A stretch of 64,000 bases of DNA, taken from sequence record PZ445431.1; one strand, written 5' to 3'. A program made the position numbers and the translations under genes. The stretch is from a phage. Shown here one piece after another: positions 1 through 64,000 of the stretch. Positions within the stretch are counted from its first letter, which is position 1; the number at the start of each line of letters is the position of its first letter. The notes beneath the pieces were generated by a model. The model worked only from the letters and a program-made list of their open reading frames with translations. It was not told where the DNA came from and searched no databases.

Positions 1-419
1 TGAGCGTGAATGATTTCATCACGAGGGATACCAGCACGTTCCAGAAGGTCATCAACGTTAGTAGTGAAGTTCTTCACGCTATCCGCACCATAACGCTGGA
101 ACCATTCTGCAATTCGCAGATGGGCAATGTTAGGCTCAACAGTCTGTAATTCCTGACGACGCATGTTGTAGAACTCATGAGTCTTGAGATACAGATCGTT
201 ACCATCTTTATCAATGCCAGGGAAACGAGCACTGAAGTAGTTAGGATCATCTTCACCACAGAAGCGACGGAAGCCAGCTTCAAAGTTAGGCAAGCTACAT
301 ACTTCCTCTAGATCGTACTCATCCCACAAGGATTTCCCACTAGCAGTATCAGTACGGAAAGCACGAACACCACTATCTACACTCAAACCTGCACCACTAA
401 CAACGATTAGTCTACGCAT
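1..419 (-). CDS. Sir2-like NAD-dependent deacetylase/ADP-ribosyltransferase family protein, partial (C-terminus beyond window start)
   Basis: Minus-strand frame from ATG at 419-417 translates MRRLIVVSGAGLSVDSGVRAFRTD..., i.e. the sirtuin N-terminal GAG[IL]S..SG..FR motif; stop of upstream gene overlaps the ATG (TAATG); not in ORF track because truncated. Confidence 0.55.
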   Translation of the reverse strand, partial: MRRLIVVSGAGLSVDSGVRAFRTDTASGKSLWDEYDLEEVCSLPNFEAGFRRFCGEDDPNYFSARFPGIDKDGNDLYLKTHEFYNMRRQELQTVEPNIAHLRIAEWFQRYGADSVKNFTTNVDDLLERAGIPRDEIIHA

Positions 420-613
420 TATACGATTCCTTGCTTGAATCCTTCGATGATATTTTGGAGCAGAATTGCTTCTTCTGGGCGAACCTTCTCTTGCTTAATA
501 AGCATATCCAAACCAGCAATACAGGTAGCTACTCCAGCATTATACCCAGCATTCCACTGCTCCATGAGCATATTTTCTAAATTACTTTTTAGATTCTGAT
601 TCAAGAAGTCCAT
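419..613 (-). CDS. hypothetical small protein (about 65 aa; ORF track lists longer 419..697 form)
   Basis: GGAGGA RBS immediately upstream of internal ATG at 613; region upstream of 613 better explained by the overlapping 582..785 ORF. Confidence 0.4.
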   Translation of the reverse strand: MDFLNQNLKSNLENMLMEQWNAGYNAGVATCIAGLDMLIKQEKVRPEEAILLQNIIEGFKQGIV

Positions 614-785
614 AAAGTTTTTCCTCCAATTCCATAATACGATTTTCGTAAGAAGCACGCAGCTTCTCGATGGACAAAGCACGAACTGTAACTTCATCTG
701 AATTGATCGCTAGCTGAGCTAGATCTTCTGTTTCCATACGTCCGTTGTAAATTAAGCGATATTTAAGATGTTTTACGTTTTTCAT
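582..785 (-). CDS. hypothetical protein (67 aa)
   Basis: ORF in minus-strand gene string; exact 3' end versus the 419..613 gene unresolved. Confidence 0.4.
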   Translation of the reverse strand: MKNVKHLKYRLIYNGRMETEDLAQLAINSDEVTVRALSIEKLRASYENRIMELEEKLYGLLESESKK

Positions 786-794
786 TCTTGTTCC

Positions 795-1076
795 TTAGTT
801 CTGTACTGTAAATTCATTCTTATCACAGTGAGCATAATAATACCCATACATACGATAAATTTTCACAGCCTTAGTAGACCCCTTCGATTCTTCATAATCA
901 ATCCAGAGCCACTTGTCTTTACCTACATAATGTACCCGAAACTTCTTAACTTTCTTATCATTCCATGTTGCAACAACACGACGATAATCAAATCCGCCCA
1001 ACCAATCTAGAGCCTTACGTTCTTCACTAGGCTCTCCAAGATGGGAAACATCTACTTTTGGAAGCAATTCGCTCAT
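795..1076 (-). CDS. hypothetical protein (93 aa)
   Basis: ORF with GAGGAGA RBS upstream of the ATG. Confidence 0.5.
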   Translation of the reverse strand: MSELLPKVDVSHLGEPSEERKALDWLGGFDYRRVVATWNDKKVKKFRVHYVGKDKWLWIDYEESKGSTKAVKIYRMYGYYYAHCDKNEFTVQN

Positions 1077-1174
1077 AGCTTTCTCCTCTCAAATTTATAA
1101 ATCAATTATACATAAGTTTTAGTTCGAAAGCAAATAAAATAAAAGCCAGGTCGACTAGCAACCTGGCTGATTCA

Positions 1175-3049
1175 TTATTTAGCGCGAATGTCTTGATGTT
1201 TCACTCGACCCATAACCTCATGTTGTTTACCTGGGTTAAACGGACGAGCACCTGGATTTCCAAGATATCCACAAACTCGACGAGTTACCTCAAGAGTCTC
1301 AGGATCATGGTTGCCACAAATAGGGCATTTGAAACCATCCTCAGAAGCTATAGTTTCACCCAAGAACCCACATTCCCCACAAGAGTCTACTGGAGTATTA
1401 ATACCGAAGTAATGAACTTTACTTGCAGCATAGTTAATAACCCATTCCAGTGCATCAGGGAATCGTTTCATATCCGGTAATTCCACATAGGAAATGCACC
1501 CACCAGAAGCAATAGGAGTAAAGTTAGACTCATAATCAAACTTCACATTTGGAGCAACCTTACGTTCTACATCAAGGTGATGGGAATTAGTGTAATATCC
1601 TTTAGCCAGAATATCTTCATGCTCTGGGAAATACTCACGGTCTAGGCGACAGAAGCGATCACATAGAGATTCAGATGGTGTAGCATACAGACTATACCCT
1701 AATTGAGTCTCTTCCTTCTTCTGATCAGCACGATCACGCATGTATTGTAGCACACGTTGAACGAACTTGATACAAGACTCAGACATTGTATCTACATCTT
1801 TACCAAACATGAGTTGCAACATTTCGTGGCAGCCAATATATCCTAGGGATACAGAAGCACGCTTGTAGAAATGATCAAACACATATTCATCTGGCCCCAG
1901 ACGTAATCCAAAGGCTCCTGACGTATAGAGGATGGGCGCAGCTTTAGCTTGAATGTATTTTAAGCGATCAACCCTCCACTCCAATGCTTTTAACGCGGTA
2001 TCCACACGCAGCTCAAGCAGATCGAAGAATAGATCAATATTTCCTTCCGCTTCGATAGCGATTCGAGGAAGGTTTACGGAAACAACGCCTAAGTTGTTAC
2101 GACCAGAAGTTTCACCATCTTCCGCAGCAGCCAGGAATGAACGACAGCCCATAGAGACTTTGTAGTCCCCCGTAACTTCTACAACCTTATCATAACTGAT
2201 GTAGTCAGGATACATACGTTCAGCAGTACATTTCATAGCTAACTTCTTGATATCATAGTTAACATCACCAGGTTTCATGTTTACGCCCTCACGCAAAACA
2301 AATACCAGTTTAGGGAAGATAGCTGTACGTTTATTGATACCCAAACCATCCATACGTACTTCTAGTATTGCTTTCTGTACAAGACGTGCTTCCCAAGAAG
2401 TTCCTAGACCAAAACCAAAGGTAATAAACGGACTTTGACCATTAGAGTTGAACATCGTATTGATTTCATACTCCAGGCCCTGACAGGCATCGTAAACTTC
2501 TTTCTCAGTCATTTCCGTAGCCATTACAGATGCTTTAGCTTCATCCTTAGTCCAACGCTTTGCAAACGCATGATTCTTATCATAAGACTTACGAACATAA
2601 GGAGCCAATACTTCATCTAATCGGTCTACAGAAGTACCCCCATATTGATGTGAACTAACCTGAGTGATAATCTGAGCTGTGATAGCAGCCGCAGTAGTAA
2701 TAGAGTTTGGTGTACTGATTTCAGCATTACCAACCTTCATACCATTCTTCAACATATCTTCCAAAGCAACCAGGCAACAGTTAGTCATACCTAACGCAGC
2801 GTAATCAGCATCATGGAAGTGAATATCACCAATCATGTGAGCATTTCGAATCTGGATTGGCATTTCTTCCAGAATCAGATATTTACTCAATTCCCCTGCA
2901 AGCATATCCCTTTGTGTAGGGAAACGTTCTGAGGGCTTATTGGCATTATTAAACAGCAGCTCTTCATCTGCTGAACCTTCGATAATTTCTTTGCAGTTTC
3001 GAATCAAGGACTGCATTCCTTTATACTTTAGTTCTTCATTGCGATTCAT
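1175..3049 (-). CDS. nrdD: anaerobic ribonucleoside-triphosphate reductase (class III RNR, glycyl-radical enzyme)
   Basis: 624 aa; C-terminal glycyl radical motif RVCGYLG preceded by Cys-rich zinc ribbon (CGECG...CPICG); length and layout typical of NrdD. Confidence 0.9.
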   Translation of the reverse strand: MNRNEELKYKGMQSLIRNCKEIIEGSADEELLFNNANKPSERFPTQRDMLAGELSKYLILEEMPIQIRNAHMIGDIHFHDADYAALGMTNCCLVALEDMLKNGMKVGNAEISTPNSITTAAAITAQIITQVSSHQYGGTSVDRLDEVLAPYVRKSYDKNHAFAKRWTKDEAKASVMATEMTEKEVYDACQGLEYEINTMFNSNGQSPFITFGFGLGTSWEARLVQKAILEVRMDGLGINKRTAIFPKLVFVLREGVNMKPGDVNYDIKKLAMKCTAERMYPDYISYDKVVEVTGDYKVSMGCRSFLAAAEDGETSGRNNLGVVSVNLPRIAIEAEGNIDLFFDLLELRVDTALKALEWRVDRLKYIQAKAAPILYTSGAFGLRLGPDEYVFDHFYKRASVSLGYIGCHEMLQLMFGKDVDTMSESCIKFVQRVLQYMRDRADQKKEETQLGYSLYATPSESLCDRFCRLDREYFPEHEDILAKGYYTNSHHLDVERKVAPNVKFDYESNFTPIASGGCISYVELPDMKRFPDALEWVINYAASKVHYFGINTPVDSCGECGFLGETIASEDGFKCPICGNHDPETLEVTRRVCGYLGNPGARPFNPGKQHEVMGRVKHQDIRAK

Positions 3050-3158
3050 TATACCCTCCTTCTCTAACTAAGACTACTATTATAACTCATTCGAAGGCGG
3101 ATGTCAACAATATTTTACTATAAAGTTCTGTAACATGATCTGAGTCAAAAAATTTTAT

Positions 3159-3187
3159 TTGCCAACCTCTACTAAAAATAGTATAAT
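3159..3187 (+). promoter_or_regulatory. sigma70-type promoter (TTGCCA-N17-TATAAT)
   Basis: -35 at 3159-3164, -10 at 3182-3187. Confidence 0.55.
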
Positions 3188-3299
3188 CACGCATCCGTGT
3201 ACGCGATATAAAATGATTATCTAGTACCATACATCTCCCAATAAAAGCAAGCAAATTTTTTATTTAAATGCAATATCATAGGCTTATTTAAAATTGTAG

Positions 3300-3328
3300 T
3301 TGCTTTCTCCCGTATATATTGGTATAAT
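3300..3328 (+). promoter_or_regulatory. T5-type early promoter (TTGCTT-N17-TATAAT) upstream of phoH
   Basis: -35 at 3300-3305, -10 at 3323-3328. Confidence 0.65.
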
Positions 3329-3401
3329 ATATTTGTAAGTTGATAAACAAGATCTTTTTGTTGATCCTCTGTTAGCGAAGTACACTATAGGAGTGTTATT
3401 T

Positions 3402-4154
3402 ATGGGAAAAGCACGTCAAAAAAGAGAGAACCGCAATGGTTCAAGAAAGCGTGGCAACAAGTATGAGAGTAACGTAATTCAAGCAGATTTCTCTGGTGAT
3501 TACGCCAATCCAGTTGCTAAATCCCTAGTTGGTAAAAACCGTGAGCAAAAATCATATATCAATATGATCAAGAACAACACAGTGACTGTGGGTATTGGTG
3601 AACCAGGTACTGGTAAAACCTTTATTCCGTCCGTTCTTGCAGCTCAGGAACTCGTAGACATTCACTCAGATATTGAGCAAGTGATCCTCGTGCGTCCGAA
3701 CGAACCTCTAGGTAAATCTCTTGGTATGCTCCCAGGTGATCTGGCAGAAAAGCTAGAGCCTTGGTTGGAACCAATAACCGATGGTATGAAATGGGCAATC
3801 GGTGATCACGCCTACAAAGGATATGTCGAACGTCAGAAAATTAAATTCCTGGCTATCGAACATGCCCGTGGCCGAACTTTCAACAACTCCTATGTAATTG
3901 TCGATGAAGCTCAGAATATCTCCGTTGAAGCAATGATCTGTCTCCTGACTCGTGTAGGACAAGATTGTCGTTTAATTATCTGTGGGGATATAGCTCAGAA
4001 AGACATCAAGGGTGATTCAGGTCTAGCACTTCTTATGGAAGTCTATGAGAAGTACGAAAACTCTCCTTTCTCTATGATCGAACTGATCGACAACGTTCGC
4101 TCACCAGAGTCTAAAGCATTCTACGATATCTTTAAGGATATGGGGAAGGTGTAA
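3402..4154 (+). CDS. phoH: PhoH-like ATPase
   Basis: Walker A GEPGTGKTF and VIVDEAQN motif; start moved to ATG 3402 (RBS TAGGAG 9 nt upstream) rather than track start 3393. Confidence 0.85.
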   Translation: MGKARQKRENRNGSRKRGNKYESNVIQADFSGDYANPVAKSLVGKNREQKSYINMIKNNTVTVGIGEPGTGKTFIPSVLAAQELVDIHSDIEQVILVRPNEPLGKSLGMLPGDLAEKLEPWLEPITDGMKWAIGDHAYKGYVERQKIKFLAIEHARGRTFNNSYVIVDEAQNISVEAMICLLTRVGQDCRLIICGDIAQKDIKGDSGLALLMEVYEKYENSPFSMIELIDNVRSPESKAFYDIFKDMGKV

Positions 4155-4155
4155 T

Positions 4156-4398
4156 ATGGGAAACGTCGTACATCTGCACCGCAAAACTAAGATCCACCGT
4201 ACTTCACTGAGCGCTGCTAATATGATTACACGTAAGGAAGGGGAAGAAAGTCCTAAGACTACCCTAGCGTGGAAAATTGTAGCCTCTAATCCAAATCGGC
4301 CTTTCAACTATAATGAACTGAGTACTTCTATAGACATTCTTATGGCTAAGGAAATACAACAGAAACTAACTGATATGACCGATAAACTTAAATGGTAA
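4156..4398 (+). CDS. hypothetical protein (80 aa)
   Basis: ORF tightly coupled to phoH stop; followed by hairpin terminator. Confidence 0.5.
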   Translation: MGNVVHLHRKTKIHRTSLSAANMITRKEGEESPKTTLAWKIVASNPNRPFNYNELSTSIDILMAKEIQQKLTDMTDKLKW

Positions 4399-4405
4399 GA
4401 CAGAC

Positions 4406-4439
4406 GAGCCTGGGTATGAAAATATCCGGGCTCTTTTTA
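4406..4439 (+). terminator. rho-independent terminator candidate
   Basis: GAGCCTGG ... CCGGGCTC stem followed by TTTTTA. Confidence 0.6.
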
Positions 4440-4454
4440 TCTGTAAAATTGTAC

Positions 4455-4483
4455 TTGCAAAATGACCCAAAACAAAGTAGAAT
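4455..4483 (+). promoter_or_regulatory. promoter upstream of nrdA (TTGCAA-N17-TAGAAT)
   Basis: -35 at 4455-4460, -10 at 4478-4483. Confidence 0.55.
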
Positions 4484-4521
4484 ATTTCCTAAATCCTGAT
4501 AACTACAAAAAGGAAAGCCAA

Positions 4522-6855
4522 ATGAGCCATCGTATCGAAAAAGTAATTAAACGTGACGGTACTGTTCAGGACTTTGCTCCTGAAAAACTCAATGATTGGG
4601 CTGCATGGGCATGTAAAGATACTGACGTAAGTTGGTCTGCCGTAGTTATGGCTGCCCTGAAAAATCTACCCAAAGGTGTTGTAGACTCCGATACACTCCA
4701 AGATGTGTTAATTAAAGCCGCTGAAGGTCTTATCAAAGACAACCCAGCATATGATACTGTAGCAAAGGAATTACGTCTTGCGCAGATGCGTAAACGCCTA
4801 TATGATTCTTTTGAACCTCCTTCTCTGCGTTTCTTCCACGATCATATGGTTCGTGTCGGCGCTTGGGAAGACATGAGTGCATGGATTAGCGATGATCAGT
4901 TTGAAGCTCTGAACCAAGTTATTGATCATGATCGTGATCGTTTATTCACCAGTGGTGGACTGAAACAGTTCTTCGACAAGTATTCCCGTCGTAATATTGC
5001 AACTGGTGAAATTTATGAAACCCCGCAGTTTGCCTACATGGGTATGGCAATGGCGATGTTATCTCAACCTAACTGGACAATTCTCGATGCAATCGACCTC
5101 TACAACGCAATGTCACTCCATAAAATCAACGTGCCGACTCCACCTCTCGTGGGTCTTAGGAGCAGCGACCGCGGTTTTGCTTCTTGTTGTCTTGTTGATA
5201 GTACTGATACCCTCGATTCAATCGACACAGCCGAGCACATCGTCTTCAAAATGGTCGCAGCCAGAGCGGGAATCGGGTATCATCTTGAAAGCCGATCAAT
5301 TGCTGATCCGGTGCGAAATGGGGCATTCCCGCATTCCGGAAAACTGCCATATTATCGACACATTGACCGATCAGTAAAAGCTAACACTCAGCAAACCCGT
5401 GGTGGTTCTGCTACTGTGTCTTACCCATACTTCGATCCTGAAATCATTCAGTTGATGCAGGTTAAGCAGCAACGTGCTACAGACGAGAATAAAATCGATA
5501 AGATGGATTACTCTCTGAGCTTTAACAACCTTCTGTTAAAACGTTACCTGAAAAATGAAGATATTACGCTAATGTCCTACTTCTACGCACCAGAAGTTCA
5601 TGAAGCGTTTTATGGCGAAGATGAGGCTAAGTTTGAAGAAATCTACGTGGCAGCGGAGAAACGTGTGGCATCTCTTACAAAGATCGACCACGAAGGAAAA
5701 ACAATTCCAGCAGCTCCTAGAATCTCTGCAAAAGAAATCCTAGATACTTGGTTACGTATCCGTATGGAAACAGGGCGTATGTATGCTCATCACATTGGTG
5801 AATCTAACCGTCATGGTAACTTCCTTGACCCGATTCGTATGACCAACCTTTGTGTTGAAATTACTCAGCCAACCCGTCCATTCCATCACATTACGGAGCT
5901 GTATAAGACCCAAGATCAGTTAGACGATATGCGTCCAGAGGACATTGGTGAAGTATCTCTGTGTAACTTAGGTGGTGTTGTACTAGGTCGCATGGAATCT
6001 CTGGCTGAATGGGAGAAAACTTGCTACATCCTTCTGAAATTCGTTGATACAATCATCGAGATTCAGGATTATCCATTCCCAACCATGGAATACACGGCTA
6101 AGAAACGTCGTAACGTTGGTATTGGTCTGATGAACGCAGCAGGTGCAATGGCAGCAGAAGGTTTGGCTTACGAAGGTGTTGAAGCACGTAACTGGATTCA
6201 CCGTGAAGCTGAAAAGCTGTCCTACTTCCTGCACAAAGCCTCTGTACGTCTGGCCAAAGAACAGGGTGCATGTGACTGGTTTAATCGTACTAAGCCTTCA
6301 CAAGGAACTCTGGTAATCGACACGTATAAGAAAACTGTTGATGAACTGGTAACTGTAGGTCTAGAAATGGATTGGGAATCTCTACGTGCAGATATCCTGA
6401 AATATGGTATGCGTAACTCCGTTCTGACTGCTCAGATGCCGGGTGAAAGTTCCTCTGTACTGCTAGGTGTTACTAACTCTATTGAACCGCCTCGTAAGAT
6501 TGTATCTATCAAGGGTAGTGCAGTGAATAAAGTAATTGCAATTGCTCCAGGTGCAACTGATTGGGATACATTAATGAGCTATAAACTGGCTTATGATGTA
6601 GATCGTATCGAGTGGATCAAATGGGTAGCAACCATGCAGAAATTCTTCAGTCAGTCTATAAGTACGAATATGTACTATGACTACACCAAGTTTGAGAATG
6701 AAATTATTCCTGGCCCAGTAGTAGTTCGTGACTTCATGACTGCTGTTAAGTACGGTTGGAAAACTTTCTACTATGCAAACTTTAACACCGAGAATGGTGG
6801 TGGTGCAGGGGAAGAAACTGCTGCTGGATGCGCATCAGGTGGTTGTAACCTGTAA
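4522..6855 (+). CDS. nrdA: ribonucleoside-diphosphate reductase large subunit (class Ia)
   Basis: ATP-cone N-terminus (VIKRDGTVQDF), about 778 aa from ATG 4522 with AAGGAAAG RBS; track start 4462 lies inside the promoter. Confidence 0.9.
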   Translation: MSHRIEKVIKRDGTVQDFAPEKLNDWAAWACKDTDVSWSAVVMAALKNLPKGVVDSDTLQDVLIKAAEGLIKDNPAYDTVAKELRLAQMRKRLYDSFEPPSLRFFHDHMVRVGAWEDMSAWISDDQFEALNQVIDHDRDRLFTSGGLKQFFDKYSRRNIATGEIYETPQFAYMGMAMAMLSQPNWTILDAIDLYNAMSLHKINVPTPPLVGLRSSDRGFASCCLVDSTDTLDSIDTAEHIVFKMVAARAGIGYHLESRSIADPVRNGAFPHSGKLPYYRHIDRSVKANTQQTRGGSATVSYPYFDPEIIQLMQVKQQRATDENKIDKMDYSLSFNNLLLKRYLKNEDITLMSYFYAPEVHEAFYGEDEAKFEEIYVAAEKRVASLTKIDHEGKTIPAAPRISAKEILDTWLRIRMETGRMYAHHIGESNRHGNFLDPIRMTNLCVEITQPTRPFHHITELYKTQDQLDDMRPEDIGEVSLCNLGGVVLGRMESLAEWEKTCYILLKFVDTIIEIQDYPFPTMEYTAKKRRNVGIGLMNAAGAMAAEGLAYEGVEARNWIHREAEKLSYFLHKASVRLAKEQGACDWFNRTKPSQGTLVIDTYKKTVDELVTVGLEMDWESLRADILKYGMRNSVLTAQMPGESSSVLLGVTNSIEPPRKIVSIKGSAVNKVIAIAPGATDWDTLMSYKLAYDVDRIEWIKWVATMQKFFSQSISTNMYYDYTKFENEIIPGPVVVRDFMTAVKYGWKTFYYANFNTENGGGAGEETAAGCASGGCNL

Positions 6856-6864
6856 TAAAAACAA

Positions 6865-6890
6865 GGAGATCTTCGGGTCTCCTTTTTCTT
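6865..6890 (+). terminator. rho-independent terminator candidate
   Basis: GGAGAT-CTTCGG-GTCTCC hairpin followed by TTTTTCTTT. Confidence 0.6.
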
Positions 6891-6901
6891 TGAAATTTTA
6901 C

Positions 6902-6930
6902 TTGCTAATCGCTACCAGATTTGCTATAAT
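6902..6930 (+). promoter_or_regulatory. promoter (TTGCTA-N17-TATAAT) upstream of HNH/nrdB
   Basis: -35 at 6902-6907, -10 at 6925-6930. Confidence 0.65.
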
Positions 6931-6956
6931 ATCTCCATTAGTTAAGGAGATTAGTT

Positions 6957-7472
6957 TTGATAACACAAGATGAATTAAAAAGGATTCTGGAGTATAATCC
7001 AGATGAAGGAACATTTACTTGGTTAAATAACCAAGAAGTACACAATAAAGTAAGAGGACTACCTGCTGGTTGTTTAAAACCCCACTCAGTAGATCCTAAC
7101 CGAAAAGACTTAGTAATACAAATCAATGGTAAGAAATATCCTGCACAAAATATTGCTTTCCTGTACATGACAGGAAACTTACCTAAAGTTATGGTTGATC
7201 ATATAGATGGAGATTCACTAAACTATAAGTGGACTAATCTAAGAGAAGCAGACTGGCAGTTAAATAGTCAAAATAGAAAAACCAGTAAAAACAATATATT
7301 GGGTACTAAGAATATTCGGAAGAAAGGGTCTGGATTTCAAGTTAGAAAATCCATTAACGGAAAAGAATACGTGAAAACTCTTCCAACTCTCGAAGAGGCG
7401 ATAGAGTATCGAGATTCTTTAATCCTCTCTATAACCAAAGACCCAACACTACTTAGAAACACAGATAAATAG
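6957..7472 (+). CDS. HNH homing endonuclease with AP2-type DNA-binding domain (free-standing, between nrdA and nrdB)
   Basis: N-terminal ELK..LEYNPDEG.F.W motif, DHIDGD...N...NLR HNH core, AP2-like SGFQVRK..NGKEY; TTG start after AAGGAG; paralogous to 28254, 39420, 41576. Confidence 0.8.
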   Translation: MITQDELKRILEYNPDEGTFTWLNNQEVHNKVRGLPAGCLKPHSVDPNRKDLVIQINGKKYPAQNIAFLYMTGNLPKVMVDHIDGDSLNYKWTNLREADWQLNSQNRKTSKNNILGTKNIRKKGSGFQVRKSINGKEYVKTLPTLEEAIEYRDSLILSITKDPTLLRNTDK

Positions 7473-7480
7473 GAGAACTA

Positions 7481-8626
7481 ATGACAACTTTACTTAACTT
7501 AAACTGGGATCATACCAATAAAGATCTATTTCTCGGTGATTCTCTTGGTATTGCAGATTATGTACGAGTAGCTCATCCAGAGCTAGAAAGGCTGGCGTTA
7601 TTAGCTCGCTCTCAATTCTGGACTGAAACTGAAATCAGTCTGGAAGCTGATAAGAAACAATGGCCAAACCTTCCGCGTGATATTCAGGAAATTACTCTCC
7701 TGAACTTAGCATGGCAGACCCAAACAGATTCTTTCATTAGCCGTGCTCCTGAAGCAGCTATTATGCCGCTTGTAAGCCGTCCTGAATTGGAGGGTATGCT
7801 CAAGCAGTGGAGCTACTTCGAAGATCTGCATAGCCGTGCATATAGTAACATTATTCGTAACGTTCTGACTGATCCAGCAGAATTTATTGATTCTGTAACT
7901 AAAAACCAAGAAGCATTTGCACGTATCGCAGATTCTGTTGAACTGTTTGATGAATTGTATCTGTTAGGTCAGTATTTCCTTGCAGTACGTGATCATCGTG
8001 GTGATAATACTTATCCAGAAACTGAGTTCCCTGAAGTTAAACGTGAAACTCAGGCTAAGCTGTTAGATGCTTACTTTGCAATCTACGGTCTGGAAGCAAT
8101 GCAGTTCTACGCATCCTTTGCATGTACCTTTGCTCTAGCAGAGAACGATATTCTGCAAGGTATTGCCAAGAACCTGCAACTAATCGCTAAAGATGAAGCT
8201 CTACATACTCAAATGTCTAAAGCTATCATCCAGATTATGTTCCAGCAGTTTGATAAAGATCTGGTAGACGAAGCATTAGCTAAAGCACCAGCACAACTCC
8301 TAAAAACTCTGAAAACTGAGATTGAATGGGGCCACTTTATCTTTAAAGGCCGCAGTCTGATTGGTTTGAACGCAGAATTGCTTGAAGAATACCTTTACTT
8401 TGTAGGACGTAACGCATTTATGCACATTGGTGTAGAATGGCCAAGCCACTTACCTGTAATTACTAAGAACCCTATTCCGTGGATTATGAACTGGCTGGAT
8501 ACTACTTCCTTACAGCCTGCCCCACAAGAAATCCAGATTGGTGCAGCATATCGTGTGGGTCAGGTAACTGAAACTTCTGCTGATACCCTGAAAGATCTGG
8601 GTAACGAATTTGAGGGCATGTTCTAA
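7481..8626 (+). CDS. nrdB: ribonucleoside-diphosphate reductase small subunit (class Ia)
   Basis: 381 aa, di-iron RNR small-subunit layout, directly downstream of nrdA. Confidence 0.85.
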   Translation: MTTLLNLNWDHTNKDLFLGDSLGIADYVRVAHPELERLALLARSQFWTETEISLEADKKQWPNLPRDIQEITLLNLAWQTQTDSFISRAPEAAIMPLVSRPELEGMLKQWSYFEDLHSRAYSNIIRNVLTDPAEFIDSVTKNQEAFARIADSVELFDELYLLGQYFLAVRDHRGDNTYPETEFPEVKRETQAKLLDAYFAIYGLEAMQFYASFACTFALAENDILQGIAKNLQLIAKDEALHTQMSKAIIQIMFQQFDKDLVDEALAKAPAQLLKTLKTEIEWGHFIFKGRSLIGLNAELLEEYLYFVGRNAFMHIGVEWPSHLPVITKNPIPWIMNWLDTTSLQPAPQEIQIGAAYRVGQVTETSADTLKDLGNEFEGMF

Positions 8627-9156
8627 TGATAGCAGCAATCTATGCAACTGGGCCGAATGGGGAGTTCGGCCTCAATGGTAAGCTCCCCTGGGGTTCTTTC
8701 AAAGAAGAACTAGATATCTTCTATACTACTTTGGATTCTCTAGCACCTGATAATATTATTGTAGGTGCAGGAACTTGGTTAGCCTTCCCTGAGACTCTGC
8801 AAAAAAGAATACTAGGAGATTCTGACCTATTTATTTATGCAAATAGATCACTACCTAACTCTGTAGGATCAGCTACACGCATAAGCAACATTGGATACCG
8901 TCTGCCTGATTTTCTCAAGGAAGAGGTAACTGTAGTATTAGGGGGAGCAACTCTGCTTCTTGAAATGTATGTCAAAAATCATCTAGATATGGCGTATATC
9001 TCTACTATTACTTCAGCCACACCATTATCTGCTGATGTACATCTGCATCATCATATTACTTTAACTAATTCAATGGCAACTAGAATGGACTATGTGGCAG
9101 GACAGAATGCAGATAAAACGCTTTCATTCTTACAAGAATTGGTGATATTTAAATGA
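8626..9156 (+). CDS. frd: dihydrofolate reductase
   Basis: N-terminus [22 protein letters not shown] matches the DHFR signature; sits between nrdB and thymidylate synthase. Confidence 0.75.
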
Positions 9157-10007
9157 AGCAATATATTGAAACTGGAAAACGTATTCTTGAAGAGGGTGTA
9201 TGGGTAACGAATCCTAGAACAGGGGTTCGTTGCCTAACCATTATTGATGCAGACTTTACCTTTAACGTAGGAGCAGGAGAACTGCCGCTAGTAACTACTC
9301 GTAAAGCATTTGCTAAACAAGCAATAATGGAAATGATCGGATATCTCCGTGGGTACGACTCAGCAGCACAATTCCGCGCTATTGGTGTTAATACATGGAA
9401 TGCTAATGCAAATGAAAATATTGCCTGGCTAGGTAATCCATTCCGTAAAGGCGAGGATGATATGGGACGAGTCTATGGTGTTCAAGGACGTCATTGGACT
9501 AATTCTGATGGTATGGTATTTGATCAGTTAGCCAAAGTCTATCATAATTTGAAAAGAGGGATTGACGATCGTGGAGAAATTTTAACTTTTTGGAACCCTG
9601 GGGAATTTCGTAAAGGATGCCTACGTCCGTGTATGCATACCCATCAATTCTCTATTTTAGGTGATACACTATACCTAAACTCTTTCCAGAGGTCTAATGA
9701 TTTCTTGCTGGGCCAAGTATTTAATATGGTGCAATGCTATGCACTTCTAGCTATTATGGCACAGATTACAGGTCTTAAGCCAGGTATTGCTCGTCAAAAG
9801 ATTATTAATCTTCATATCTATGAAGATCAGTATAATGTTCTGATGGAGCACAAGCAATTCGATCGTGAACCTTTTGCACCTCCTACTTTAGAAATCAATC
9901 CAAATATTAGAACTTTGGATGATGTATTAACGTGGGTAAGTAAGGATGATTTTACTGTTCGTGGCTATGAACACCATCCTGCTATTGCATATCCATTTAC
10001 GGTGTAA
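9153..10007 (+). CDS. thyA: thymidylate synthase
   Basis: MKQY start, [14 protein letters not shown] (active-site Cys region), [24 protein letters not shown]; collinear with E. coli ThyA. Confidence 0.9.
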
Positions 10008-10055
10008 CATATATTAATTATACTATTATTTGTCATATTCTTTCTAAAACATTTT

Positions 10056-10364
10056 ATGGCCGATTATCCACTCCAAACACCATATATGCTAAAAAAGACG
10101 CATAAAATAGGGTGGAAACTTCCATTATTAACCCATTCGCTAGTACATGCTGGATTAACATTTGCAATTCTAATCCTATTCACATCACCAGGAATGTCTA
10201 TAGCTTTAGCTATTATGGAATTAATTCTACACTTTATTATAGATTATTGGAAAGCACAACGCTGTAAATACGCTATAAGCGATGCTAAGTTTTGGATAGC
10301 TTTAGGATTTGATCAGTTACTGCATTATCTGACATACGCCCTAATAATCTTGATTATAATCTAA
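10056..10364 (+). CDS. hypothetical membrane protein
   Basis: Highly hydrophobic 102 aa ORF; start may be the internal ATG near 10086. Confidence 0.5.
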   Translation: MADYPLQTPYMLKKTHKIGWKLPLLTHSLVHAGLTFAILILFTSPGMSIALAIMELILHFIIDYWKAQRCKYAISDAKFWIALGFDQLLHYLTYALIILIII

Positions 10365-10368
10365 TTCA

Positions 10369-10394
10369 AATAGCCCTTCGGGGCTATTATATTT
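10369..10394 (+). terminator. rho-independent terminator
   Basis: TAGCCC-TTCG-GGGCTA hairpin followed by T-rich tract. Confidence 0.7.
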
Positions 10395-10403
10395 AAATTT
10401 CAT

Positions 10404-10432
10404 TTGCTTACTGAGTGAAATTCAAATATAAT
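10404..10432 (+). promoter_or_regulatory. T5-type early promoter
   Basis: TTGCTT 10404-10409, TATAAT 10427-10432. Confidence 0.65.
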
Positions 10433-10462
10433 ATACTTCTAATTTGACAGAAGGATTTAATA

Positions 10463-11041
10463 ATGACAGCCATAGTAGCATTTAAATATAAAGATAAAGT
10501 ATACTTAGCCGGTGATCGTATGGGTTCTAATGGCTATACGAAACTGCTGGTTAAAAATCCGAAAGTATTCAAAATCTCTGATGATTTGTGCTTCGGATAC
10601 ACTAGTTCCTTCTACATGGGACAATTACTAGAGCATAGCTTTACTGTACCACCACGTTTAGCAGATATTTCTGATGATAAATATTTATATACGGAAATAG
10701 TACCTAAATTACGTGATATGTTTAACCAGAAAGATTTTGGCGAAAAGAAAAATGAAAAATATGCTGAACCTAATCTGGGACAATTTATTATGCTCTACAA
10801 AGGAAGAATCTTTATTTTCCAATCTAATGCTTCTATTCTAGAAGTTGAATATGCCGGTGTAGGCTGTGGAGGAGAAGATGTACTTTCCAGTATTCGTACA
10901 GGTTTAGCTATTGCGGATTGTCGAGCCACAGATTTAGATGTAGATGATATATTTGAAATCATTGATCTGGCTTTTACGCATTGTGCAGATTATATGTGTG
11001 GTGTATCTTCTCAACATGATATTTTAGTAATTGGAGAATAA
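10463..11041 (+). CDS. putative Ntn-hydrolase, HslV/proteasome-beta-like peptidase
   Basis: N-terminal MTAIVAFKYKDKVYLAGD (Thr2 after Met, as in HslV TTIVSVRR..V.IAGDGQ) and later YAGVGCGGEDV resembling the HslV GSGG motif; similarity judged by eye. Confidence 0.4.
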   Translation: MTAIVAFKYKDKVYLAGDRMGSNGYTKLLVKNPKVFKISDDLCFGYTSSFYMGQLLEHSFTVPPRLADISDDKYLYTEIVPKLRDMFNQKDFGEKKNEKYAEPNLGQFIMLYKGRIFIFQSNASILEVEYAGVGCGGEDVLSSIRTGLAIADCRATDLDVDDIFEIIDLAFTHCADYMCGVSSQHDILVIGE

Positions 11042-11043
11042 AT

Positions 11044-11313
11044 ATGTCTATTCTTTTATCTGCTTTAGAAGCAAAACAAAATACTATTGCTAGCATTAAA
11101 AAGGAAGTAATTGACCTAGAATCACTTATTGCCGTAGAGATTGACAAAGCTATTAAAGATAAAGAATTTAATTGTCACATCCAGGGATTAACTGAATACT
11201 CAGAAAACGCTAGAAATAGCGTCATGCAAAAACTTAGCAAACTAGGTTATGTTGTAGAAGCTAAGTATGAACAGCGTGAAGGTTTTTGGCTTGAAATTGA
11301 TTGGAGCAAATAA
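11044..11313 (+). CDS. hypothetical protein (89 aa)
   Basis: ORF coupled to upstream gene. Confidence 0.5.
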   Translation: MSILLSALEAKQNTIASIKKEVIDLESLIAVEIDKAIKDKEFNCHIQGLTEYSENARNSVMQKLSKLGYVVEAKYEQREGFWLEIDWSK

Positions 11314-11789
11314 TGTCGGTTTTCCACATATATACAGATGGTGCATGTAAAGGCAATCCTGGTTTAGGTGCGTGGGGATTCGTTGTCTATAATGATAATG
11401 ATGATCGTATTGGCTCTAAATCTGGCTTCAGCCCTAAAACTACTAATAACGAAATGGAACTTACTGCAATTGTAGAAGTTCTTCGTTGGTCTACTAAGAA
11501 AGATAATCGTCCAGTAATTATCTACACTGATTCTGCTTACTGCAAAAATGGTATGGAAAGCTGGATGTGGTCTTGGCAGAAGAAAGGCTGGAAGAAGGGA
11601 GATGGTGAAACCCCTCTTAATCTAGAACTCTGGCAAGAAGCATTTAAACTAACCCAACAGTACATTAACTTCCATGATACCAATCCAACCTTTGTTAAGG
11701 TTAAAGGTCACTCAGGTATTCGTGGTAATGAAGAAGTTGATGCTCTATGCAATACTGTAATTACTGAGCAAGAACTTGCTGAGATGTAA
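11301..11789 (+). CDS. rnh: ribonuclease H
   Basis: RNase HI motif HIYTDGACKGNPGLGAWG and downstream catalytic acidic residues; true start probably ATG near 11313. Confidence 0.85.
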   Translation: MEQIMSVFHIYTDGACKGNPGLGAWGFVVYNDNDDRIGSKSGFSPKTTNNEMELTAIVEVLRWSTKKDNRPVIIYTDSAYCKNGMESWMWSWQKKGWKKGDGETPLNLELWQEAFKLTQQYINFHDTNPTFVKVKGHSGIRGNEEVDALCNTVITEQELAEM

Positions 11790-11809
11790 TAAATAAATTA
11801 AAAATTCAC

Positions 11810-11838
11810 TTGCTTAAAGCCCTCGAATTTAGTATAAT
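11810..11838 (+). promoter_or_regulatory. T5-type early promoter
   Basis: AAAATTCACTTGCTTAAAGCC...TAGTATAAT; -35 at 11810, -10 at 11833. Confidence 0.7.
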
Positions 11839-11865
11839 ATTCGTATTGAAAGTGAGGAGGGCTTT

Positions 11866-12144
11866 ATGCGAATTTACAACTCAAATTCATTAGGATTTAA
11901 ACCTTTGAGAAAACGCGCACAATCTCCGCGTCAGATCAGAAAGGCAAATATTGGTGAGCCAGAAACTAGGCTTCCACCACCTCCGGAGCAACGTCTAGTT
12001 TACCTAGATGAAGAGTTAGCCGAAAGGGAACGCAAAGCTCAAGAAGAAATTGAGCGTAAGAAACTGTGTACTGCTCCTGCGTATAACAAGGGTGGTTATC
12101 AATACGTTTCCAGTGAGGAACAAGCTAAGATGATCGGCAGATAA
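11866..12144 (+). CDS. hypothetical protein (92 aa)
   Basis: ORF directly after a consensus early promoter with GAGGAGG RBS. Confidence 0.55.
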   Translation: MRIYNSNSLGFKPLRKRAQSPRQIRKANIGEPETRLPPPPEQRLVYLDEELAERERKAQEEIERKKLCTAPAYNKGGYQYVSSEEQAKMIGR

Positions 12145-12160
12145 TTTTTAAAAAATTCAT

Positions 12161-12189
12161 TTGCTAAACGCTTCAAAATTTAGTATAAT
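12161..12189 (+). promoter_or_regulatory. T5-type early promoter
   Basis: TTGCTA 12161-12166, TATAAT 12184-12189. Confidence 0.7.
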
Positions 12190-12227
12190 ATATCTCATAA
12201 ATTGATCAACAAAAAGGAAAACAAATA

Positions 12228-12743
12228 ATGGCTAAGCAGAAAAACGCAAAAACTCAGGCAGCTCCGGCAGTTAAAACTTTCGCTCAGACCGAAGCCAATC
12301 GTAAGGCTCGTCTGGAACGTCATCTGCGTAAGCATCCTAGCGATGCTCAGGCTCAGACTGCTCTGAAGTCTCCGGTTCCGATTCGTCAGAAGCCGAAGGC
12401 TAAGAACTCCACTCGCGCAACTGCTAAGCAGGTTGTGTTCATCAAGGGTGAAGGTCATAAGTCTGTACCGGTAACTCTGAGCTTTAACGGAGGTGCTGAG
12501 ATGTTCGCCCGCAACGGTATGGCTCTGAAAGATTACGAAAAAGCAGTCAATCAGAAGCGTAAGCCAATGGCTGACGTAATGCGTGAATCCCGTGGACAGT
12601 TTGGCTCCGTTAAACCGAATATCTTCGGGGTAGAGTATAGCCGTGACAACGTTCGCGCTCTGTGCTATGGTATCGGTATTAAGTTTACTGGTGCTTCTGA
12701 TCGTAAATCCACTAAACCTGCTCGTAAGCGTAAAGCGAAGTAA
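12228..12743 (+). CDS. hypothetical basic protein (171 aa), probable highly expressed early protein
   Basis: Lys/Arg-rich; codon choice dominated by CTG/CGT/AAA; consensus promoter upstream and GNRA-loop hairpin terminator downstream. Confidence 0.6.
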   Translation: MAKQKNAKTQAAPAVKTFAQTEANRKARLERHLRKHPSDAQAQTALKSPVPIRQKPKAKNSTRATAKQVVFIKGEGHKSVPVTLSFNGGAEMFARNGMALKDYEKAVNQKRKPMADVMRESRGQFGSVKPNIFGVEYSRDNVRALCYGIGIKFTGASDRKSTKPARKRKAK

Positions 12744-12749
12744 TGATTG

Positions 12750-12767
12750 ATGGGGCGAAAGCCCCAT
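12750..12767 (+). terminator. hairpin terminator with GAAA tetraloop
   Basis: ATGGGGC-GAAA-GCCCCAT perfect 7 bp stem. Confidence 0.6.
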
Positions 12768-12804
12768 ATACTAACTCTTTCTCTGACTAATTAAGGATAT
12801 TTTT

Positions 12805-13020
12805 ATGTTCTCTAAGAAACCACGTTCCGTTACTGAAATCGTTGCTTCCTTTACCACTATTACTGATGAACTTCAAGCTCGTATTGAAGCTGACCAGAAA
12901 ACTGCTGCTGATATTCAGAAACAGCAGGAAGAACTCGCTCTGAAACTGGCTGAAACCAATAAGAGTGAAAAATCTGCTCAAACTATTAAGGAAAATATCC
13001 TTAAACTGCTGGGCAAGTAA
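12805..13020 (+). CDS. hypothetical protein (71 aa)
   Basis: ORF with AAGGA RBS between two GAAA-tetraloop hairpins. Confidence 0.55.
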   Translation: MFSKKPRSVTEIVASFTTITDELQARIEADQKTAADIQKQQEELALKLAETNKSEKSAQTIKENILKLLGK

Positions 13021-13027
13021 TTTAAAT

Positions 13028-13052
13028 CAGGGGGCGAAAGCCCCTCTTATTT
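13028..13052 (+). terminator. hairpin terminator with GAAA tetraloop
   Basis: GGGGGC-GAAA-GCCCC followed by TCTTATTT. Confidence 0.6.
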
Positions 13053-13061
13053 GGAGAAACT

Positions 13062-13274
13062 ATGCGTAACTTCGTTGCAAAGAATGATTTTAACCGTGCT
13101 AGCACTCACAAGTCTGCTAGAGACTACACTCGTCTTTCTAAACATGAGCTTCTAGAAGAAATCATGGAAGAAAACTGGGATGTTAGTGAAAATGGAACAG
13201 ACCTGTTTGAAGAAGGGGAACTTCCTCTGAAAGACCCCAAACAGTGGGAGTCTATTAAAGAGACAGCTCTTTAA
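13062..13274 (+). CDS. hypothetical protein (70 aa)
   Basis: ORF with GGAGAAA RBS. Confidence 0.5.
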   Translation: MRNFVAKNDFNRASTHKSARDYTRLSKHELLEEIMEENWDVSENGTDLFEEGELPLKDPKQWESIKETAL

Positions 13275-13304
13275 TAGTTTTCTACAACAATAAAGGACAT
13301 AATT

Positions 13305-14006
13305 ATGAAATTCAAGCCCTTTGGTATGCTGGACATTGAATCTCTAGGTACTCCAGGAAATTGCGGTACTACTCATATTGCAATGCCTTCTTTCGCTTTT
13401 GTAGCGATGCACGGAATTGATAAAGATCCTGATCTGGTATTCGTTACTCTAGACGTTCAAGATCAGCTTAATGCGGGTGCTAAGGTAACTGCCTCTACTA
13501 TTGCATTCTGGATGGATCAAGCTAAAAACAGTCCATCTGCGCTCCATATTATGGAGGCTCTAAATGGTCGTAATCCTAAACTGATTGCCTTCCGTGATGG
13601 TAAGCATCACTGCACTAATGACGTAGGCTCTAATTATGCTGCCTTCTCTATGGCTCAGAACATTATGGAATTGTCTCTAGGAGATAATGCTCTGTATTAC
13701 GGCAATGGCCCAGAGTTTGATATGACTATCTACTCTGCAAATACGTTCCATGCCGGAACCCATGAAGAAGTAGTTCCGTGGAAATTCTGGAACTTAGGTA
13801 ATGTTCGATCTTTCCGTAATCAATGGATGCAAGCTGGTTATAGTTATAAAGATCTAGAAGCCGAAGGTGCTAGCTGGGCAAAAGCTAAAATGGAAAAGAT
13901 GGATACCATTCGTTATGGAATCTATCCAGTTAAACATGATCCAGCATTCGATGCTTTAGTTGAAAGTTATTGTGTAGCCATCATGATCGAAAAAATCAAA
14001 ATTTGA
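13305..14006 (+). CDS. putative DEDDh-type 3'-5' exonuclease-like protein
   Basis: Exo I-like MLDIESLG near N-terminus and C-terminal H-x4-D (KHDPAFD); weak, motif-only. Confidence 0.35.
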   Translation: MKFKPFGMLDIESLGTPGNCGTTHIAMPSFAFVAMHGIDKDPDLVFVTLDVQDQLNAGAKVTASTIAFWMDQAKNSPSALHIMEALNGRNPKLIAFRDGKHHCTNDVGSNYAAFSMAQNIMELSLGDNALYYGNGPEFDMTIYSANTFHAGTHEEVVPWKFWNLGNVRSFRNQWMQAGYSYKDLEAEGASWAKAKMEKMDTIRYGIYPVKHDPAFDALVESYCVAIMIEKIKI

Positions 14007-14007
14007 T

Positions 14008-14036
14008 TTGCTTTCAGCTCCAAAATTCTGTATAAT
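14008..14036 (+). promoter_or_regulatory. T5-type early promoter
   Basis: TTGCTT 14008-14013, TATAAT 14031-14036, then leader CATAAATTTGAGAGAACAA. Confidence 0.7.
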
Positions 14037-14076
14037 ATATTCATAAATTTGAGAGAACAACAAAAGGAAAATAATT

Positions 14077-14259
14077 ATGCCAGTATCTAAAAACGTCCGT
14101 AAAAATGGTAAAGTAGCAAAACGTAACCTGGGTCTGCGTCGTATGGCTGAGCGTCAGTCCGGCATCCAGAAAATCTTTAATGTACTGAATCGCACCAACC
14201 CGAATATTGATAACAGTTCTGATACTGTTCTGCGCACTCTGCTCGCAATCGGTCTGTAA
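14077..14259 (+). CDS. hypothetical small basic protein (60 aa)
   Basis: ORF downstream of consensus promoter with AAAGGAAA RBS. Confidence 0.5.
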   Translation: MPVSKNVRKNGKVAKRNLGLRRMAERQSGIQKIFNVLNRTNPNIDNSSDTVLRTLLAIGL

Positions 14260-14313
14260 TAGACCGTTTTTAAAACAAGTTCAAATCTCAAACTTCATAT
14301 AAGGAAGCAAATA

Positions 14314-14952
14314 ATGACTACTCGTATCTCTAAAACTCGTGCTCTGGCAACTATCAAGTCTCTGGAAGCTAAAATCCGTAAAGCTACTGAACAACAGCTT
14401 TTGATTGCTGTTGGTGAAGGTAAAGACAAGAATCAAGTTGTCGTTGGTGCTGCAATCGAAGTAGATGCTCTGTCTACTCGTATTAAAACTGATTTCCAGT
14501 CTCTGCTGGATATGATGACCCAGCGTGATCATCTGAAAGCAGCGCTGATCAAGAGCAATGCTGAAACTGTTGTAGAGATCGGTTCCCGCTCTATGACTGT
14601 TGCGGAAGCAATCGAAGCTAAGCGTTCTATGGAACTCAAAGCTCAGTTGCTGGCTAACATGCGTAAGCAGTTCCATGCTGCTACTGTTAAGTTTAACACT
14701 CAAAAGGCTCAGTTTGATGCCAAGTATGAGCGTTTGCAGGATACCATGGCTACCCGTGACAAGAAGACTTCCGAGGATGAAGTTAAGATGCAGCTTAACC
14801 TGCTGGAACTCAAGAACACTCCGTTCCTGATCGATCCGCTGGAGCTGGAAAAGCTGATCAAGCAACACGACGAAGAGTACCAGGACTTTGCAACCAACGT
14901 TGACTTTGTTCTGTCTGAGTCCAACGCCTCTACTTTTATCGAAGTAGAGTAA
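14314..14952 (+). CDS. hypothetical protein (212 aa), coiled-coil-rich, probable highly expressed
   Basis: AAGGAAG RBS, host-like high-expression codon usage; antisense ORF 14281..14868 judged spurious. Confidence 0.6.
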   Translation: MTTRISKTRALATIKSLEAKIRKATEQQLLIAVGEGKDKNQVVVGAAIEVDALSTRIKTDFQSLLDMMTQRDHLKAALIKSNAETVVEIGSRSMTVAEAIEAKRSMELKAQLLANMRKQFHAATVKFNTQKAQFDAKYERLQDTMATRDKKTSEDEVKMQLNLLELKNTPFLIDPLELEKLIKQHDEEYQDFATNVDFVLSESNASTFIEVE

Positions 14953-15336
14953 TAATTTAAAAGACTAGTAAATCGGTAGACGAAAGCCCAAGCATCTTAC
15001 CTCGCAGCAGCGGTTGAAATACGAGGTTAAATAAGACCGCTGACCATACTATAAAGTATAATCTATTGGAGATTATGTTTATTACATCAGACATTTAATC
15101 TGACACGTAAAAACAAAAGGTCGTTGGTAGTACCAACACAACTTCAAAGATCAACGCTCAAGTATGAAAGCTGAAAAGTTAAAAGCACTCAAACTTCTAA
15201 CCTTCTAAAGCTAAAAGATGCAAAGTATTCGTTGATGATTCAAACCCTAGATCAAAGGTACATGGCTCATAAGATATGGCCTGTGGCGCCTCTAGGCTGT
15301 TTATCGGTTTACTAGTCTCTCAATTTAAAAATGTAT

Positions 15337-15365
15337 TTGCTAATTAGTTTAGTTTTCTATATAAT
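15337..15365 (+). promoter_or_regulatory. T5-type early promoter
   Basis: TTGCTA 15337-15342, TATAAT 15360-15365. Confidence 0.65.
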
Positions 15366-15395
15366 ATATTTTTAAATTGATGAGACGAGGCTATT

Positions 15396-15713
15396 ATGAT
15401 TTTTCATATTCTGATTGATGATGTGCGTAACCTTCATGGAATGGACATTATCATTCGAACCCCCGAAGCCGCTGTTGAGTTTCTGAATAAAACCGATACC
15501 ACAGGTCATTTCGTTTATATGGATAACGATCTGGCTGTAGATGGTATGGAAGGTTATCAAATTCTTCGTTTACTCCTAGAATTTGGTCAGAGACCCAAGA
15601 AAGTGGTACTAGTAACCTCGAACCCAGTAGCTAAAGAGACCATGCGTAATGATCTCTTAGACGAAGGGTATCAAGAAAGCCCTAATCGTATTGAGTACGA
15701 TTGGCCGGAGTAA
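15396..15713 (+). CDS. putative stand-alone CheY-like receiver (REC) domain protein
   Basis: ILIDD near N-terminus, YMDNDLAVDGMEGYQIL (acidic pocket/phospho-acceptor region resembling CheY DWNMPNMDG), LVTSN and a following Lys; shorter than canonical REC. Confidence 0.35.
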   Translation: MIFHILIDDVRNLHGMDIIIRTPEAAVEFLNKTDTTGHFVYMDNDLAVDGMEGYQILRLLLEFGQRPKKVVLVTSNPVAKETMRNDLLDEGYQESPNRIEYDWPE

Positions 15714-16168
15714 ATAAAATGAAGGCAGCTTTGCTTTTAATAGCTGCCCTAACCTATAGCTTCAATAGTCATGCGACCTACGACTCAAAGCAGATTGATT
15801 GCATTGCAAAAAATATCTACTTCGAAGCACGAGGTGAGGGCACTAAAGGAATGATCGCAGTTGCACAGGTTACTAAAAACCGTGTTAACTCTGGTACTTT
15901 TCCTAATTCTTACTGTAAAGTAGTATATCAGTCTAACCAGTTCTCTTGGGTGGCCAAGAGACCAAAAGTTGATAAAACCGATGAGGCTTGGCAAGTTGCT
16001 AAGAATTTAGCTAGAGTGATATACTACGTTGATTTACCACAAGATCCAACACATGGAGCGTTATACTTCCATAGTGGTAAAGATAAACCGTACTGGACAA
16101 AGAAGTTTAAGAAAACAACGAAGATTCAAGGCCATACGTTCTACAAGCCTGTGGTTAAGAAAACTTAA
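15701..16168 (+). CDS. secreted SleB-like cell-wall hydrolase (Hydrolase_2 family)
   Basis: Signal peptide MKAALLLIAALTYSFNSHA and the NIYFEARGEG...AVAQVTKNR signature; start probably ATG near 15719. Confidence 0.7.
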   Translation: MAGVNKMKAALLLIAALTYSFNSHATYDSKQIDCIAKNIYFEARGEGTKGMIAVAQVTKNRVNSGTFPNSYCKVVYQSNQFSWVAKRPKVDKTDEAWQVAKNLARVIYYVDLPQDPTHGALYFHSGKDKPYWTKKFKKTTKIQGHTFYKPVVKKT

Positions 16169-16176
16169 AAATTCGA

Positions 16177-16205
16177 TTGCTTAAAGCCTTAAATTTCTGT
16201 ATAAT
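16177..16205 (+). promoter_or_regulatory. T5-type early promoter
   Basis: TTGCTT 16177-16182, TATAAT 16200-16205. Confidence 0.7.
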
Positions 16206-16236
16206 ACTTTCATAAATTAATGAGAGGAAGCGAAAT

Positions 16237-16407
16237 ATGAAATCAGTTGTAATTATTGGTGTTAATACTCGTGGTATCCGTACTACGAAAACAGTTAAAA
16301 CTACTAACGTTGCTGAAATTACTACAAACCCTAAGAAGTTTGATTTCGCTAAAGTCTCGGCAGTTATGACAGAACAATCTTTTAACCAAGCACTGGGAAT
16401 TAAATAA
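16237..16407 (+). CDS. hypothetical small protein (56 aa)
   Basis: Not in ORF track (<60 aa); sits exactly behind the conserved promoter/leader ...AATTAATGAGAGGAAGCGAAATATG and is coupled (TAATG) to the next gene. Confidence 0.5.
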   Translation: MKSVVIIGVNTRGIRTTKTVKTTNVAEITTNPKKFDFAKVSAVMTEQSFNQALGIK

Positions 16408-16850
16408 TGGAAGAGAATATTCTAGATGTTTTGCGTAGGGCTTTGCAGGAATCTAAGGTTGATGGTTCTGATAAAGAAGTAGCTAAAAGCTACCAGACCA
16501 TAATCGGAGATCTTCAGCGTGTTGATAAAGACTTCATTACTTCTGAACAGTTTGTATCTTATATAAAAGCTCAACTGAAAAGCATTAATCAGACGAAAGC
16601 TAAACTTCACGGTCAAGACCTTGATAATTATAGCTTGCAGTCTGCTCAGTATGAGTATATACTGAACAAATGGCTACAACAGTATCTGCCGCCTCAGTTA
16701 TCTGATTCTGAGATTCGCAAATACTTTGCAGAATTAGTTAAGTTGAACCCTGGGATTACAAAAGGTATGCTGATGAAAGCGATTAAGGAAGAGTTTCCTG
16801 GTCGTTACGACGGTGGCATTGCTGCTCAGGTTGCTGGCGAATTTAATTAA
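16407..16850 (+). CDS. GatB/YqeY-domain protein
   Basis: C-terminal GMLMKAIKEEFPGRYDGGIAAQVA resembles YqeY; 147 aa. Confidence 0.6.
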   Translation: MEENILDVLRRALQESKVDGSDKEVAKSYQTIIGDLQRVDKDFITSEQFVSYIKAQLKSINQTKAKLHGQDLDNYSLQSAQYEYILNKWLQQYLPPQLSDSEIRKYFAELVKLNPGITKGMLMKAIKEEFPGRYDGGIAAQVAGEFN

Positions 16851-16858
16851 AAATTGAT

Positions 16859-16887
16859 TTGCTAAACGCCTCAAAATTCTGTATAAT
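16859..16887 (+). promoter_or_regulatory. T5-type early promoter driving an ORF-free segment
   Basis: TTGCTA 16859-16864, TATAAT 16882-16887. Confidence 0.7.
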
Positions 16888-17770
16888 AGATTCATAAATT
16901 AGAGAACAGCGAGCCGATTACGCTGAGTGAGTTTAGTGATTCCTACTAGGATAGCTATTCCACTGAATAGAGTCGGTGAGTTTAGAATGATCACCTGTTA
17001 GAGTTCCGAGTCCAGTCCGGTATATCCGGCCAAGTGACTAGAGTAACGAATATAGGTTCGAGACTTCTTGTAAAACTCGGGAGCTGTCCCGAAATCTCGT
17101 AAACTCTTCTCTAGTTTATGTTAGTGGGGTGTCGAACTGACTTATGTGATAACACTGCCGTCCTAGTATAAACGGTAATATCAAACCGTAACTGGTGGAA
17201 GATGCAGGTTCGAATCCTGCGGTCGGAAAGAATCAGATAACTCGGGCTTATACCGGATAAGCATTCGCTGCTGGAGTACATACTATGACGGTTCAGGAGG
17301 TACGCCACCTGATCAGTATTAGGTTAGAATCGAAACAGCTAAACCACGAGGAAACCTGACGGCCTCAACCAAACTCGGAACTCGGGATCACTGCCTAGTG
17401 TGTGCCCCGTTTAACCTGAGACTAGGCATCCAGCTTCGCATCGAAAATCGGAGGTGCGATTCTAACAGACCGCGTGAATATGAGAGTGGGAAACGCTGAC
17501 ATGAGAGATGTCACTAATGGTGCCCAATAGTACAGGTAATTCGCGATAATTCCTGTTGAGCGGCAGCAGTAGGCTGGGAGTCATGACCTAAGCCTAACCG
17601 AGTTCTTCACATACGGAGAACATAACCACAAAGTCACCCTGACTTAAACTGGAAGATATTGTCTGACGGAAGGGCTGCAGAGCTTAATCTGAGGGGGCTG
17701 ACCCTACCTACCATCGGGTATCTTTAAGAGCTTTTTCGAGAGTTCTTAAAAATACCTAACAAAAGGAATC
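16888..17770 (+). ncRNA. candidate structured non-coding RNA region (no ORF >=60 aa on the sense strand)
   Basis: About 0.88 kb directly downstream of consensus promoter 16859-16887; contains tRNA-like T-arm GCAGGTTCGAATCCTGC (17204-17220) without a pairing acceptor stem and several short hairpins. Confidence 0.35.
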
Positions 17771-17773
17771 AAT

Positions 17774-18283
17774 ATGAATCTAGGAACAACTTGTATCTTT
17801 GATCATCAAGAAATGTGTTGCCCTCGTATTCTGCATATAGCACATTTCTCTGAACGATTGACACTTGATCAAGCTCGCGAGAAAATGAGTGAGATTACAG
17901 GATATAATTTTCGAGAAGGTGAATACTTTAGCGTAGCTTTGGATTACATCGACAATACTCGTCTTTATCACCTAGTTCAGCTTGGTGAAGAAACTGATGA
18001 AGTAAAAATGGCGAAAGATACATTACGTCGTTATCGCCCGCAGATTCTAGAGAGTACACTTCGCGGAGAGCCTAGTGATTACTTCTATATGCGCTGTTAT
18101 GACGCAGATGCACAAGAATACATGGCACATCAACGTTTCTACCACGATATTAAAGAGTTCGTTAATATCAAGTATGACAAGCTATTGATTGACTCTAAAG
18201 CACAACGTGCAGCTAAAAATGCTGAGAAATCTGCTAAAGAAGCTGTTGAAAGTCAAACTAAATTGAATAAAGTCATTAAATGA
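17774..18283 (+). CDS. hypothetical protein (169 aa)
   Basis: ORF with AAAAGGAA RBS. Confidence 0.55.
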   Translation: MNLGTTCIFDHQEMCCPRILHIAHFSERLTLDQAREKMSEITGYNFREGEYFSVALDYIDNTRLYHLVQLGEETDEVKMAKDTLRRYRPQILESTLRGEPSDYFYMRCYDADAQEYMAHQRFYHDIKEFVNIKYDKLLIDSKAQRAAKNAEKSAKEAVESQTKLNKVIK

Positions 18284-18291
18284 TTAACTTT

Positions 18292-18363
18292 CGGGGTGTA
18301 GTCTAAGGGATAGGCAGGAGTCTTCTAAATTCCTTTATGCAGGTTCGAATCCTGTCACCTCGG
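18292..18363 (+). tRNA. tRNA-Arg (anticodon UCU, read by eye)
   Basis: Acceptor CGGGGTG/CACCTCG (one G-U), anticodon arm GGAGT-CTTCTAA-ATTCC, T-arm GCAGG-TTCGAAT-CCTGT, encoded CCA. Confidence 0.55.
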
Positions 18364-18392
18364 CCAATTTTATTAACTGCTAGGAAAATAAA

Positions 18393-18593
18393 GTGAAAAC
18401 ACGATATATAGTAAAAGTAGTAGGTGAACATTCACAAGTAAATACCACCGATGTTACAGCGCTAGCATTTGAAGTAGTCTCCGGTATAGTCATATTTCAT
18501 AACGGAGATATCAAAGCTCCTGAATTTGCTGTGGATGCTAGCCTGTTTATTTCTGCAACTAAAGTAACTGTAGTAGCTAACTCTTCTAAATAA
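18393..18593 (+). CDS. hypothetical protein (66 aa)
   Basis: ORF track only. Confidence 0.4.
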   Translation: MKTRYIVKVVGEHSQVNTTDVTALAFEVVSGIVIFHNGDIKAPEFAVDASLFISATKVTVVANSSK

Positions 18594-18604
18594 TAAGGAA
18601 ATAT

Positions 18605-19549
18605 ATGTTTACTAAAAACACTAAAGAACTGACTTCCGATCAAAAAGTAATTCGTACTATTAAACGTTGGGGCGTTGGTGCTGTAGTTGGTCTTGGCGCT
18701 CTTATTCTGGCTCTCAATTCCTATACAGTTGTTCAGGACGGTACGGTTAAAACTCAGACTTTCCTGGGTAAAGTTAGTCCTAATCCTGTATTGCCGGGGT
18801 TCCATATTGTCAACCCATTCGCCTCTTTTGATACTTTTAGTACGAAAGATATTTCTATGAAACTGGATAAACTTCAGGTTCCTAGCCAGGATAAGTTTAA
18901 GTCCACTGTTGACATTACCGTTATGTTGCAGTTTGATGGTGCTAAAGCTCCTATGAACCGTGTTAACGCAGGTACTCAGGATCAAGCTCTGAACAAGTAC
19001 GTTGAAGAGAAGATGCTATCTACGATTCGTGAGTTTGGTAAGTCTGTACCAAAAGCACAAGATCTGTTCGACGCTAAGATTCAGGCTCAACTGCAAACTG
19101 CTATTCAGCAAGAAGTAGAAGAGTACGCGCGTCCTTATGGTTACACGGTTAAGCAAGTATTCCTTCAGGATATTACTCTGCCACCTGTAATCATGGAACA
19201 GGTACAAAACACAAAAGTTCGTGAAGAACAAGTTAACGCCGCTAAAGCTGAATTGGCTCGTGTTGAACAAGAAGCACAGCAGAAAGTTAAGCAAGCTGAA
19301 GCTGATCGTTCTGCTCGTGAAAACATGGCAGTAGCTAACGAACGTGACGCAGATGCTAAACTGTACGCAGCTAAGAAAGAAGCTGAAGCTAACGCCGCGC
19401 TGCAACGTACCATTACTCCTGAAATGATTCGTTGGAAGCAGCTGGAAGTTGAAATGCTTCGTGCTGAAAAATACCAAGGTGGTGTACCGCAGACTGTTGT
19501 TGGTACTGGCTACGATGGTCAAATGATCATGGATATGCGTAACAAGTAA
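18605..19549 (+). CDS. SPFH/band-7 (prohibitin/HflKC-like) membrane protein
   Basis: N-terminal TM helix, then VVQDGTVK...LPGFHIVNPF SPFH core and long Ala/Glu/Gln-rich coiled-coil tail. Confidence 0.7.
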   Translation: MFTKNTKELTSDQKVIRTIKRWGVGAVVGLGALILALNSYTVVQDGTVKTQTFLGKVSPNPVLPGFHIVNPFASFDTFSTKDISMKLDKLQVPSQDKFKSTVDITVMLQFDGAKAPMNRVNAGTQDQALNKYVEEKMLSTIREFGKSVPKAQDLFDAKIQAQLQTAIQQEVEEYARPYGYTVKQVFLQDITLPPVIMEQVQNTKVREEQVNAAKAELARVEQEAQQKVKQAEADRSARENMAVANERDADAKLYAAKKEAEANAALQRTITPEMIRWKQLEVEMLRAEKYQGGVPQTVVGTGYDGQMIMDMRNK

Positions 19550-19572
19550 TAGTTACACGTAATCTTCGAACC

Positions 19573-19612
19573 AAGCCCGCGTTTCCTCTGAGAGCGCGGG
19601 CTTTTCTGTATT
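19573..19612 (+). terminator. rho-independent terminator
   Basis: AAGCCCGCG ... CGCGGGCTT stem followed by TTCTGTATTT. Confidence 0.7.
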
Positions 19613-19752
19613 TAAGGCAAAAGAAAAGCCCATAAGTTATTCAACTAAGGTCTTTAGTATTTAATTCTTTAGAATCATATACTATTATTTCAGCAACAAC
19701 GTGCTGCCCTTAAGTGCCCTGCGATTTTCCTCTAAAAAGTTAAAAAATTCGA

Positions 19753-19781
19753 TTGCTTGAATGCTAAATTCTCTGTATAAT
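19753..19781 (+). promoter_or_regulatory. T5-type early promoter upstream of nadR-like gene
   Basis: TTGCTT 19753-19758, TATAAT 19776-19781. Confidence 0.7.
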
Positions 19782-19811
19782 ATATTTATAAATTTGAGAG
19801 AGGAATCAAAT

Positions 19812-20867
19812 ATGATTAAGACTGGTCTAGTAATTGGTAAGTTCGCACCATTAACACGTGGTCATATTAACCTAATAAACACAGCAGCAACTATGTGTGA
19901 ACGAGTTATAGTTGTAGTTAGTCATGATAATCGCTGGCTGGATAAACAAAACACACGTGATCAGGAAGTCTTACAGTTAAAGAACCGACTTCGTTGGTTA
20001 GAACAAACTTACGCGGATATTGAGCACATTTCGGTAGAGTACATTATTGAAGATGATATTCCTGAATATCCGAATGGTTGGCCGGAATATGCTAGAATAC
20101 TTAATGAAAATTATGGACATTTGCCTGAGATCACCATTTTCTCTAGCGAACTAGACTATGATGCAGAATATAAGAAATATCTGCCGAAGTTTGGTCATTA
20201 TATTGTAGATTCTGATCGGACTCGTGTTCCAATCTCAGCTACAATGATTCGTAATGATCTTATGAAGTATTGGGAGTTTCTTCCTAGCGTAGTTCGTAAA
20301 GATTACGTGCGTAAGGTTGTAATCATTGGGACTGAAAGCTCGGGAAAGACTACTTTAACAAAATACCTTGCGAAGCTATACAACACTTCGTGGGTAGAAG
20401 AATATGGTCGAACGTATTGTGAAGTTGATCTAGTTGGTAACGAAAATCTGCTTACCAGCGAAGATTATAGTAAAATTGCGTTCAGACACAAAGAGCTAGA
20501 GTTTGAAGCAGAACGTACTGCAAATAAGATCATGTTTGTGGATACAAATGCTTTTATTACTGAGTTCTACCACAGACTTTATGAACATAGTAAGAATCCT
20601 GTGGTTACAGCAATTGCAAAAGAAGAACATTATGATTTAGTAATTGTTCTAGCGCCTACTGTCAAGTGGGTAGATGATGGTTTACGTATTAACTCCGATC
20701 GTTCAATTACTTCTGAACTGTTCGAGCAGATGAAGAAAGAATTTCCAAATCAGTTCCCTGAAGGGCGTACTGTTTACATCGACTCTCCGGACTACAAAGT
20801 TCGTATGGACGAAGCAGTAAACGCAGTAGACTGGCTGATTCATCACTTTAACGTTGGAGAGTTTTAA
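19812..20867 (+). CDS. nadR: NadR-like bifunctional NMN adenylyltransferase / ribosylnicotinamide kinase (no HTH domain)
   Basis: GKFAPLTRGHINLI nucleotidyltransferase motif and VVIIGTESSGKTTLTKYLAKLYNTSWVEEYGR P-loop closely matching NadR; start ATG 19812 after conserved leader GAGAGAGGAATCAAAT. Confidence 0.8.
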   Translation: MIKTGLVIGKFAPLTRGHINLINTAATMCERVIVVVSHDNRWLDKQNTRDQEVLQLKNRLRWLEQTYADIEHISVEYIIEDDIPEYPNGWPEYARILNENYGHLPEITIFSSELDYDAEYKKYLPKFGHYIVDSDRTRVPISATMIRNDLMKYWEFLPSVVRKDYVRKVVIIGTESSGKTTLTKYLAKLYNTSWVEEYGRTYCEVDLVGNENLLTSEDYSKIAFRHKELEFEAERTANKIMFVDTNAFITEFYHRLYEHSKNPVVTAIAKEEHYDLVIVLAPTVKWVDDGLRINSDRSITSELFEQMKKEFPNQFPEGRTVYIDSPDYKVRMDEAVNAVDWLIHHFNVGEF

Positions 20868-20868
20868 T

Positions 20869-21546
20869 ATGACTAACTATCTCGTAAATGACTTTAAAAA
20901 CTGGAAACCTCTGGAATATCTGTGGCTGTTCATAGCGGTTGTCTTCATTAGTTTAGCAAACTATAATGGTACAGCTCTAGATTGGGCTACTGCAATAACC
21001 AATGTGGTTTGTGTTATTCTGGTTGCAAAAGGACGTGTTTCCAACTATATTTGGGGCTTAGTGGGTGTTCTTACATATGGTATTACAGCTTTAAACGCAG
21101 ATCTTTATGGTAACGCTGCACTAAACCTGCTATACTACGTTCCTATGCAGTTTTATGGAATGTACTTATGGCATAAAAATAAGCCAAGTAATCTGCCGGA
21201 TGTTCCAACTAAGGTTCTGACTAAAGCCCAAGCTCTGCTGACTCTAGGGATTCTAGCAGTAGCCACGTTAGGGTATGGTAGTTTCTTAGCTACTACGGCT
21301 GATCCATTTCCAATGTTGGATGCATTTACTGCGGTAGGTAGTGTGATCGCTATGTGGCTTATGGTTAAGCAGTATGCCGAGCAGTGGCTGATCTGGATTG
21401 CTATTAACATTGGTACTGTGTACATTTGGCTTGTAACTGCTCAATCTACAGGTGCATCTTATGCAATCCTAGCAATGTGGCTAGTATTCTTAGGTAACTC
21501 TATTATGGGAGCCTATAAAGGATACTTTGTACGCGTTAACAAATAA
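20869..21546 (+). CDS. pnuC: PnuC-family nicotinamide riboside transporter
   Basis: Multi-TM 226 aa protein with Trp-rich PnuC-like helices, immediately downstream of the nadR-like gene. Confidence 0.7.
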   Translation: MTNYLVNDFKNWKPLEYLWLFIAVVFISLANYNGTALDWATAITNVVCVILVAKGRVSNYIWGLVGVLTYGITALNADLYGNAALNLLYYVPMQFYGMYLWHKNKPSNLPDVPTKVLTKAQALLTLGILAVATLGYGSFLATTADPFPMLDAFTAVGSVIAMWLMVKQYAEQWLIWIAINIGTVYIWLVTAQSTGASYAILAMWLVFLGNSIMGAYKGYFVRVNK

Positions 21547-21553
21547 AGTAGTT

Positions 21554-21580
21554 ATAGCCCTCGCTTAGAGGGCTATTATA
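21554..21580 (+). terminator. rho-independent terminator
   Basis: TAGCCCTC-GCTTA-GAGGGCTA hairpin followed by TTATAC. Confidence 0.6.
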
Positions 21581-21593
21581 CAGAAATTTTCAC

Positions 21594-21622
21594 TTGCTTA
21601 ATATAGAAAATTTCTGTATAAT
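21594..21622 (+). promoter_or_regulatory. T5-type early promoter
   Basis: TTGCTT 21594-21599, TATAAT 21617-21622. Confidence 0.7.
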
Positions 21623-21652
21623 ATATTTATAAATTTGAGAGAGGAATCAAAT

Positions 21653-21949
21653 ATGAAACGCATTGTACTTGCATTGACTCTAGTATCTACTTCTGTATTT
21701 GCTGCTCCACAACAGGAACTTTGTCAAGTTCAAGTTTGTAATAAGCTAGAACGATTTACTCTAGACATTTGGTCACATATTAAAGATAATATGGGTGAAC
21801 AGTGTTTTGATATTGTTCTGCCAAAAGAACAAGCTGTTCCTGGTGCTGTTCTCAGTTCAGAATCACGTTGGTGGCAGGGTTCTTCTATCAATCCAACTAA
21901 GAAGTCAGTGACACGTATCAAACAAGTATATCAGTGCAATGTTCAGTAA
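21653..21949 (+). CDS. secreted small Cys-containing protein
   Basis: Signal peptide MKRIVLALTLVSTSVFA; four Cys; conserved promoter/leader upstream. Confidence 0.6.
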   Translation: MKRIVLALTLVSTSVFAAPQQELCQVQVCNKLERFTLDIWSHIKDNMGEQCFDIVLPKEQAVPGAVLSSESRWWQGSSINPTKKSVTRIKQVYQCNVQ

Positions 21950-21957
21950 AATTTCAC

Positions 21958-21986
21958 TTGCTTAATGCCGAAATTTTCTGTATAAT
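21958..21986 (+). promoter_or_regulatory. T5-type early promoter driving tRNA-Ser/tRNA-CAU
   Basis: TTGCTT 21958-21963, TATAAT 21981-21986; tRNA starts 15 nt downstream. Confidence 0.7.
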
Positions 21987-22000
21987 ATATTCATAATTTC

Positions 22001-22091
22001 GGAAGATTAACCCTAAAGGTAAGGGAGCTGTTTGCTAAACAGCTAGTAGCTGTGGAAACACGGTGTGCCAGTTCGAGTCTGGCATCTTCCT
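22001..22091 (+). tRNA. tRNA-Ser (anticodon GCU), type II
   Basis: Perfect acceptor GGAAGAT/ATCTTCC, anticodon arm GCTGT-TTGCTAA-ACAGC, long variable arm, T-arm GCCAG-TTCGAGT-CTGGC, encoded CCA. Confidence 0.75.
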
Positions 22092-22099
22092 CCAAATTT

Positions 22100-22174
22100 G
22101 GTTCTCAAGCTCATTTGGTATGAGCCGTCGCCTCATAAGCGAAAGGTAGGTAGGTTCGAATCCTCCGGGAGCCA
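22100..22174 (+). tRNA. tRNA with CAU anticodon (Met/fMet or Ile-lysidine)
   Basis: Acceptor GGTTCTC/GGGAGCC (two G-U), anticodon loop CTCATAA, T-loop TTCGAAT, encoded CCA. Confidence 0.6.
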
Positions 22175-22194
22175 CCAATTAACTAGGAGACGAT

Positions 22195-22380
22195 ATGTCT
22201 AAGTTTCAGGAATTGAAGCAGGAACTAGAAGAGTGTGCCTGCCCAAAATGCTTCGGAGCAGGTGAATGGAACGATGCTGAACCTGGTGATACATGGTATA
22301 ATACATACGTTTGTACACATTGTAATGGTTCTGGTATTAATCCTGAATGCGGTATTTCTCTAGGTATTGAGCGAGGCTAA
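22195..22380 (+). CDS. hypothetical Cys-rich (zinc-ribbon-like) small protein
   Basis: CxxC ... CxxC pairs in 61 aa; AGGAG RBS. Confidence 0.5.
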   Translation: MSKFQELKQELEECACPKCFGAGEWNDAEPGDTWYNTYVCTHCNGSGINPECGISLGIERG

Positions 22381-22381
22381 G

Positions 22382-22714
22382 ATGGATATTTACACTACAC
22401 CAGCAGTAAACCTGATTGGCTCTTGCCTTGTGCATTTCCGCTTCTTCCAAACGGATGATAGCAAAGAGGAGTATACCTATCCTCTGATGGATTTTCAGAT
22501 TGAGGACTTCTTCCGTGAAGTGCGTAATATCTCTGAGAACTTCTATTATGGCATGGATAAGGAAGACTTTGACATTGAGTTCCCTATAATCTCTCGTTAT
22601 TTCCTAGAGCAGTCCGACGCTCGGTTTGAGAAGATTGAACACATGGAAGTAGCCTGGGCTATCCAGTTCGAAATTACTGGCTTTGCTCGATACATTCAAG
22701 GTTACGAACTATGA
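22382..22714 (+). CDS. hypothetical protein (about 110 aa)
   Basis: ORF; start moved to internal ATG 22382 to avoid overlap. Confidence 0.5.
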   Translation: MDIYTTPAVNLIGSCLVHFRFFQTDDSKEEYTYPLMDFQIEDFFREVRNISENFYYGMDKEDFDIEFPIISRYFLEQSDARFEKIEHMEVAWAIQFEITGFARYIQGYEL

Positions 22715-22809
22715 AATTAAAAGATTATTATATTGGTTGGTTTGTAGGACTAATAGTAGGATTTTCACTGGGCTACAACTTGTATCAACTGATAAACTGA
22801 TTACATGGG
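22714..22809 (+). CDS. possible small hydrophobic peptide (31 aa)
   Basis: ATGA-coupled to upstream stop; single predicted TM; overlaps the 5' end of the following tRNA by 3 nt. Confidence 0.25.
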
Positions 22810-22880
22810 GGTGTAATCGAATTGGCATAGGTACTGGACTTAAAATTCAGGTTTTGTGGGTTCGAATCCCACCACCCCTA
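22807..22880 (+). tRNA. tRNA, anticodon UAA by eye (Leu-type anticodon on a short-variable-arm body)
   Basis: Acceptor GGGGGTG/CACCCCT, anticodon arm CTGGA-CTTAAAA-TTCAG, T-arm GTGGG-TTCGAAT-CCCAC, A73, encoded CCA. Confidence 0.55.
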
Positions 22881-22898
22881 CCAAATTAAGGAAATAAA

Positions 22899-23021
22899 AT
22901 GAAAGCTATTAAGAAAGCACTGCGTAAATTTATGTATTGTCGTTTTCATAGCATCAAGGCTTCAACTAATGGTACTACTTACGATCGCTATGATCCTAAG
23001 TTTGGCTTACATTCTAAATAA
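22899..23021 (+). CDS. possible small basic protein (40 aa)
   Basis: AAGGAA RBS then ATG; not in track (<60 aa). Confidence 0.3.
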   Translation: MKAIKKALRKFMYCRFHSIKASTNGTTYDRYDPKFGLHSK

Positions 23022-23035
23022 CTGGAGAAAACAAA

Positions 23036-23241
23036 TGGCTAATCCTGAAATTACGGCACAACGCTTTATGCTGAAAGGAATTATTGCTGAAGCAGGCATG
23101 ACAGAAGAAGTTGCAGATTTTCAAAAGCAATTCCTCAATATTCTCACTCAAGCCAAAGAGCTAGGAGAGAAAGAACATGGCGCGGCTATTATGGCAATCA
23201 CATTGGTTGGGCTTGATCTGGCTGAAGAATCAGGAGTTTAA
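23036..23241 (+). CDS. hypothetical protein (68 aa)
   Basis: ATG 23036 after GGAGAA RBS; track form 22969..23241 begins inside the preceding small ORF. Confidence 0.45.
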
Positions 23242-23271
23242 CTCCTCCAAGCAGAAATTTTAAAAATGTAC

Positions 23272-23301
23272 TTGCTTTTTACTTAAGATTTCTGCTATAA
23301 T
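23272..23301 (+). promoter_or_regulatory. T5-type early promoter (N18 spacing)
   Basis: TTGCTT 23272-23277, TATAAT 23296-23301. Confidence 0.6.
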
Positions 23302-23330
23302 AGTTATATAAGTTGATGAGAGGAATCAGA

Positions 23331-23597
23331 ATGTTAAAACGTTTTGCAGCAACTGGTATTGAAAGCTCAGTATGTAAATCCTGGGGTGGTTGGGAAGGTG
23401 AGATCGAGTGGCTTTATTTCTACAATGTAGAACTTCTTCCAGAGATCAAAGCTCAATGTATTGAGGCTGGTATGGCTCCTGATGCTACGGCTGATGTTGA
23501 AATCAGCATGAATAAGCTAGAGGGTCGAGTAGTCACTGTTACTGATGAAGGTGAAGAGGTATTCGAACTTCCATTCACTTTGAAAGTCACTCCTTAA
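23331..23597 (+). CDS. hypothetical protein (88 aa)
   Basis: ATG directly after conserved leader TTGATGAGAGGAATCAGA. Confidence 0.55.
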   Translation: MLKRFAATGIESSVCKSWGGWEGEIEWLYFYNVELLPEIKAQCIEAGMAPDATADVEISMNKLEGRVVTVTDEGEEVFELPFTLKVTP

Positions 23598-23642
23598 TTT
23601 GATTAACTGATACAGCACTGAGCAAGTTCTTTAAAATTTGAC

Positions 23643-23671
23643 TTGCTCAGTCCTTCAAAACTTGATATAAT
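23643..23671 (+). promoter_or_regulatory. T5-type early promoter driving tRNA-Tyr/Glu cluster
   Basis: TTGCTC 23643-23648, TATAAT 23666-23671. Confidence 0.65.
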
Positions 23672-23735
23672 AGTTATCTAATTTGGAAAACATATTTAAA
23701 AGTGTTTAAACTAGTATTTGAATATTTCTAAATAT

Positions 23736-23823
23736 GTTGGATTAGTATCGTAGAGGTAGCGAAGCAGACTGTAAATCTGCCGACTCGGAAGGGTCTCGGG
23801 TGGTTCGACTCCATCATCCAACA
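23736..23823 (+). tRNA. tRNA-Tyr (anticodon GUA), type II
   Basis: Perfect acceptor GTTGGAT/ATCCAAC, anticodon arm GCAGA-CTGTAAA-TCTGC, long variable arm, encoded CCA. Confidence 0.75.
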
Positions 23824-23833
23824 CCAAATTTAA

Positions 23834-23907
23834 GTCCTGTTAGACAAACTGGTAAAGTCACTACCCTTTCAAGGTAGGATTTGCGGGTTCGATCCCCGCA
23901 CAGGACG
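23834..23907 (+). tRNA. tRNA-Glu (anticodon UUC)
   Basis: Perfect acceptor GTCCTGT/ACAGGAC, anticodon arm CTACC-CTTTCAA-GGTAG, T-arm GCGGG-TTCGATC-CCCGC, encoded CCA. Confidence 0.75.
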
Positions 23908-23917
23908 CCAATTTCTG

Positions 23918-23995
23918 CATTCCTAGAGTGTTACTGGACAGCATGTCGGTCTCCAAAACCGTACGGTCTAGGTTCGAGTCCTAGTAGGTTTGCCA
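23918..23995 (+). tRNA. tRNA-like gene, possibly Trp (CCA anticodon arm CGGT-CTCCAAA-ACCG); acceptor stem not resolved
   Basis: Anticodon arm and T-arm CTAGG-TTCGAGT-CCTAG resemble tRNA-Trp but I could not pair a 5' acceptor strand by eye. Confidence 0.35.
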
Positions 23996-24001
23996 ATATT
24001 T

Positions 24002-24073
24002 GCACCTTTAGCTGAGATGGATTAGCGCTTGCCTGAAGAGCTTGAGAGGTTCGTTCGATACGAACAGGGTGCA
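24002..24073 (+). tRNA. tRNA, anticodon not resolved by eye (possibly CCU)
   Basis: Acceptor GCACCTT/AGGGTGC, T-arm GTTCG-TTCGATA-CGAAC, encoded CCA; anticodon stem has a mismatch. Confidence 0.5.
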
Positions 24074-24087
24074 CCAATTTGAAGGAG

Positions 24088-24366
24088 ATGCTGATGCATC
24101 CTGAAAACTTCTTTATTTACTGTGCGGATAAGTCACTGAAACGCAGAATTAACAAAGTCTATCATTATCGTGCTAGTCAACAGCCTTATGTTTATGCTTT
24201 TGATGGAGATTACATCCCACTAGAACAGTTGGCCTGTGATTACATGGTTTTGAAGAACTTTGACGAGACAAAGATCTCAAGCGTTCATAATCGACAGAAC
24301 CCGTTAACGTGGAAATATAAGAAGAAAAAGAAAGGCATCAAATTCTTAAAAAATGTAGTTGCTTAA
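24088..24366 (+). CDS. hypothetical protein (about 92 aa)
   Basis: GAAGGAG RBS then ATG; 3' end overlaps the next promoter. Confidence 0.5.
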   Translation: MLMHPENFFIYCADKSLKRRINKVYHYRASQQPYVYAFDGDYIPLEQLACDYMVLKNFDETKISSVHNRQNPLTWKYKKKKKGIKFLKNVVA

Positions 24367-24387
24367 CCGCTTAAAGTTCTGTATAAT
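24359..24387 (+). promoter_or_regulatory. T5-type early promoter embedded in the 3' end of a CDS
   Basis: TTGCTT 24359-24364, TATAAT 24382-24387. Confidence 0.65.
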
Positions 24388-24416
24388 TATTACATAAATT
24401 GAACTGGAGAAGCAAC

Positions 24417-24641
24417 ATGACAGAACAAGAATTGAAAGAACGTAAGCTGGTAATGCTTCGCTTACTAAACATTTTCTCTGGTATGGATGGTGGTATTGAC
24501 TTCATTCAACTACGCACTTTTGTAGAAGAAGCAGAAGGCGAGGCTATCACTAGGATTCTTAAACATATGGGTTTGTTACTAGATGCTGCTAATGTGGCTA
24601 CTCAATATAAACTCGAAGATTTACCGGAGCGTGTTAAATGA
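24417..24641 (+). CDS. hypothetical protein (74 aa)
   Basis: ATG after conserved leader; track start 24399 lies inside the leader. Confidence 0.55.
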   Translation: MTEQELKERKLVMLRLLNIFSGMDGGIDFIQLRTFVEEAEGEAITRILKHMGLLLDAANVATQYKLEDLPERVK

Positions 24642-24829
24642 AAATGTTAGTTAAATTTAAGTGTTGTGGTTCTGAACATATTTTCACTCGTTATAGAGAG
24701 TTTAAGATGTGTGAGTGCGGTAAATCAGGCTACGATGCTGGAGATGGCTATTATGCTAGATCTATAGGACATTCTAAAGATCTAGAGTTTACTAATCTCG
24801 AAAAGCAAGATAAATCGACCGTTGGCTGA
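24638..24829 (+). CDS. hypothetical Cys-rich small protein (63 aa)
   Basis: CC...CxC cluster; overlapping ATGA coupling. Confidence 0.5.
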   Translation: MKMLVKFKCCGSEHIFTRYREFKMCECGKSGYDAGDGYYARSIGHSKDLEFTNLEKQDKSTVG

Positions 24830-24888
24830 ATGGCTTAGGCGGAGGCCTGCAAAACCTCCTTATGTGAGTTCGAATCTCATGCGGTCGT
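24816..24888 (+). tRNA. tRNA-Cys (anticodon GCA)
   Basis: Acceptor CGACCGT/GCGGTCG, anticodon arm GAGGC-CTGCAAA-ACCTC with a C-A closing mismatch, T-arm GTGAG-TTCGAAT-CTCAT, encoded CCA. Confidence 0.55.
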
Positions 24889-24898
24889 CCAAATTTTA

Positions 24899-24978
24899 GG
24901 GTCGTTAGCCAAGCGGTTTGGCGGTGGACTGTTAATCCATGTCGAAAGACAACGTAGGTTCGAATCCTACACGGCCCG
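24899..24978 (+). tRNA. tRNA-Asn (anticodon GUU) with unusually long variable region
   Basis: Acceptor GGGTCGT/ACGGCCC, anticodon arm GTGGA-CTGTTAA-TCCAT (close to E. coli tRNA-Asn), extra hairpin GTCGAAAGAC before the T-arm, encoded CCA. Confidence 0.55.
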
Positions 24979-25084
24979 CCATATTCTGTGTAGAGTTAAG
25001 TAAACCGGTAGCCAACCAGCTATCATTGCTGATATCGAATTCAGTCACAGATACCATTTTTCATTAACAACTGAGGAAATAGAT

Positions 25085-25270
25085 ATGACAACTCGTGCAA
25101 TTGCTCGACTAGAAGCTGATCGTGATAATCTGATTAATAATATTAAGGTTCGTGGTAATATTATTAAGGCTCTGAAAGCTGAACTTCTTGAAGAACTTCA
25201 AGGTCAAGTAGAGCGTCGTGAAGCTCTAAAAGAGGTTGAGGAAGCTATCGAAAAACTCAAAACTGAGTAA
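25085..25270 (+). CDS. hypothetical coiled-coil protein (61 aa)
   Basis: GAGGAAA RBS. Confidence 0.5.
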   Translation: MTTRAIARLEADRDNLINNIKVRGNIIKALKAELLEELQGQVERREALKEVEEAIEKLKTE

Positions 25271-25273
25271 ATT

Positions 25274-25855
25274 ATGCACGGAATATCCTTACCCATTCCA
25301 GGGTTTGAGGAGTACTTAGTAAGTTTGGATGGGTTAGTATTTAGTATCAAATCAAACAAAATACTAACCCAAATAACCAGTAATTACGGATACTTATCTA
25401 TACGTCTCCATAAAAATGGTCAACAGAGAAATACCGGTGTACATAGGATTTTAGCATGTGCATTTAAGAAATTACCAAGTCTAGACTCTGAACTAGAAGT
25501 TGACCATATTAACACAGACATTACTTATTGGGGTCTTAATAACTTACAAGTGCTCACAAAAGAGCAGCATCTAGAAAAGACTTTAAAAGATAAAGGATTT
25601 AGTAAACTAAACCATGATAATTGTTGTAAGGATTGTGGTAAAGCTATTTCTTTAAAAGCTGAAAAATGTCAGGAGTGCTCTTCACATAAACCAAAAGATA
25701 TCTCTATAACTAAAGAAATAATCGAGGTTACAGTAAGAGAGCTAGGCTGGTCAGGTGCAGGGAGAAAGTTAAGTTATTCAGATAATGGGTTGCGTAAAAG
25801 ATACACTTCTTTAGGAGGCAATCCTAAAGAACTTAAAAAGTTAAAGGTACTATAG
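25274..25855 (+). CDS. HNH homing endonuclease (NUMOD-type N-terminus)
   Basis: IPGFEEYLVSLDGLVFS N-terminal motif and VDHINTD...NNLQVL HNH core; stop codon lies inside the acceptor stem of the next tRNA. Confidence 0.75.
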   Translation: MHGISLPIPGFEEYLVSLDGLVFSIKSNKILTQITSNYGYLSIRLHKNGQQRNTGVHRILACAFKKLPSLDSELEVDHINTDITYWGLNNLQVLTKEQHLEKTLKDKGFSKLNHDNCCKDCGKAISLKAEKCQECSSHKPKDISITKEIIEVTVRELGWSGAGRKLSYSDNGLRKRYTSLGGNPKELKKLKVL

Positions 25856-25917
25856 TCTAACGGTTAGGATACTCCCCTGTCACGGGAGAGGTAGGGTTTC
25901 GATTACCCTTAGTACCG
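25846..25917 (+). tRNA. tRNA-Asp (anticodon GUC)
   Basis: Perfect acceptor GGTACTA/TAGTACC, anticodon arm CTCCC-CTGTCAC-GGGAG, T-arm AGGGT-TTCGATT-ACCCT, encoded CCA; 5' end overlaps the HNH gene stop. Confidence 0.75.
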
Positions 25918-25926
25918 CCAAATTAT

Positions 25927-26000
25927 ACATCCATAGCTCAATTGGTTAGAGCTACCGCCTCTTAAGCGGTAGGTTCTAGGTTCAAGTCCTTCATTGGAGA
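25927..26000 (+). tRNA. tRNA-Lys-like (anticodon CUU); acceptor/T stems imperfect
   Basis: Canonical D-arm GCTCAATTGGTTAGAGC and anticodon arm ACCGC-CTCTTAA-GCGGT; acceptor pairing poor by eye. Confidence 0.4.
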
Positions 26001-26010
26001 CCAAACAATT

Positions 26011-26084
26011 GCGGGTTAGATCTTTGGTAGAGATCGCTAGTCTCATAAGCTAGAAAGAGGTAGGTTCGATTCCTGCACCCGCTT
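26011..26084 (+). tRNA. tRNA with CAU anticodon (second copy)
   Basis: Acceptor GCGGGTT/CACCCGC region, anticodon arm CTAGT-CTCATAA-GCTAG, T-arm GTAGG-TTCGATT-CCTGC, encoded CCA. Confidence 0.6.
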
Positions 26085-26108
26085 CCAATTTAATAGAAGG
26101 ATTTCGAA

Positions 26109-26273
26109 ATGAAATTATTTCGTTTAAAAGTAAGTGATTTACGTTCTAGCAAAGATCGTAAGAAGTATCCACTAGCCCATTACGGTAAAGATGAAAACGA
26201 AGTGATGGCGGAATTTGGTATTAATCACCCTTACTTAAAAGTTTATTCTATTAAGGAAGTCTATGCTAATTAA
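26109..26273 (+). CDS. hypothetical small protein (54 aa)
   Basis: AAGGA RBS then ATG; not in track (<60 aa). Confidence 0.4.
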   Translation: MKLFRLKVSDLRSSKDRKKYPLAHYGKDENEVMAEFGINHPYLKVYSIKEVYAN

Positions 26274-26736
26274 TAAAGTTTTAGCTGCCTTAAACCTTCC
26301 TGATAACTTCATTATAGATGATAAGCTCATAAGAGCTTATATGAGCAAATATAACGAAATTTCAGGTAAAGAAGGTAAGTTAAAAACTTCAGAGTTTAGA
26401 TTCTGTTATCGAATGGCAGCCTTAAATCTCTTAAAATATAAAAGGGAGCATAAAATACCTATAACGGAAGGTTTTGTATATGTAATTGGTAATCCAGCAT
26501 GGCCAGGCATGTATAAAATAGGTATGACTATAGATGTGAATGAGAGGTTAACAAGTTATCAAACTTATTCACCTAATAGAGACTACAAGCTATACCATTT
26601 CAGATTTTCGTCGGATAAAAGACGTACAGAGAAAGAATTACATAATCTTCTTAAAGATTATAGAGTATCTGGAGAATGGTTTGAAGTACCTGTACTAGAT
26701 GCTTTTAAATTATTAGTAGAAAAATTGGATTGCTAG
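26263..26736 (+). CDS. T5orf172-domain (GIY-YIG-like) protein, putative homing endonuclease
   Basis: GFVYVIGNPAWPGMYKIGMTIDVNERL matches the T5orf172/GIY-YIG-like core; 3' end overlaps the next tRNA acceptor stem. Confidence 0.6.
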   Translation: MLINKVLAALNLPDNFIIDDKLIRAYMSKYNEISGKEGKLKTSEFRFCYRMAALNLLKYKREHKIPITEGFVYVIGNPAWPGMYKIGMTIDVNERLTSYQTYSPNRDYKLYHFRFSSDKRRTEKELHNLLKDYRVSGEWFEVPVLDAFKLLVEKLDC

Positions 26737-26801
26737 CTCAACTGGATAAGAGTAGCGGACCTTTAATCCGTCAGTTCTGGGTTCGAATCCCAGGCAATCC
26801 A
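26727..26801 (+). tRNA. tRNA, anticodon UUU by eye (Lys) with C at position 33
   Basis: Perfect acceptor GGATTGC/GCAATCC, T-arm CTGGG-TTCGAAT-CCCAG, encoded CCA. Confidence 0.55.
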
Positions 26802-26808
26802 CCAAATT

Positions 26809-26879
26809 GCTCGGTTAGTTTAATGGGAGAACCCCGTCTTTACACGGCGGTTGCGATAGTTCGATTCTATCACCGAGTA
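26809..26879 (+). tRNA. tRNA-like gene with apparent 6-nt anticodon loop (anticodon unresolved)
   Basis: Acceptor GCTCGGT/ACCGAGT, perfect T-arm GATAG-TTCGATT-CTATC, encoded CCA; only CCGT/ACGG pairs around loop CTTTAC. Confidence 0.45.
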
Positions 26880-26906
26880 CCACTCAACTAAAATAAGGAA
26901 TTGCAA

Positions 26907-27143
26907 ATGCAATTATCATCTAAAGTTCAAGGTTTCTTCGCACATGCAACAGCAGAATTTGCTATTAGCAAGGGTTGGGATTTTGAGCAAGAACTTTCTG
27001 AGTTCTATAAAGATATAGATATGAATACGCCATACATGGGACTCTCCACTGGTCAAGAGATCACAGAAGGCGATGTGTTCAAGGCAAGTCAAGGTGAGGT
27101 AACACCTAGTTTTGCCGCTTTTTTGGAGTGGCTTCACAATTAA
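26907..27143 (+). CDS. hypothetical protein (78 aa)
   Basis: AAGGAA RBS; second in-frame ATG chosen for spacing. Confidence 0.5.
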   Translation: MQLSSKVQGFFAHATAEFAISKGWDFEQELSEFYKDIDMNTPYMGLSTGQEITEGDVFKASQGEVTPSFAAFLEWLHN

Positions 27144-27252
27144 AGAAGAAGCTCCAGATGATGATGTATTTATGCAAAGCATGCACTCTGGGAGTTCTGA
27201 TATGTTATTTGTTAAAGATGTACGACATATCCAAGAAGTGGTAAAAACGCAG

Positions 27253-27281
27253 TTGCTTAATGCTTAATTTCTTGTTATAAT
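27253..27281 (+). promoter_or_regulatory. T5-type early promoter driving ORF-free/tRNA-like segment
   Basis: TTGCTT 27253-27258, TATAAT 27276-27281. Confidence 0.7.
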
Positions 27282-27284
27282 ATT

Positions 27285-27615
27285 TATATAAATTGATGCG
27301 AAAATAGCTGCCTAGATACCAGGTGTATGACGTCTACACTAGCAGAGCTACCGAAAAAGAGATCCTCAGGATAAACGTCGTAGCAAAATTAGTCTGGTAT
27401 CCATTAATTTAGTTCACTAAGGTATTAGCTCGACCTAGGACTGGCTGCCAAAAAGCACGATCCCTACGATTTGGGAGAAGTTCTAGATTAGTCCACTAGA
27501 TTCAGCGGCAACTGAATAGTGTATCGGGTTTGTGAAGAGCAGCTATTCTCTACTGGCTAATGTCTGAGGTTAGTACGCACACCGAGCTAATAGCCTTAGT
27601 AAACTTAAAGAATTT
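27285..27615 (+). ncRNA. candidate non-coding RNA (ORF-free segment downstream of consensus promoter)
   Basis: About 330 nt with no ORF >=60 aa after promoter 27253-27281; long-range complement GATACCAG (27308) / CTGGTATC (27394) and hairpin ATTCAG-CGGCAA-CTGAAT. Confidence 0.35.
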
Positions 27616-27688
27616 GGGCGAATAGTGTCAGCGGGAGCACACCAGACTTGCAAGTCTGGTAGGGAGGGTTCGAGTCTCTCTTTGTCCA
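27616..27688 (+). tRNA. tRNA-like gene with non-canonical anticodon loop (6 or 8 nt around TTGCAA)
   Basis: Acceptor GGGCGAA/TTTGTCC (two G-U), D-stem GTGT/ACAC, stem CCAGAC/GTCTGG, T-arm GAGGG-TTCGAGT-CTCTC, encoded CCA. Confidence 0.45.
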
Positions 27689-27706
27689 CCAAATTAAAAA
27701 GAATGC

Positions 27707-27780
27707 GCGCGATTGACGGAATAGGTATACGTGTCAGCCTTAGAAGTTGAATTTTGAGGGTTCGAATCCCTTGTCGCGCA
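27707..27780 (+). tRNA. tRNA, anticodon UAG by eye (Leu-type anticodon on a short-variable-arm body)
   Basis: Perfect acceptor GCGCGAT/GTCGCGC, anticodon arm TCAGC-CTTAGAA-GTTGA, T-arm GAGGG-TTCGAAT-CCCTT, A73, encoded CCA. Confidence 0.55.
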
Positions 27781-27908
27781 CCAAATTTGATGGTCAGAGT
27801 AAATTAAACCTACTATCTCGGTTGAGCTGTTTTAATGGATTCGAATCCCAGCGAGGCGTAACTGCCTGGCGTGATAGAGGCATCATTCCACTAACATTGG
27901 AAAAACTA

Positions 27909-28139
27909 ATGAAACGAAAATTAAAAAAGTCTTATATAATTAAGATAAATAAGCTACGAAGTAGGGCAAAAGGATGGCCACTTCGAATATTAATTGCGGA
28001 TAACCATATTAGATACCATGCGGAACAACATCATTACAAACAGTGGGAGTCATACTGTCGCTCAAAAGCAGGTCGTTTAGATGGATCTTATGAGCTTCTA
28101 TTTGGTAAGAAGCCTACTAGATTAGCTTTAGGTAAGTAA
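27909..28139 (+). CDS. hypothetical basic protein (76 aa)
   Basis: Internal ATG of track ORF 27747..28139; the upstream part of that ORF overlaps tRNA-like sequence. Confidence 0.35.
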   Translation: MKRKLKKSYIIKINKLRSRAKGWPLRILIADNHIRYHAEQHHYKQWESYCRSKAGRLDGSYELLFGKKPTRLALGK

Positions 28140-28144
28140 TACTT

Positions 28145-28235
28145 GGAAAAGCAAATAGACTGGCGACTAAACCCGATTGGAAATCGGTTGAGTAATAGCA
28201 ATATTGCCTTATGGGTTCAACTCCCATCTTTTCCG
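28145..28235 (+). tRNA. tRNA-Ser (anticodon GGA), type II
   Basis: Perfect acceptor GGAAAAG/CTTTTCC, anticodon arm CCCGA-TTGGAAA-TCGGT, long variable arm, T-arm ATGGG-TTCAACT-CCCAT, encoded CCA. Confidence 0.7.
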
Positions 28236-28253
28236 CCAAATATTGGAGTATAG

Positions 28254-28769
28254 ATGCTAACACAACAAGAATTAAAATCCGTGTTGTTATATAAACCAGA
28301 TACTGGAGAGTTTTTCTGGAAATATAGATCTGATTTAGATAGTCAATGGAATAGTAAATATGCTGGAACTAGGGCAGGATTTATTAATGAACTAGGCTAT
28401 TGGAAGATAACTCTAGGAAATACTAGCTGGTTAGCACATCGTCTAGCATTCTTATACATGACTGGGGAAATACCAGATCTAATTGACCACAAGGATCAAG
28501 ATAAGTCCAATACTAAATGGGATAACTTACGAATAGCCACTGTATCACAGAATCAGGCTAATGCTAAATTAAGGGTAGATAATACCTCTGGGTACAAAAA
28601 TGTAACTTGGCATAAGCAAAGAAATAAGTGGAAAGTAGAAGTACGTAAAGATGGCAAACTCCATTATGGTGGACTTTTTACAGAACTAGATAAAGCTGTA
28701 AATAAAGCTAATAATCTTAGACGTGAGTTATTCGGGGAATTTGCAGTATATGAAGAGTTTATGGGGTAG
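28254..28769 (+). CDS. HNH homing endonuclease with AP2-type DNA-binding domain
   Basis: Same architecture as 6957..7472 (ELK..LYKPDTG.F.W, IDHKDQDKSNTKWDNLR, AP2-like SGYKNVTWHK); stop lies inside the next tRNA acceptor stem. Confidence 0.8.
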   Translation: MLTQQELKSVLLYKPDTGEFFWKYRSDLDSQWNSKYAGTRAGFINELGYWKITLGNTSWLAHRLAFLYMTGEIPDLIDHKDQDKSNTKWDNLRIATVSQNQANAKLRVDNTSGYKNVTWHKQRNKWKVEVRKDGKLHYGGLFTELDKAVNKANNLRRELFGEFAVYEEFMG

Positions 28770-28856
28770 GTCAATCCAACGGCTGGCGCTGGACTCCGAC
28801 TTGAAATCGGTTGATCGTAGTGATACGGTGTAAGGGTTCGATCCCCTTACCTACCT
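28765..28856 (+). tRNA. tRNA-Ser (anticodon UGA), type II
   Basis: Perfect acceptor GGTAGGT/ACCTACC, anticodon loop CTTGAAA, long variable arm, T-arm AAGGG-TTCGATC-CCCTT, encoded CCA. Confidence 0.7.
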
Positions 28857-28879
28857 CCAATTAACTATAAGGAATCCTT

Positions 28880-29053
28880 ATGAGCAAAACAGCTACTGTA
28901 ACAATGAAGGATGGTACAAAATTTAAAGCATGTCTTCATGAAACAGATAATGGATGGAAGGCTTATTTGCCACACCTAGATTCCACTGGGTATGGAATGA
29001 CCCAACGTGAAGCTATTGTTGATGCTTTAAATGAGGCTTCCGCTGGTTTATAA
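28880..29053 (+). CDS. hypothetical small protein (57 aa)
   Basis: TAAGGAA RBS then ATG; not in track (<60 aa). Confidence 0.4.
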   Translation: MSKTATVTMKDGTKFKACLHETDNGWKAYLPHLDSTGYGMTQREAIVDALNEASAGL

Positions 29054-29060
29054 AAATTCT

Positions 29061-29191
29061 TGGAATATGCCGGAATTGGTAGACGGGACTGCCGAATAGG
29101 TTTACTAGGAACATCCACTCCTAGAAATATACCTTAAAAGCGGTTGAGTTAAATGGTATAACTCATGAAGGTTCAAGTCCTTCTATTCCTT
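29061..29191 (+). tRNA. tRNA-like element of abnormal length (about 131 nt, or 85 nt from alternative 5' end); possible insertion-containing or degenerate tRNA
   Basis: Leu-like D-arm TGCCGGAATTGGTAGACGGG near 5' end, perfect T-arm GAAGG-TTCAAGT-CCTTC at 3' end, acceptor candidates pair 6/7, no encoded CCA. Confidence 0.3.
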
Positions 29192-29312
29192 GATACATCA
29201 ATGGCTCAAAGTGTAACGGTGCTATTTGATGCTCTTGGCAAGACTTCCCCGACATGCGTTCGGGAGTAAGCTGCTAAGACTAGAGTAGAAGAGTTTCAAC
29301 AAGACAACGATA

Positions 29313-29384
29313 GCTCTTAAAGCATTGCTGGCGATGCAGTTGCCTTGTAAGCATCTGAACCGGGTTCGATTCCTAGTGGGAGCA
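29313..29384 (+). tRNA. tRNA-Thr (anticodon UGU)
   Basis: Acceptor GCTCTTA/TGGGAGC (two G-U), D-arm GCAT...ATGC, anticodon arm GTTGC-CTTGTAA-GCATC, T-loop TTCGATT, encoded CCA. Confidence 0.55.
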
Positions 29385-29403
29385 CCAAAATTAAAAAATT
29401 CAT

Positions 29404-29432
29404 TTGCCTTCTCTCTTATTTCTTGTTATTAT
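29404..29432 (+). promoter_or_regulatory. early promoter variant (TTGCCT-N17-TATTAT)
   Basis: -35 at 29404-29409, -10 at 29427-29432. Confidence 0.55.
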
Positions 29433-29462
29433 ATTTATATAAATTAATGAGAGGGAAACCAA

Positions 29463-29756
29463 ATGAAACGTTATCTTTCTGTTATGTTCCAAACTGGTGG
29501 TCAACGCTATACTTATGAATTTCCATCTTCTTGGAAGATCAAAGAAGGTGATCAAGTAGTAGTGTTAACACCGCGTGATGGTTTCAAGGTAGTAACGGTT
29601 AAGCAAGTATTTCCAAAAGATCACGAACCATCTAAGGCTATTCAGTACAAGATGATTCATGGTCTGGTACGAAAAGTACCTAGAACAGAAGTCGAAGTAG
29701 ATAAAACTGGGGAAGCTAAATACCAGTATACCTCTTACTTAGACGAGTTGTTATAA
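29463..29756 (+). CDS. hypothetical protein (97 aa)
   Basis: ATG directly after conserved leader AATTAATGAGAGGGAAACCAA. Confidence 0.55.
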   Translation: MKRYLSVMFQTGGQRYTYEFPSSWKIKEGDQVVVLTPRDGFKVVTVKQVFPKDHEPSKAIQYKMIHGLVRKVPRTEVEVDKTGEAKYQYTSYLDELL

Positions 29757-29962
29757 TGGGAATTACTTTCACAGAAAAGATTATGGGCAATGGTGTTATG
29801 ATCATTACCGCATGGGATGGTAATCAGTGGTGTAGTGTTTCAGGTATTAAGCCTGAAGAACAAACACTAGAAAATATCTCAAAGATTAAGCGAAGAATGG
29901 CAGAACGTGCACGACTTCCAGGTGCGCCTAGAAATGGTAAACGTTCTGCAATTAAATGTTAA
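29756..29962 (+). CDS. hypothetical protein (68 aa)
   Basis: ATAATG-coupled ORF. Confidence 0.5.
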   Translation: MGITFTEKIMGNGVMIITAWDGNQWCSVSGIKPEEQTLENISKIKRRMAERARLPGAPRNGKRSAIKC

Positions 29963-29963
29963 T

Positions 29964-30037
29964 GCTTCGGTAGCTTAGCGATCTAAAGCACTCGGCTGAT
30001 AACCGAGAGATCGGGGGTTTAAATCCCTCCCGGAGTA
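29964..30037 (+). tRNA. tRNA-Ile (anticodon GAU)
   Basis: Acceptor GCTTCGG/CCGGAGT (two G-U), anticodon arm CTCGG-CTGATAA-CCGAG, T-arm GGGGG-TTTAAAT-CCCTC, encoded CCA. Confidence 0.65.
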
Positions 30038-30058
30038 CCAAATTTAGGAAGTAAGACT

Positions 30059-30133
30059 ATGCGTCCAGGAAAGTTTAAAAAAAAAAAAAAGCTAATTGGT
30101 CTAAAGAGTATAAAGAATATTTACTTAGTCTAG
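30059..30133 (+). CDS. possible mini-ORF (24 aa) containing an A14 homopolymer
   Basis: ATG after TAGGAAG; translation MRPGKFKKKKKLIGLKSIKNIYLV; coding status doubtful. Confidence 0.2.
   Translation: MRPGKFKKKKKLIGLKSIKNIYLV
30077..30090. repeat. A14 homopolymeric tract
   Basis: 14 consecutive A between tRNA-Ile and the third CAU tRNA. Confidence 0.95.
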
Positions 30134-30144
30134 TAAAACATAAT

Positions 30145-30217
30145 AGTTAGTTGGCAGAGTGGTTATGCACCTCCTTCATACGGAGCGACTACAGTGGTTC
30201 AAATCCACTACTAACTA
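30145..30217 (+). tRNA. tRNA with CAU anticodon (third copy)
   Basis: Perfect acceptor AGTTAGT/ACTAACT, anticodon loop TTCATAC, T-arm AGTGG-TTCAAAT-CCACT, encoded CCA. Confidence 0.6.
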
Positions 30218-30258
30218 CCATAAAAAAGAGCTAGAGATAGCTAAATATAGGAGCAAGT

Positions 30259-30453
30259 GTGTTAACTGTTAAAATAATGTCTGCAAATGGTGGTGAAGAA
30301 ATTCATGATGGTAATAGCGTAGGATTTAATCCTAAAAATAAGAGTATTCATGTCTCGGGATTAGATCAAGCCATATTCCTAAAAGAGGATGAAGTCGCCT
30401 ACGTTATGAATCAGAACGGTAAAACAGTTTCTGTTTACTACGGTAAGCTGTAA
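30259..30453 (+). CDS. hypothetical protein (64 aa)
   Basis: GTG/ATG start after TAGGAGC. Confidence 0.45.
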   Translation: MLTVKIMSANGGEEIHDGNSVGFNPKNKSIHVSGLDQAIFLKEDEVAYVMNQNGKTVSVYYGKL

Positions 30454-30820
30454 AGAACAGAGGATCAGGTCATTGTACCAGATCCTGCTGAGAAGAGAGT
30501 CCACATTCTATAAATGGCCGGGCGTGACAGCAGGAAGTAGACTGCAACTCCATGCTATCCAGGAGTATAAATGTAGAAGCTAAGACTTTAGATAGCCATT
30601 GTCTTAGCGTGAGCAATCACGTAGTTGCAACAGACCTGGAAGATCGCAACGTTAAAATCAAAGCTCCTGTGCTTATTAAACTGAATGGGACTATCAATCC
30701 ACAAGCCGGACTACGAGCGATTATCGGGTATTCACTTAATAAGCAAGCCTGCCTTCCAGTTTTTATCTTGCTTCTGGGTTAACAAAAAGCTGAGCCAAAT
30801 TCTAACATCAGGGAGATCTA

Positions 30821-31189
30821 ATGAAAGCATATCAAAGTCTTAAGTCTGGCGTAATTAACATTGTTCATAACAATCAGATCATTCAACTATATTCTAAAGA
30901 TGGTGAACTTAAACAGAAAGTTCTAGTCGAAGATCTAGAAGGTATCACACCTCACTTTGACCCTGAGGCCTTTCGCATTGTAGATGTGGAAGTGGTTCCT
31001 CAAGTCGAGGGTGGTCAGCACCTAAATGTCAATGTGTTAAGCCGTGATCAGCTTTTGGATGCACAGAAACATCCTGAAAAATATCCTCAGTTGACCATCC
31101 GTGTCTCTGGCTATGCTGTTCGATTTAACGCATTGACGCGTGAACAACAGAACGACGTTATTAGTCGTACATTTACTCAGGCGATATAA
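30821..31189 (+). CDS. grcA: GrcA/YfiD-like autonomous glycyl-radical cofactor (pyruvate formate-lyase C-terminal domain homologue)
   Basis: C-terminal [60 protein letters not shown] is near-identical to the glycyl-radical domain of E. coli GrcA/PflB (RVSGYAV motif); host-like codon usage. Confidence 0.85.
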
Positions 31190-31270
31190 TGGGGTTTGGA
31201 TACGATTTCTCCCAGCTACGCAAGGTAGTCGAGCAAACTCCATTTATCTCCCAAGTTTTAGGAGAAATGT

Positions 31271-31570
31271 GTGGATCGAGCATTAAGACGCCATCACCGG
31301 CAACGTGTGAAAAACAATCGCAAAAAGTATTGGACAGTCTTCCCACATGAAGAAAGTCCTAAGCGGTTAGGCATTATCACTACCACTCCTTGCATCTGTT
31401 CTTGTTGGATGTGTGGGAATCCTCGCAAATACTATAAGAATAGTAAAGCAGGCATGAAAATCTCGGAGATTAAAAAGATGGATGCAATGATTATGGGCAT
31501 CACCTTTACAGGTGGTATCTCTGATGAATTCGACGGTTTTGTAACTCAGGATATTGTCGAAATTATCTAA
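31271..31570 (+). CDS. hypothetical Cys-rich protein (99 aa)
   Basis: GTG start 8 nt after TAGGAG; CxCxC...C cluster. Confidence 0.45.
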   Translation: MDRALRRHHRQRVKNNRKKYWTVFPHEESPKRLGIITTTPCICSCWMCGNPRKYYKNSKAGMKISEIKKMDAMIMGITFTGGISDEFDGFVTQDIVEII

Positions 31571-31579
31571 TTAATAATA

Positions 31580-31617
31580 AACCCCAGCTATTGAATAGGT
31601 AGTCTGGGGTTTTCTTG
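31580..31617 (+). terminator. rho-independent terminator
   Basis: ACCCCAG ... CTGGGGT stem followed by TTTCTTG. Confidence 0.65.
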
Positions 31618-31634
31618 TATGTAGGATTTTCGAA

Positions 31635-31820
31635 ATGAAAATTTTTAAAGTGAACTATAGCGGCCTGTGGTTAGGTGGTACAGCTATTGTCGTTGCAGAA
31701 ACTGCAGAAGAAGCAATCGAACTGACTAGAAACCATAGAAGTTCTATAGAATTCGAGGATGTGACAGTAGAAGAACTCCCGAGCAGTGGGGTAGTATACA
31801 ACAACAACGGAGATTACTGA
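31635..31820 (+). CDS. hypothetical protein (61 aa)
   Basis: ORF with weak RBS. Confidence 0.4.
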   Translation: MKIFKVNYSGLWLGGTAIVVAETAEEAIELTRNHRSSIEFEDVTVEELPSSGVVYNNNGDY

Positions 31821-31878
31821 TGTTATATTTTGAAGTTCGCCCACATTAAGTTAATTTAAAAGACTTAATGGAGGTAAT

Positions 31879-32274
31879 ATGAGCCGTACATATCGTAAAC
31901 AATCTGGTGATCGTCACTGGCGTGATGCACATCGTTCTACTTATAATTTTCATAGCACTAATATCCGTATTCCGTATACCTACACGGATAGGGATGGTAA
32001 GCAGTGGAAGTATTATCAAGTTCGATCCAATGAAGCATGGGCTAAAACTTGGGATGAAATTGAGAAGGAGATTCAGGAAAATATCATCCGTAACGAGAAG
32101 AAAGATGGGCACTGGTGGGATTCTGTTAGTAGGAATGTTAAGTGGCATTCTAACAAAATGGTTCGTCAGGGAAACCGTCGCGAACTTCATCGTGTGATGA
32201 AAGATCCAGAAAATTACGACTATAATCGCGATCATGATCTGCGTAAGCGTGGGTTATGGTGGTGCTACGACTAA
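31879..32274 (+). CDS. hypothetical basic Trp/His-rich protein (131 aa)
   Basis: GGAGG RBS; antisense ORF 31846..32235 judged spurious. Confidence 0.5.
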   Translation: MSRTYRKQSGDRHWRDAHRSTYNFHSTNIRIPYTYTDRDGKQWKYYQVRSNEAWAKTWDEIEKEIQENIIRNEKKDGHWWDSVSRNVKWHSNKMVRQGNRRELHRVMKDPENYDYNRDHDLRKRGLWWCYD

Positions 32275-32291
32275 TTTCGTAAATAATTCAT

Positions 32292-32320
32292 TTGCTAAAA
32301 CCCTCTCCTTTTGATATAAT
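32292..32320 (+). promoter_or_regulatory. T5-type early promoter
   Basis: TTGCTA 32292-32297, TATAAT 32315-32320. Confidence 0.7.
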
Positions 32321-32350
32321 ATTTATATAAATTGATGAGAGGGCTTTGAA

Positions 32351-32623
32351 ATGAAAGAAGCAGAAATTAATGAAATGGCTAGAATATTCATCGTTTCCTA
32401 TATGCAAGGCAGTTGCAATAGTTTATTCGAGTCTGCTATAGTATTTCAGGAAATGTTAGCCGAGAAAGGCGTACATATGGAAGATACTGAAATTGAAGAT
32501 CTTCTAATGGAAACTTGTAGTAGTGCTGAAGTCTTCCAGTGTGGTAACTGTAATTGGTGGTGTCCAGAGCATGATCGTTCTGAAGAAGGTTCCTACTGTT
32601 CCGATTGTGAAGGAGAAGAATAA
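32351..32623 (+). CDS. hypothetical acidic protein with C-terminal CxxC...CxxC zinc ribbon
   Basis: ATG after conserved leader; QCGNCNWWC...YCSDCEGEE. Confidence 0.55.
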   Translation: MKEAEINEMARIFIVSYMQGSCNSLFESAIVFQEMLAEKGVHMEDTEIEDLLMETCSSAEVFQCGNCNWWCPEHDRSEEGSYCSDCEGEE

Positions 32624-32922
32624 TGAATAAGTTTATTATTGCTCTAGTAATTTCAGCAGTTAGTTTCGGTTCTCTGGCATCTACCAAAGTTTCTATGAAA
32701 AATGGTAATGTTAAAGTTCAGCAGAATGGCATTACCACCGAATATGGTAAAGTACGTGATGTAAAAGAACGTAATGGCAAAGTAGAAATATATACTAATA
32801 AAAACTTCTCTACTCCGGCTGTTACTGTTAGTAAACGTGGTGAAATCACTACTCAACGTACTAATAGTTCTGATTCTTTTACTTGCCGTTATGACTGCGG
32901 CTTTGAAGGTGAAGATGAGTAA
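32623..32922 (+). CDS. secreted protein (signal peptide)
   Basis: MNKFIIALVISAVSFGSLAS signal peptide; ATAATG coupling. Confidence 0.55.
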   Translation: MNKFIIALVISAVSFGSLASTKVSMKNGNVKVQQNGITTEYGKVRDVKERNGKVEIYTNKNFSTPAVTVSKRGEITTQRTNSSDSFTCRYDCGFEGEDE

Positions 32923-33334
32923 TTTAGACCCTAGAATTAAACATGCAGTCGAAGAAATCCAAGATCAGATAGATGAGGACTTCACTGTTTGGTCAAGATT
33001 TGGCAATGGTGAAGGCTGTCAGCTTTATAGCATGAAAATGGGCATCTCGATTGAACTTAGTATCAATCCAGAGGGCAACGTAGAAGCCCAACCCATGTTC
33101 AGTGTTCCAGGCTTCTCTGGATTTGTTATGGGCATGAAACTATGTCTACCAAATAAACATCTTTACCGTGTTATCTGTCAGCTAGAAACAATTAAACATT
33201 TCTTGCCAGAAGATAACATTAATGACTACTATCATGAAGTTGTAGCAGCTTACATGATGAAAGAACGCAAACGTCGGAGAGAAGAACGTGAAAGAGCTAA
33301 ATCTCAACAGTCTAGTACAGATTCCAGCAACTGA
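32915..33334 (+). CDS. hypothetical protein (about 139 aa)
   Basis: Internal ATG 32915 overlapping upstream stop (ATGAGTAA); track start 32837 would overlap 85 nt. Confidence 0.5.
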   Translation: MSNLDPRIKHAVEEIQDQIDEDFTVWSRFGNGEGCQLYSMKMGISIELSINPEGNVEAQPMFSVPGFSGFVMGMKLCLPNKHLYRVICQLETIKHFLPEDNINDYYHEVVAAYMMKERKRRREERERAKSQQSSTDSSN

Positions 33335-33581
33335 TGCTGTACTAGAATATCTTAGAAAGGATCATGTTAAATTCTGGACTGATTATAGCTACGAGCATAA
33401 CTCAGATTTAGCTACTGATTTTGCAAATAAACGAATAGCTGAGTATACAGATCCTAGAGTTAAGAATGGTGTGATTACTTTACCACTTTGGGATGTGATG
33501 GAAAAGTTTGGTAAAGATTTGTGCCCAGGTTGTGTACCATTGTTTGTTACTATTCTAATTGATGAAAAGGATCTTAAATGA
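33288..33581 (+). CDS. hypothetical protein (97 aa)
   Basis: ORF overlapping upstream gene by 47 nt. Confidence 0.45.
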   Translation: MKELNLNSLVQIPATDAVLEYLRKDHVKFWTDYSYEHNSDLATDFANKRIAEYTDPRVKNGVITLPLWDVMEKFGKDLCPGCVPLFVTILIDEKDLK

Positions 33582-33862
33582 TTATCTCTCCATTTGCTTT
33601 GTGGTTTGTTATTGGTGCAGTTGTCGCGATTTACAGCCTGATTGATGATCTGTATATCTCTAAAAATAAAGATGTTATTCTTTATGTTATAAACAAATAT
33701 CGTCCACCAGAATTAGCAGAATTTGACAATGAAAAGATGTTCAAATTCATTATGTCAGGTATGCTTATCATGGACACCTTGTTCGGGCCAGTAGCTACTT
33801 ACTTCTTCTTCCGTAAAACTCGTAAGATGAAAAAGTTTCGCGCTGAAATGCAGAGCAAGTAA
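33578..33862 (+). CDS. hypothetical membrane protein (94 aa)
   Basis: Two hydrophobic helices; ATGA coupling. Confidence 0.5.
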   Translation: MIISPFALWFVIGAVVAIYSLIDDLYISKNKDVILYVINKYRPPELAEFDNEKMFKFIMSGMLIMDTLFGPVATYFFFRKTRKMKKFRAEMQSK

Positions 33863-33979
33863 AGAACTCGCGTAGGACCGAGTTGCGTCACCTGCAACTG
33901 TTACGGATAAGGGAGTCGTGCCCCTTTAGTGCGGTAAGTGGTGAGTTGGTCGCTGACCTCAACTTTAACTGGAGATATC

Positions 33980-34327
33980 ATGAGCTTTATTTTATTCAGT
34001 GTAGCAGCATGGTTTATTATTGGTTTAGGCTATGCTATTGCAGTTATTCGTCATCTGGATGAATATTCTGCTGAATGGTTTATTAAGTACCTACGTTTAG
34101 ACGATCGAGAACACGAGTTCGACAGTGCTGAGGAAAGACAGGCTGTCCAGTCAATGACTCCCAAAGAATGCTTGCTTTACATGCGTGTAATTGGTTTCTT
34201 TGGACTGTTGGTAGTGGGGCCGCTAGGTCTTACTATTGCTCCCTACAAAGAAGTTGTTGACGACATTAAACTATGGAGAACCGCTGGATCGCTACGTCGT
34301 GCTAGAGAATTAAGTAAACAAGAGTGA
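33980..34327 (+). CDS. hypothetical membrane protein (about 115 aa)
   Basis: Start at ATG 33980 after CTGGAGA; two predicted TM segments. Confidence 0.5.
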   Translation: MSFILFSVAAWFIIGLGYAIAVIRHLDEYSAEWFIKYLRLDDREHEFDSAEERQAVQSMTPKECLLYMRVIGFFGLLVVGPLGLTIAPYKEVVDDIKLWRTAGSLRRARELSKQE

Positions 34328-34361
34328 TGATAATCACCTCCTAGCAAGAATAATAATGACA

Positions 34362-34396
34362 AAGCCCAGCCTGCAATTTTGCGACTGGGCTATTTT
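34362..34396 (+). terminator. rho-independent terminator
   Basis: AGCCCAG ... CTGGGCT stem followed by ATTTTTG. Confidence 0.65.
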
Positions 34397-34412
34397 TGTA
34401 ATAAAATTTCAG

Positions 34413-34441
34413 TTGCTCAGATGCCACAAGTATTGTATAAT
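34413..34441 (+). promoter_or_regulatory. T5-type early promoter
   Basis: TTGCTC 34413-34418, TATAAT 34436-34441. Confidence 0.65.
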
Positions 34442-34472
34442 ATGTTTATAGATTGAGGCAAAAGGATAATTT

Positions 34473-35171
34473 ATGAGAATCATTTCAAAGTTCAATGATG
34501 TATACGATTTGCAGAATAGTTTATTTGATCCAGATCGTGTCTGGGAGCGTAAAACTGAAGAGCTGCGAGTAAAAGTAACTGACGATGTAGAAAAGAATAT
34601 CGTTCATAATCGTCAGGTGTTTCGTGAGGGTTCCTTATCCTTCCGTGGTGACTTCGAATACTCAGTAAATCCACTGTTTATTGCAGGCGAAGTTTACTGG
34701 TTACATGAACTGTCCTGCTGGCATCCAGCATTCAGTTTCAAAACGTTCAACATCGATGCTGTGTTCGATAAAATGGAAGAAATGGGATTACATGCCCGTT
34801 CTTACTTACTAGATAAGAATCGTGGTGATGTTCGTGAAACCATGCGAGATATGTTGGTTGAAGCAAAACCTAAAGCAGAACGTATCTTATCTGAACTGCG
34901 CGTACCAATTGCATATGTGAAAGGTATTAAGAAGAACGATAACGATGATGTTCGTAACTTCGTAATTCAGACAAACATTCGTTTCCATCAGTCAGGTATT
35001 CCGTGGCAGGAAATTGAAAGTAACTTATACCGTTTACACCAAGTTCTCGAACAGTATATCTTCGGTGTACTAGGAACTGGTGAGCCTGATATGATTACCG
35101 TATCAGATAAAGACAGGTTAGCAGCACATGGATTTGATACAAAAACTTCTTTCAGGAATATGGCAAGGTAA
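34473..35171 (+). CDS. hypothetical protein (232 aa)
   Basis: ATG after AAAAGGATAA and consensus promoter; no motif recognised. Confidence 0.6.
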   Translation: MRIISKFNDVYDLQNSLFDPDRVWERKTEELRVKVTDDVEKNIVHNRQVFREGSLSFRGDFEYSVNPLFIAGEVYWLHELSCWHPAFSFKTFNIDAVFDKMEEMGLHARSYLLDKNRGDVRETMRDMLVEAKPKAERILSELRVPIAYVKGIKKNDNDDVRNFVIQTNIRFHQSGIPWQEIESNLYRLHQVLEQYIFGVLGTGEPDMITVSDKDRLAAHGFDTKTSFRNMAR

Positions 35172-35577
35172 GTGGTATATCCTGGGAGCTGGTCTTGCGA
35201 TAGGTATCGGATTCGGTGCTTATCACTTAGTTAATAAGGTTGAGACTCTAGCAGGTGATCTTGCAGTTGCGACTAAAAAGATCTCCACTCTAGAGACTTC
35301 TCTTAATAAAGTGAAAACTGAGAGTGAACTTCGTGAGACTCGAATGAACCAGTATTTCACAATGAATAATATTTCGCAAGCAGATCTAGACAAAAAGATT
35401 AAGCAGTTAGATAAAGCTCTTAGTCGTCAAGATGTTATCGCTGCAAAGCCTGGATTGGTAACATTAATTGCTAAAAAGCAGAATAAAGAGTTCGAGGAAA
35501 GATTAGCGTGTTTAACTGGAAACTTGGAGTACTGCTCGCAGCCGCAATCACAATCACAGGCTGTGCAGAAGAAATAA
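35128..35577 (+). CDS. membrane-anchored coiled-coil protein, i-spanin-like
   Basis: N-terminal TM helix (WYILGAGLAIGIGFGAYHLV) then coiled coil; 3' end overlapped by a lipoprotein gene in another frame. Confidence 0.4.
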   Translation: MDLIQKLLSGIWQGKWYILGAGLAIGIGFGAYHLVNKVETLAGDLAVATKKISTLETSLNKVKTESELRETRMNQYFTMNNISQADLDKKIKQLDKALSRQDVIAAKPGLVTLIAKKQNKEFEERLACLTGNLEYCSQPQSQSQAVQKK

Positions 35578-35861
35578 AACCGGAGCCATCCCATGAGTTA
35601 AAGCAAGCTCATATAGATTGGCCTAAAGGACTTCAGCCGTGTAGCTTTGATTTCAAATTCGAAAAGAAATTAGCTACAAATGGTGAAGATGGCGTAGTAG
35701 TTGTTGTACCTTACAAAGATTGGAATGCAAAAGCAAAATGCGAGGAAGCAGTTTACTCTTACATTTCACGACTGACCGGTATGGTTTGCTTCTATCGTCA
35801 AGATTTACAAGAAAAACGTTGCTTAGTTTATTATCCACCCATTACAAATAGGAAAGATTAA
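35508..35861 (+). CDS. lipoprotein, o-spanin-like (embedded/overlapping arrangement)
   Basis: Signal peptide with lipobox LAAAITITGC; overlaps 3' end of preceding membrane protein. Confidence 0.4.
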   Translation: MFNWKLGVLLAAAITITGCAEEIKPEPSHELKQAHIDWPKGLQPCSFDFKFEKKLATNGEDGVVVVVPYKDWNAKAKCEEAVYSYISRLTGMVCFYRQDLQEKRCLVYYPPITNRKD

Positions 35862-36613
35862 TGTCAGTATTAGTCGGTTTACACGGTGAGGCTGGTGCGG
35901 GAAAAGATACCGTTGCAGAATTAATGATTGACTGGTGTAATGACACGTTCCCAACGTGTTTATCCCGTCGTTACAGTTTTGCTAAACCCGTTTACGAACT
36001 TGCATCCGTAATCCTCGGGGTAACTCCAGAGTTTCTGGGAGAGCGCAGGGGGAAAGAGATTGACCAATGGTTTACAGTCACACAATCTCAATTGGAGCGA
36101 GCTAGAGACATATGGTTTAAGTATGGTATCGATAAGTTTGAGGACTTCTCGTACGTTTGGCCTATTTTTGAAGGAAAATACCTTGATCCTCAGCAGTTAA
36201 TTGGGCAAGCTGATGATGCGCTGTATAGCGTGTTTATCTCCCCAAGAAAAATGCTACAGCTTGTAGGTACTGAGTTAGGAAGGCAGCTGGTGCATGAACG
36301 CATTTGGCTCATAATTCTGGAGCAATCCATCGATAAAGACGACCCAGACGTCGCAATCGTTACCGATGTGCGTTTTCCCAATGAGGGAGAGCTAATCATG
36401 GAAACCAATACTCTAGATATGGATTCCATACTTATTAAGGTTGAATCTGGTATTACTAATAAGTATCGCATCGAGACAGATCATCCGTCTGAAAGCGGTA
36501 TTCCTGAAAAATACATTTCTCATAAATTTGAGAATACCTTCAACGGACTTGATGCACTTCGTACCGATGTGTACCACTTCTGTGACTTAGAGCTAGAACC
36601 ACTAGTTGGATAA
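35861..36613 (+). CDS. dnk: deoxynucleoside monophosphate kinase
   Basis: P-loop GLHGEAGAGKDT at N-terminus, 250 aa, matching T5 dNMP kinase size and layout. Confidence 0.7.
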   Translation: MSVLVGLHGEAGAGKDTVAELMIDWCNDTFPTCLSRRYSFAKPVYELASVILGVTPEFLGERRGKEIDQWFTVTQSQLERARDIWFKYGIDKFEDFSYVWPIFEGKYLDPQQLIGQADDALYSVFISPRKMLQLVGTELGRQLVHERIWLIILEQSIDKDDPDVAIVTDVRFPNEGELIMETNTLDMDSILIKVESGITNKYRIETDHPSESGIPEKYISHKFENTFNGLDALRTDVYHFCDLELEPLVG

Positions 36614-36625
36614 TTAAGGATCACT

Positions 36626-37225
36626 ATGACTAACAAGAAAGAAGAAAAGACTAACCTGTTTCACACTGTTCGCCAATCTAATGAGTATACCTTTTTCTTT
36701 GACGAAGAGTTAGGCTCACCGGATGAGTATCGTGATCTATCAATGATACTGATGCAGGCTGGTGAAGATGATGAAATTAATCTGATGATTAATGGGCCTG
36801 GTGGTTACGTTGATACTGCTGCACAGCTATCTAACCTAATAGCTAACTGTCGTGGAACGGTTATTGGGCACCTGCTCGGTCCTAGTGCTTCTGCTTACTG
36901 CACAATCTTCCTATCTTGCCACGGTTGGGTTGTACATCCACATGCTACGCTTATGGGACATACGTTCTCTGGCGGATTCTGCGAGAAAGGTCAAGAAATC
37001 AAGAAAGCCTATGAATCCTACAACCAGTTTGTAGAAGATATGATGCTAGATATTTACTTTCCGTTCTTCTCTGTCGACGAAATCGAGGACATGGTAAAAG
37101 AGAATAAGAATATCTATCTCAACAGCAAAGAAATCAATAAGCGTATTGAAATTTTGGCGAATTATCGTAAAGAGCAGTGTAGTAAAGCTCAAGCCCCACA
37201 TCCAGAAGAACATGGAGAAGTGTAA
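36626..37225 (+). CDS. ClpP-like serine peptidase (S14 family-like)
   Basis: INLMINGPGGYVDTA (ClpP INSPGGVITAG), GPSASAYCTIFL (GQAASMG) and LMGHTFSGG (MIHQPLGG) blocks collinear with ClpP. Confidence 0.55.
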   Translation: MTNKKEEKTNLFHTVRQSNEYTFFFDEELGSPDEYRDLSMILMQAGEDDEINLMINGPGGYVDTAAQLSNLIANCRGTVIGHLLGPSASAYCTIFLSCHGWVVHPHATLMGHTFSGGFCEKGQEIKKAYESYNQFVEDMMLDIYFPFFSVDEIEDMVKENKNIYLNSKEINKRIEILANYRKEQCSKAQAPHPEEHGEV

Positions 37226-37233
37226 GTAGTTTT

Positions 37234-37267
37234 AAGCCAGAGTTTAACGACTCTGGCTTTTCTTTTG
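37234..37267 (+). terminator. rho-independent terminator
   Basis: AAGCCAGAG ... CTCTGGCTT stem followed by TTCTTTTG. Confidence 0.7.
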
Positions 37268-37327
37268 CCTAAAATTCTTCTTGACAACGACAAAAAATTG
37301 TGCTCCAGAAGTGATCTTAAAAAACAC

Positions 37328-37357
37328 ATTGTAATTTTACTCTAGAATTAGTATAAT
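37328..37357 (+). promoter_or_regulatory. candidate promoter upstream of holin (TTGTAA-N18-TATAAT)
   Basis: -10 TATAAT at 37352-37357. Confidence 0.4.
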
Positions 37358-37381
37358 GGTAGTGGTTAGAGGAGGTTACAA

Positions 37382-38038
37382 GTGGAAAAGTTTATACAAC
37401 TATTAACGATACTGCTACAAGAAGCGAAAGATCCAGCTTCACTACTAAAACGTCTGCTAACTATCTTAGTTGCTGTCATTATTTTCTTGTTTGTAAGTAA
37501 CACTAGCGAGGTGATGTCATTTTTAAAGACTTTCTCCACGTCTTCGGTTTTACAGGATGTTCAAACCCAAAGGATAGATAACTTTCCTAATGTAGCACGA
37601 GAAAAGAGTATGGTTCTTTTCTCCCAGACTGGTGCGGATGCCGTTTTTGTAGTAAAGTATAAACCAGATGCTATAAATGATTATTCAAACATTATTGCAT
37701 GGGAAAGCAATGCGCAATTGGATAGGGCTGACTTGGCCGATAAAGCAGTAAATAAGACGTCTGAACTTTATAGACGTCACCTGGAAGGCTTTAACTACGC
37801 TGCGGATTTAAGTGTAAAAGTAAATAAATATACGGGGTCAAATATACCAGCGTTTAAGAACATTACTTTTAATTACGTCTACACTTGTCCATATTTCAAC
37901 CTAAATAATATCTATGCTGGATACATAGGTATTGCATGGAAGGATAAACCCGTAGATACAGCTGATTCGGAACAATTTAATGAGTACTTAGCAAAGCTCT
38001 GTTCCCCACAACGGAGATCATTAGGTAGATCTATATGA
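37382..38038 (+). CDS. holin (T5-type, large)
   Basis: GTG start after AGAGGAGG; N-terminal TM helix; immediately upstream of and overlapping the endolysin gene. Confidence 0.6.
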   Translation: MEKFIQLLTILLQEAKDPASLLKRLLTILVAVIIFLFVSNTSEVMSFLKTFSTSSVLQDVQTQRIDNFPNVAREKSMVLFSQTGADAVFVVKYKPDAINDYSNIIAWESNAQLDRADLADKAVNKTSELYRRHLEGFNYAADLSVKVNKYTGSNIPAFKNITFNYVYTCPYFNLNNIYAGYIGIAWKDKPVDTADSEQFNEYLAKLCSPQRRSLGRSI

Positions 38039-38448
38039 GTTTTAAATTTGGTAAAAATAGCGAAAAACAATTAGCAACTGTTAAGCCCGAGCTACAGAAG
38101 GTAGCTCGTAGGGCTTTAGAATTATCTCCATATGATTTCATAATCGTACAGGGTATTCGTACAGTAGCACAAAGTGCCCAAAACATTGCTAATGGTACTT
38201 CATTTTTGAAAGACCCTAGCAAGAGTAAGCATGTAACTGGAGACGCTATCGATTTTGCACCATATATTAATGGAAAGATTGATTGGAAAGATCTGGAAGC
38301 ATTTTGGGCTGTTAAGAAGGCTTTTGAACAAGCCGGTAAGGAACTTGGTGTCAAACTTCGTTTTGGTGCCGACTGGAATAGTTCTGGTGATTATCATGAT
38401 GAGATCGATCGTGGTACTTACGACGGTGGTCACGTAGAATTAGTCTGA
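38035..38448 (+). CDS. lys: endolysin, L-alanyl-D-glutamate peptidase (M15 family)
   Basis: 137 aa with SKHVTGDAIDF and DGGHVEL zinc-binding motifs; size and motifs match T5 endolysin. Confidence 0.85.
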   Translation: MSFKFGKNSEKQLATVKPELQKVARRALELSPYDFIIVQGIRTVAQSAQNIANGTSFLKDPSKSKHVTGDAIDFAPYINGKIDWKDLEAFWAVKKAFEQAGKELGVKLRFGADWNSSGDYHDEIDRGTYDGGHVELV

Positions 38449-38458
38449 TAATAAATCA

Positions 38459-38482
38459 AGGCGGGGTAATTCCCGCCTTTTA
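38459..38482 (+). terminator. rho-independent terminator
   Basis: GGCGGG-GTAATT-CCCGCC followed by TTTT. Confidence 0.7.
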
Positions 38483-38523
38483 AAGCAAAGGGGGCTTTAA
38501 AAACTTAATGATAGGAGAAAGCC

Positions 38524-38940
38524 ATGTTTGCAGAACTATTCACCATGATATTACTAGGAATATGGAAAATAAGCCTAGTAATTTTCATCTTAATGATAAT
38601 TCTCACTGTTGTCGCACTAGTTACCCAAAATGATACATTAAAGAAAGTCGTTCATGGGCTAGAGTATATAATTATGGGCACATTCGGCGTTTGCAAATGC
38701 AACTGTCAGAGGAATACGAAATATTGTTGGCTTTGGATGGAGTTAGAGAACTGCATCACAGTAGCCCTGGCTGTCTCATTCGGTATGATTCTTATGGCCC
38801 TAACTCTAGCATTGATACCACTAATGTTAGCTGGGGGAGTCACGGCTTATTTCACCCTTTTCTCCCCTATACTTATGTATTCAATATATCCAATAACTAT
38901 GTACTTAGTTAGGAAGAGATTCCCACATCAAGCACACTAA
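38524..38940 (+). CDS. hypothetical polytopic membrane protein (138 aa)
   Basis: Several hydrophobic helices and a CKCNC cluster. Confidence 0.5.
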   Translation: MFAELFTMILLGIWKISLVIFILMIILTVVALVTQNDTLKKVVHGLEYIIMGTFGVCKCNCQRNTKYCWLWMELENCITVALAVSFGMILMALTLALIPLMLAGGVTAYFTLFSPILMYSIYPITMYLVRKRFPHQAH

Positions 38941-38953
38941 TATAAAAAAGTAG

Positions 38954-38982
38954 TTGACTTTCCGCTGAAATTTTTATATAAT
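38954..38982 (+). promoter_or_regulatory. early promoter (TTGACT-N17-TATAAT)
   Basis: -35 at 38954-38959, -10 at 38977-38982. Confidence 0.7.
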
Positions 38983-39015
38983 ATTTGTATAAATTGAATC
39001 AGAGGAGTTTCACAA

Positions 39016-39423
39016 ATGTCAGATCGTTACTATACTCAGATGGCTAACCATTACAATATGGCTCCGTATGAATTGAACATCGCATTACGTGACCTCGATT
39101 CACCAGAGCGTGCAAAACTTGAGAAAAAGGCGGGAATTCGTATGTCTAGCAAGGGCAAGAAACTTACTCGTATTGACTTAAATACCATGTTAATGGAAGA
39201 GCTTGGCGTGAATATTGAAGGTCAGAAGTTGCCTCTCAATGTTCTTGAAACGATGCTGGATAAAGTCAAAAAGAAAACCTATAAGAAAGTACAAGTACCG
39301 GAAGGCAGGCTAAAAGCCCCTTATCAGGCTGCTGTATCTGAGTGCTTAGGTGCTACCTTAGATCTTAGCACTGCAACTGTTAAAGTGATGCGTGCGTTTT
39401 TAGAGGCAGTTAATAAATTGTGA
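39016..39423 (+). CDS. hypothetical protein (135 aa)
   Basis: ATG after conserved leader. Confidence 0.55.
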   Translation: MSDRYYTQMANHYNMAPYELNIALRDLDSPERAKLEKKAGIRMSSKGKKLTRIDLNTMLMEELGVNIEGQKLPLNVLETMLDKVKKKTYKKVQVPEGRLKAPYQAAVSECLGATLDLSTATVKVMRAFLEAVNKL

Positions 39424-39947
39424 TTACCCAAGAAAGATTGAAGGAGCTTCTAGAGTACAATCCAGATACAGGGATATTTATATGGAAGAGCCGAAAGATA
39501 GATAGAAGTGGTTTTAACAAGCAATTCGCAGGAAAAGTTGCTGGCAATCCTCAAAATAACGGTTATATCAATATTACTGTTGATTCCGAAGTTCATGGGG
39601 CACATAGATTAGCTTTTCTTTACATGGAAGGCTATATGCCTGCAAGGGTAGACCACGAAAACATGGTTAGGTCTGATAACAAATGGCTTAACCTACGAGA
39701 AGCTACAGTCTCTCAAAATGGTGCTAATGCGTTAAAGTATTCTAACAATAGTTCTGGATATAAGAACGTATACTGGACAAAGAAAACGTGTAAATGGCAA
39801 GTACAGGTTATGAAAGATGGTAAATCCTACTCGGGAGGATACTTCACAAACCTCAAAGATGCTGTAGAAACTGCCAATGAGTTAAGATTTGAATTATTTG
39901 GGGAATTTGCCCTATATGAACCATTTAAAGGAGATAAACATGAGTAA
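39420..39947 (+). CDS. HNH homing endonuclease with AP2-type DNA-binding domain
   Basis: GTG start; ERLKELLEYNPDTGIFIW, VDHENMVRSDNKWLNLR, AP2-like SGYKNVYWTKK; paralogue of 6957, 28254, 41576. Confidence 0.8.
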   Translation: MITQERLKELLEYNPDTGIFIWKSRKIDRSGFNKQFAGKVAGNPQNNGYINITVDSEVHGAHRLAFLYMEGYMPARVDHENMVRSDNKWLNLREATVSQNGANALKYSNNSSGYKNVYWTKKTCKWQVQVMKDGKSYSGGYFTNLKDAVETANELRFELFGEFALYEPFKGDKHE

Positions 39948-40230
39948 ATTAGTATATCTATTAAAGGGATCTACCTGCAATCCGTGCAAAATGTTCGAGC
40001 CTGTATTCGATAAAGTAGTACAGGACTACAGTCTAGAAGTTCATAAAGAGACTGATAACACAGAACTTATGCAGAAATTTGGCGTTCGTCAGGTTCCTGT
40101 AGTAGTTCTAGCAGATCGTCTCCCTAATGGTCGTGTGGAAGCCAACCACATTCTGATTGGTCGTCAGCTTCGTAAAGAAACTATGCACGATGCAATCAAA
40201 AACTTCCTGGAAGATAATCCAGAAGATTAA
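39940..40230 (+). CDS. thioredoxin/glutaredoxin-like protein
   Basis: CNPC redox motif near N-terminus and thioredoxin-fold-like length (96 aa); start ATG 39940 after AAAGGAGA. Confidence 0.5.
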   Translation: MSKLVYLLKGSTCNPCKMFEPVFDKVVQDYSLEVHKETDNTELMQKFGVRQVPVVVLADRLPNGRVEANHILIGRQLRKETMHDAIKNFLEDNPED

Positions 40231-40238
40231 TAAATCCA

Positions 40239-40268
40239 ACCCAGATCTTAGCTGATCTGGGTTTTTTA
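40239..40268 (+). terminator. rho-independent terminator
   Basis: ACCCAGATC-TTAGCT-GATCTGGGT followed by TTTTTATT. Confidence 0.75.
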
Positions 40269-40272
40269 TTAC

Positions 40273-40301
40273 TTGCTTTCTGCTAAAAATTTTGATATAA
40301 T
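40273..40301 (+). promoter_or_regulatory. T5-type early promoter
   Basis: TTGCTT 40273-40278, TATAAT 40296-40301. Confidence 0.7.
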
Positions 40302-40332
40302 ATATTTATAAATTGATGAGAGGAGTATCACA

Positions 40333-40713
40333 TTGAATTACGCATATCTTATAATACATAACAACGTGGTCTGTGGTACTCGTGCTGTAGAAATGGGAAT
40401 CACAGAAGAAAAATATAAGTCACTACCTGAAAAAGAGCAAGAATATTACGTTGAGCAAGCTGCTTGGGAATATGCTGAAGTTTATCCCGAAGAACGTGAA
40501 GGTCGTGTTACTATTGTTGTTGCTCTGGGGCTGGTGGGCTGTGATACCGAAGTTGATACAGATCTAGAAACACTTGAAGAATGGGAAGAGCTGGATATTG
40601 CAGAGCAAAATGCTATTATCCGTGAATCTTTCTGGGAAGCAGTAGACTGTCACGTTGTCTTTGAGCCAAACGATACAGAAGCTGAAAAACATACTAATTG
40701 GATGACTCGATAA
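40333..40713 (+). CDS. hypothetical acidic protein (126 aa)
   Basis: TTG start after conserved leader GAGAGGAGTATCACA; alternative ATG at about 40393. Confidence 0.45.
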   Translation: MNYAYLIIHNNVVCGTRAVEMGITEEKYKSLPEKEQEYYVEQAAWEYAEVYPEEREGRVTIVVALGLVGCDTEVDTDLETLEEWEELDIAEQNAIIRESFWEAVDCHVVFEPNDTEAEKHTNWMTR

Positions 40714-41576
40714 TGAAAAAAGAATTTAACCTGCATGAAATGTTAGTAGTACCAGACGATGTTAACCTGTTCTTCGTAGGAGATATTCACGGCTGTAATG
40801 ATATGCTGGAAGATGCTCTTAAACTAGCAGGATATAAAGAAAAGCGTGACTATGTTGTCTGTGTTGGCGACTTAATTGACCGTGGCCCGCAGAACTTACA
40901 GGTTCTAGCCAAATTCTTATATAACCCACGTTTCCGTAGCGTTCGTGGCAACCATGATCAGTTTATGATTGCCGGGGATTATGCCAACTGGATGTATAAT
41001 GGTGGAATGTGGGCAATGAATGATCTGGATACCGATACAATTAAAGGTATCGCAGAAGATATGGCAGTTAAAATGCCAGTATTCATGACTGTACTCCATC
41101 GTGGCAAGAAATACGGTATTGTTCATGGTGGAATACCATTCCAGTATAAAGATGCGGGATTCGATGTACATACACCTAATTGGGACGATATTATTGATCA
41201 TATCGCTGCAAGTGAAAATGATCCTAATGATCATCCTAGTTATTACATTGAGCCATATCTATGGGATCGTGATGTAATTCAGGAAATTGGGTTCATCCTA
41301 GCACGTGGAGGAGCTACTCATGAGTACTTCAATCGTTATGCTAGCTTTAAGAATCAGTTAGTAGTTGAAGTACCTCCAGTTAAAGGTGTGGACTATGTAT
41401 TCCATGGGCACACAGGTGTACCATACCCAATCCTGTACCAGAACCGCGTATACCTAGATACTGGCGGTGTGTTCAACGGGAAGTTGACGGTTGCGCAAGT
41501 TAATGATGAAGCCGGTAAGATTATGACATTTACCACAGATAAAAATGATAGCTGTGGTGTACAGAGGATTCTGTAA
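40713..41576 (+). CDS. serine/threonine protein phosphatase (calcineurin-like metallophosphoesterase, lambda-PPase type)
   Basis: GDIHGC, GDLIDRG, GNHD motifs. Confidence 0.8.
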   Translation: MKKEFNLHEMLVVPDDVNLFFVGDIHGCNDMLEDALKLAGYKEKRDYVVCVGDLIDRGPQNLQVLAKFLYNPRFRSVRGNHDQFMIAGDYANWMYNGGMWAMNDLDTDTIKGIAEDMAVKMPVFMTVLHRGKKYGIVHGGIPFQYKDAGFDVHTPNWDDIIDHIAASENDPNDHPSYYIEPYLWDRDVIQEIGFILARGGATHEYFNRYASFKNQLVVEVPPVKGVDYVFHGHTGVPYPILYQNRVYLDTGGVFNGKLTVAQVNDEAGKIMTFTTDKNDSCGVQRIL

Positions 41577-42088
41577 TGGCCGGTATTTCTCAGGAATACC
41601 TGAAGAGTAGACTAACCTATAATCCTGAAACATGGGAGTTTCGGTGGAAGCCTAACCCAAATGCTAGTAAAACATGGAATACTAGGTTTGCTGGTAAAGA
41701 AGCAGGTACTCTAAATAAAACTACCGGATATATCAATTTAACAATTGATGGGGTTAAGCATGGTGCACATAGAATGGCTTTCTTATACATGGAGGGCTAT
41801 TTACCTACTAAAGTGGATCACAAAGATACAATAAGAACAAATAATGCTTGGAGTAACCTTAGGGCTGCTGATAATGCTCAGAATACTTGGAATGCTGGTA
41901 TGAAAAGCTCCAATACTTCAGGATTTAAAGGTGTTTACTTAGATAAGCGTATAAATAAATATGTAGGTAGAGTTCGCTTTAGAGACAAAAGGTTCTCTAC
42001 TAAATATTATGAAAATGCTGAGGATGCAGCTAAAGAGTTGGAAATCCTTAGAGAACAGTTACATAAAGAATTTGCGAGGAATGAATAA
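41576..42088 (+). CDS. HNH homing endonuclease with AP2-type DNA-binding domain
   Basis: Same family as 6957, 28254, 39420; KVDHKDTIRTNNAWSNLR HNH core and AP2-like SGFKGVYLDK. Confidence 0.8.
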   Translation: MAGISQEYLKSRLTYNPETWEFRWKPNPNASKTWNTRFAGKEAGTLNKTTGYINLTIDGVKHGAHRMAFLYMEGYLPTKVDHKDTIRTNNAWSNLRAADNAQNTWNAGMKSSNTSGFKGVYLDKRINKYVGRVRFRDKRFSTKYYENAEDAAKELEILREQLHKEFARNE

Positions 42089-42686
42089 TGCGTGTTAAAT
42101 TCTGGTCGGATTTGCACTTAGACCACCCTGGAACTCTTCGCTTCCGTCCGTGGTTTAAGAATATGAAAGAACATGATGAATATATCCTAGATACTTTGTC
42201 CAAGCACATTGGCAAGCGTACTAAGCTCGTCTTGCTAGGGGATATTGCCGTGGGGCGTGAAGGGTTGGCTAAATTAAAGTCGGTTATCCACAATGTGCCT
42301 AACCAGTTAATCATGGGCAACCACGATGCTGAACGTCAGGGTCTGCATATTAAAGATCTTGTAGACGTTTATGATGATATTCAGGCTCTAGGTAAGCAAA
42401 CAGGTGGTGGCAAGAAGTTTTGGCTGTCACACTGTCACACTGTCCATTGCACGAAGCAGAACTTCGTGGTAAGCTAAACATTCACGGACATGTGCACACC
42501 AATTCTGTGCGCGACCCACGTTATATCAACATCTCTTTTGAGATGAGTAAGACTCCTATTCCTCTAGAAGATATTGTATCTGGCAAGTTCACAAGCTATG
42601 ATAGAGTAGTTAACTGCACTACTGGTGAAGTACTCCAAATCGATGAAGATGTGGCAGCAGTATTGAGGGGAGATATCAATGTTTGA
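42088..42686 (+). pseudogene. calcineurin-like metallophosphoesterase interrupted by a frameshift (8 bp tandem duplication)
   Basis: ORFs 42088..42477 (DLHLDH, GDIAVG, GNHD) and 42420..42686 (HGHVH) are two halves of one phosphoesterase; frames switch at CTGTCACA CTGTCACA (42424-42439); removing one copy restores ...FWLSHCPLHEAELRG... Confidence 0.65.
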
Positions 42687-42780
42687 TTTTGATGGTATGG
42701 CTCGTGAGATATTTATAGCAATAGGGGTAGTAGTTCTTATCTCTTTCTTTACGGGCCTAGGCTTAGGCCTTTTATTTTAA
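42679..42780 (+). CDS. possible small hydrophobic peptide (33 aa)
   Basis: ATG overlapping upstream stop (ATGTTTGA); single TM. Confidence 0.3.
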   Translation: MFDFDGMAREIFIAIGVVVLISFFTGLGLGLLF

Positions 42781-42788
42781 AACTTCAT

Positions 42789-42817
42789 TTGCTAAAATGC
42801 TTAGTTTTCTGTATAAT
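42789..42817 (+). promoter_or_regulatory. T5-type early promoter
   Basis: TTGCTA 42789-42794, TATAAT 42812-42817. Confidence 0.7.
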
Positions 42818-42847
42818 TACTTTATAAATTGATGAGAAGGAATCAAA

Positions 42848-43279
42848 ATGCAAAAGATTGATAAAGCACTTTTAATCGCAACAGCAGATAAGTTTGAGCA
42901 AGTTAAAGCTACTTTTAAGGCAGTCTTTCAGTCCTATGTTCAAGACAAATCGAACCCGATTTCTGAGCGTTTGATGATGTGGGAATGTTTTGCTTGCAAT
43001 GCTCTGCTAATTTCCGATTATAAGGGAGAAGTATCTGAGGAATTGCATGAGATCTTTATTAATGAGGATACTCCACGCTATCAGTTAGTGAACTTCCAAG
43101 ATCTAGCTGAGCAAGTTATTCCTGATGATCTTTGGGACAAGTATTACGGTGATCCTGAAGAAGATGGTATGGAACCTGAGAAGTGCATTGAACTGATCTG
43201 TAAAGATCATCCTGAAATTGCTGAGAAATTTGAGTTGGTATTTGCTTCGGAGTTCTCAGGTTTCGTTAACGATTGGTAA
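42848..43279 (+). CDS. hypothetical acidic protein (143 aa)
   Basis: ATG after conserved leader. Confidence 0.55.
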   Translation: MQKIDKALLIATADKFEQVKATFKAVFQSYVQDKSNPISERLMMWECFACNALLISDYKGEVSEELHEIFINEDTPRYQLVNFQDLAEQVIPDDLWDKYYGDPEEDGMEPEKCIELICKDHPEIAEKFELVFASEFSGFVNDW

Positions 43280-43292
43280 ATAAATAATTTAC

Positions 43293-43321
43293 TTGCTAAA
43301 TGTCCAGAAATCTTATATAAT
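43293..43321 (+). promoter_or_regulatory. T5-type early promoter
   Basis: TTGCTA 43293-43298, TATAAT 43316-43321. Confidence 0.7.
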
Positions 43322-43353
43322 ATATTTATAAATTAATGAGAGAGGAAGTTCAA

Positions 43354-43605
43354 ATGGAAAACATGACTAAAACTGAAATGGCAAACGTATTGGCTATCCT
43401 GCTGGACATGCAAGGGTTTGAAGGTCAGCTCATGAAGATGTCTATTCCGGCAATGAAAAAGATGTACGATTCTCTGAACAAGAATGCTATGGCATTCAAC
43501 CTCGCAAAACAGGAAGCACGTTTTGCGAAAGAGCATCAAGCAACTGCCGAACGTCGTGCAGCATCTTTTGAGCGTGAAGTTAAGCAACTAAAAGGTAAGA
43601 AATAA
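43354..43605 (+). CDS. hypothetical protein (83 aa)
   Basis: ATG after conserved leader; track start 43336 lies in the leader. Confidence 0.55.
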   Translation: MENMTKTEMANVLAILLDMQGFEGQLMKMSIPAMKKMYDSLNKNAMAFNLAKQEARFAKEHQATAERRAASFEREVKQLKGKK

Positions 43606-43979
43606 TGACTAACGGAAAATTCTTACTTGTACTAGGGCTGAATGCCCTAGTTTCCCTGGCTATCACGCTTGGTGTTACCGATTTCACGCTCAACCAGCGT
43701 GAGAAGATGGAGGACTTACCTTTATCCTTCTCAGCGGTTGAATATACTAACCAAGAAGCAGATGTTATACGTTACCAAGCTAACCTAGACGAGGGTCTTT
43801 CGAAGTATTCTGGTGTGGAAGTTTTTGATGCGTATAAACTGAATGATATCGCTGAAGCTAAGCTTCAGATTGAAGAAGGTAAACTCTTCTGTAAAGCAAG
43901 TAACTCATCCCTAGTAAAAATTAAGTTTTATGAAACTATAAGCCCCTACATTAAATGTAGTAATGGAGTAACGGATTAA
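43605..43979 (+). CDS. hypothetical exported/membrane-anchored protein (124 aa)
   Basis: N-terminal hydrophobic signal-like segment; ATAATG coupling. Confidence 0.5.
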   Translation: MTNGKFLLVLGLNALVSLAITLGVTDFTLNQREKMEDLPLSFSAVEYTNQEADVIRYQANLDEGLSKYSGVEVFDAYKLNDIAEAKLQIEEGKLFCKASNSSLVKIKFYETISPYIKCSNGVTD

Positions 43980-44260
43980 TGATTACAGAAATTTTAATTG
44001 GATTGCTGGTTCTCACGACTTTAGCAGCAATTGGCGGAATCATTGGCATTATTAATGCTAATAAAAATATGGATAGGATGCGCCTCACTAATGATGGGCT
44101 AGTTAAACGTCTCGTTGAACAGGAAGAAGATATCGAATTAGCACAAAGACGCTCAGATCTTCTTAAAGAAAAGCTAACGAATATTGAAACTCTTGTTGGT
44201 AACACTAAACTTCCTATTAAAGTCCTGCGCGCTCAGGTAATCACGGAGATTAAGAAATGA
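43979..44260 (+). CDS. hypothetical membrane protein (93 aa)
   Basis: N-terminal TM helix, coupled start. Confidence 0.5.
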   Translation: MITEILIGLLVLTTLAAIGGIIGIINANKNMDRMRLTNDGLVKRLVEQEEDIELAQRRSDLLKEKLTNIETLVGNTKLPIKVLRAQVITEIKK

Positions 44261-44502
44261 TGTTAATTATCTTAGCTTTTTATCTGGTTATTGTTGGTGT
44301 TCTGGTTACTAAGTATCATACCTGGATCCCGAAGAACGTTGCTAAAGTAGCACTGTTTGTTCTGCCAGTTCCTATCATCATCGTTGCAATGCTGTTCACG
44401 ATGTTGGCTGGTAAAGTGACAAAAACCGACGTTAAACGCATTGTAGATGAACTACAGCAATCTTCTGACCTGATCGAGGATATTCTGAAAGATGAAGCTT
44501 AA
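44257..44502 (+). CDS. hypothetical membrane protein (81 aa)
   Basis: Two hydrophobic helices, ATGA coupling. Confidence 0.5.
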   Translation: MMLIILAFYLVIVGVLVTKYHTWIPKNVAKVALFVLPVPIIIVAMLFTMLAGKVTKTDVKRIVDELQQSSDLIEDILKDEA

Positions 44503-44824
44503 TTTTAGTGAATTAACCCTGCTGGACGAGTTTCTAGGTTTTGTTACTGAACGTGGGTTTATTAATGTAGATCCTCAGACACTAGAAGTTCTGCAATCTA
44601 TCCAGAATAAAACTAGAACAGATCTAGAAGACTTATGGCGACCGCTTTCTGAGCTAACTCCTCTTAACATGAAAGTGATTGTTAAAAATATTGAAACTGG
44701 TGAAGAACGCGAAATGGTTCGTAAAGAACTGGCTAATAGTTATTCTCCAGAGTCCTTAGTAATGCATCATGACGATGAACCAGAAACACTTTGGACAGCC
44801 CATTACGTTTGGCGTCTGCCTTGA
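44492..44824 (+). CDS. hypothetical protein (110 aa)
   Basis: Coupled ORF. Confidence 0.5.
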   Translation: MKLNFSELTLLDEFLGFVTERGFINVDPQTLEVLQSIQNKTRTDLEDLWRPLSELTPLNMKVIVKNIETGEEREMVRKELANSYSPESLVMHHDDEPETLWTAHYVWRLP

Positions 44825-44924
44825 TTGATTTAACAACTGTTACGGCAATCCTAGTCTTCGGTTTAGTGGTTGCCGTTTTCATAATAGTTGAGCAGGCCAA
44901 AGTAATACGGAGACTTAAAAATAG

Positions 44925-45125
44925 ATGATTAATTTTTATAACCCTAAATTGCAGAAAGCAACGTGGGATTACTTTATAATTCTACCAGCTTTTATGTTAA
45001 GTTGTGCAATCATTAACATTATGTATCAAGAAGCTGGTTGGACAGTCCAAGATTTCCACATTTCACAAGTTCTTCCTTTCATGTATGAAGGCGTTATCGC
45101 AGCAATAAATGGAGTTTGTAAATGA
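44925..45125 (+). CDS. hypothetical membrane protein (66 aa)
   Basis: Hydrophobic ORF. Confidence 0.45.
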   Translation: MINFYNPKLQKATWDYFIILPAFMLSCAIINIMYQEAGWTVQDFHISQVLPFMYEGVIAAINGVCK

Positions 45126-45589
45126 CAGCACTGCAAAGATTACAGAATTACTGGTTTGATGGCCAATTTAATGATTTATTCATCCAGTTGTTTGTCGAAA
45201 CGAACGGACGTTTTAATTACCGCTTCTTTAATACTTTCCATGAAACGAAGTTCTCGCATACAGAGATTAACGCAGCGATTCAAGATCTCACTGGTTCTAA
45301 GGTAATTCCTTATCGTGATGTAGATTTTGCACCTGACTGTTTTGGTTTTGAACTGTTTAAGAAAGCATATAAGTTCGGTAAGTTCGAAGATGCACGACAT
45401 TGGGTTCATGACTTCTGGTATAATACCGATATCGTCCCTAGCCGTGTACTGATCCTCAACTGGATTGCTAAACAACATCCGCCGAAGGCACAATCGGCAT
45501 TCCTTCCAACTGATACAGGAAATCTTTACCATGACACAAAAGAAAAATCCAGTGCTAGAGCAGATGAAGCAGTTGGAGAAGCAGATTGA
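45122..45589 (+). CDS. hypothetical protein (155 aa)
   Basis: Coupled ORF. Confidence 0.5.
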   Translation: MTALQRLQNYWFDGQFNDLFIQLFVETNGRFNYRFFNTFHETKFSHTEINAAIQDLTGSKVIPYRDVDFAPDCFGFELFKKAYKFGKFEDARHWVHDFWYNTDIVPSRVLILNWIAKQHPPKAQSAFLPTDTGNLYHDTKEKSSARADEAVGEAD

Positions 45590-45914
45590 GGAAGGAAGCG
45601 TTGATGGACAGTCAATTGTCAATCATGCTTTTGATCTTACAGTAGGATGTGCTAATCCGCTGGTGGCAGGTGAAACAGCAGATATTCTTGGGCTTTTAAT
45701 GGCAGTTGGCCAGTTAATCGAGATTACCCAAGAAGAGCTAGACAATGATGAAGAAGTAATTGTTCATGATGTTCTTGGTGCTCTAGATCTGATTGTTAAT
45801 GCTTATGCCTATAAACGCCGCCACTCAATTGATGAATATCGAGTTTCTCGTGAGATTACCGAATCTATTCTGGAAACTGCTGATATGGCCTTAAACGGCA
45901 AGCAACTTCACTAA
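45531..45914 (+). CDS. hypothetical acidic protein (about 127 aa)
   Basis: Internal ATG 45531 of track ORF 45465..45914. Confidence 0.45.
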   Translation: MTQKKNPVLEQMKQLEKQIEEGSVDGQSIVNHAFDLTVGCANPLVAGETADILGLLMAVGQLIEITQEELDNDEEVIVHDVLGALDLIVNAYAYKRRHSIDEYRVSREITESILETADMALNGKQLH

Positions 45915-45968
45915 TCCTAGAGGCCAGGACTTAATTGTTCTGGCCTTTCGTGTATCAAGGAATATAAT

Positions 45969-46166
45969 ATGAAATCACTAGATAATTACTTAAAAGCTAA
46001 ATACAGTCCTATAGAAGATCAATCCGCTGTAACTTGTGAAATAAGTCAAAATAATACATTACGATTAGCTCAAAAAGGTGGAGGAGCATCCGCCAGCATT
46101 ATTTGGCTATCCGAAGAACAAGCAAAAGACTTGTACCATAAGCTAGACAAGTTATTTAATAAGTAA
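45969..46166 (+). CDS. hypothetical protein (65 aa)
   Basis: ORF with AAGGAA RBS. Confidence 0.45.
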   Translation: MKSLDNYLKAKYSPIEDQSAVTCEISQNNTLRLAQKGGGASASIIWLSEEQAKDLYHKLDKLFNK

Positions 46167-46167
46167 T

Positions 46168-46686
46168 ATGAGAGATAAAATAAACGAATTACTTTATGAG
46201 GAAGCATTACAATTCCCCATAAATAGATTCACTAAATCAGATGGATCTATTAATAGAACTAAGCTCAAACAACTTCATCCAGATTTCCAGCAAGATGCAC
46301 TTAATCTAATCTTTATTAGAAGAGCTGTAGAAGCACATGGTAAGTTCTTTGGGTATGAAAGAGTTAAGTATAGAACTATGCAACAGCAAGTTGAGATCTA
46401 TTGTCCAGATCATGATGGTTACTTCTTGCAAACTGCACGGTCTCACTTAGAAGGACATGGTTGCCGATTATGTGCACATAAAGTTGTGACACGCTTAACA
46501 GAATATGGAGTGTACACCGTACCAGCACCTTTCCACAAATTTATAGTTGACGGTGAGCACATAATTTGGTATAATAAAGATCAAAAGTTAAAACAGGAGT
46601 TAAAGAAAGATGGAGTACGTAGTCTGGTCAAACCCCTTAGCTCTACTCTCCCACAAACTGTTCAAGACGACGTGGGGAAAGAATGA
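46168..46686 (+). CDS. putative endonuclease-like protein with His/Cys zinc-binding module (paralogue of 48708..49436)
   Basis: Shares HPDFQQDALNLIFI...YGYERV...QTARSHLEGHGC..CA block with 48708..49436. Confidence 0.5.
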   Translation: MRDKINELLYEEALQFPINRFTKSDGSINRTKLKQLHPDFQQDALNLIFIRRAVEAHGKFFGYERVKYRTMQQQVEIYCPDHDGYFLQTARSHLEGHGCRLCAHKVVTRLTEYGVYTVPAPFHKFIVDGEHIIWYNKDQKLKQELKKDGVRSLVKPLSSTLPQTVQDDVGKE

Positions 46687-46894
46687 GATAATTGTTAACG
46701 AGAGTCCTCTTAATCATCAACATCCTTTAGTCCCAGCTCTCTACAAGATTATTATAAATGGTACAGAATACCTAGTAGATGATTTCGGTAAAGAGTTTGT
46801 ACAAGAAGCCATAGACAACAATAACATTTCTATGGGCGAATTAATTAATAGAGCATCTAATTTTGATAAGAGTTGGATGCTAATCTGGGGTTGA
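46610..46894 (+). CDS. hypothetical protein (94 aa); start uncertain
   Basis: Track ORF overlapping previous gene by 77 nt. Confidence 0.3.
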   Translation: MEYVVWSNPLALLSHKLFKTTWGKNEIIVNESPLNHQHPLVPALYKIIINGTEYLVDDFGKEFVQEAIDNNNISMGELINRASNFDKSWMLIWG

Positions 46895-46895
46895 T

Positions 46896-47060
46896 ATGGA
46901 AACATTACTTCTTGTACTACTAGGCGGTTCACTCTTAACCATTCTAGGCTTGATAATTATATGTAGTCGCCTCAATGTTAAGAATCTAGAATTAGATAGT
47001 GAGAATCAGATTCTTAACCGAGAAATTAAACAACATAATACACAGCTCGTAAGCTGTTAG
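46896..47060 (+). CDS. possible small membrane-anchored protein (54 aa)
   Basis: ATG then hydrophobic N-terminus; not in track. Confidence 0.3.
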   Translation: METLLLVLLGGSLLTILGLIIICSRLNVKNLELDSENQILNREIKQHNTQLVSC

Positions 47061-47079
47061 ATAAACTGGAGAATAGATA

Positions 47080-47685
47080 ATGTTTACACAACAAACCATT
47101 AAAGTAGTTGCAGATCATGAACTCGACACATGGGATTACAGCTTTAAAGATCTGACTGCTACAGTACAGTTTAAATCTATGCAACTGTCGTTTTTGCACA
47201 TTGATCTTCAGGCTTGCAAAGAGTTTCAGGCTAAGCTCATGAATGCTCGTAAGATCTTTGGCACAGCTCGCATCCCGGCTGATAATCTGATTAATGCACT
47301 GATCGATGCAGGATACAAACTCGTGAAGACTGAAGTGAACCGCCCGAGTACTACAACTATTCCTCGTAATGACCCTTGGCATATTACTGCACTAACTAAT
47401 TCTGATAAAAGATTAATGTCGGATATGCACAATGTTCCGTGTGGTGGCGTGGTAAGCAATACGCAATCATATAAATTTGGGGAAACATCTAGCGTAGACG
47501 AGTGGAATAAAGCTGGCGTTGCAATGATGGGCTTTGCAAAAGATCGCGGAGCACAAGAAGACTCCGGAGTTTCTAGGAACTCATATACTATCCGTTTGAG
47601 CAATCCTAGAAAAGAGGGAGAGCTTGAAGAAATGTTAACGAAAGTATTCGAAGCTATTGATGCAGATAAAGCTAGAGGTCGTTAA
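47080..47685 (+). CDS. hypothetical protein (201 aa)
   Basis: ORF track; antisense ORFs judged spurious. Confidence 0.55.
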   Translation: MFTQQTIKVVADHELDTWDYSFKDLTATVQFKSMQLSFLHIDLQACKEFQAKLMNARKIFGTARIPADNLINALIDAGYKLVKTEVNRPSTTTIPRNDPWHITALTNSDKRLMSDMHNVPCGGVVSNTQSYKFGETSSVDEWNKAGVAMMGFAKDRGAQEDSGVSRNSYTIRLSNPRKEGELEEMLTKVFEAIDADKARGR

Positions 47686-47993
47686 TGGATATAATTACTC
47701 AGTTTACTGTAGGCCGCTGTAAGGTGGCCACACTCAATAAACATACAGTCGGAGTTAGTACATTATCTGAAAACGAATATGAACAAAAAGAAGATATGCA
47801 GTATATTCTCTTCATTGGTTCAGATGATATGAAGTTACTTAAAGACCTAGTATTTAAGTTACCTCCAAATATAAAAATAACACCTAGAAATATATCTCAC
47901 TTATCTAAGCAGCTAGGGTTTACGTGGATTAAGTTAGATCCTTCAGTGAAATCAGTAACAAAAACTAAACCAAAACCGGATGATTATATATGA
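47685..47993 (+). CDS. hypothetical protein (102 aa)
   Basis: Coupled ORF. Confidence 0.5.
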   Translation: MDIITQFTVGRCKVATLNKHTVGVSTLSENEYEQKEDMQYILFIGSDDMKLLKDLVFKLPPNIKITPRNISHLSKQLGFTWIKLDPSVKSVTKTKPKPDDYI

Positions 47994-48715
47994 GTATAAA
48001 AAAGAATTTAGCAGAGATTATTAAGTTAGCTAGAGCTTGTAATGGAAAGAATGTTTCCGAACTTAATGAGTTAGAAGCTCATGCAGTAGCATTTTGTGCA
48101 GAGTTTTATCCAGCATATATTAATGCTAGTGGGCAACCTAAATATAATAAAGATGCAGAAGAAGTCACATTAGCCCCTTCATACATTAGCTTACGTCGTC
48201 TAATTCAAACTATTGATCCGACTATTAAAGGATTCTCAGCGGATTCATTCCATGTGTTTGCAGATGTAGAACTTCCACATTTTAAGGAAGCAAATGCAAA
48301 GTCAGCATTAGAATGTTATCCAAATATTTTAATGGTTCCACAAAAGCAATGTAAATACGATCATCTTCCTAGACTTATTAAAAAGGTAGAACCTCCTTAT
48401 TCTTCCTTATCTGAATTAAAGCTAGGGATTGTATCTACTCTTACGCAAGTTCATCTAAGTTTAGTTGATGACAATGTTACTTCTAATCCTATTCTAGATG
48501 CCGCACATTATGAAATTCTACGTGACCCTGAGCAAGCTAGAAAAGTTGCAAAGTCAGTTAAGTTTGATATCTCAACAATTCTTGACATTGAACAAGAAAC
48601 GAGACCTAGAGGAAGTGTGGATTATTCTGCGCTTAATTCTGAAGCATCTTATTTAGCGACATTCCTTTTTATGGCATCGAAAGGAGTTATTCTAAAGGTT
48701 AACAAAGATGGATGA
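47990..48715 (+). CDS. hypothetical protein (241 aa)
   Basis: Coupled ORF. Confidence 0.55.
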   Translation: MSIKKNLAEIIKLARACNGKNVSELNELEAHAVAFCAEFYPAYINASGQPKYNKDAEEVTLAPSYISLRRLIQTIDPTIKGFSADSFHVFADVELPHFKEANAKSALECYPNILMVPQKQCKYDHLPRLIKKVEPPYSSLSELKLGIVSTLTQVHLSLVDDNVTSNPILDAAHYEILRDPEQARKVAKSVKFDISTILDIEQETRPRGSVDYSALNSEASYLATFLFMASKGVILKVNKDG

Positions 48716-49436
48716 TTTACGTAGTGAAATTAATAAAAACCTAAGAGAGGAAGCCAGGAGGTTTCCTCTCAAAAACTTTTTAAAGTCAAACGGTTCTACT
48801 AATATTACAAAGATTAGGCAGCTTCATCCAGACTTCCAACAAGAGGCATTAAATCTTATCTTTATTAAGAAAGCATTGAAAGTCCAAAAGGAAGAGTATG
48901 GGTATGAAAGAGTTAACTATAAAACAGCTACTCAATTAGTAGAGATTTGGTGTTACAAACATCAAGGCTATTTTATGCAAACAGCTAGATCCCATCTAGA
49001 AGGGCACGGTTGTTTACAATGTGCTAGAGAAAGCAATCTCAATACACCTATCGAGAAACCGGAAATAGATGAGGATGTTCAGTTTCCCACCTATCTCTAT
49101 ATCTTCTCTAATAAGGATCAGTCTAGGAAGAAATTAAAGACGAAGATTGGAGTTTCTAGAGAGCCACATCAAAGGTTTAAGAATCTAGAATATGATAAAC
49201 TGCGTGTGCCGGGTTTCGAAGATATGGAAGTATTTGGTATATATCAGTATAAGAAAGGATCTAAAGAACTTGCTTATAAAATGGAACATCAAGCACATAA
49301 ATTTTTCGAGAGCAGATTTGCTAATCATTATAAATTCGATGGAGCAAAAGAGATATTCAACGTTAAGGCTGTGGAGGCAGAAGAATATTTATTAAGTCAA
49401 GGATGCATAAAAATTTACCCAACTCCAAACTCATGA
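48708..49436 (+). CDS. putative GIY-YIG/T5orf172-like endonuclease with His/Cys zinc-binding module (paralogue of 46168..46686)
   Basis: N-terminal block shared with 46168 (HPDFQQEALNLIFI, QTARSHLEGHGCLQCA) plus C-terminal YLYIFSNKDQSRKKLKTKIGVSREPHQRFKNL GIY-YIG-like segment. Confidence 0.5.
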   Translation: MDDLRSEINKNLREEARRFPLKNFLKSNGSTNITKIRQLHPDFQQEALNLIFIKKALKVQKEEYGYERVNYKTATQLVEIWCYKHQGYFMQTARSHLEGHGCLQCARESNLNTPIEKPEIDEDVQFPTYLYIFSNKDQSRKKLKTKIGVSREPHQRFKNLEYDKLRVPGFEDMEVFGIYQYKKGSKELAYKMEHQAHKFFESRFANHYKFDGAKEIFNVKAVEAEEYLLSQGCIKIYPTPNS

Positions 49437-49463
49437 TAAAAATTTAAAAGTAACGAAATCTGC

Positions 49464-49493
49464 TTGACATTCGTGAGAATAATGTGTTATAAT
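49464..49493 (+). promoter_or_regulatory. near-consensus sigma70 promoter (TTGACA-N17/18-TATAAT) with no ORF downstream
   Basis: TTGACA at 49464-49469, TTATAAT at 49487-49493; differs from the TTGCTT early promoter class. Confidence 0.5.
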
Positions 49494-49779
49494 AATCTCA
49501 TAGATTAAAAACATCAACTTGTTTTTACCTCTAGGCCGTAGATTTACATCATTCCTCGTAGGAAAACACTTGATGACGGTTCTGCTTGCAGGTTCTCGTC
49601 AATTGTTCTTCCTCCCCGAGACTCAGGAGGATGTATCAAATCGCGCGCGCCTAGAGGGGCTAACTCTCATGAAATGGGGGTATATTAACTTTTAAATAAC
49701 TAAAAATATTTAAAGGCAATATTTATGTTCAAGATGATACACCTGTTGCCGCTCATCTGCTAGGATGGCACAACACTTT

Positions 49780-49960
49780 CTTCTAGGCTCCTAAGTTTCT
49801 AGGAATAGTTAAGCACTAACTCTAGAGTTTACACTAAACTTTAAATCTGTTTCTCACACATTCTAGGGCAGTTTCTCTCCAACGTTACATATCCTAGGGC
49901 GGTTTCCTATACAGGGCGGTTATAGGGAGGGCGGTTATTTCTAGGAGACATTTTTTGAAA
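49780..49960. repeat. short direct repeats (TTTCTAGG x4-5, GGGCGGTT x3)
   Basis: CTTCTAGG, TTTCTAGG, CTAGGGCGGTT, CAGGGCGGTT, GGGAGGGCGGTT read directly. Confidence 0.8.
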
Positions 49961-49979
49961 ACACATTTCTGGAAATTAC

Positions 49980-50580
49980 TGTCGGATTTGCACATTACAT
50001 TTCTAGAAATTTATGGTCGGATTTGCACATTGATAGGAGTCTCCAAAGTTTTTAGGAACACTGAAAATAGCAGCATTATTTCGGGCCGAAGGCCCATATT
50101 TGCCTGAGTTTTTAGAGCCACAGGAATTTTCACTTGTCAAGCGATTTTGCCCCATTTTGCTAATAAAATTTCGCTTTATCTCCCCTAATCTCAATTCTAG
50201 CCAAAACATCCCGCATTATCCTCAAAAATGCAGCAAACCGGTGCTAAAGCACCATCACCGCTGCTCCTTCCGTAGTTCCTCCCAAAATCTCATCGGATTC
50301 GCACTTCTCCCCAAACTCACACAATCACACACCCTCTCATCGAAGTCACAAAAATCTTGTCGGATTTGCACACCTTAACACTTGTCGGATTTGCACATAC
50401 TCTAGTAAACCCAGCTGGATTGCATCGCAGTTGCGGATTGCTGGAGTTTTTAGGAAAATTCATTGTCGGATTTGCACACTATAAAAATTTTTCGGGTAGG
50501 ATTTGCACATTACCAAAAATTGTCGGATTCGCACATACACGCCAGCACGTAACCCATGGAGCAAATGTCGGATTTGCACA
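49980..50580. repeat. iteron array: about 9 direct copies of TGTCGGATTTGCACA (minor variants)
   Basis: Copies at about 49980, 50016, 50291, 50359, 50383, 50464, 50496, 50521, 50566, all same orientation, irregular spacing. Confidence 0.9.
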
Positions 50581-50599
50581 AAAGCGCAGGGCAATTTGC

Positions 50600-50755
50600 C
50601 CTGCCTGCCGAAATGCGAATGATAATGAGAATGATTCGCATTTGAGAAGTTGAATGCGAATGAGAACAGTTATCATTTGACTACCGGAATACGAATGAGA
50701 ATGATTTGCATTTAGGAAGGGAAACGCTAATAATAATGAGAATGACTCGCATTTA
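50600..50755. repeat. second iteron family AATGAGAATGA(T/C)T(C/T)GCATTT (3 full copies plus partial), each embedding short AATGCGAAT/ATTCGCATT inverted motifs
   Basis: Copies at about 50621, 50693, 50733 plus GCGAATGAGAACAG at 50664. Confidence 0.85.
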
Positions 50756-50786
50756 CAAAGCGAAGTGAGAAACACTGTTATTTAAG

Positions 50787-50856
50787 TTATCCACAGGTTT
50801 ATTAACAGCACGATCTGACTTGACAAAATCCTAGTGATTTTGAGGCGTTATCCACA
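50787..50856 (+). promoter_or_regulatory. two perfect DnaA boxes (TTATCCACA) in direct orientation
   Basis: TTATCCACA at 50787-50795 and 50848-50856. Confidence 0.8.
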
Positions 50857-50894
50857 GACTTATCAACAGGTTATTCTACTGTATATTTATACAG
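50848..50894. repeat. left arm of about 47 bp inverted repeat (partner 54593-54639)
   Basis: TTATCCACAGACTTATCAACAGGTTATTCTACTGTATATTTATACAG versus reverse complement of 54593-54639, about 90% identical. Confidence 0.8.
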
Positions 50895-50926
50895 TATTCC
50901 TGCGTAGTGAATAACTCTAATATAGC

Positions 50927-50957
50927 TCTAAAACGCTCTCAAACGCGTTCTAACGCG
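50927..50957. repeat. direct repeat copy 1 (TCTAAAACGCTCTCAAACGCGTTCTAACGCG); partner at 55019-55050
   Basis: Same orientation, about 27/31 matches to 55019-55050. Confidence 0.8.
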
Positions 50958-51041
50958 TTTATTTTTGGGGGAGGTATTTTAATAAGGGGAAATTTGAGGA
51001 AGGCCAGAAAAGACGGGGCCGATAGTTGCGCCCCGTTATTA

Positions 51042-51236
51042 TTAGTCTGGTAGTCGATGTGTGATCTTTTCGCTTTCGCCGTAGGAGTCTACCAAATGTT
51101 GATAGTAACCATCGTTATCATAAATCACTTTATCATAATCGCCACGCTCCACCGCTTGCCGATTTTCCAGCGTATCAGGCACAAAGAAAGTATCAACGGT
51201 AACAGTAGTTTTAGTTACAACAATTTTATCACTCAT
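51042..51236 (-). CDS. hypothetical protein (64 aa), pre-early-region leftward operon
   Basis: ORF in leftward gene string. Confidence 0.45.
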   Translation of the reverse strand: MSDKIVVTKTTVTVDTFFVPDTLENRQAVERGDYDKVIYDNDGYYQHLVDSYGESEKITHRLPD

Positions 51237-51366
51237 AACGCCATTGCTCCTAGAATGAGAATGATTATCAATATCATTGTGAAGCCATTACCAAATCGTA
51301 AACGCTGGGAATGTTTCCCAGCGGTATTATTAGATTTATGGCTTTGTGTTTTTCGCCACCAGCTAT

Positions 51367-51579
51367 TCACGGTTTTAAATTCTCTATAGTTAATTTTGCG
51401 CGAATAGTGATTCCATATAATTCGCCTCCCTTGTTTCTTACATCAGGTAGCCAGTCCCACAATTCATGGTATCCGCTTAAAATTCCTAGCGATGCAAGAT
51501 TAGCAATAAAACCGGCTATAGTAACCGCTTCCAGTGAAATAGTTACACGATTATTAATAACTAAAGTAAACTTTTTCAT
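51367..51579 (-). CDS. hypothetical protein (70 aa)
   Basis: ATGA-coupled to upstream gene. Confidence 0.5.
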   Translation of the reverse strand: MKKFTLVINNRVTISLEAVTIAGFIANLASLGILSGYHELWDWLPDVRNKGGELYGITIRAKLTIENLKP

Positions 51580-51920
51580 TGCGCCACCTTTCGAAACGCT
51601 GTTTCGATACTTTCAGCGGTTGATTGAATATACGCGCCTTTCATAATTAGACGCTCCGTACATACTTTGCGGAAAATGAAAATGAATTCATTTTCATTTT
51701 CCGCTATTAACGCTTCCCCCATAACCTGAACGTCACAAGACCCAAAAGTTAAAAATTGAAACGCTAGTTCACGGGCGACAACGGCAGAAATTTTATAATG
51801 TGCTTTGCCCTCATAGATATTAACCACGCCTTTATAAACAGGGGAAAGCTGATTTAAATAGTTTGCTAATAATGCCGGACGGCAATTAGTTACAAAGCGA
51901 TTGCCCTCATAAATAACCAT
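51576..51920 (-). CDS. hypothetical protein (114 aa)
   Basis: ORF in leftward gene string. Confidence 0.55.
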   Translation of the reverse strand: MVIYEGNRFVTNCRPALLANYLNQLSPVYKGVVNIYEGKAHYKISAVVARELAFQFLTFGSCDVQVMGEALIAENENEFIFIFRKVCTERLIMKGAYIQSTAESIETAFRKVAQ

Positions 51921-52026
51921 TAAATGATCCTCGCATCACGGATAACCATAATCACTAGCGTGATCAACATTGCAGCACTAGACACGCCACAAACAAAAGT
52001 TAGCATTTTAACAATTGCCCCTTCCA

Positions 52027-52239
52027 TTATAACACCCCACGAAAAGCAGCGTAAAAAGTAGCAAAGTGTTTAACCGTTTCGGCTATCAAATTGCCGCGCT
52101 TGTCAAATTTCTTTTCTGTAACACGGAAAGCGTTTTTGTTGCGTGCTACATATTCTATTTTACAATCTGGACGCTCGAAGGTGTTAACATCCACCAGCTT
52201 AAAACCTTTAGAACGGGCAAGGGAAACATTTTTTAACAT
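52027..52239 (-). CDS. hypothetical basic protein (70 aa)
   Basis: ORF in leftward gene string. Confidence 0.5.
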   Translation of the reverse strand: MLKNVSLARSKGFKLVDVNTFERPDCKIEYVARNKNAFRVTEKKFDKRGNLIAETVKHFATFYAAFRGVL

Positions 52240-52245
52240 TTTTAT

Positions 52246-52395
52246 TCCCCTTTACCAGTCATACAGCCCAACAAGTAAGAAAACCCCGCGATACCTGCTC
52301 CAATAATAACCACGTGAACGCCGAAAGCTATTACAAACAGCGATAAAATAGCGCCCAAGATACTAGCCAGAATAGATCGAAAAATAACCATTTTA
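52246..52395 (-). CDS. possible small membrane protein (49 aa)
   Basis: Minus-strand ATG at 52395 followed by two hydrophobic segments; not in track. Confidence 0.35.
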
Positions 52396-52437
52396 TTAGC
52401 TCCTAGAAATTAGGGGATAATATATCCCCTTTAATAA

Positions 52438-52665
52438 TTACATTAAAACAATTTTTACCGCTTGCTTTTTGGTGCAGTGGTTAGTTTTCAATTCATCCAA
52501 CAAAAAGCCCGCCGTTTGCTGGTCAATCTTGTCATTGTCATAAAGTTCCTGAATGGTAACATAAGTTTTACCTATGCCGAACTCAGAAACCATAACGCTG
52601 ACAATAGCGGGAACGGATACCCATTCCATACCGTTAAAAATTGCAGAAGATGATGAATGTACCAT
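52438..52665 (-). CDS. hypothetical protein (75 aa)
   Basis: ORF in leftward gene string. Confidence 0.5.
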   Translation of the reverse strand: MVHSSSSAIFNGMEWVSVPAIVSVMVSEFGIGKTYVTIQELYDNDKIDQQTAGFLLDELKTNHCTKKQAVKIVLM

Positions 52666-52772
52666 TTTAACGCCTCCTAGAAATCAGGGAAAATTTTCAA
52701 TCCACCGTTTCGGTGTAAAGGCATTATAACAAAAAAGGCCACCATAATAGGCGACCTTTACAAAACTTTACA

Positions 52773-53294
52773 TTAGACTATTTCTAATGCTTCCACACCG
52801 AAACAGCGTTTTAGTTCTTTCTGTAAAACTGCATATTCATCCCAACGGGAATTATCAGGAATATAAACAAGCTGTTTTAATCGATTTGCATATAATAACG
52901 CCTTGTTACCAATTATTTCCGCGCCACCGTGTTTAATAATTAGTTTCATAACGGTATTAATAGGATCGCCGCCATTTACATAAGTACCGGACTTACTCAA
53001 TTGATAATGATAAATACTCGCATATACATTATCATTTTCAATCCATTCCCCTGTTTCTTCATCTTCTTCCCCATCGCTACCGAAACGAGAAGCATTATCA
53101 TATGCGTGTTCGTTTGCGAAAGCGTCCAGATCACAGCCAGCGGGAACAAAATGTTCCTCCGTCCAGCCCTCCCCGCAATAGCCAGTATGACAATCAACTA
53201 AAACGATCATATCGTGCTTAGCTTCATTCACACTTTCTAGTGAAAATCCATACTTGCAAACACTATCACGCTCAATAATTAATTTACTAAACAT
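52773..53294 (-). CDS. hypothetical acidic protein (173 aa)
   Basis: Cys/His cluster (CHTGYCGEGW...GC) followed by strongly acidic tract GSDGEEDEETGEWIEND. Confidence 0.6.
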   Translation of the reverse strand: MFSKLIIERDSVCKYGFSLESVNEAKHDMIVLVDCHTGYCGEGWTEEHFVPAGCDLDAFANEHAYDNASRFGSDGEEDEETGEWIENDNVYASIYHYQLSKSGTYVNGGDPINTVMKLIIKHGGAEIIGNKALLYANRLKQLVYIPDNSRWDEYAVLQKELKRCFGVEALEIV

Positions 53295-53347
53295 AATTAG
53301 TCTCCTAACTAAAAGGGAAAGCGGGGATTATTCCCCACTAGTAATTA

Positions 53348-54343
53348 TTATTCACTTTCGGTGTTAGTGGTAAAGGTAGAAATGTCAATACCTTTTACCA
53401 TTTCGTCGATCATTTCAGCAATATTGAAACTCTGTACCATTTCCAACATTGCCGCTTCCATTGCCGCGCCTGCTACCGCTTTCGCTTTCTGATTAGTCGG
53501 GGCGTACTGGTCAACTGCTACGCTTAACAGGTTAGCGATCACTATACGACCAATCGGCGTATCGATATAACCTTTAATCATAAACGGCGCTTTTTTCGCC
53601 GCTACTTTCGTGATTTGAGTTAATGCAATTTTACCCGCTTCCAGTTTTGCAGCATTTACAACAGCGGATTTATTAGCAGCAACGATAGAAGATACTTTAG
53701 TCATGATATTTCCTTTATTTTCAGTAGTTTGCGCATTTGCGCTTGAAGTTTGAGAGTTTACAGCCTGTTTTGCTACGTTGTCAACTGGTTTTAGTGTAAA
53801 TCCAGCGTTTGCAACGTTTGATTCATTCCCATACTCTAAATAATCGTTAGGGATCAACATGTTACCGCTAGCGCGTTCAAAACACAATACGCCAGTTGTT
53901 TCGATTGCGTCACTATCCGCACGTTTAATGGCGCTTGTCAATTCGCCCCAAATGCTAGACAGTAAATCTTCTACATCTCTGGAATTAATACCATTTACGC
54001 GAGTAGCGAAAACCATTTCTTTTTCTTGTACATTGTAACCACGGGCAATATAGCTTTTTTCGTCGTGACCTACAATGATAAAATCAATATCGCTTCCCCG
54101 CTGATTTCGTATGATGTGATAGTCACGGTTGTAAAGCACTAGAACGCGGCTAGGGTCTAGTAATAGCGTGAAATCATCGACTGAATAATGAGTATCATTA
54201 TTATCTAAAATATCATCGTGAATCTTTTCAACCATTGCCACCGTATGTTGTAGGCTTGCTGGACTTGATCCGTCTAGCAGGTTGCGCAAAATACCCTTAA
54301 TAATAGTGGCGTTTGCTGGTACTGCAATTCTTACAGTAGACAT
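53348..54343 (-). CDS. hypothetical protein (331 aa), first gene of leftward pre-early operon
   Basis: Longest ORF of the block; GGAGAC RBS; Ala/Lys-rich C-terminal half. Confidence 0.6.
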   Translation of the reverse strand: MSTVRIAVPANATIIKGILRNLLDGSSPASLQHTVAMVEKIHDDILDNNDTHYSVDDFTLLLDPSRVLVLYNRDYHIIRNQRGSDIDFIIVGHDEKSYIARGYNVQEKEMVFATRVNGINSRDVEDLLSSIWGELTSAIKRADSDAIETTGVLCFERASGNMLIPNDYLEYGNESNVANAGFTLKPVDNVAKQAVNSQTSSANAQTTENKGNIMTKVSSIVAANKSAVVNAAKLEAGKIALTQITKVAAKKAPFMIKGYIDTPIGRIVIANLLSVAVDQYAPTNQKAKAVAGAAMEAAMLEMVQSFNIAEMIDEMVKGIDISTFTTNTESE

Positions 54344-54592
54344 TTCTTTGTCTCCCTCGTTAATCGGTGAGTGAATGATATAGATAATTGTTCGCTATGG
54401 GCAAGAAAAAAGAAAAGGTTTTTTATTCCTTGCCTAACGCTTGTTTTTATGATACCCGCGTGTTTTCTATTTCTAGCTCTCTGTAAGCGTACACAAGGCT
54501 TTATTATAATAAGGGTAGCAGTGAGAAAACGCCGTGTAGCGTGTTCTAGACCTCTTAAATTTGATTGCGGTTGTTACTGCTACCATTCTACC

Positions 54593-54639
54593 CTGTATAT
54601 TTATACAGTAGGATAACCTGTATATAAGTCTGTGGATAA
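54593..54639. repeat. right arm of about 47 bp inverted repeat (partner 50848-50894), containing a DnaA box
   Basis: CTGTATATTTATACAGTAGGATAACCTGTATATAAGTCTGTGGATAA. Confidence 0.8.
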
Positions 54640-54688
54640 GTCGCCAAATCGTCGCCTATTACGTCAAGTTATTTTGTGCTGTGGATAA
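54631..54688 (-). promoter_or_regulatory. two perfect DnaA boxes (TGTGGATAA on + strand = TTATCCACA on - strand)
   Basis: TGTGGATAA at 54631-54639 and 54680-54688; partial boxes at about 54611 and 54965. Confidence 0.8.
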
Positions 54689-55018
54689 CTTTGGGGATAA
54701 GTTAAATGATAGTGGTTCTCACTTAGCCCGATAGTTTCTCATAGTTATTATTTCTCTTTAATTTATAAGTATATTATATAATATGAAATAGTTAGTTGGC
54801 TAATAGGTTTTTAGAGTATTAATAGTCTGCTAATAATAACGCATGTTACAATCCACCAGCGTGATTATCATCCTAGCGACTATTAGCGTGCTAATGACCT
54901 GATACACGTCCAGACTTATTTGTCAATGAAAAATAATAGCAGAAAATACTTTTTTGAAAAATCAAGTGGATAACTCATTAAATTTCATTTTTGCTTTTTG
55001 TATAAGTTATTAACAGGG

Positions 55019-55050
55019 TCTAAAACGCTCTGTAACGCATTCTAAGCGCC
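55019..55050. repeat. direct repeat copy 2 (TCTAAAACGCTCTGTAACGCATTCTAAGCGCC)
   Basis: Matches 50927-50957 in the same orientation. Confidence 0.8.
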
Positions 55051-55351
55051 TCAAAGGAAAAGATAGGCAATCATAAGGAGTACACCGAGAAAACCTCACC
55101 ACTAGCGAAATAAGTTTTGTCAAGTACCCCAAAGCAGATATAAATGAAAAAATTACTTGCTAAAATGGTTGTTTTGATGTTATTCGCGCGCCCGTTTCAT
55201 TTAATTTTAGGCAGTCGCTGGACGTGGTGCGGTGGCGTTTGTCCTTACGTTTCTTTACAAAAATAAGGTTGCGCCCTTCTCGGTATTCTCCTATTATTTA
55301 TCACGTAGGGCGGCAATGACGAACTACACGGCGGAGAAGTTTACCACCGCG

Positions 55352-55388
55352 CTCTTTAAAAACTAGGGAACATCTTAAAGCCTATCGG
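55352..55388. repeat. left arm of 37 bp near-perfect inverted repeat
   Basis: CTCTTTAAAAACTAGGGAACATCTTAAAGCCTATCGG; reverse complement matches 55795-55831 at 36/37. Confidence 0.9.
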
Positions 55389-55421
55389 CGGTAAACTTAT
55401 ATAATATAAGGAATCGACGAT

Positions 55422-55580
55422 ATGACAACAATATTTAACGATCATCCAGCTACCCACGACACGATCGAAAAAATCGAACAATGGGTAAAGACTGCAAATG
55501 AATACTATGCTAATCATTCGGAAGCGGTAATAATCTGCAATGATGGGAATGGTTTATATGCTTTGGAGGATCTCAAATGA
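55422..55580 (+). CDS. hypothetical small protein (52 aa) inside the IR-flanked cassette
   Basis: ATG after TATATAATATAAGGAATCGACGAT; ATGA-coupled to the next ORF; not in track. Confidence 0.45.
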   Translation: MTTIFNDHPATHDTIEKIEQWVKTANEYYANHSEAVIICNDGNGLYALEDLK

Positions 55581-55786
55581 AACAAACGCTTTTGATCACT
55601 GGCAAGCCTATCAAGTCACTTGATAGCAGAACAAAAAATTTGTTGATAGTAGCGCAAAAATCGGTAAAATACCGATTCAAGCAGTACAAGAAAGGAAGGC
55701 AGCAAGGTCTGGAAATGGTGTGGCGTAATATAATGATTGATTTATATAACTCCCATCAAATCGAAAAAAGTTTAAAAAACGCTTGA
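55577..55786 (+). CDS. hypothetical basic protein (69 aa) inside the IR-flanked cassette
   Basis: ORF track; Lys/Arg-rich. Confidence 0.5.
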   Translation: MKQTLLITGKPIKSLDSRTKNLLIVAQKSVKYRFKQYKKGRQQGLEMVWRNIMIDLYNSHQIEKSLKNA

Positions 55787-55794
55787 TACGCTAG

Positions 55795-55831
55795 CCGATA
55801 GGTTTTAAGATGTTCCCTAGTTTTTAAAGAG
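55795..55831. repeat. right arm of 37 bp near-perfect inverted repeat
   Basis: CCGATAGGTTTTAAGATGTTCCCTAGTTTTTAAAGAG. Confidence 0.9.
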
Positions 55832-56017
55832 CGATAACTTGATAAAATTTGACGGTCGGCACTTACCATAATGTGCCCCGCCCCCTAACTGGGATATAGC
55901 GGCCCGCGTGGAGTTCTTTAAATTTATTATACTGGCGAGCGGATTATAATCTAATAGCGTTTCAACGTATCGAGGCGCTATTGTGGAATAATCCCCCAAT
56001 AAACCGGAGTATTAAAA

Positions 56018-56269
56018 ATGCAAAACGTTATTACCGCGCCGAAAGTAGGTCAATCTGTTTTCATTCCTTTTGTAACTAAAACGGATGAATTAACCGGAAA
56101 AGCCGAACGTATTAAAGGTGTGGCGCTTGATCCTTTCGATAAAATCGAAGCGGTATACGCGGAAACGGAACGGAGTAACAACGGCAAGCCAATTTATAAC
56201 GTTCGCGTTAAATCCGGCGACGTTGTAAAGATCATTCAGAAAGATGATAAATGGCAAGCTATTAGCTAA
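56018..56269 (+). CDS. hypothetical protein (83 aa)
   Basis: ORF with GGAG RBS. Confidence 0.55.
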   Translation: MQNVITAPKVGQSVFIPFVTKTDELTGKAERIKGVALDPFDKIEAVYAETERSNNGKPIYNVRVKSGDVVKIIQKDDKWQAIS

Positions 56270-56368
56270 TTAGTGCTAACTTTATATTCCCCTGAAATAT
56301 GGGGAATATATGGATTAACATTAGTTAATCATAATCCCTTAATTAATAATTGAATGGAGTATTAAATT

Positions 56369-56785
56369 ATGTCTAACGTTAAAACCGAAAAAGCCGCAAA
56401 ATTCGCATGGAATGAAGAAAACACTGAAAAAGCCGTTTCTATGTATTCTGAAATGGTCGCTAAAAGCGGAATTGAATTTGCTAACACTGACGGCTTAAAA
56501 GAAATCGCCGCCGCCGTTGGCGCGGCTTCTCCCGTGTCTGTTCGCTCAAAATTGACCAGCGCAAAAGCCTACCAGAAAAGCGATAAACCTCGCAAAGTTG
56601 GCGGTGGTAGCTCAATCCGTAAAGCTCACTATGTGCGCGTCATTGCTAAACATGCCATTGATAGCGGCATTGTAAAAGACGCCGACGATCTGGCAAGTCT
56701 GGAAAGCGCAAAATTGGAAACGCTGGACGCCGTAGCGCAATTGTTAGGCGTAGCGGAGGAAGTAAAACAGGCCGCAGGCGAATAA
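56369..56785 (+). CDS. hypothetical protein (138 aa)
   Basis: ORF with GGAG RBS. Confidence 0.55.
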   Translation: MSNVKTEKAAKFAWNEENTEKAVSMYSEMVAKSGIEFANTDGLKEIAAAVGAASPVSVRSKLTSAKAYQKSDKPRKVGGGSSIRKAHYVRVIAKHAIDSGIVKDADDLASLESAKLETLDAVAQLLGVAEEVKQAAGE

Positions 56786-56834
56786 ATTTAATCAGTGGGG
56801 AATAATCCCCACTATCCCTTAAAGGAGAATAATT

Positions 56835-57059
56835 TTGATCTTTTATCCTAGCGAAGCGTTTATTTTGGGCTTATTTATAGTTGCCGCCGCTTTTATTCTG
56901 AATTATACGCGGTCAATTCTGGCAATAATCGGAATTAATAACGTTTACGCCGCAAATAATTTCCGCAAAAACGCGAATATTCAAAAATATATGTCAATCA
57001 TCTTTCTTACAATTGGCATTGTATTTGGCTTTTGTTCTAGTTTAACGCCGATTAATTAA
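56835..57059 (+). CDS. hypothetical membrane protein (74 aa)
   Basis: Two hydrophobic helices; AAGGAGAA RBS. Confidence 0.5.
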   Translation: MIFYPSEAFILGLFIVAAAFILNYTRSILAIIGINNVYAANNFRKNANIQKYMSIIFLTIGIVFGFCSSLTPIN

Positions 57060-57171
57060 ATGTTGCAAATTATAACGCCTTTAAAAGTCCTCACTTCAGG
57101 CAAGGCGTTATATTTGGCAATATTGCCAGCTTTAAAATGTTTTAAATCCCTTTAATGGAGTTACTTAACTT

Positions 57172-58836
57172 ATGAATATTTCCGCAGAAAAACAGTCTCA
57201 GATCAATAAACTTGCCGCCGACTTTAATTTCTACGGTAAGCGTTTACGCGCTACCAAACTTGAAGTTTGCGACGATATTTCAAAAGCTGTATATGATACG
57301 CCGAAACATTCAACGGCAATTTGTGACTGGTTGGAAGCAAATAAGCCAGCGAAACCGAAGGCAGCGAAAGCTGTAAAAGCCATTAAAAACGATGATCGCC
57401 CCGAAGCGGCGGGGATCGTTTCTAGCACGGTTGAGCAATGGGAAGTTAAATCCGGTCGCCGTTTTATTCTAACGTCGATTCAAAATAATACTTTCCCGCA
57501 CAAAAACTTTTTGAAAGCGCTTGAGCAATACGCTAGTTATTATGGCGCTGAATTGCTTGTTAGCAAATTCATTTACAACAAAAACGGATTTCAGAATGGG
57601 GAAGGCGGCGAAAAAATCAAATATGATCCCGCATTTGATAAATATATTTGTGAGAAAAACGTATTTTTAAATAATCGCCGCTTTGCTTTCATGGCTGAAA
57701 TTAACGTATTACCAACGGCAGATTATCCGCTTTCAGGATTCGCAGAAACTGCCACCGCTTTAAATATTGAAGGTCTGGCAATTGGTCACGCAAAAATTAC
57801 CGCTGAAAGTGTGCCAGCGTTAAAAGGTGAAGTAGTGCGCCGTATGTACTCCACCGGAACGGCTACGCTTAAAAACTACATTCAGCAGAAAGCAGGTCAA
57901 AAAGCTGAGGCGCTGCATAATTACGGCGCTTTGCTGGTAGAATTTGACGACGACGGCGAATTTTTTGTTCGCCAGCTTGAGACAATGGATGAAAGCGGGA
58001 TGTTTTATGATTTGAATATTTGCGCTATACCAACCGGATGTTTCAAAACATCTGATCATGTTTTAGGTTTGCAATATGGCGATATTCACGCCGAAAAATT
58101 AGATGATGATTGCGCTGTTGCATCATGGGTGGGCGAAAATAGCTTGCTTGATATTCTTAAACCAAAATATCAGTTTATCCATGATGTGCATGATTTTACA
58201 TCGCGTAACCATCATAATCGCGCCTCTGGTGTATTCCTAGCTAAACAGTACGCCGCCGGACGTGATAAAGTTATTGATGATCTTATCGATACTGGACGTG
58301 TATTAGAATCAATGGAGCGCGATTTTTCTCAAACAATCATCGTGGAATCCAATCATGATTTGGCGTTATCCCGTTGGCTTGACGATCGCAACGCTAATAT
58401 TAAAGACGATCCCGCAAACGCCGAACTGTATCACAGCCTAAACGCCGCTATTTATGCAGCTATTGCAAAACAAGATGATACCTTTAACGTATTGGATTAC
58501 GCGCTTAGAAACGTTGCAGGTTGCGAATTTAACGCTATTTTTCTGACTACTGACCAATCTTTCAAGATTGCAGGAATTGAATGCGGCGTACACGGTCACA
58601 ATGGCATTAACGGCAGTCGGGGCAATCCTAAGCAGTTTAAGAAACTTGGACGCCTCAACACTGGCCATACTCACACGGCGAGCATTTACGGTGGCGTGTA
58701 TACCGCTGGCGTTGCTGGTAGTCTCGATATGGGTTACAACGTGGGCGCGTCAAGCTGGACGCAAACGCATTTAATTACCTATGCAAACGGGCAACGTACT
58801 TTGATTGATTTCAAAAACGGTAAATTCTTTGCATAG
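57172..58836 (+). CDS. A1: A1-like pre-early protein (metallophosphoesterase-type)
   Basis: 554 aa with GDIHAE, ESNHD, GVHGHNG, NTGHTHT phosphoesterase-like motifs; size and position next to a dmp-like gene match T5 A1. Confidence 0.6.
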   Translation: MNISAEKQSQINKLAADFNFYGKRLRATKLEVCDDISKAVYDTPKHSTAICDWLEANKPAKPKAAKAVKAIKNDDRPEAAGIVSSTVEQWEVKSGRRFILTSIQNNTFPHKNFLKALEQYASYYGAELLVSKFIYNKNGFQNGEGGEKIKYDPAFDKYICEKNVFLNNRRFAFMAEINVLPTADYPLSGFAETATALNIEGLAIGHAKITAESVPALKGEVVRRMYSTGTATLKNYIQQKAGQKAEALHNYGALLVEFDDDGEFFVRQLETMDESGMFYDLNICAIPTGCFKTSDHVLGLQYGDIHAEKLDDDCAVASWVGENSLLDILKPKYQFIHDVHDFTSRNHHNRASGVFLAKQYAAGRDKVIDDLIDTGRVLESMERDFSQTIIVESNHDLALSRWLDDRNANIKDDPANAELYHSLNAAIYAAIAKQDDTFNVLDYALRNVAGCEFNAIFLTTDQSFKIAGIECGVHGHNGINGSRGNPKQFKKLGRLNTGHTHTASIYGGVYTAGVAGSLDMGYNVGASSWTQTHLITYANGQRTLIDFKNGKFFA

Positions 58837-58888
58837 TTAAATTTAATCGGCGGTTGAAATATACCGCCATTAATAAAAGGTTTATTAA

Positions 58889-59146
58889 ATGAATATTGTA
58901 TTACCTAAAACGCTGGATAAAAAGCAGTATATAACGCCGGATGATATGGAGTGCGGCAAGGTATACCAATTCGATTATATGTTGGCTAGTCCGACAAATA
59001 CAGGTTGTATTATTGCAGTTGATACCCGCGATAATGACGTATTAACGTTTAATGATTATTCTGACTTTATGGAATGGTTAGATGATCAAAGTATCACTAA
59101 TAATGGCGAATTAACGCCCTATCAATTAACGCTCACAATTAAATAG
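58889..59146 (+). CDS. hypothetical acidic protein (85 aa)
   Basis: ORF track. Confidence 0.5.
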   Translation: MNIVLPKTLDKKQYITPDDMECGKVYQFDYMLASPTNTGCIIAVDTRDNDVLTFNDYSDFMEWLDDQSITNNGELTPYQLTLTIK

Positions 59147-59184
59147 TTTAATCCCGTAAATATAAATAATCAGGAGTTATAAAC

Positions 59185-59577
59185 ATGAAACAACAAAATA
59201 TTCCTTTTGACGCTGCAAAATCTTCCATCGTTCTAGTTTATTCTAATGGTGAACGTTATCACGTCGAGGCGGGGCAAGTTAATTTTGATTTGCTGAATTA
59301 TAACGACGCTTTGCAGGTTACTACCTTTGCTTATGATACCGGCAAAGTGGCAAGCCATACGAAAGCAAAAGGCGTTTACGCTGATACTTTGACAGTGCAA
59401 ACAATTATTATTGATGCGCTTAAATCCGGTCTAGCGTTTGCAGTTGTTAAGCCGTGTCCGGTCTGCAATCCAGAAGCTAGCGCGATGGTTTACATTTGCG
59501 CGGGAATCCGTTCTAGTGTATCCGGTGAAGATCTTAGCTTTATTGGTGACGCGCTAGCGTACGGCCTCACTAATTAA
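59185..59577 (+). CDS. hypothetical pre-early protein (130 aa), possible A2 counterpart
   Basis: Position downstream of A1 and size; no motif-level support. Confidence 0.3.
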   Translation: MKQQNIPFDAAKSSIVLVYSNGERYHVEAGQVNFDLLNYNDALQVTTFAYDTGKVASHTKAKGVYADTLTVQTIIIDALKSGLAFAVVKPCPVCNPEASAMVYICAGIRSSVSGEDLSFIGDALAYGLTN

Positions 59578-59665
59578 TAGTTAATTGAACATTGCCAGCT
59601 AATCTAATATAATTAGCTGGCAAGATTGAATTAACCCTAAACCCCTTAAATGGAGAATGTAGCAA

Positions 59666-60400
59666 ATGAATCAAGTTAATATGAATATTACCCGCGCTTT
59701 CCCGCATATTTCCCGCGTTATGATTTGGGATTTAGACGGGACAATCATTAATTCAATGCACCGTGTAGCGCCTTGTTTTGATGATAACGGAAATTTAAAT
59801 TTAAATAAGTATTCCCGCGAAGCCTGCAAACATGATTTAATTATGCAGGATTCTTTATTGCCGTTGGTTGAATATATGCGCCAATGTATGAATGATGCAA
59901 ATACTTTAAATATTATTTGTACCGCGCGCCTTATGTCTAAAAGCGATTACTTTTATTTGCGTAAACAAGGCTTGCGAGGGCGCGGAAATAGCAATATCCG
60001 CGTATTCTCCCGCGATACATTACACAAATACTTTGAAGCGGATAAGGTTAGCGAAATATACCACAGCAAAGACGCTGTATACAAAAGCTATTACTTTGAA
60101 CTATTTAAACAGCTATATCCGAACGCTGATTTTACGATGATTGATGATCATAAAGGCGTATTATCGGCGGCGGCAAGTGCTGGATTTAAAACGTTGGATG
60201 CTCAAGCCGTTAACGATATCCTATCAATCGGCGTAACATTGATCGGTGAAACCTTTATTGATGAATCGCTTGATGATGATAACGATTATCAATTCCTAGC
60301 CGAACGTTTAAAAATGTGTTGGGAAGGTATGACCGAGGAAGAACGCGCGGAATATAGTACCACTCCGCAACAATTCATTGATAAATTAAAAGTTGCCTAA
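59666..60400 (+). CDS. dmp: 5'-deoxyribonucleotidase (HAD-superfamily phosphatase), Dmp-like
   Basis: 244 aa with HAD motif I MIWDLDGTIIN; size and position match T5 dmp. Confidence 0.65.
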   Translation: MNQVNMNITRAFPHISRVMIWDLDGTIINSMHRVAPCFDDNGNLNLNKYSREACKHDLIMQDSLLPLVEYMRQCMNDANTLNIICTARLMSKSDYFYLRKQGLRGRGNSNIRVFSRDTLHKYFEADKVSEIYHSKDAVYKSYYFELFKQLYPNADFTMIDDHKGVLSAAASAGFKTLDAQAVNDILSIGVTLIGETFIDESLDDDNDYQFLAERLKMCWEGMTEEERAEYSTTPQQFIDKLKVA

Positions 60401-60415
60401 CAATTAAAAATAAAA

Positions 60416-60450
60416 TAGTCACACTGTGTAATGATAACATGGTGTGACTA
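60416..60450 (+). other. strong hairpin (9 bp stem) immediately after the dmp-like gene
   Basis: TAGTCACAC ... GTGTGACTA with 17 nt loop; no T tract. Confidence 0.5.
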
Positions 60451-60563
60451 TTAGCTTGCTAAGTACCGGGGCGGTAATGAGACTCATTCTCATCTAGGGA
60501 ACCTCTGGGCACACCTTCATGTGTAATCTTATGAGATTTCGAGAATTGGTAATTAGCGCTAAC

Positions 60564-60809
60564 TTAGGAGGAACACCGGTCTACCGGCTTGTATCCTGAT
60601 TCTGACATACGAAATCTCCTCCGCGATGCCCGAGATCCATCCGACCACTCTCGCTCAAACTCCTCCCGTTTCTCCGCAAACTTCCGCTCCCTTTCCGAAA
60701 GCTCCCGCGATACTCCCGCAATATATTCACGATGCTTATTAATCGCCCCGAGTGTTCCGAAGATTCCCGCAAGCACCCCGATAATGAAGATAGCCACAAA
60801 ACTAAACAT
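60564..60809 (-). CDS. hypothetical membrane-anchored protein (81 aa)
   Basis: N-terminal TM helix then Arg/Glu-rich tail. Confidence 0.45.
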   Translation of the reverse strand: MFSFVAIFIIGVLAGIFGTLGAINKHREYIAGVSRELSERERKFAEKREEFEREWSDGSRASRRRFRMSESGYKPVDRCSS

Positions 60810-60912
60810 TACTTGTCTCCCCGCAGCTTACGTTCGATACGAGCTAAGTGGTTATCTAAGATGCACTGTCCGATAATTACCACAACTAGTAAAGCAATAA
60901 TTACTACTTCCA

Positions 60913-61098
60913 TTATAACCACCCCGCCATAGCTGCTAACCAAAAGAGTACAAAGATAAAGAATAACACAGTCCCGAATCCGAAACTATTTATCCAACTT
61001 TCGTACACTTCCCCGCGTCTGTTCTTTCTTCTGTTGTCGTCTGACATCTCTTTGCTTCTCCTGTAGTCTTGGTATTTGGAATACCCTAGCAATTGCAC
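60913..61098 (-). CDS. hypothetical tail-anchored membrane protein (61 aa)
   Basis: C-terminal TM helix; overlapping alternative ORF 60986..61177 not chosen. Confidence 0.35.
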   Translation of the reverse strand: MQLLGYSKYQDYRRSKEMSDDNRRKNRRGEVYESWINSFGFGTVLFFIFVLFWLAAMAGWL

Positions 61099-61376
61099 GA
61101 ACCATTATGACTGTCCCGATAAGATCCATTACTTCATCAAAGCCGGATTCTTCTAGTAAGAAGGATGTTCCCATCACGTCTTCTATTGTATCTTCTATGA
61201 CGTCTTGAATGATTTCATCAATTGCATCATGTATTGCTTTTTATTCCTGGGATTTATTTCAAAGTTAACAGGTTCCTGAAAGGACTTTTCTTCATCTTGC
61301 ATTGTGTTTGCTACCTGTACCTCATCCCAGAAATAAAAATTTTTGTTTACTTCGAGATCTTTTTACTTTATACTAA

Positions 61377-61643
61377 TTACAAGTGACCAGATTGTTCTAG
61401 TTTAAATTTGCAATCACCATATTTGAGATCAAACTGTGACAAATCCCACCACCCAAACTTAGTGCGTAACTGAGTTTTAGGGAATCGGTAGCCCACAGTA
61501 CGTGCTTCTCGAATATCTAAAGCGTAGTGTTCTTCACCAACATGACCATAAGACTTCACATATGCCTTACAAAATGGCTCGGGAGCTGGCACACAACCCG
61601 TCAACACTACTGCTGCAACTACGATGGCTAGTAACTTTTTCAT
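61377..61643 (-). CDS. llp: lipoprotein, lytic-conversion (Llp-like) candidate
   Basis: Signal peptide with lipobox MKKLLAIVVAAVVLTGC; divergently adjacent to the pb5-like gene, as llp/oad in T5. Confidence 0.65.
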   Translation of the reverse strand: MKKLLAIVVAAVVLTGCVPAPEPFCKAYVKSYGHVGEEHYALDIREARTVGYRFPKTQLRTKFGWWDLSQFDLKYGDCKFKLEQSGHL

Positions 61644-61726
61644 AATCGTTCCTCTGTTTAATTTATAAATATATTATAGCAAAATAGAGGGATCTAAGCA
61701 AATACATTTTTAAAGAAGGAGATTGT

Positions 61727-63508
61727 ATGAGTTTTTTCGCAGGAAAATTTAGTGATGGTAAAACTGTATTATCTCTAAACGCTGCTAATGGTGGTGATAT
61801 AAATCAGCACTACTCTCCAAATACTAATAGTATCTTCCACTCAGATATGCCATTTGTCCTAGTTGATGGGACTTATGAAGCAGCCCTAGGTAACGCAGGT
61901 AATGGATACTTTGTTACTCAGATGCCTTGGGATATTATAAATATTAAATCCAATGATCCGGGTAGAGTTATATTAACTGCTATTGAGATAAACGGTACTC
62001 ATCGTGGATTTCTGAATGGTACTCAATCTCAGGTTGGCCAGTTCTTATCATTCTTTGAAGACCCACCACGTGCTGGTGCTGAATTATCTGTAACATCTGC
62101 TTTTGCGATCGGTGATAGTTTAGCTCATGGTACTTATATCTATAATGGTGGTCTTGGTCATGAGGAATCTATTGCTAGGCAAGGTTCTGGAGGCAGTTTA
62201 CTACAGTCCTCTGGTTTCCAGATCTTTAGACCTGGTGGTGTTTCTGCTGGTGAAGCCATTGCCAGAGCCTGGAGTCTTATGGGTTTTCCAACTGGTGTCT
62301 CTACTGTTCCTTTAGATGGTGGTAACGCAGATTATTGGGAACCTAACTGGCAGGCGCCTATTGGTTCTGCTGGTAGAGGCCATGATTGGTTTTATGTTTG
62401 TAGTTCTAATATTCGTGGCTTCGCAGGTAAAAAAGGCGTACTACCAGATAACGTAAACGTTCTTTACCAATCTCCTGCATACCCAGAAAAAATATATGTT
62501 TGTAGAGGTTCTACTTCTAATATGGCTGCTCAGTCTGCTAGAAAGGTATATGTACAGGACTGGTATAACGTTACGCCAACTAAGGTTATTTGGTATGTGC
62601 TAAATCTGCGCTATTCTAATGGTAGTATGGGAGTTTCTGGTAATCCATTTACCGGTTCAGATATCCTAATATCTCCGTCTAATTTTACTATTAAAGGTGT
62701 TAGCCTACCAAATACAGGCTATAAATTTATTAACCAGAATGCTTTCGGAAACTTAGGCTATCGCCCTGATATGGAGTATGTTGGTAATAACGCTGCGTAT
62801 ACCGGAGTTTTTGGTGATAATACTGCACGATGTGAATTTATCGGCTCTAGTAATGGCGGGTTGTGGTCTCCTGTTAACTATGGGGGTGCAGCTTCTCAAA
62901 TTAGCTTATATAAATTTGGTATAGGTAAACAATGGTATGTAGATACTAATACCAACTCCATTGGTAATGAACATGGACCTGTGTGGAGTCCTAGTACTGT
63001 ACCCCTCAGGTTATTCCCAGGCAACGTTGCAAGTACTTATGTAGGGGACGATATAACTCCATCCTACCCTGGTGCTGGTGACTTCTACACACCTTTGGCC
63101 ACAGTTTGGTTGGGATTACCAAATGCTCACTCTACTGTTATATTAACTACTGAAGTTATTATGGGTAATCTTAATACTGCTGGAATGCCTGTGCGTACTT
63201 ACGGCGGTAGCGCTTGGCAGGTACAAGGTAGACGTCAACAAAGTTATACAGCTGGTGATGGTGTATTCCACCAGATTCTTACTCTGCCACCTGGATATCT
63301 AGTACCTTATCACAGTACAACTTCCTATAGTTATATACAGACTTGGGCTAGTAGGCCTGATGAGTTTGCTTTCCGTAGGAACGGATATATTTATACTATT
63401 AAAAACCTTGGTAATGGCAACGTTGAGTTGGGTGTTATCATTCACGCTGCAGAAGCGGCAGCTGTTTTCTTGCCAAGACTACGTGTAACAGTTCAACGCC
63501 TAACCTAA
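61727..63508 (+). CDS. oad: receptor-binding tail protein, pb5-like
   Basis: 593 aa; N-terminus [41 protein letters not shown] follows the T5 pb5 N-terminal pattern as I recall it; divergent from llp-like gene. Confidence 0.65.
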
Positions 63509-63518
63509 AGGAGGATAT

Positions 63519-64000
63519 ATGGCAAATGATGTATTAGTTCCCGATCTCATGTCTCCCGAAGGCATGGATGTTATTGAAGCCTATTTACAGTGCGGTAGTG
63601 ATGTTCCTGCCGCCGCTCGTAGTCTTGGAATGTCCGAGATTGCATTCCGTGATATAATGAATCGTGGGGAAGTTAAAAACTATCTCAACGATATCTTTAT
63701 GGAAAGTGGCTTCCGTAATCGTGACCGCTTATTCGGAGTTCTTGACGAAGTTATCAAGCGTAAGCTGGAAGAACTTGAAGAAACTGGCATGGGTTCTGAC
63801 CAGGATATCATGGATATTCTCTGGAAGGCGCACAAGATGAAGATGGAAGAAATGAAAATGATGGTAGAACTGGAGAAAGTGAAGGCAGCAGCCCGTACTC
63901 CGGCTAACCAGACTAATATTCAGAATAATATTATTGCTGGAAGTGGTGACGAAAACTATATGAATCTTATTACCGCTCTAGCAGGAGGAGGTAAGAGATA
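63519..64000 (+). CDS. putative terminase small subunit-like protein, partial (3' end beyond window)
   Basis: AGGAGGA RBS; N-terminal helix-turn-helix-like segment ([21 protein letters not shown]) and charged coiled-coil region. Confidence 0.4.

What the first reader, a model, noticed from the sequence alone, without database searches (positions are those of the whole stretch)
1..419. Sir2-like gene immediately upstream of nrdD (partial)
The minus-strand ORF starting at 419 translates to MRRLIVVSGAGLSVDSGVRAFR..., the N-terminal NAD-binding signature of sirtuins. Sir2 domains are effectors in several bacterial defence systems and also occur in phages. Together with the NadR/PnuC pair this indicates unusual investment in NAD metabolism.
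Basis: partly seen in the sequence, partly recalled or inferred. Interest (0 to 1): 0.45.

Follow-up and report, generated by a model that had tools for sequence, protein, structure and literature searches.

The report
Known phage sirtuin gene, function untested
The window starts inside an already annotated Sir2-like (sirtuin) gene of the T5-like coliphage TrudiRoth (Bas30); it looks catalytically intact and resembles the bacterial deacylase CobB rather than defence NADases, but nobody has tested what it acts on.

Summary
A minus-strand ORF starts at 419 and leaves the window after 139 codons. It is the 5' half of bas30_0054 ("Sir2-like protein", 283 aa) of Escherichia phage TrudiRoth, the orthologue of T5.102 (PHROG 2162).

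It has the catalytic His140, whose codon straddles the window edge, and a confident Rossmann/sirtuin model whose best structural match is E. coli CobB.

It belongs to a zinc-less subgroup that I saw only in phage records and phage-sized contigs. It keeps the CobB/SIRT5-type Tyr-x-x-Arg pocket but has TTNVD in place of TQNID. About 980 phage records carry a homologue. It matches no defence-system model.

It is not "immediately upstream of nrdD". It lies downstream of nrdD, after a terminator and three small genes, in an accessory operon with a HAD "RNA-repair" phosphatase. That operon is destroyed in the viable phage DT57C.

The NadR/PnuC pair is real but lies 19 kb away. It has already been characterised in this same phage as the NARP3 NAD+-rebuilding pathway.

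The function of the sirtuin is untested. My best guess is an NAD+-dependent lysine deacylase (about 0.4). The main rival, already published as a prediction, is a Tpt1-like RNA 2'-phosphate remover (about 0.3).

Verdict: already known, modest interest.

The parts
1..419 (-). 5' part of the phage sirtuin gene (bas30_0054, T5.102 orthologue): codons 1-139 plus the first two bases of codon 140 (catalytic His). Contains GAGLS (res 9-13), F21-R22, C41, Y84-x-x-R87, P96-N97..H100 and T119-T120-N121-V122-D123. Codons 140-283 lie outside the window (record 49,559-49,991).
   Evidence: residue mapping to E. coli CobB
419..613 (-). Small ORF bas30_0055 (PHROG 5827, unknown function). Its TAA stop overlaps the sir2 ATG by one base (TAATG), which suggests translational coupling within one operon.
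   Evidence: no Pfam hit
582..785 (-). Small ORF bas30_0056 (PHROG 5236, unknown function), same operon.
795..1076 (-). Small ORF bas30_0057 (PHROG 7953, unknown function), first gene after the nrdD terminator.
1105..1133 (-). Promoter-like TTGCTT-17 nt-TATAAT read directly from the sequence. It falls below the scan's -35 threshold. T5 has an annotated promoter at the equivalent position, between the nrdD terminator and T5.100. Inferred start of the sir2 operon.
   Evidence: sequence; T5 annotation
1144..1168 (-). Intrinsic-terminator-like hairpin (10-bp stem, 6 GC pairs, then TTTATTTTAT) starting 7 nt after the nrdD stop codon. It separates nrdD from the sir2 operon.
   Evidence: T5 annotates a terminator at the same place
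1175..3049 (-). nrdD (anaerobic ribonucleotide reductase), the upstream neighbour. Listed for context only; it is not part of the sirtuin module.
   Evidence: (NRDD E=1e-172)

Best explanation
SHOWN. Window 1-419 is the 5' half of the T5.102-type phage sirtuin gene of phage TrudiRoth/Bas30 (283 aa). The protein has a complete sirtuin catalytic core: NAD-binding GAGLS and F21-R22, N121 and D123, and the general-base His140. It also has the KPNVTFFGE acyl-lysine tunnel motif and the class-III (CobB/SIRT5) pocket residues Tyr84 and Arg87, with a small residue (Cys41) where CobB has Ala76. It lacks all four zinc-binding cysteines and has Thr in place of the TQNID glutamine. These traits define a subgroup that I saw only in phage records and phage-sized contigs.

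INFERRED (operon). The gene sits in a dispensable operon with its own promoter-like site. I take it to be early-expressed from its position among sigma70-type promoters. The operon contains the small ORFs, sir2, a HAD_SAK_2 phosphatase and two DUF7415 proteins.

INFERRED (mechanism). The enzyme binds NAD+. An oxygen nucleophile on the substrate attacks C1' of the nicotinamide ribose and releases nicotinamide. His140 then activates the ribose 2'-OH to resolve the intermediate. The substrate I judge most likely is an acyl-lysine, probably a negatively charged acyl group such as succinyl or malonyl, on host or phage proteins. That would make it a CobB-like eraser of protein acylation that consumes NAD+ during infection. 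The NAD+ it uses would draw on the pool that the phage's NARP3 pathway can refill.

CONFIDENCE. About 0.97 for the identity as a catalytically competent sirtuin, and about 0.4 for lysine deacylase as the actual activity.
For: Identity: 100% match to MZ501109.1, annotated Sir2-like; Pfam SIR2 at E=1.4e-21 for the full-length protein; PHROG 2162 at E=8e-107.

Fold: AF2 model of a 98%-identical family representative (P0001) has pLDDT 87.6 and pTM 0.86. The best PDB matches are E. coli CobB 1S5P/6RX* (target-normalised TM 0.83), then Sir2Af1 and SIRT5. Sequence and profile searches give the same order, and no defence-type SIR2 appears among the listed hits.

Active site: in 28 family members G9, A10, G11, S13, F21, R22, Y84, R87, N121, D123, H140, G141, P174, F179 and E181 are invariant. 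Mapping to CobB gives A76->C41, Y92->Y84, R95->R87, I131->V122, H147->H140 and V187->V176. Entry titles of engineered CobB variants name A76, Y92, I131 and V187 as the mutated residues. That these set acyl selectivity, and that Tyr/Arg bind the succinyl carboxylate in SIRT5 and CobB, is from my own knowledge (Du et al. 2011; Colak et al. 2013).

Operon: TAATG overlap with the upstream ORF, terminator after nrdD, and the T5 promoter and terminator annotation.

Dispensability: DT57C carries only a sir2 remnant annotated as defective.

An earlier in-silico study of phage Sir2/CobB proteins also argued for deacetylase function and noted the missing zinc site (PMC5107563).
Against: No biochemical or genetic data for any phage sirtuin were found in the searchable literature.

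The subgroup departs from every characterised deacylase. It has no Zn module. It has TTNVD instead of TQNID. The second substrate-binding loop is remodelled: VI(D/N)FNWELFP replaces CobB's VYP. It scores far below the NCBIfam CobB cut-offs (72-88 bits against 243-320).

Gene context points away from protein substrates. A HAD_SAK_2 'RNA-repair' phosphatase is linked to sir2 in T5-likes, in Erwinia phage KEY and in the distant contig L060. An Rnl1-type RNA ligase, a cREC domain and a P-loop kinase flank it in rV5-like phages. A deacylase has no obvious need for these partners.

The structural model is of a 98%-identical protein, and I could not inspect its substrate cleft directly.
Confidence: 0.4

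Rival explanations
1. RNA-repair sirtuin, the published prediction of Iyer, Burroughs, Anantharaman and Aravind 2022. The enzyme would use NAD+ as Tpt1/KptA does. A 2'-phosphate on RNA, left after opening of a 2',3'-cyclic phosphate made by a host anticodon nuclease or toxin RNase, attacks NAD+ C1'. His140 and the ribose 2'-OH then resolve the adduct to ADP-ribose 1'',2''-cyclic phosphate, leaving a 2'-OH on the RNA. The linked HAD, cREC, Metallophos and kinase enzymes would prepare the RNA ends or clean up the ADP-ribose phosphate product.
For: PMC9503650 section 3.7.3 describes this subgroup and names the T5-like 'SP15-type' sirtuin + Swiss-army-knife HAD neighbourhood.

Checked here:
- HAD_SAK_2 lies three genes downstream of sir2 in TrudiRoth and T5.
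- It shares a four-gene operon with sir2 in Erwinia phage KEY.
- It lies 2.4 kb from sir2 in the distant contig L060 (E=4e-21).
- In rV5-like loci the order is Metallophos ... RNA_lig_T4_1 - cREC_REC - AAA_33 kinase - (small ORF) - Sir2 - DNA ligase ... MazG-like. Ligase + kinase + cyclic-phosphate enzyme are the three activities of yeast Trl1, whose product needs Tpt1 (own knowledge).
- A HAD_SAK homologue sits about 1 kb from RnlA in an Aeromonas T4-like phage.
- In the rows displayed, KptA-bearing phages (98 records, mostly jumbo phages) are different lineages from the Zn-less sirtuin lineages.
- The subgroup's derived traits (no Zn, Q->T, remodelled loop) suggest a changed substrate.
- The phage carries 21 tRNA genes in this window, which are potential nuclease targets.
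Against: The evidence is purely contextual, and no sirtuin has been shown to act on nucleic acid.

The T5-like genome has no annotated RNA ligase or polynucleotide kinase in the regions I read, so the pathway would be incomplete there.

In phi92-like phages sir2 lies about 33 kb from the cREC/RNA ligase genes, and its immediate neighbours have no Pfam hit. HAD is missing next to an intact sir2 in some T5-like lineages (L010/L011, L019).

The narrow lysine-tunnel motif KPNV(V/T)FFGE and the distal Tyr/Arg pair are conserved as in deacylases.

The KptA neighbourhoods I examined gave no informative domains, so I could not show gene displacement.
Confidence: 0.3
2. Protein mono-ADP-ribosyltransferase. 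The sirtuin would transfer ADP-ribose to a host or phage protein, as SirTM and SIRT4/6 do, to hijack or switch off a host function.
For: An intact NAD+ site and His140. A departure from canonical deacylases in the substrate loops. Phages commonly ADP-ribosylate host proteins (background reviewed in PMC9503650).
Against: No adjacent macrodomain, which is the defining partner of SirTM, among the annotated or Pfam-scanned neighbours. The class-III acyl pocket is conserved. Profile and fold searches rank deacylases first.
Confidence: 0.1
3. NADase or small-molecule NAD/ADPR-metabolising enzyme. Examples would be pre-emptive NAD+ turnover, superinfection exclusion, or destruction or production of a signalling nucleotide, by analogy with the defence SIR2 domains the first reader had in mind.
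For: The genome region is rich in nucleotide metabolism genes: nrdD, nrdAB, thyA, frd and phoH. PRPP synthetase and MazG-like genes lie near sir2 in rV5-like loci. A nucleoside deoxyribosyltransferase-like gene lies next to a jumbo-phage sirtuin. The phage can rebuild NAD+ through NARP3.
Against: No PADLOC hit. Pfam SIR2 was the only family reported. No HerA, TIR, pAgo or SLOG partner among the neighbours. A virulent phage that also needs NAD+ for its own NAD-dependent ligase has little reason to destroy NAD+. The acyl pocket and substrate tunnel are conserved.
Confidence: 0.1

Closest known systems
T5.102 'putative Sir2-like protein' of phage T5 / PHROG 2162 (phage Sir2 family)
   Same: Orthologous gene at the same genomic position: nrdD - small ORFs - sir2 - small ORFs - HAD - 2x DUF7415 - ori-binding/primase gene. 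52% identity to T5. PHROG 2162 at E=8e-107.
   Different: The TrudiRoth-type protein carries a variable insertion of about 27 aa (roughly res 47-73) that T5 and many other members lack. It is closer to the sirtuins of phi92-like myoviruses (59-63%) than to T5's own, which suggests exchange between phage lineages.
E. coli CobB (class III sirtuin; PDB 1S5P, 6RXJ)
   Same: Best sequence and fold match (E=1.6e-16 single sequence, 4e-25 profile; target-normalised TM 0.83). Shares GAGxS, FR, N-x-D, the catalytic His, the P-x-V-x-F-G-E tunnel, the Tyr-x-x-Arg pocket and the adenine-binding Asn.
   Different: Only 26-30% identity. All four Zn cysteines are missing (C155->Tyr148; C174, C176 and C177 fall in a deletion). 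TQNID is TTNVD. A76 is Cys41. VYP is VID plus an FNWELFP insertion. It fails the NCBIfam CobB cut-offs.
Human SIRT5 (desuccinylase/demalonylase)
   Same: Same fold. Same Tyr/Arg pair plus a small residue at the Ala86-equivalent position, which in SIRT5 selects negatively charged acyl groups (residue roles from my own knowledge).
   Different: About 20% identity. SIRT5 has a zinc module and is mitochondrial. Its activity is demonstrated, whereas here it is only inferred.
Tpt1/KptA RNA 2'-phosphotransferase
   Same: NAD+-consuming enzyme with two-step chemistry that parallels the sirtuin mechanism. It is the proposed functional analogue, and it occurs in phage RNA-repair contexts in lineages different from those with this sirtuin in the rows displayed.
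   Different: Unrelated fold (ADP-ribosyltransferase superfamily). No experimental link to sirtuins. Gene displacement could not be shown here.
Defence-system SIR2 domains (ThsA, DSR1/2, SIR2-HerA, SPARSA)
   Same: Same broad superfamily and the same co-substrate, NAD+.
   Different: Those are triggered NADases with partner or sensor domains. This protein is a stand-alone 283-aa sirtuin with no PADLOC hit, no partner genes and a conserved acyl-lysine tunnel.

Membership tests
Sirtuin family (Pfam PF02146 SIR2) | Scores above the Pfam gathering threshold | tested here: met
   77.7 bits against a cutoff of 24 for the full protein; 46.2 bits for the window fragment alone
Sirtuin family (Pfam PF02146 SIR2) | Catalytic motifs GAGxS, FR, (T)QNxD and the HG general-base histidine | tested here: met
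   G9-A10-G11-L12-S13, F21-R22, N121/D123 and H140-G141 are invariant in 28 homologues and align to CobB G48-S52, F60-R61, N130/D132 and H147. The only deviation is Q129->T120
Sirtuin family (Pfam PF02146 SIR2) | Rossmann-fold large domain plus a small domain | tested here: met
   AF2 model pLDDT 87.6. Foldseek matches to CobB, Sir2Af1 and SIRT5 have E of 1e-13 to 1e-16 and target-normalised TM up to 0.83
Canonical deacylase sirtuins (classes I-IV, U) | Structural Zn2+ bound by four cysteines in the small domain | tested here: not met
   No cysteine between H140 and K173. CobB C155, C174, C176 and C177 align to Tyr148 or to gaps. The only invariant Cys in the family is C41. Jumbo-phage relatives L063 and L064 do keep the four Cys
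Class III sirtuins (CobB/SIRT5 type) | Tyr-x-x-Arg pair plus a small residue at the SIRT5 Ala86 / CobB Ala76 position | tested here: met
   Y84 and R87 are invariant or nearly so and align to CobB Y92 and R95. C41 aligns to A76
CobB equivalog (NCBIfam NF040867, NF001755, NF001753) | Score above the curated NCBIfam cut-off | tested here: not met
   71-88 bits against cut-offs of 243-320
Class III sirtuins (CobB/SIRT5 type) | NAD+-dependent lysine deacylase activity | not testable with these tools
   Needs an enzyme assay. No published assay of any phage sirtuin was found
Phage 'RNA-repair' sirtuin clade (Iyer et al. 2022, type 3, SP15-like) | Phage-encoded sirtuin in a conserved neighbourhood with a Swiss-army-knife HAD phosphatase and without an adjacent Macro domain | tested here: met
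   HAD_SAK_2 (PF18143, E=2e-18, DxDG motif present) lies three genes downstream. No macro domain among the neighbours. The linkage recurs in KEY and L060 (paper)
Phage 'RNA-repair' sirtuin clade (Iyer et al. 2022) | Acts on RNA 2'-phosphate (Tpt1-like activity) | not testable with these tools
   This is a prediction only. It needs an RNA substrate assay or tpt1-delta complementation
Defence-system SIR2 effectors (Thoeris ThsA, DSR, SIR2-HerA, short pAgo) | Match to defence-system models and presence of partner or sensor genes or domains | tested here: not met
   No PADLOC family at E<=0.1. Pfam SIR2 was the only family reported. Neighbours are small ORFs, HAD, DUF7415 and nrdD
SirTM (macrodomain-linked ADP-ribosylating sirtuins) | Operon partner encoding a macrodomain | tested here: not met
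   No macrodomain among the annotated or Pfam-scanned neighbours

The most novel reading that the evidence does not exclude
The zinc-less TTNVD phage sirtuins, including this one, would not be protein deacylases. They would be the first sirtuins that act on nucleic acid, as functional replacements for Tpt1/KptA. They would strip 2'-phosphates from tRNA or mRNA damaged by host nucleases, or ADP-ribosylate RNA ends, working with the linked HAD, cREC and kinase enzymes and, where present, an RNA ligase. In T5-like phages they would protect the phage's own large tRNA set. This idea is already published as a computational prediction (PMC9503650), so only the experimental proof would be new.
Probability: 0.3. 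Interest if true: 0.7.

Novelty: already known. Interest (0 to 1): 0.27.

Why it matters
As a finding it adds little. The gene is annotated in this record, in T5 and in hundreds of relatives, and the NadR/PnuC pair it was linked to has just been characterised in this very phage.

What remains open is a real but already recognised question. About 980 phage records carry a sirtuin homologue, most of them close to this conserved, apparently active type, and its substrate is unknown. If it is a deacylase, virulent phages reset host protein acylation. If it is a Tpt1 analogue, sirtuin chemistry extends to RNA repair and to counter-defence against tRNA nucleases.

The phage also combines two NAD+ consumers (this sirtuin and an NAD-dependent ligase) with an NAD+ rebuilding pathway. 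That is relevant to how NARP3 is interpreted.

Tried and rejected
1. Defence-type SIR2 reading: rejected. No PADLOC hit, Pfam SIR2 was the only family reported, and there are no partner genes.

2. afdb50 fold search, to look for cellular zinc-less relatives: the library was not available.

4. Test of KptA/Sir2 gene displacement: KptA was found in 98 phage records of other lineages. Its neighbours in two jumbo phages gave no informative Pfam domains. Inconclusive.

5. phi92-type neighbourhoods: the flanking genes have no Pfam hits.

6. Literature searches for any experimental work on phage sirtuins found only two in-silico treatments.

7. Plasmid search: only canonical CobB-like hits at 35% identity or less, plus one rV5-like 'plasmid' record. 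Together with the homologue search, whose named hits are phage proteins or isolate contigs, I saw the zinc-less subgroup only in phage records and phage-sized contigs. Most database hits are unnamed contigs, so I did not verify phage restriction systematically.

8. Record-based coordinates failed beyond window position about 26,000. The window lacks 979 bp of the GenBank record.

9. I could not inspect the coordinates of the structural model, so I made no statement about cleft shape or charge.

Full report
WHAT IS THERE

Translating window 419->1 on the minus strand gives an uninterrupted 139-codon reading frame beginning MRRLIVVSGAGLSVDSGVRAFR. The fragment alone matches Pfam SIR2 at E=6.4e-12.

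Window 1-3100 is 100% identical to Escherichia phage TrudiRoth (BASEL phage Bas30, MZ501109.1; Demerecviridae, Epseptimavirus, a T5-like siphovirus). In that record the ORF is bas30_0054, annotated "Sir2-like protein", 283 aa. The window ends two bases into codon 140 (CAC, His), which is the catalytic histidine.

POSITION RELATIVE TO nrdD

The statement about position is wrong. nrdD occupies 1175-3049 on the same (minus) strand, so the sirtuin gene lies downstream of it. The following elements lie between them:
- A strong terminator-like hairpin at 1168-1144.
- A TTGCTT-17-TATAAT promoter-like site at 1133-1105, read directly. T5 annotates a promoter and a terminator at the same places.
- Three small ORFs of unknown function.

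The last small ORF's stop codon overlaps the sir2 start codon (TAATG), which indicates one operon. Outside the window the operon continues with two more small ORFs, a 168-aa HAD_SAK_2 phosphatase (PF18143, E=2e-18, with an intact DIDG motif) and two DUF7415 proteins. It ends before the primase/ori-binding gene.

THE PROTEIN

The full-length protein hits Pfam SIR2 at E=1.4e-21 and PHROG 2162 "Sir2" at E=8e-107. It hits nothing in PADLOC. It matches the NCBIfam CobB-type models only far below their cut-offs.

An AlphaFold2 model of a 98%-identical family representative is confident (pLDDT 87.6, pTM 0.86). Its best PDB matches are E. coli CobB (target-normalised TM 0.83), then Sir2Af1 and SIRT5. 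Sequence and profile searches of the PDB give the same ranking, and no defence-type SIR2 appears among the listed hits.

An alignment of 28 homologues, and an alignment with E. coli CobB, show the following:
- The NAD-binding and catalytic residues are invariant: G9-A10-G11-x-S13, F21-R22, N121, D123 and H140-G141. H140 corresponds to CobB H147.
- The tunnel motif K173-P174-N-V176-x-F-F179-G-E181 is conserved, as is the adenine-binding N232.
- The class-III pocket is kept: Y84 and R87 align to CobB Y92 and R95, and C41 aligns to A76. Entry titles of engineered CobB variants name A76, Y92, I131 and V187 as the mutated residues. That these control acyl selectivity is from my own knowledge.

HOW IT DIFFERS FROM CANONICAL SIRTUINS

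- All four zinc cysteines are absent.
- The TQNID glutamine is an invariant threonine (T120).
- The second substrate loop is remodelled: VI(D/N)FNWELFP.
- TrudiRoth-type members carry a variable insertion of about 27 residues in the helical module.

More distant jumbo-phage sirtuins (L063, L064) keep the four cysteines and TQN(I/C)DD. The zinc-less TTNVD form is therefore a derived subgroup. An earlier in-silico paper had already noticed the missing zinc site in Vibrio-phage Sir2/CobB proteins (PMC5107563).

DISTRIBUTION

tblastn finds homologues in 979 phage records:
- T5-likes, including T5 itself (T5.102, 52% identity).
- phi92-like and Phapecoctavirus myoviruses (about 59-63%).
- rV5-like Vequintavirinae (about 46%).
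- 4MG/KB57-like phages (about 54%).
- Jumbo phages (30-38%).

The large protein database returned 388 relatives. The 120 listed are all at least 53% identical. Those that carry a source name are phage proteins or proteins from bacterial isolate contigs. Most of the rest are unnamed metagenome or read-archive contigs, several of them of phage-genome size. Plasmid records hold only canonical CobB-like proteins plus one record the size of an rV5-like phage genome. I did not verify phage restriction systematically.

The gene is dispensable. In the viable T5-like phage DT57C a single lesion has destroyed both sir2 (annotated "defective") and the HAD gene.

CONTEXT EVIDENCE ON FUNCTION

I collected 63 loci in 19 sirtuin identity groups and clustered their neighbouring ORFs.

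In T5-likes the order is nrdD - small ORFs - Sir2 - small ORFs - HAD_SAK_2 - DUF7415 x2.

The HAD-Sir2 link recurs in two further settings:
- A minimal four-gene operon in the distant demerecvirus Erwinia phage KEY.
- Within 2.4 kb of sir2 in the distant zinc-less locus L060.

The HAD gene is absent next to an intact sir2 in two other T5-like groups.

In rV5-like and related loci (five to six groups) the order is Metallophos ... RNA_lig_T4_1 - cREC_REC - AAA_33 kinase - (small ORF) - Sir2 - ATP DNA ligase ... MazG-like, with PRPP synthetase and a Band_7 gene nearby.

A HAD_SAK homologue lies about 1 kb from RnlA in an Aeromonas T4-like phage that has no sirtuin nearby.

In phi92-like phages the sirtuin's neighbours have no recognisable domains, and the cREC/RNA ligase genes lie about 33 kb away.

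These observations reproduce the neighbourhood types reported by Iyer et al. 2022 (PMC9503650, section 3.7.3). That paper predicted that this sirtuin clade is a KptA/Tpt1-like remover of RNA 2'-phosphates.

KptA itself occurs in 98 phage records. In the rows displayed these belong to other lineages. I could not show that it occupies an equivalent module.

No experimental study of any phage sirtuin was found.

THE NAD CONTEXT

The NadR-like gene (window 19812-20867; CTP_transf_like + AAA_28 domains) and the PnuC gene (20869-21546) are real. They are Bas30_86/87, characterised biochemically, structurally and in vivo in this very phage as NARP3. NARP3 is a nicotinamide-riboside salvage pathway that restores NAD+ depleted by Sir2-HerA and DSR1 (Sci Adv 2026, PMC13464706).

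That paper does not discuss the phage's own sirtuin. The pair lies 19 kb away on the other strand. Close NadR homologues are confined to roughly 200 Epseptimavirus-type records, whereas the sirtuin family is far broader.

NARP3 imports NR and does not recycle nicotinamide, the sirtuin's product. Any coupling between them would therefore run only through the common NAD+ pool.

The phage also has a second NAD+ consumer outside the window, a two-subunit NAD-dependent DNA ligase.

HOW IT MOST LIKELY WORKS

Shown:
- A catalytically complete, stand-alone, class-III-like sirtuin.
- A zinc-less subgroup seen only in phage records and phage-sized contigs.
- Membership of a dispensable operon that contains a HAD phosphatase.

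Inferred: it binds NAD+, a substrate oxygen attacks C1' and releases nicotinamide, and His140 activates the ribose 2'-OH to resolve the adduct.

For the substrate I weigh two kinds of evidence:
- Direct active-site evidence. The lysine tunnel and the Tyr/Arg/small-residue pocket are as in CobB and SIRT5.
- Context evidence. Partners of RNA end-healing and sealing type are linked to sir2 in several lineages, together with the subgroup's derived features.

My probabilities are:
- Lysine deacylase, probably favouring acidic acyl groups: about 0.4.
- Tpt1-like RNA 2'-phosphate or RNA-end ADP-ribosyl transfer: about 0.3.
- Protein ADP-ribosyltransferase: about 0.1.
- NADase or small-molecule role: about 0.1.
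- Something else: the remainder.

The defence-effector analogy is not supported.

VERDICT

The positional detail is wrong. The defence analogy is unsupported. The linked NadR/PnuC observation has already been explained in the literature.

The residual interest lies in the untested function of a very widespread phage sirtuin subgroup, for which a specific and testable prediction already exists.

Noticed in passing
window 19812-21546 (+): NadR-like bifunctional NR kinase/NMN adenylyltransferase (no HTH domain detected) followed by a PnuC transporter. This is Bas30_86/87, published in August 2026 as the NARP3 NAD+-reconstitution anti-defence pathway of this same phage (PMC13464706).
   Followed up: yes
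window 25928-26003 and the junction near 25,950-25,990: The window lacks 979 bp that are present in GenBank MZ501109.1 between two near-identical tRNA-Lys(CTT) genes (record 75,918-75,994 and 76,897-76,973). It carries a single hybrid tRNA-Lys, with the 5' end of copy 1 and the 3' end of copy 2, so the acceptor stem probably mismatches. tRNA-Gly and three small ORFs are lost. This is either a recombinational deletion variant or an assembly collapse. Coordinates after about 26,000 are offset by 50,970 from the record rather than 49,991.
   Followed up: partly
window 63519-64000: The last 482 bases equal positions 1-482 of the GenBank record (terminase small subunit). The window therefore runs across the record's end and start.
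   Followed up: partly
window 18292-30220 (+): Cluster of 21 tRNA genes found by ARAGORN, one of them with an odd 4-base anticodon call at 27616-27691. They are interleaved with small ORFs and homing endonuclease genes. They are potential targets of host tRNA nucleases, which bears on the RNA-repair hypothesis.
   Followed up: partly
window 18605-19549 (+); also L020 10644-11534: An SPFH/Band_7 protein is encoded immediately upstream of NadR. A Band_7 gene also recurs about 4 kb downstream of the sirtuin in rV5-like phages. The recurrence near NAD-related genes is unexplained.
   Followed up: no
window 30821-31189 (+): A 122-aa protein consisting of a glycyl-radical domain (Gly_radical, E=4e-18), resembling the GrcA/YfiD 'spare part'. 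It occurs in a phage that also encodes the glycyl-radical enzyme NrdD.
   Followed up: partly
window 3079-3107 (-) and 3159-3187 (+): Back-to-back near-perfect sigma70 promoters: 12/12 matches for nrdD and 11/12 for phoH, in the divergent intergenic region.
   Followed up: no
window 6957-7472 (+): An HNH homing endonuclease gene inserted between nrdA (4462-6855) and nrdB (7481-8626).
   Followed up: partly
L067 (phage DT57C, NC_027356.1 46,493-46,765): A 'defective' sir2 remnant. Residual similarity to the C-terminal parts of both sir2 and the HAD gene shows that one lesion removed most of sir2, the two small ORFs and most of HAD. The module is dispensable and the two genes were lost together.
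   Followed up: yes
L068 (Erwinia phage KEY, MZ616364.1 48,573-50,355): A minimal four-gene operon, HAD_SAK - hypothetical - Sir2 - small ORF, followed by an annotated terminator, with no nrdD or DUF7415 genes. This is the cleanest case of HAD-Sir2 linkage.
   Followed up: partly
L065 (record 39,377-41,486, outside the window): An NAD-dependent DNA ligase split into A and B subunit genes. It is a second NAD+-consuming enzyme of this phage. The NARP3 paper does not mention DNA ligase.
   Followed up: no
[not shown]
   Followed up: partly

What the first reader, a model, noticed from the sequence alone, without database searches (positions are those of the whole stretch)
6957..7472. Four paralogous HNH-AP2 homing endonucleases; one wedged between nrdA and nrdB
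Genes at 6957-7472, 28254-28769, 39420-39947 and 41576-42088 share the same N-terminal motif, HNH core and AP2-type DNA-binding segment. The first separates the two class Ia RNR subunit genes, a classic homing-endonuclease landing site. Multiple active copies suggest ongoing intron-less homing.
Basis: partly seen in the sequence, partly recalled or inferred. Interest (0 to 1): 0.45.

Follow-up and report, generated by a model that had tools for sequence, protein, structure and literature searches.

The report
Four HNH-AP2 homing endonucleases, T5-like phage
The window is a T5-like coliphage (TrudiRoth) carrying four real, intact selfish "homing endonuclease" genes of one well-known family, and comparison with relatives shows they come and go between phages as such genes do, so the finding is correct but ordinary.

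Summary
Confirmed and already known. The window is essentially Escherichia phage TrudiRoth (Epseptimavirus, T5-like). All four ORFs exist at the stated coordinates. They are 33-53% identical and are the only members of this family in the window.

The nrdA/nrdB copy is the orthologue (97.8% nt) of phage T5 hegH (P-TflVIII).

Mobility is supported by comparison. Each copy is present in a minority of relatives (75/444, 31/415 and 8/343 records; about 4 phages for the tRNA-Ser copy), and clean empty sites exist for three of the four.

The nrdA/nrdB copy is far more conserved than its flanks across two genera (dS 0.08-0.2 against 0.58-0.82) and is under purifying selection (dN/dS about 0.05). It travels with a roughly 132-bp, almost purely synonymous recoding of the start of nrdB. 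The third copy is linked to a 7-substitution patch in 19 bp.

Cleavage activity is not shown. Three of the four genes are already annotated as homing endonucleases. Interest is low.

The parts
6957..7472 (+). H1: HNH_3 + AP2-fold free-standing homing endonuclease gene (171 aa, TTG start); orthologue of T5 hegH / P-TflVIII
6863..6884 (+). Terminator-like hairpin after nrdA, conserved in genomes with and without H1
   Evidence: Scan; alignment; annotated as a terminator in phage Sw2.
6902..6930 (+). Sigma-70-like promoter (TTGCTA, 17-nt spacer, TG-TATAAT). In empty-site genomes it lies about 40 nt upstream of the nrdB start codon; H1 is inserted just downstream of its -10 element
   Evidence: 10 of 12 consensus match with an extended -10. 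Junction alignment with Sw2. A 'promoter' feature is annotated here in the T5 records.
6944..6950 (+). Shine-Dalgarno sequence (TAAGGAG) six nt before the TTG start of H1
   Evidence: Read directly from the sequence.
4462..6855 (+). nrdA, class I RNR large subunit; upstream neighbour of H1
   Evidence: Pfam ATP-cone, Ribonuc_red_lgN and lgC; GenBank annotation.
7481..8626 (+). nrdB, RNR small subunit; downstream neighbour of H1
   Evidence: Pfam Ribonuc_red_sm; GenBank annotation.
7481..7612 (+). H1-linked haplotype of the nrdB 5' end. It has about 35 differences from the allele of H1-less genomes, nearly all synonymous. It is the inferred target or immunity and co-conversion tract
   Evidence: The first 100 bp are 97-100% identical in four H1+ genomes, including three Tequintavirus genomes whose flanks are 88-91% identical. 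They are only 79-80% identical in four H1-less genomes, three of which have flanks 93-100% identical. Only 2 amino-acid differences result.
28254..28769 (+). H2: HNH_3 + AP2 homing endonuclease gene in the spacer between two tRNA-Ser genes
   Evidence: ORF; Pfam. Empty site with a 12-nt spacer in HildyBeyeler and the same arrangement in mar004NP2. Orthologues (92-98% aa) at the same site in ESCO40, MSP1 and UTK0010.
28145..28238 (+). tRNA-Ser (anticodon GGA), 15 nt upstream of H2
   Evidence: ARAGORN; GenBank annotation.
28765..28859 (+). Annotated tRNA-Ser (UGA anticodon) whose first 5 nt overlap the H2 stop codon. Identical in H2+ and H2-less genomes
   Evidence: GenBank annotation. Not called by ARAGORN. 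38.3 bits to Rfam tRNA-Sec, below the gathering score. Identical in HildyBeyeler and ESCO40/MSP1, one difference in UTK0010.
39420..39947 (+). H3: HNH_3 + AP2 homing endonuclease gene (GTG start overlapping the upstream stop codon), inserted in the last codons of the gene upstream of thioredoxin
   Evidence: ORF; Pfam. Present in 31 of 415 records. Empty sites in S132, 100268_sal2 and 26175III.
39391..39409 (+). H3-linked patch: 7 substitutions in 19 bp directly upstream of the insertion point
   Evidence: Segregates perfectly in 4 H3+ against 3 H3-less genomes whose flanks are otherwise mostly 97-100% identical to the window.
41576..42088 (+). H4: HNH_3 + AP2 homing endonuclease gene between two metallophosphatase genes (ATG start in the TAATG overlap with the upstream stop). 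Not annotated in MZ501109
   Evidence: ORF. Pfam HNH_3 at 41.7 bits and AP2 at 24.8 bits. Unannotated gap in the TrudiRoth record. Present in 8 of 343 records; relatives carry unrelated small ORFs here.

Best explanation
The four genes are free-standing (intron-less) homing endonuclease genes of the HNH_3/I-HmuI-like His-Me-finger family, each fused to a C-terminal AP2-fold DNA-binding domain. They sit in a T5-like phage.

Inferred mechanism. When this phage co-infects a cell with a relative that lacks a given copy, the enzyme recognises a long site in or beside the empty locus through its N-terminal beta-domain and its AP2 domain. The Asp-His/Asn metal site then nicks or cuts the DNA. Recombinational repair from the HEG-bearing genome copies the endonuclease gene, plus a short stretch of flanking DNA, into the recipient. 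The HEG-bearing genome protects itself because the adjacent sequence is recoded: about 132 bp at the start of nrdB for H1, and 19 bp at the end of the upstream gene for H3.

Shown here: family and fold; intact catalytic residues; patchy presence with precise empty sites for H1-H3; H1 spreading across genera more recently than its flanks diverged; purifying selection on H1; HEG-linked recoded tracts for H1 and H3; and H1's placement behind the nrdB promoter.

Inferred, not shown: the cleavage activity itself, the exact target sites, and whether the enzymes nick or make double-strand cuts.
For: Family and catalytic residues:
- Pfam HNH_3 is above its cut-off in all four, and all four hit PHROG 99 'HNH endonuclease' at E = 1e-46 to 1e-66.
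- A 7-member family profile hits I-HmuI (1U3E) at E = 9.5e-6. The conserved DH and two conserved Asn residues align with the VVDH, TNLR and KIN motifs of I-HmuI.
- D81, H82, R96, N103, N106 and N113 are invariant in 82 homologues.

Fold:
- The AF2 model has pLDDT 92.3, and its C-terminus has three strands followed by a helix.
- 3572 homologues were found, many with HNH_3 plus AP2 assigned by Pfam.

Patchy presence:
- H1 is in 75 of 444 flank-matching phage records. The rest show a clean empty site or a different HNH-AP2 gene (31-43% aa identity) in the same intergenic region.
- H3 is in 31 of 415 records and H4 in 8 of 343.
- H2 is in 4 phages, always between the two tRNA-Ser genes.

Lateral spread and selection on H1:
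- H1 is 95-98% identical between genera whose nrdA and nrdB flanks are 88-91% identical.
- dS is 0.08-0.20 for H1 against 0.58-0.82 for nrdB in the same genome pairs, and dN/dS is about 0.05.

Linked recoding:
- The nrdB 5' tract.
- The H3 patch.

Expression: H1 sits directly after a strong promoter and has a consensus Shine-Dalgarno sequence.

Literature:
- HNH-AP2 is a recognised HEG family (PMC5714182; PMC10448857).
- HEGs are reported as the main source of differences among T5-like genomes (PMC10644984).
- The nrdA-nrdB HNH gene of T5-likes has already been compared with T4 mobE (PMC3326045).
Against: - No enzymatic evidence exists here, and I found no open-access paper showing cleavage by P-/F-TflVIII. 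The 'F-TflVIII nicking' label is only a GenBank note in the DT57C record.
- The Pfam AP2 model does not reach its threshold in any of the four and is absent from H1. Whole-chain Foldseek did not recover AP2.
- The H1 clade has Gln-Asn where 76 of 82 family members have His-Arg. The effect on catalysis is unknown.
- For H2, the divergent upstream tRNA-Ser allele does not segregate with the gene, so no immunity tract was identified.
- For H4, the site shows replacement of other small ORFs rather than a simple insertion, and no clean empty site was seen.
- The haplotype comparisons rest on 4-5 genomes per class.
Confidence: 0.85

Rival explanations
1. The genes are relics: former homing endonucleases that are now fixed passengers and no longer mobile or catalytically active. 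On this view their patchy distribution reflects deletion in some lineages, not ongoing invasion.
For: - The homing cycle predicts decay after fixation.
- The H1 clade has lost the near-invariant His-Arg pair.
- H4 sits in a cassette-like variable region where other small ORFs alternate.
- Activity was not tested.
Against: - All four ORFs are intact and keep every invariant catalytic residue.
- H1 orthologues show dN/dS about 0.05 and H3 orthologues 0.08-0.15, which indicates purifying selection, not decay.
- The Gln-Asn variant is conserved across a clade only 53-56% identical to H1, so it is a maintained state.
- H1 dS is several-fold lower than the dS of flanking nrdB across genera. Deletion alone cannot explain this.
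Confidence: 0.08
2. The proteins mainly benefit the phage rather than themselves. They could act as weapons that cut competing T5-like genomes (marker exclusion), as drivers of segmental amplification of nearby loci such as tRNA genes to escape host defence, or as AP2-type DNA-binding regulators. Homing would then be a by-product.
For: - Purifying selection on H1 is strong.
- Several copies per genome is the norm in this phage group, with up to 7 places per record.
- H2 and two further HEGs of other families lie inside the tRNA cluster.
- T4-type SegB in a tRNA cluster is reported to promote amplification of anti-defence loci (PMC13096335 abstract).
- The window differs from the TrudiRoth record by a 979-bp indel between two tRNA-Lys copies in that cluster.
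Against: - Nothing here separates benefit to the phage from selfish drive. The comparative signatures (patchy presence, linked recoded tracts) are exactly those expected of plain homing.
- The 979-bp indel is not adjacent to any of the four HNH-AP2 genes.
- A purely regulatory role would not require conserved catalytic residues.
Confidence: 0.06
3. One or more of these HNH enzymes is the nickase that makes the site-specific single-strand interruptions characteristic of T5-like virion DNA. That would make it a housekeeping enzyme, not a mobile element.
For: - I-HmuI-type HNH enzymes are nickases (my recollection of Shen et al. 2004, JMB).
- The DT57C record calls the H1 orthologue a 'nicking homing endonuclease'.
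- T5 and BF23 DNA carry specific nicks (PMC10644984 abstract).
Against: - Each of the four genes is missing from most T5-like genomes. Genome nicks are described as a shared property of T5 and BF23 (PMC10644984 abstract); that they are common to the whole group is my recollection.
- H1 is absent from T5_ev219 and many Tequintavirus records.
Confidence: 0.01

Closest known systems
Phage T5 hegH (putative H-N-H endonuclease P-TflVIII; labelled 'nicking homing endonuclease F-TflVIII' in the DT57C record)
   Same: H1 is its orthologue: 97.8% nt identity over the gene and its junctions, at the same position between nrdA and nrdB.
   Different: Nothing substantive. H1 sits in a different genus (Epseptimavirus) whose flanks are only about 88-91% identical to Tequintavirus flanks. 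Activity is unpublished in the literature I could search.
I-HmuI (PDB 1U3E), the intron-encoded HNH nicking homing endonuclease of Bacillus phage SPO1
   Different: I-HmuI is intron-encoded, has an N-terminal NUMOD4-type motif and a C-terminal helix-turn-helix DNA-binding domain. The window proteins are free-standing, have a different N-terminal motif (L..Y.P..G.F.W) and carry a C-terminal AP2 fold.
HNH-AP2 homing endonucleases of cyanobacteria, ciliates and phages (Magnani et al. 2004, as cited), and the 'IPA-HNH' genes of Vibrio phage ICP1 (Barth et al. 2023, PMC10448857)
   Same: N-terminal HNH plus C-terminal AP2 architecture, free-standing genes, enrichment next to RNR and other essential genes, and location at boundaries of genetic exchange.
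   Different: The ICP1 IPA-HNH domains are too divergent for the Pfam HNH_3 model. The window proteins score above the HNH_3 threshold.
T4-family mobE (free-standing HNH gene between nrdA and nrdB)
   Same: Same landing site between the two aerobic RNR subunit genes. The analogy is already drawn for T5-like phages in PMC3326045.
   Different: MobE is placed in a different His-Me-finger group (classical HNH, PF01844-type, group 1) from HNH_3 (group 2) in PMC5714182. It is a convergent use of the same site, not an orthologue.
[quoted passage not shown] 2004, cited)
   Same: H2 likewise lies inside the tRNA gene cluster of a T5-like phage.
   Different: I did not test orthology. F-TflIV is listed with the classical HNH group, not HNH_3.

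Membership tests
HNH_3 / I-HmuI-like His-Me finger endonucleases (Pfam PF13392) | Sequence match to the family model above the curated threshold | tested here: met
   31.6, 49.3, 39.3 and 41.7 bits against a cut-off of 24.8.
HNH_3 / I-HmuI-like His-Me finger endonucleases (Pfam PF13392) | Catalytic Asp-His pair and the Asn residues of the beta-beta-alpha-metal motif (D74/H75, N87, N96 in I-HmuI; the numbering and roles are recalled from Shen et al. 2004) | tested here: met
   The profile alignment to 1U3E puts the family DH on the VVDH motif and the conserved Asn residues on the TNLR and KIN motifs. D81, H82, N103 and N106 are invariant and N94 is present in 81 of 82 homologues and in all four window proteins.
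HNH_3 / I-HmuI-like His-Me finger endonucleases (Pfam PF13392) | Fold similar to I-HmuI | tested here: met
HNH_3 / I-HmuI-like His-Me finger endonucleases (Pfam PF13392) | Near-invariant His-Arg pair preceding the beta-beta-alpha motif (H56-R57 in I-HmuI) | tested here: not met
   Met in H2, H3 and H4. Not met in H1, whose clade has Gln-Asn (6 of 82 sequences). This is a conserved family feature whose role I could not establish, not a formal membership criterion.
AP2/ERF DNA-binding domain (Pfam PF00847) | Sequence match above the curated threshold | tested here: not met
   H2 15.1, H3 16.5 and H4 24.8 bits against a cut-off of 33.3; no hit in H1. Many full-length homologues do carry a precomputed PF00847 hit.
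AP2/ERF DNA-binding domain (Pfam PF00847) | Three-stranded antiparallel sheet packed on one helix, superposable on solved AP2 domains | tested here: met
Free-standing homing endonuclease gene (functional class) | Sporadic presence at a fixed locus among close relatives, with an intact empty allele | tested here: met
   H1 in 75 of 444 records, H3 in 31 of 415, H4 in 8 of 343, H2 in about 4 phages. Empty alleles were aligned for H1 (Sw2, beppo, NG_S8, T5_ev219), H2 (HildyBeyeler, mar004NP2) and H3 (S132 and others). No clean empty site was seen for H4.
Free-standing homing endonuclease gene (functional class) | Gene genealogy discordant with its flanks (lateral transfer) | tested here: met
   For H1 only: 95-98% identity against 88-91% in the flanks, and dS 0.08-0.20 against 0.58-0.82.
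Free-standing homing endonuclease gene (functional class) | Recoded or co-converted tract linked to the gene (self-immunity at the target) | tested here: met
   Met for H1 (7481-7612) and H3 (39391-39409). Tested and not found for H2. Not tested for H4.
Free-standing homing endonuclease gene (functional class) | Site-specific cleavage of the HEG-less allele and super-Mendelian inheritance in mixed infection | not testable with these tools
   Requires in vitro cleavage assays and phage crosses.

The most novel reading that the evidence does not exclude
The H1/T5-hegH clade may be a mechanistically distinct sub-type of HNH-AP2 enzyme. It has Gln-Asn in place of the otherwise near-invariant His-Arg pair, and its self-immunity appears to require recoding of about 45 consecutive nrdB codons. 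If so, the sharply bounded, almost purely synonymous 132-bp tract would mark an unusually long or bipartite recognition region inside an essential gene. It would also offer a ready-made natural 'resistant versus sensitive' allele pair for working out how a prokaryotic AP2 domain reads DNA.
Probability: 0.15. Interest if true: 0.4.

Novelty: already known. Interest (0 to 1): 0.15.

Why it matters
Little changes for the field. HNH-AP2 homing endonucleases are a recognised family, T5-like phages are known to be full of them, and the gene between nrdA and nrdB has been in the T5 annotation for some twenty years.

Three practical points remain:
- The fourth copy (41576-42088) is missing from the GenBank annotation of TrudiRoth.
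- The HEG-linked recoded tracts next to H1 (nrdB codons 1-44) and H3 (19 bp) give concrete, cheap predictions of where these uncharacterised enzymes cut. TrudiRoth and several H3-less or alternative-HEG relatives belong to the same BASEL collection (GenBank locus tags bas28/30/33; that 'bas' denotes the BASEL phage collection is my recollection), so homing crosses are feasible.
- The nrdA-nrdB spacer of Markadamsvirinae holds at least four different HNH-AP2 genes or none. That makes it a good natural system for studying competition between homing endonucleases for one site.

Tried and rejected
1. Single-sequence phmmer of H3 against PDB gave only noise (E = 0.18 and 0.82). A 7-member profile was needed to reach I-HmuI, and it still did not reach any AP2 structure.
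3. The first homologue search with H1 alone returned only 11 proteins. An alignment query returned 3572.
4. I hypothesised that the strongly divergent tRNA-Ser(GGA) allele upstream of H2 is an H2-linked immunity tract. I rejected this. ESCO40 shares the window allele, but the H2-bearing phages MSP1 and UTK0010 carry the other allele.
5. I first read 'H2 is unique to TrudiRoth' from the flank-inclusive megablast (2 of 328 records). tblastn corrected this: four phages carry it at the same site within mosaic flanks.
6. I suspected H2 orthologues might sit at a different site, which would mean ectopic transposition. I rejected this, because all are between the two tRNA-Ser genes.
7. The nrdA 3' end (6750-6850) also has alternative haplotypes, but they do not segregate with H1, so I did not count them as part of the H1 module.
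8. ARAGORN does not call the annotated tRNA-Ser(UGA) at 28765-28859, nor either tRNA-Ser in HildyBeyeler. Rfam gives only a sub-threshold tRNA-Sec-like hit. I left this unresolved.
9. One script failed on a wrong file name; no result was lost.

Full report
PROVENANCE

A 4.3-kb stretch around the finding is 100% identical to Escherichia phage TrudiRoth (MZ501109; locus tags bas30; Demerecviridae, Markadamsvirinae, Epseptimavirus). Window positions 1-44030 match that record base for base, except that the window lacks 979 bp lying between two tRNA-Lys(AAG) copies. The window also runs about 480 bp past the right end of the deposited record; this is a coordinate calculation. It is therefore TrudiRoth or a near-identical isolate. 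The record already annotates H1, H2 and H3 as 'putative homing endonuclease'. H4 lies in an unannotated gap between two 'serine/threonine phosphatase' CDSs.

OBSERVATION

They align end to end at 32-53% identity. The 36 invariant columns cover the N-terminal L-x5-Y-x-P-x4-F-x-W motif, the FLYM-G-P segment, the D-H dipeptide, N-L-R, two further Asn, and a G-x-K motif in the C-terminal part. An HMM built from the four recovers only these four among all 597 stop-to-stop ORFs of at least 40 aa in the window; the next best has E = 0.6.

Two further annotated homing endonuclease genes in the tRNA cluster belong to other families:
- 25274-25855: NUMOD4 plus a weak HNH_3 match.
- 26263-26736: T5orf172/MUG113.

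WHAT THE PROTEINS ARE

All four exceed the curated Pfam HNH_3 threshold and hit PHROG 99 'HNH endonuclease' at E = 1e-46 to 1e-66.

A profile of seven family members hits the solved HNH homing endonuclease I-HmuI (1U3E) at E = 9.5e-6. The seven are the four window proteins plus three alternative occupants of the nrdA-nrdB site. The family D-H lies on the VVDH motif of I-HmuI, and the conserved Asn residues lie on its TNLR and KIN motifs. By my recollection of Shen et al. 2004, these are D74/H75 (metal ligand and general base), N87 and N96.

In an 82-sequence alignment, D81, H82, R96, N103, N106 and N113 (H1 numbering) are invariant.

The AP2 claim is weaker at sequence level. Pfam AP2 is sub-threshold in H2-H4 and absent in H1. 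However:
- A profile search finds 3572 homologues at E <= 1e-8, many with precomputed HNH_3 plus AP2.
- An AlphaFold2 model of H1 (pLDDT 92.3, pTM 0.80) ends in three strands followed by a helix.

The stated architecture is therefore right.

One oddity concerns H1 and its clade (P0001 and P0003-P0006, down to 53% identity). They have Gln-Asn where 76 of 82 family members have His-Arg. Because the change is conserved across a deep clade, it is a maintained variant, not decay.

SITE 1 (H1, nrdA/nrdB)

The neighbours are a class I RNR large subunit and small subunit.

The spacer contains, in order:
1. the nrdA stop codon;
2. a terminator-like hairpin (6863-6884);
3. a strong sigma-70-like promoter (TTGCTA, 17-nt spacer, TG-TATAAT; 6902-6930);
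4. a TAAGGAG Shine-Dalgarno sequence;
5. the TTG start of H1.

In the empty-site phage Sw2 the same terminator and promoter are followed directly by the nrdB ribosome-binding site. H1 therefore sits between the nrdB promoter and nrdB and is presumably read from that promoter.

Of 444 phage records that match the flanks, 75 carry H1. The others show one of two states:
- a 1101-1104-bp span, which is the empty site;
- a different gene of similar size at the same place.

Three such alternatives (falkor, IrmaTschudi, S113) are HNH-AP2 proteins only 31-43% identical to H1. One of them (S113) is inserted upstream of the promoter instead of downstream of it. The spacer is thus a contested landing site. 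H1 itself is the orthologue of T5 hegH, 'putative H-N-H-endonuclease P-TflVIII' (97.8% nt identity).

EVIDENCE FOR MOBILITY OF H1

Compared with the window, three Tequintavirus genomes that carry H1 (DT57C, SA001, HildyBeyeler) show the following identities:
- H1: 95-98%.
- Left spacer: 97-100%.
- First 100 bp of nrdB: 97-99%.
- Most of the remaining nrdA and nrdB sequence: 88-92% (as low as 83% in one nrdA segment).

Conversely, four H1-less genomes are only 79-80% identical in those first 100 bp of nrdB. Three of them (Sw2, beppo, NG_S8) have flanks 93-100% identical to the window.

The two haplotypes differ at about 35 positions between 7481 and 7612, and the difference ends sharply at about 7612. 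It causes only two amino-acid changes (A14K, Q42R).

Synonymous divergence of H1 between these genomes is 0.08-0.20, against 0.58-0.82 for the rest of nrdB in the same pairs. dN/dS of H1 is about 0.05.

H1, together with about 132 bp of recoded nrdB, therefore moved between genera long after the flanks diverged, and it is kept functional. The recoded tract is the expected signature of a target made resistant in the HEG-bearing genome, of co-conversion, or of both. I infer that the recognition or cleavage site lies there or at the insertion point. This inference is not tested.

SITE 3 (H3)

H3 is present in 31 of 415 records. In the empty allele (S132; flanks mostly 99.7-100% identical to the window), the upstream gene ends ...AINKHE* and overlaps the thioredoxin start codon. 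In the window, H3 is inserted after the AAT AAA codons. The upstream gene then ends ...AVNKL*, and H3 itself ends in the old ...KHE* codons.

Seven substitutions within the 19 bp just upstream of the insertion (39391-39409) segregate perfectly in four H3-bearing against three H3-less genomes. dN/dS is 0.08-0.15.

SITE 2 (H2)

H2 fills the spacer between tRNA-Ser(GGA) and the annotated tRNA-Ser(UGA), and its stop codon overlaps the latter. That spacer is 12 nt in HildyBeyeler, and mar004NP2 has the same arrangement.

A flank-inclusive DNA search suggested that H2 is unique to TrudiRoth. tblastn then found 92-98% identical orthologues in ESCO40, MSP1 and UTK0010. All lie at the same place between the two tRNA-Ser genes, within otherwise mosaic flanks.

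The very different tRNA-Ser(GGA) allele next to H2 in the window is not linked to H2.

SITE 4 (H4)

H4 is present in 8 of 343 records. Its ATG lies in the TAATG overlap with the upstream metallophosphatase stop codon. Relatives have unrelated small ORFs starting at the same ATG. This is a cassette-like replacement, and I saw no clean empty site.

ARE THEY PARALOGUES?

Each copy has a near-identical orthologue elsewhere, at 95-98% identity. H1 is closer to metagenomic proteins (53-56%) and to falkor gp78 (43%) than to H2-H4 (33-36%). H2 and H3 (54% identical to each other) are about as close to proteins of other phages.

tblastn finds this family in 3308 phage records at 5443 places, with up to 7 places per T5-like genome. 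The four copies are co-resident family members with separate histories, not recent duplications within this genome.

COMPARISON WITH THE LITERATURE

- HNH_3 proteins with AP2 domains are listed as a standard homing-endonuclease architecture, grouped with I-HmuI (PMC5714182).
- The HNH-AP2 combination and its enrichment next to RNR genes and at recombination boundaries are described for phages (PMC10448857).
- Homing endonuclease genes are reported as the main source of differences among T5-like genomes (PMC10644984).
- The HNH gene between nrdA and nrdB of T5 and AKFV33 was compared with T4 mobE in 2012 (PMC3326045).
- I found no open-access paper showing enzymatic activity of P-/F-TflVIII. 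[quoted passage not shown] 2004, cited).

VERDICT

The kind of element, the landing site, and this very sequence with its annotation are all already known, so novelty and interest are low.

Enzyme activity and target sites remain inferred.

Noticed in passing
window 41576-42088: H4 is an intact 170-aa HNH_3/AP2 ORF, but the corresponding stretch of the TrudiRoth GenBank record (MZ501109, 92546-93058) carries no CDS. This is an annotation gap.
   Followed up: yes
window 42088-42686 (duplication at about 42424-42439): The metallophosphoesterase gene just downstream of H4 carries an 8-bp tandem duplication (GTCACACT GTCACACT). Relatives encode an intact 196-aa protein. The duplication splits the gene into ORFs of 129 aa and 88 aa, so this is a pseudogene, a split gene or a sequencing error. 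It lies about 340 bp from H4.
   Followed up: partly
window about 25934-25990 (junction): The window lacks 979 bp that are present in the TrudiRoth record between two tRNA-Lys(AAG) copies sharing a 57-bp identical repeat. The missing segment holds tRNA-Gly and three small ORFs. It looks like a repeat-mediated deletion or insertion inside the HEG-rich tRNA cluster. The window also extends about 480 bp beyond the right end of the deposited record.
   Followed up: partly
window 25274-25855 and 26263-26736: There are two more homing endonuclease genes of other families in the tRNA cluster. One is NUMOD4 plus a weak HNH_3 match (I-HmuI-like N-terminus) and overlaps tRNA-Asp. The other is a T5orf172/MUG113 (GIY-YIG-related) gene and overlaps tRNA-Lys. 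The window therefore holds at least six HEGs from three families.
   Followed up: partly
window 6750-6855 (nrdA 3' end); L005 (S113) 1100-1706: The last 100 bp or so of nrdA exist in at least two haplotypes (17-23 differences per 100 bp) that do not follow the presence of H1. In S113 a different HNH-AP2 gene is inserted upstream of the nrdB promoter and the nrdA 3' end differs again. This may be the target or immunity tract of a second endonuclease lineage.
   Followed up: partly
window 28765-28859; L007 893-983 and 996-1090: The tRNA-Ser genes annotated in GenBank beside H2 are not all called by ARAGORN, which misses the UGA-anticodon copy in the window and both copies in HildyBeyeler. They reach only about 38-39 bits on Rfam tRNA-Sec, below the gathering score. 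The two tRNA-Ser(GGA) alleles differ at about 25 positions, with compensatory stem changes.
   Followed up: partly
window 6938-7168, minus strand: A 76-aa antisense ORF lies inside H1. In the DT57C RefSeq record its counterpart is annotated as a separate 'HNH endonuclease' CDS whose note reads 'putative H-N-H-endonuclease P-TflVIII'. This is almost certainly a spurious annotation carried over from older T5 records.
   Followed up: no
H1 residues 64-65 (window 7146-7151): The H1/T5-hegH clade has Gln-Asn where 76 of 82 family members, and I-HmuI (H56-R57), have His-Arg. The change is conserved across a clade down to 53% identity. Its functional meaning is unknown.
   Followed up: partly
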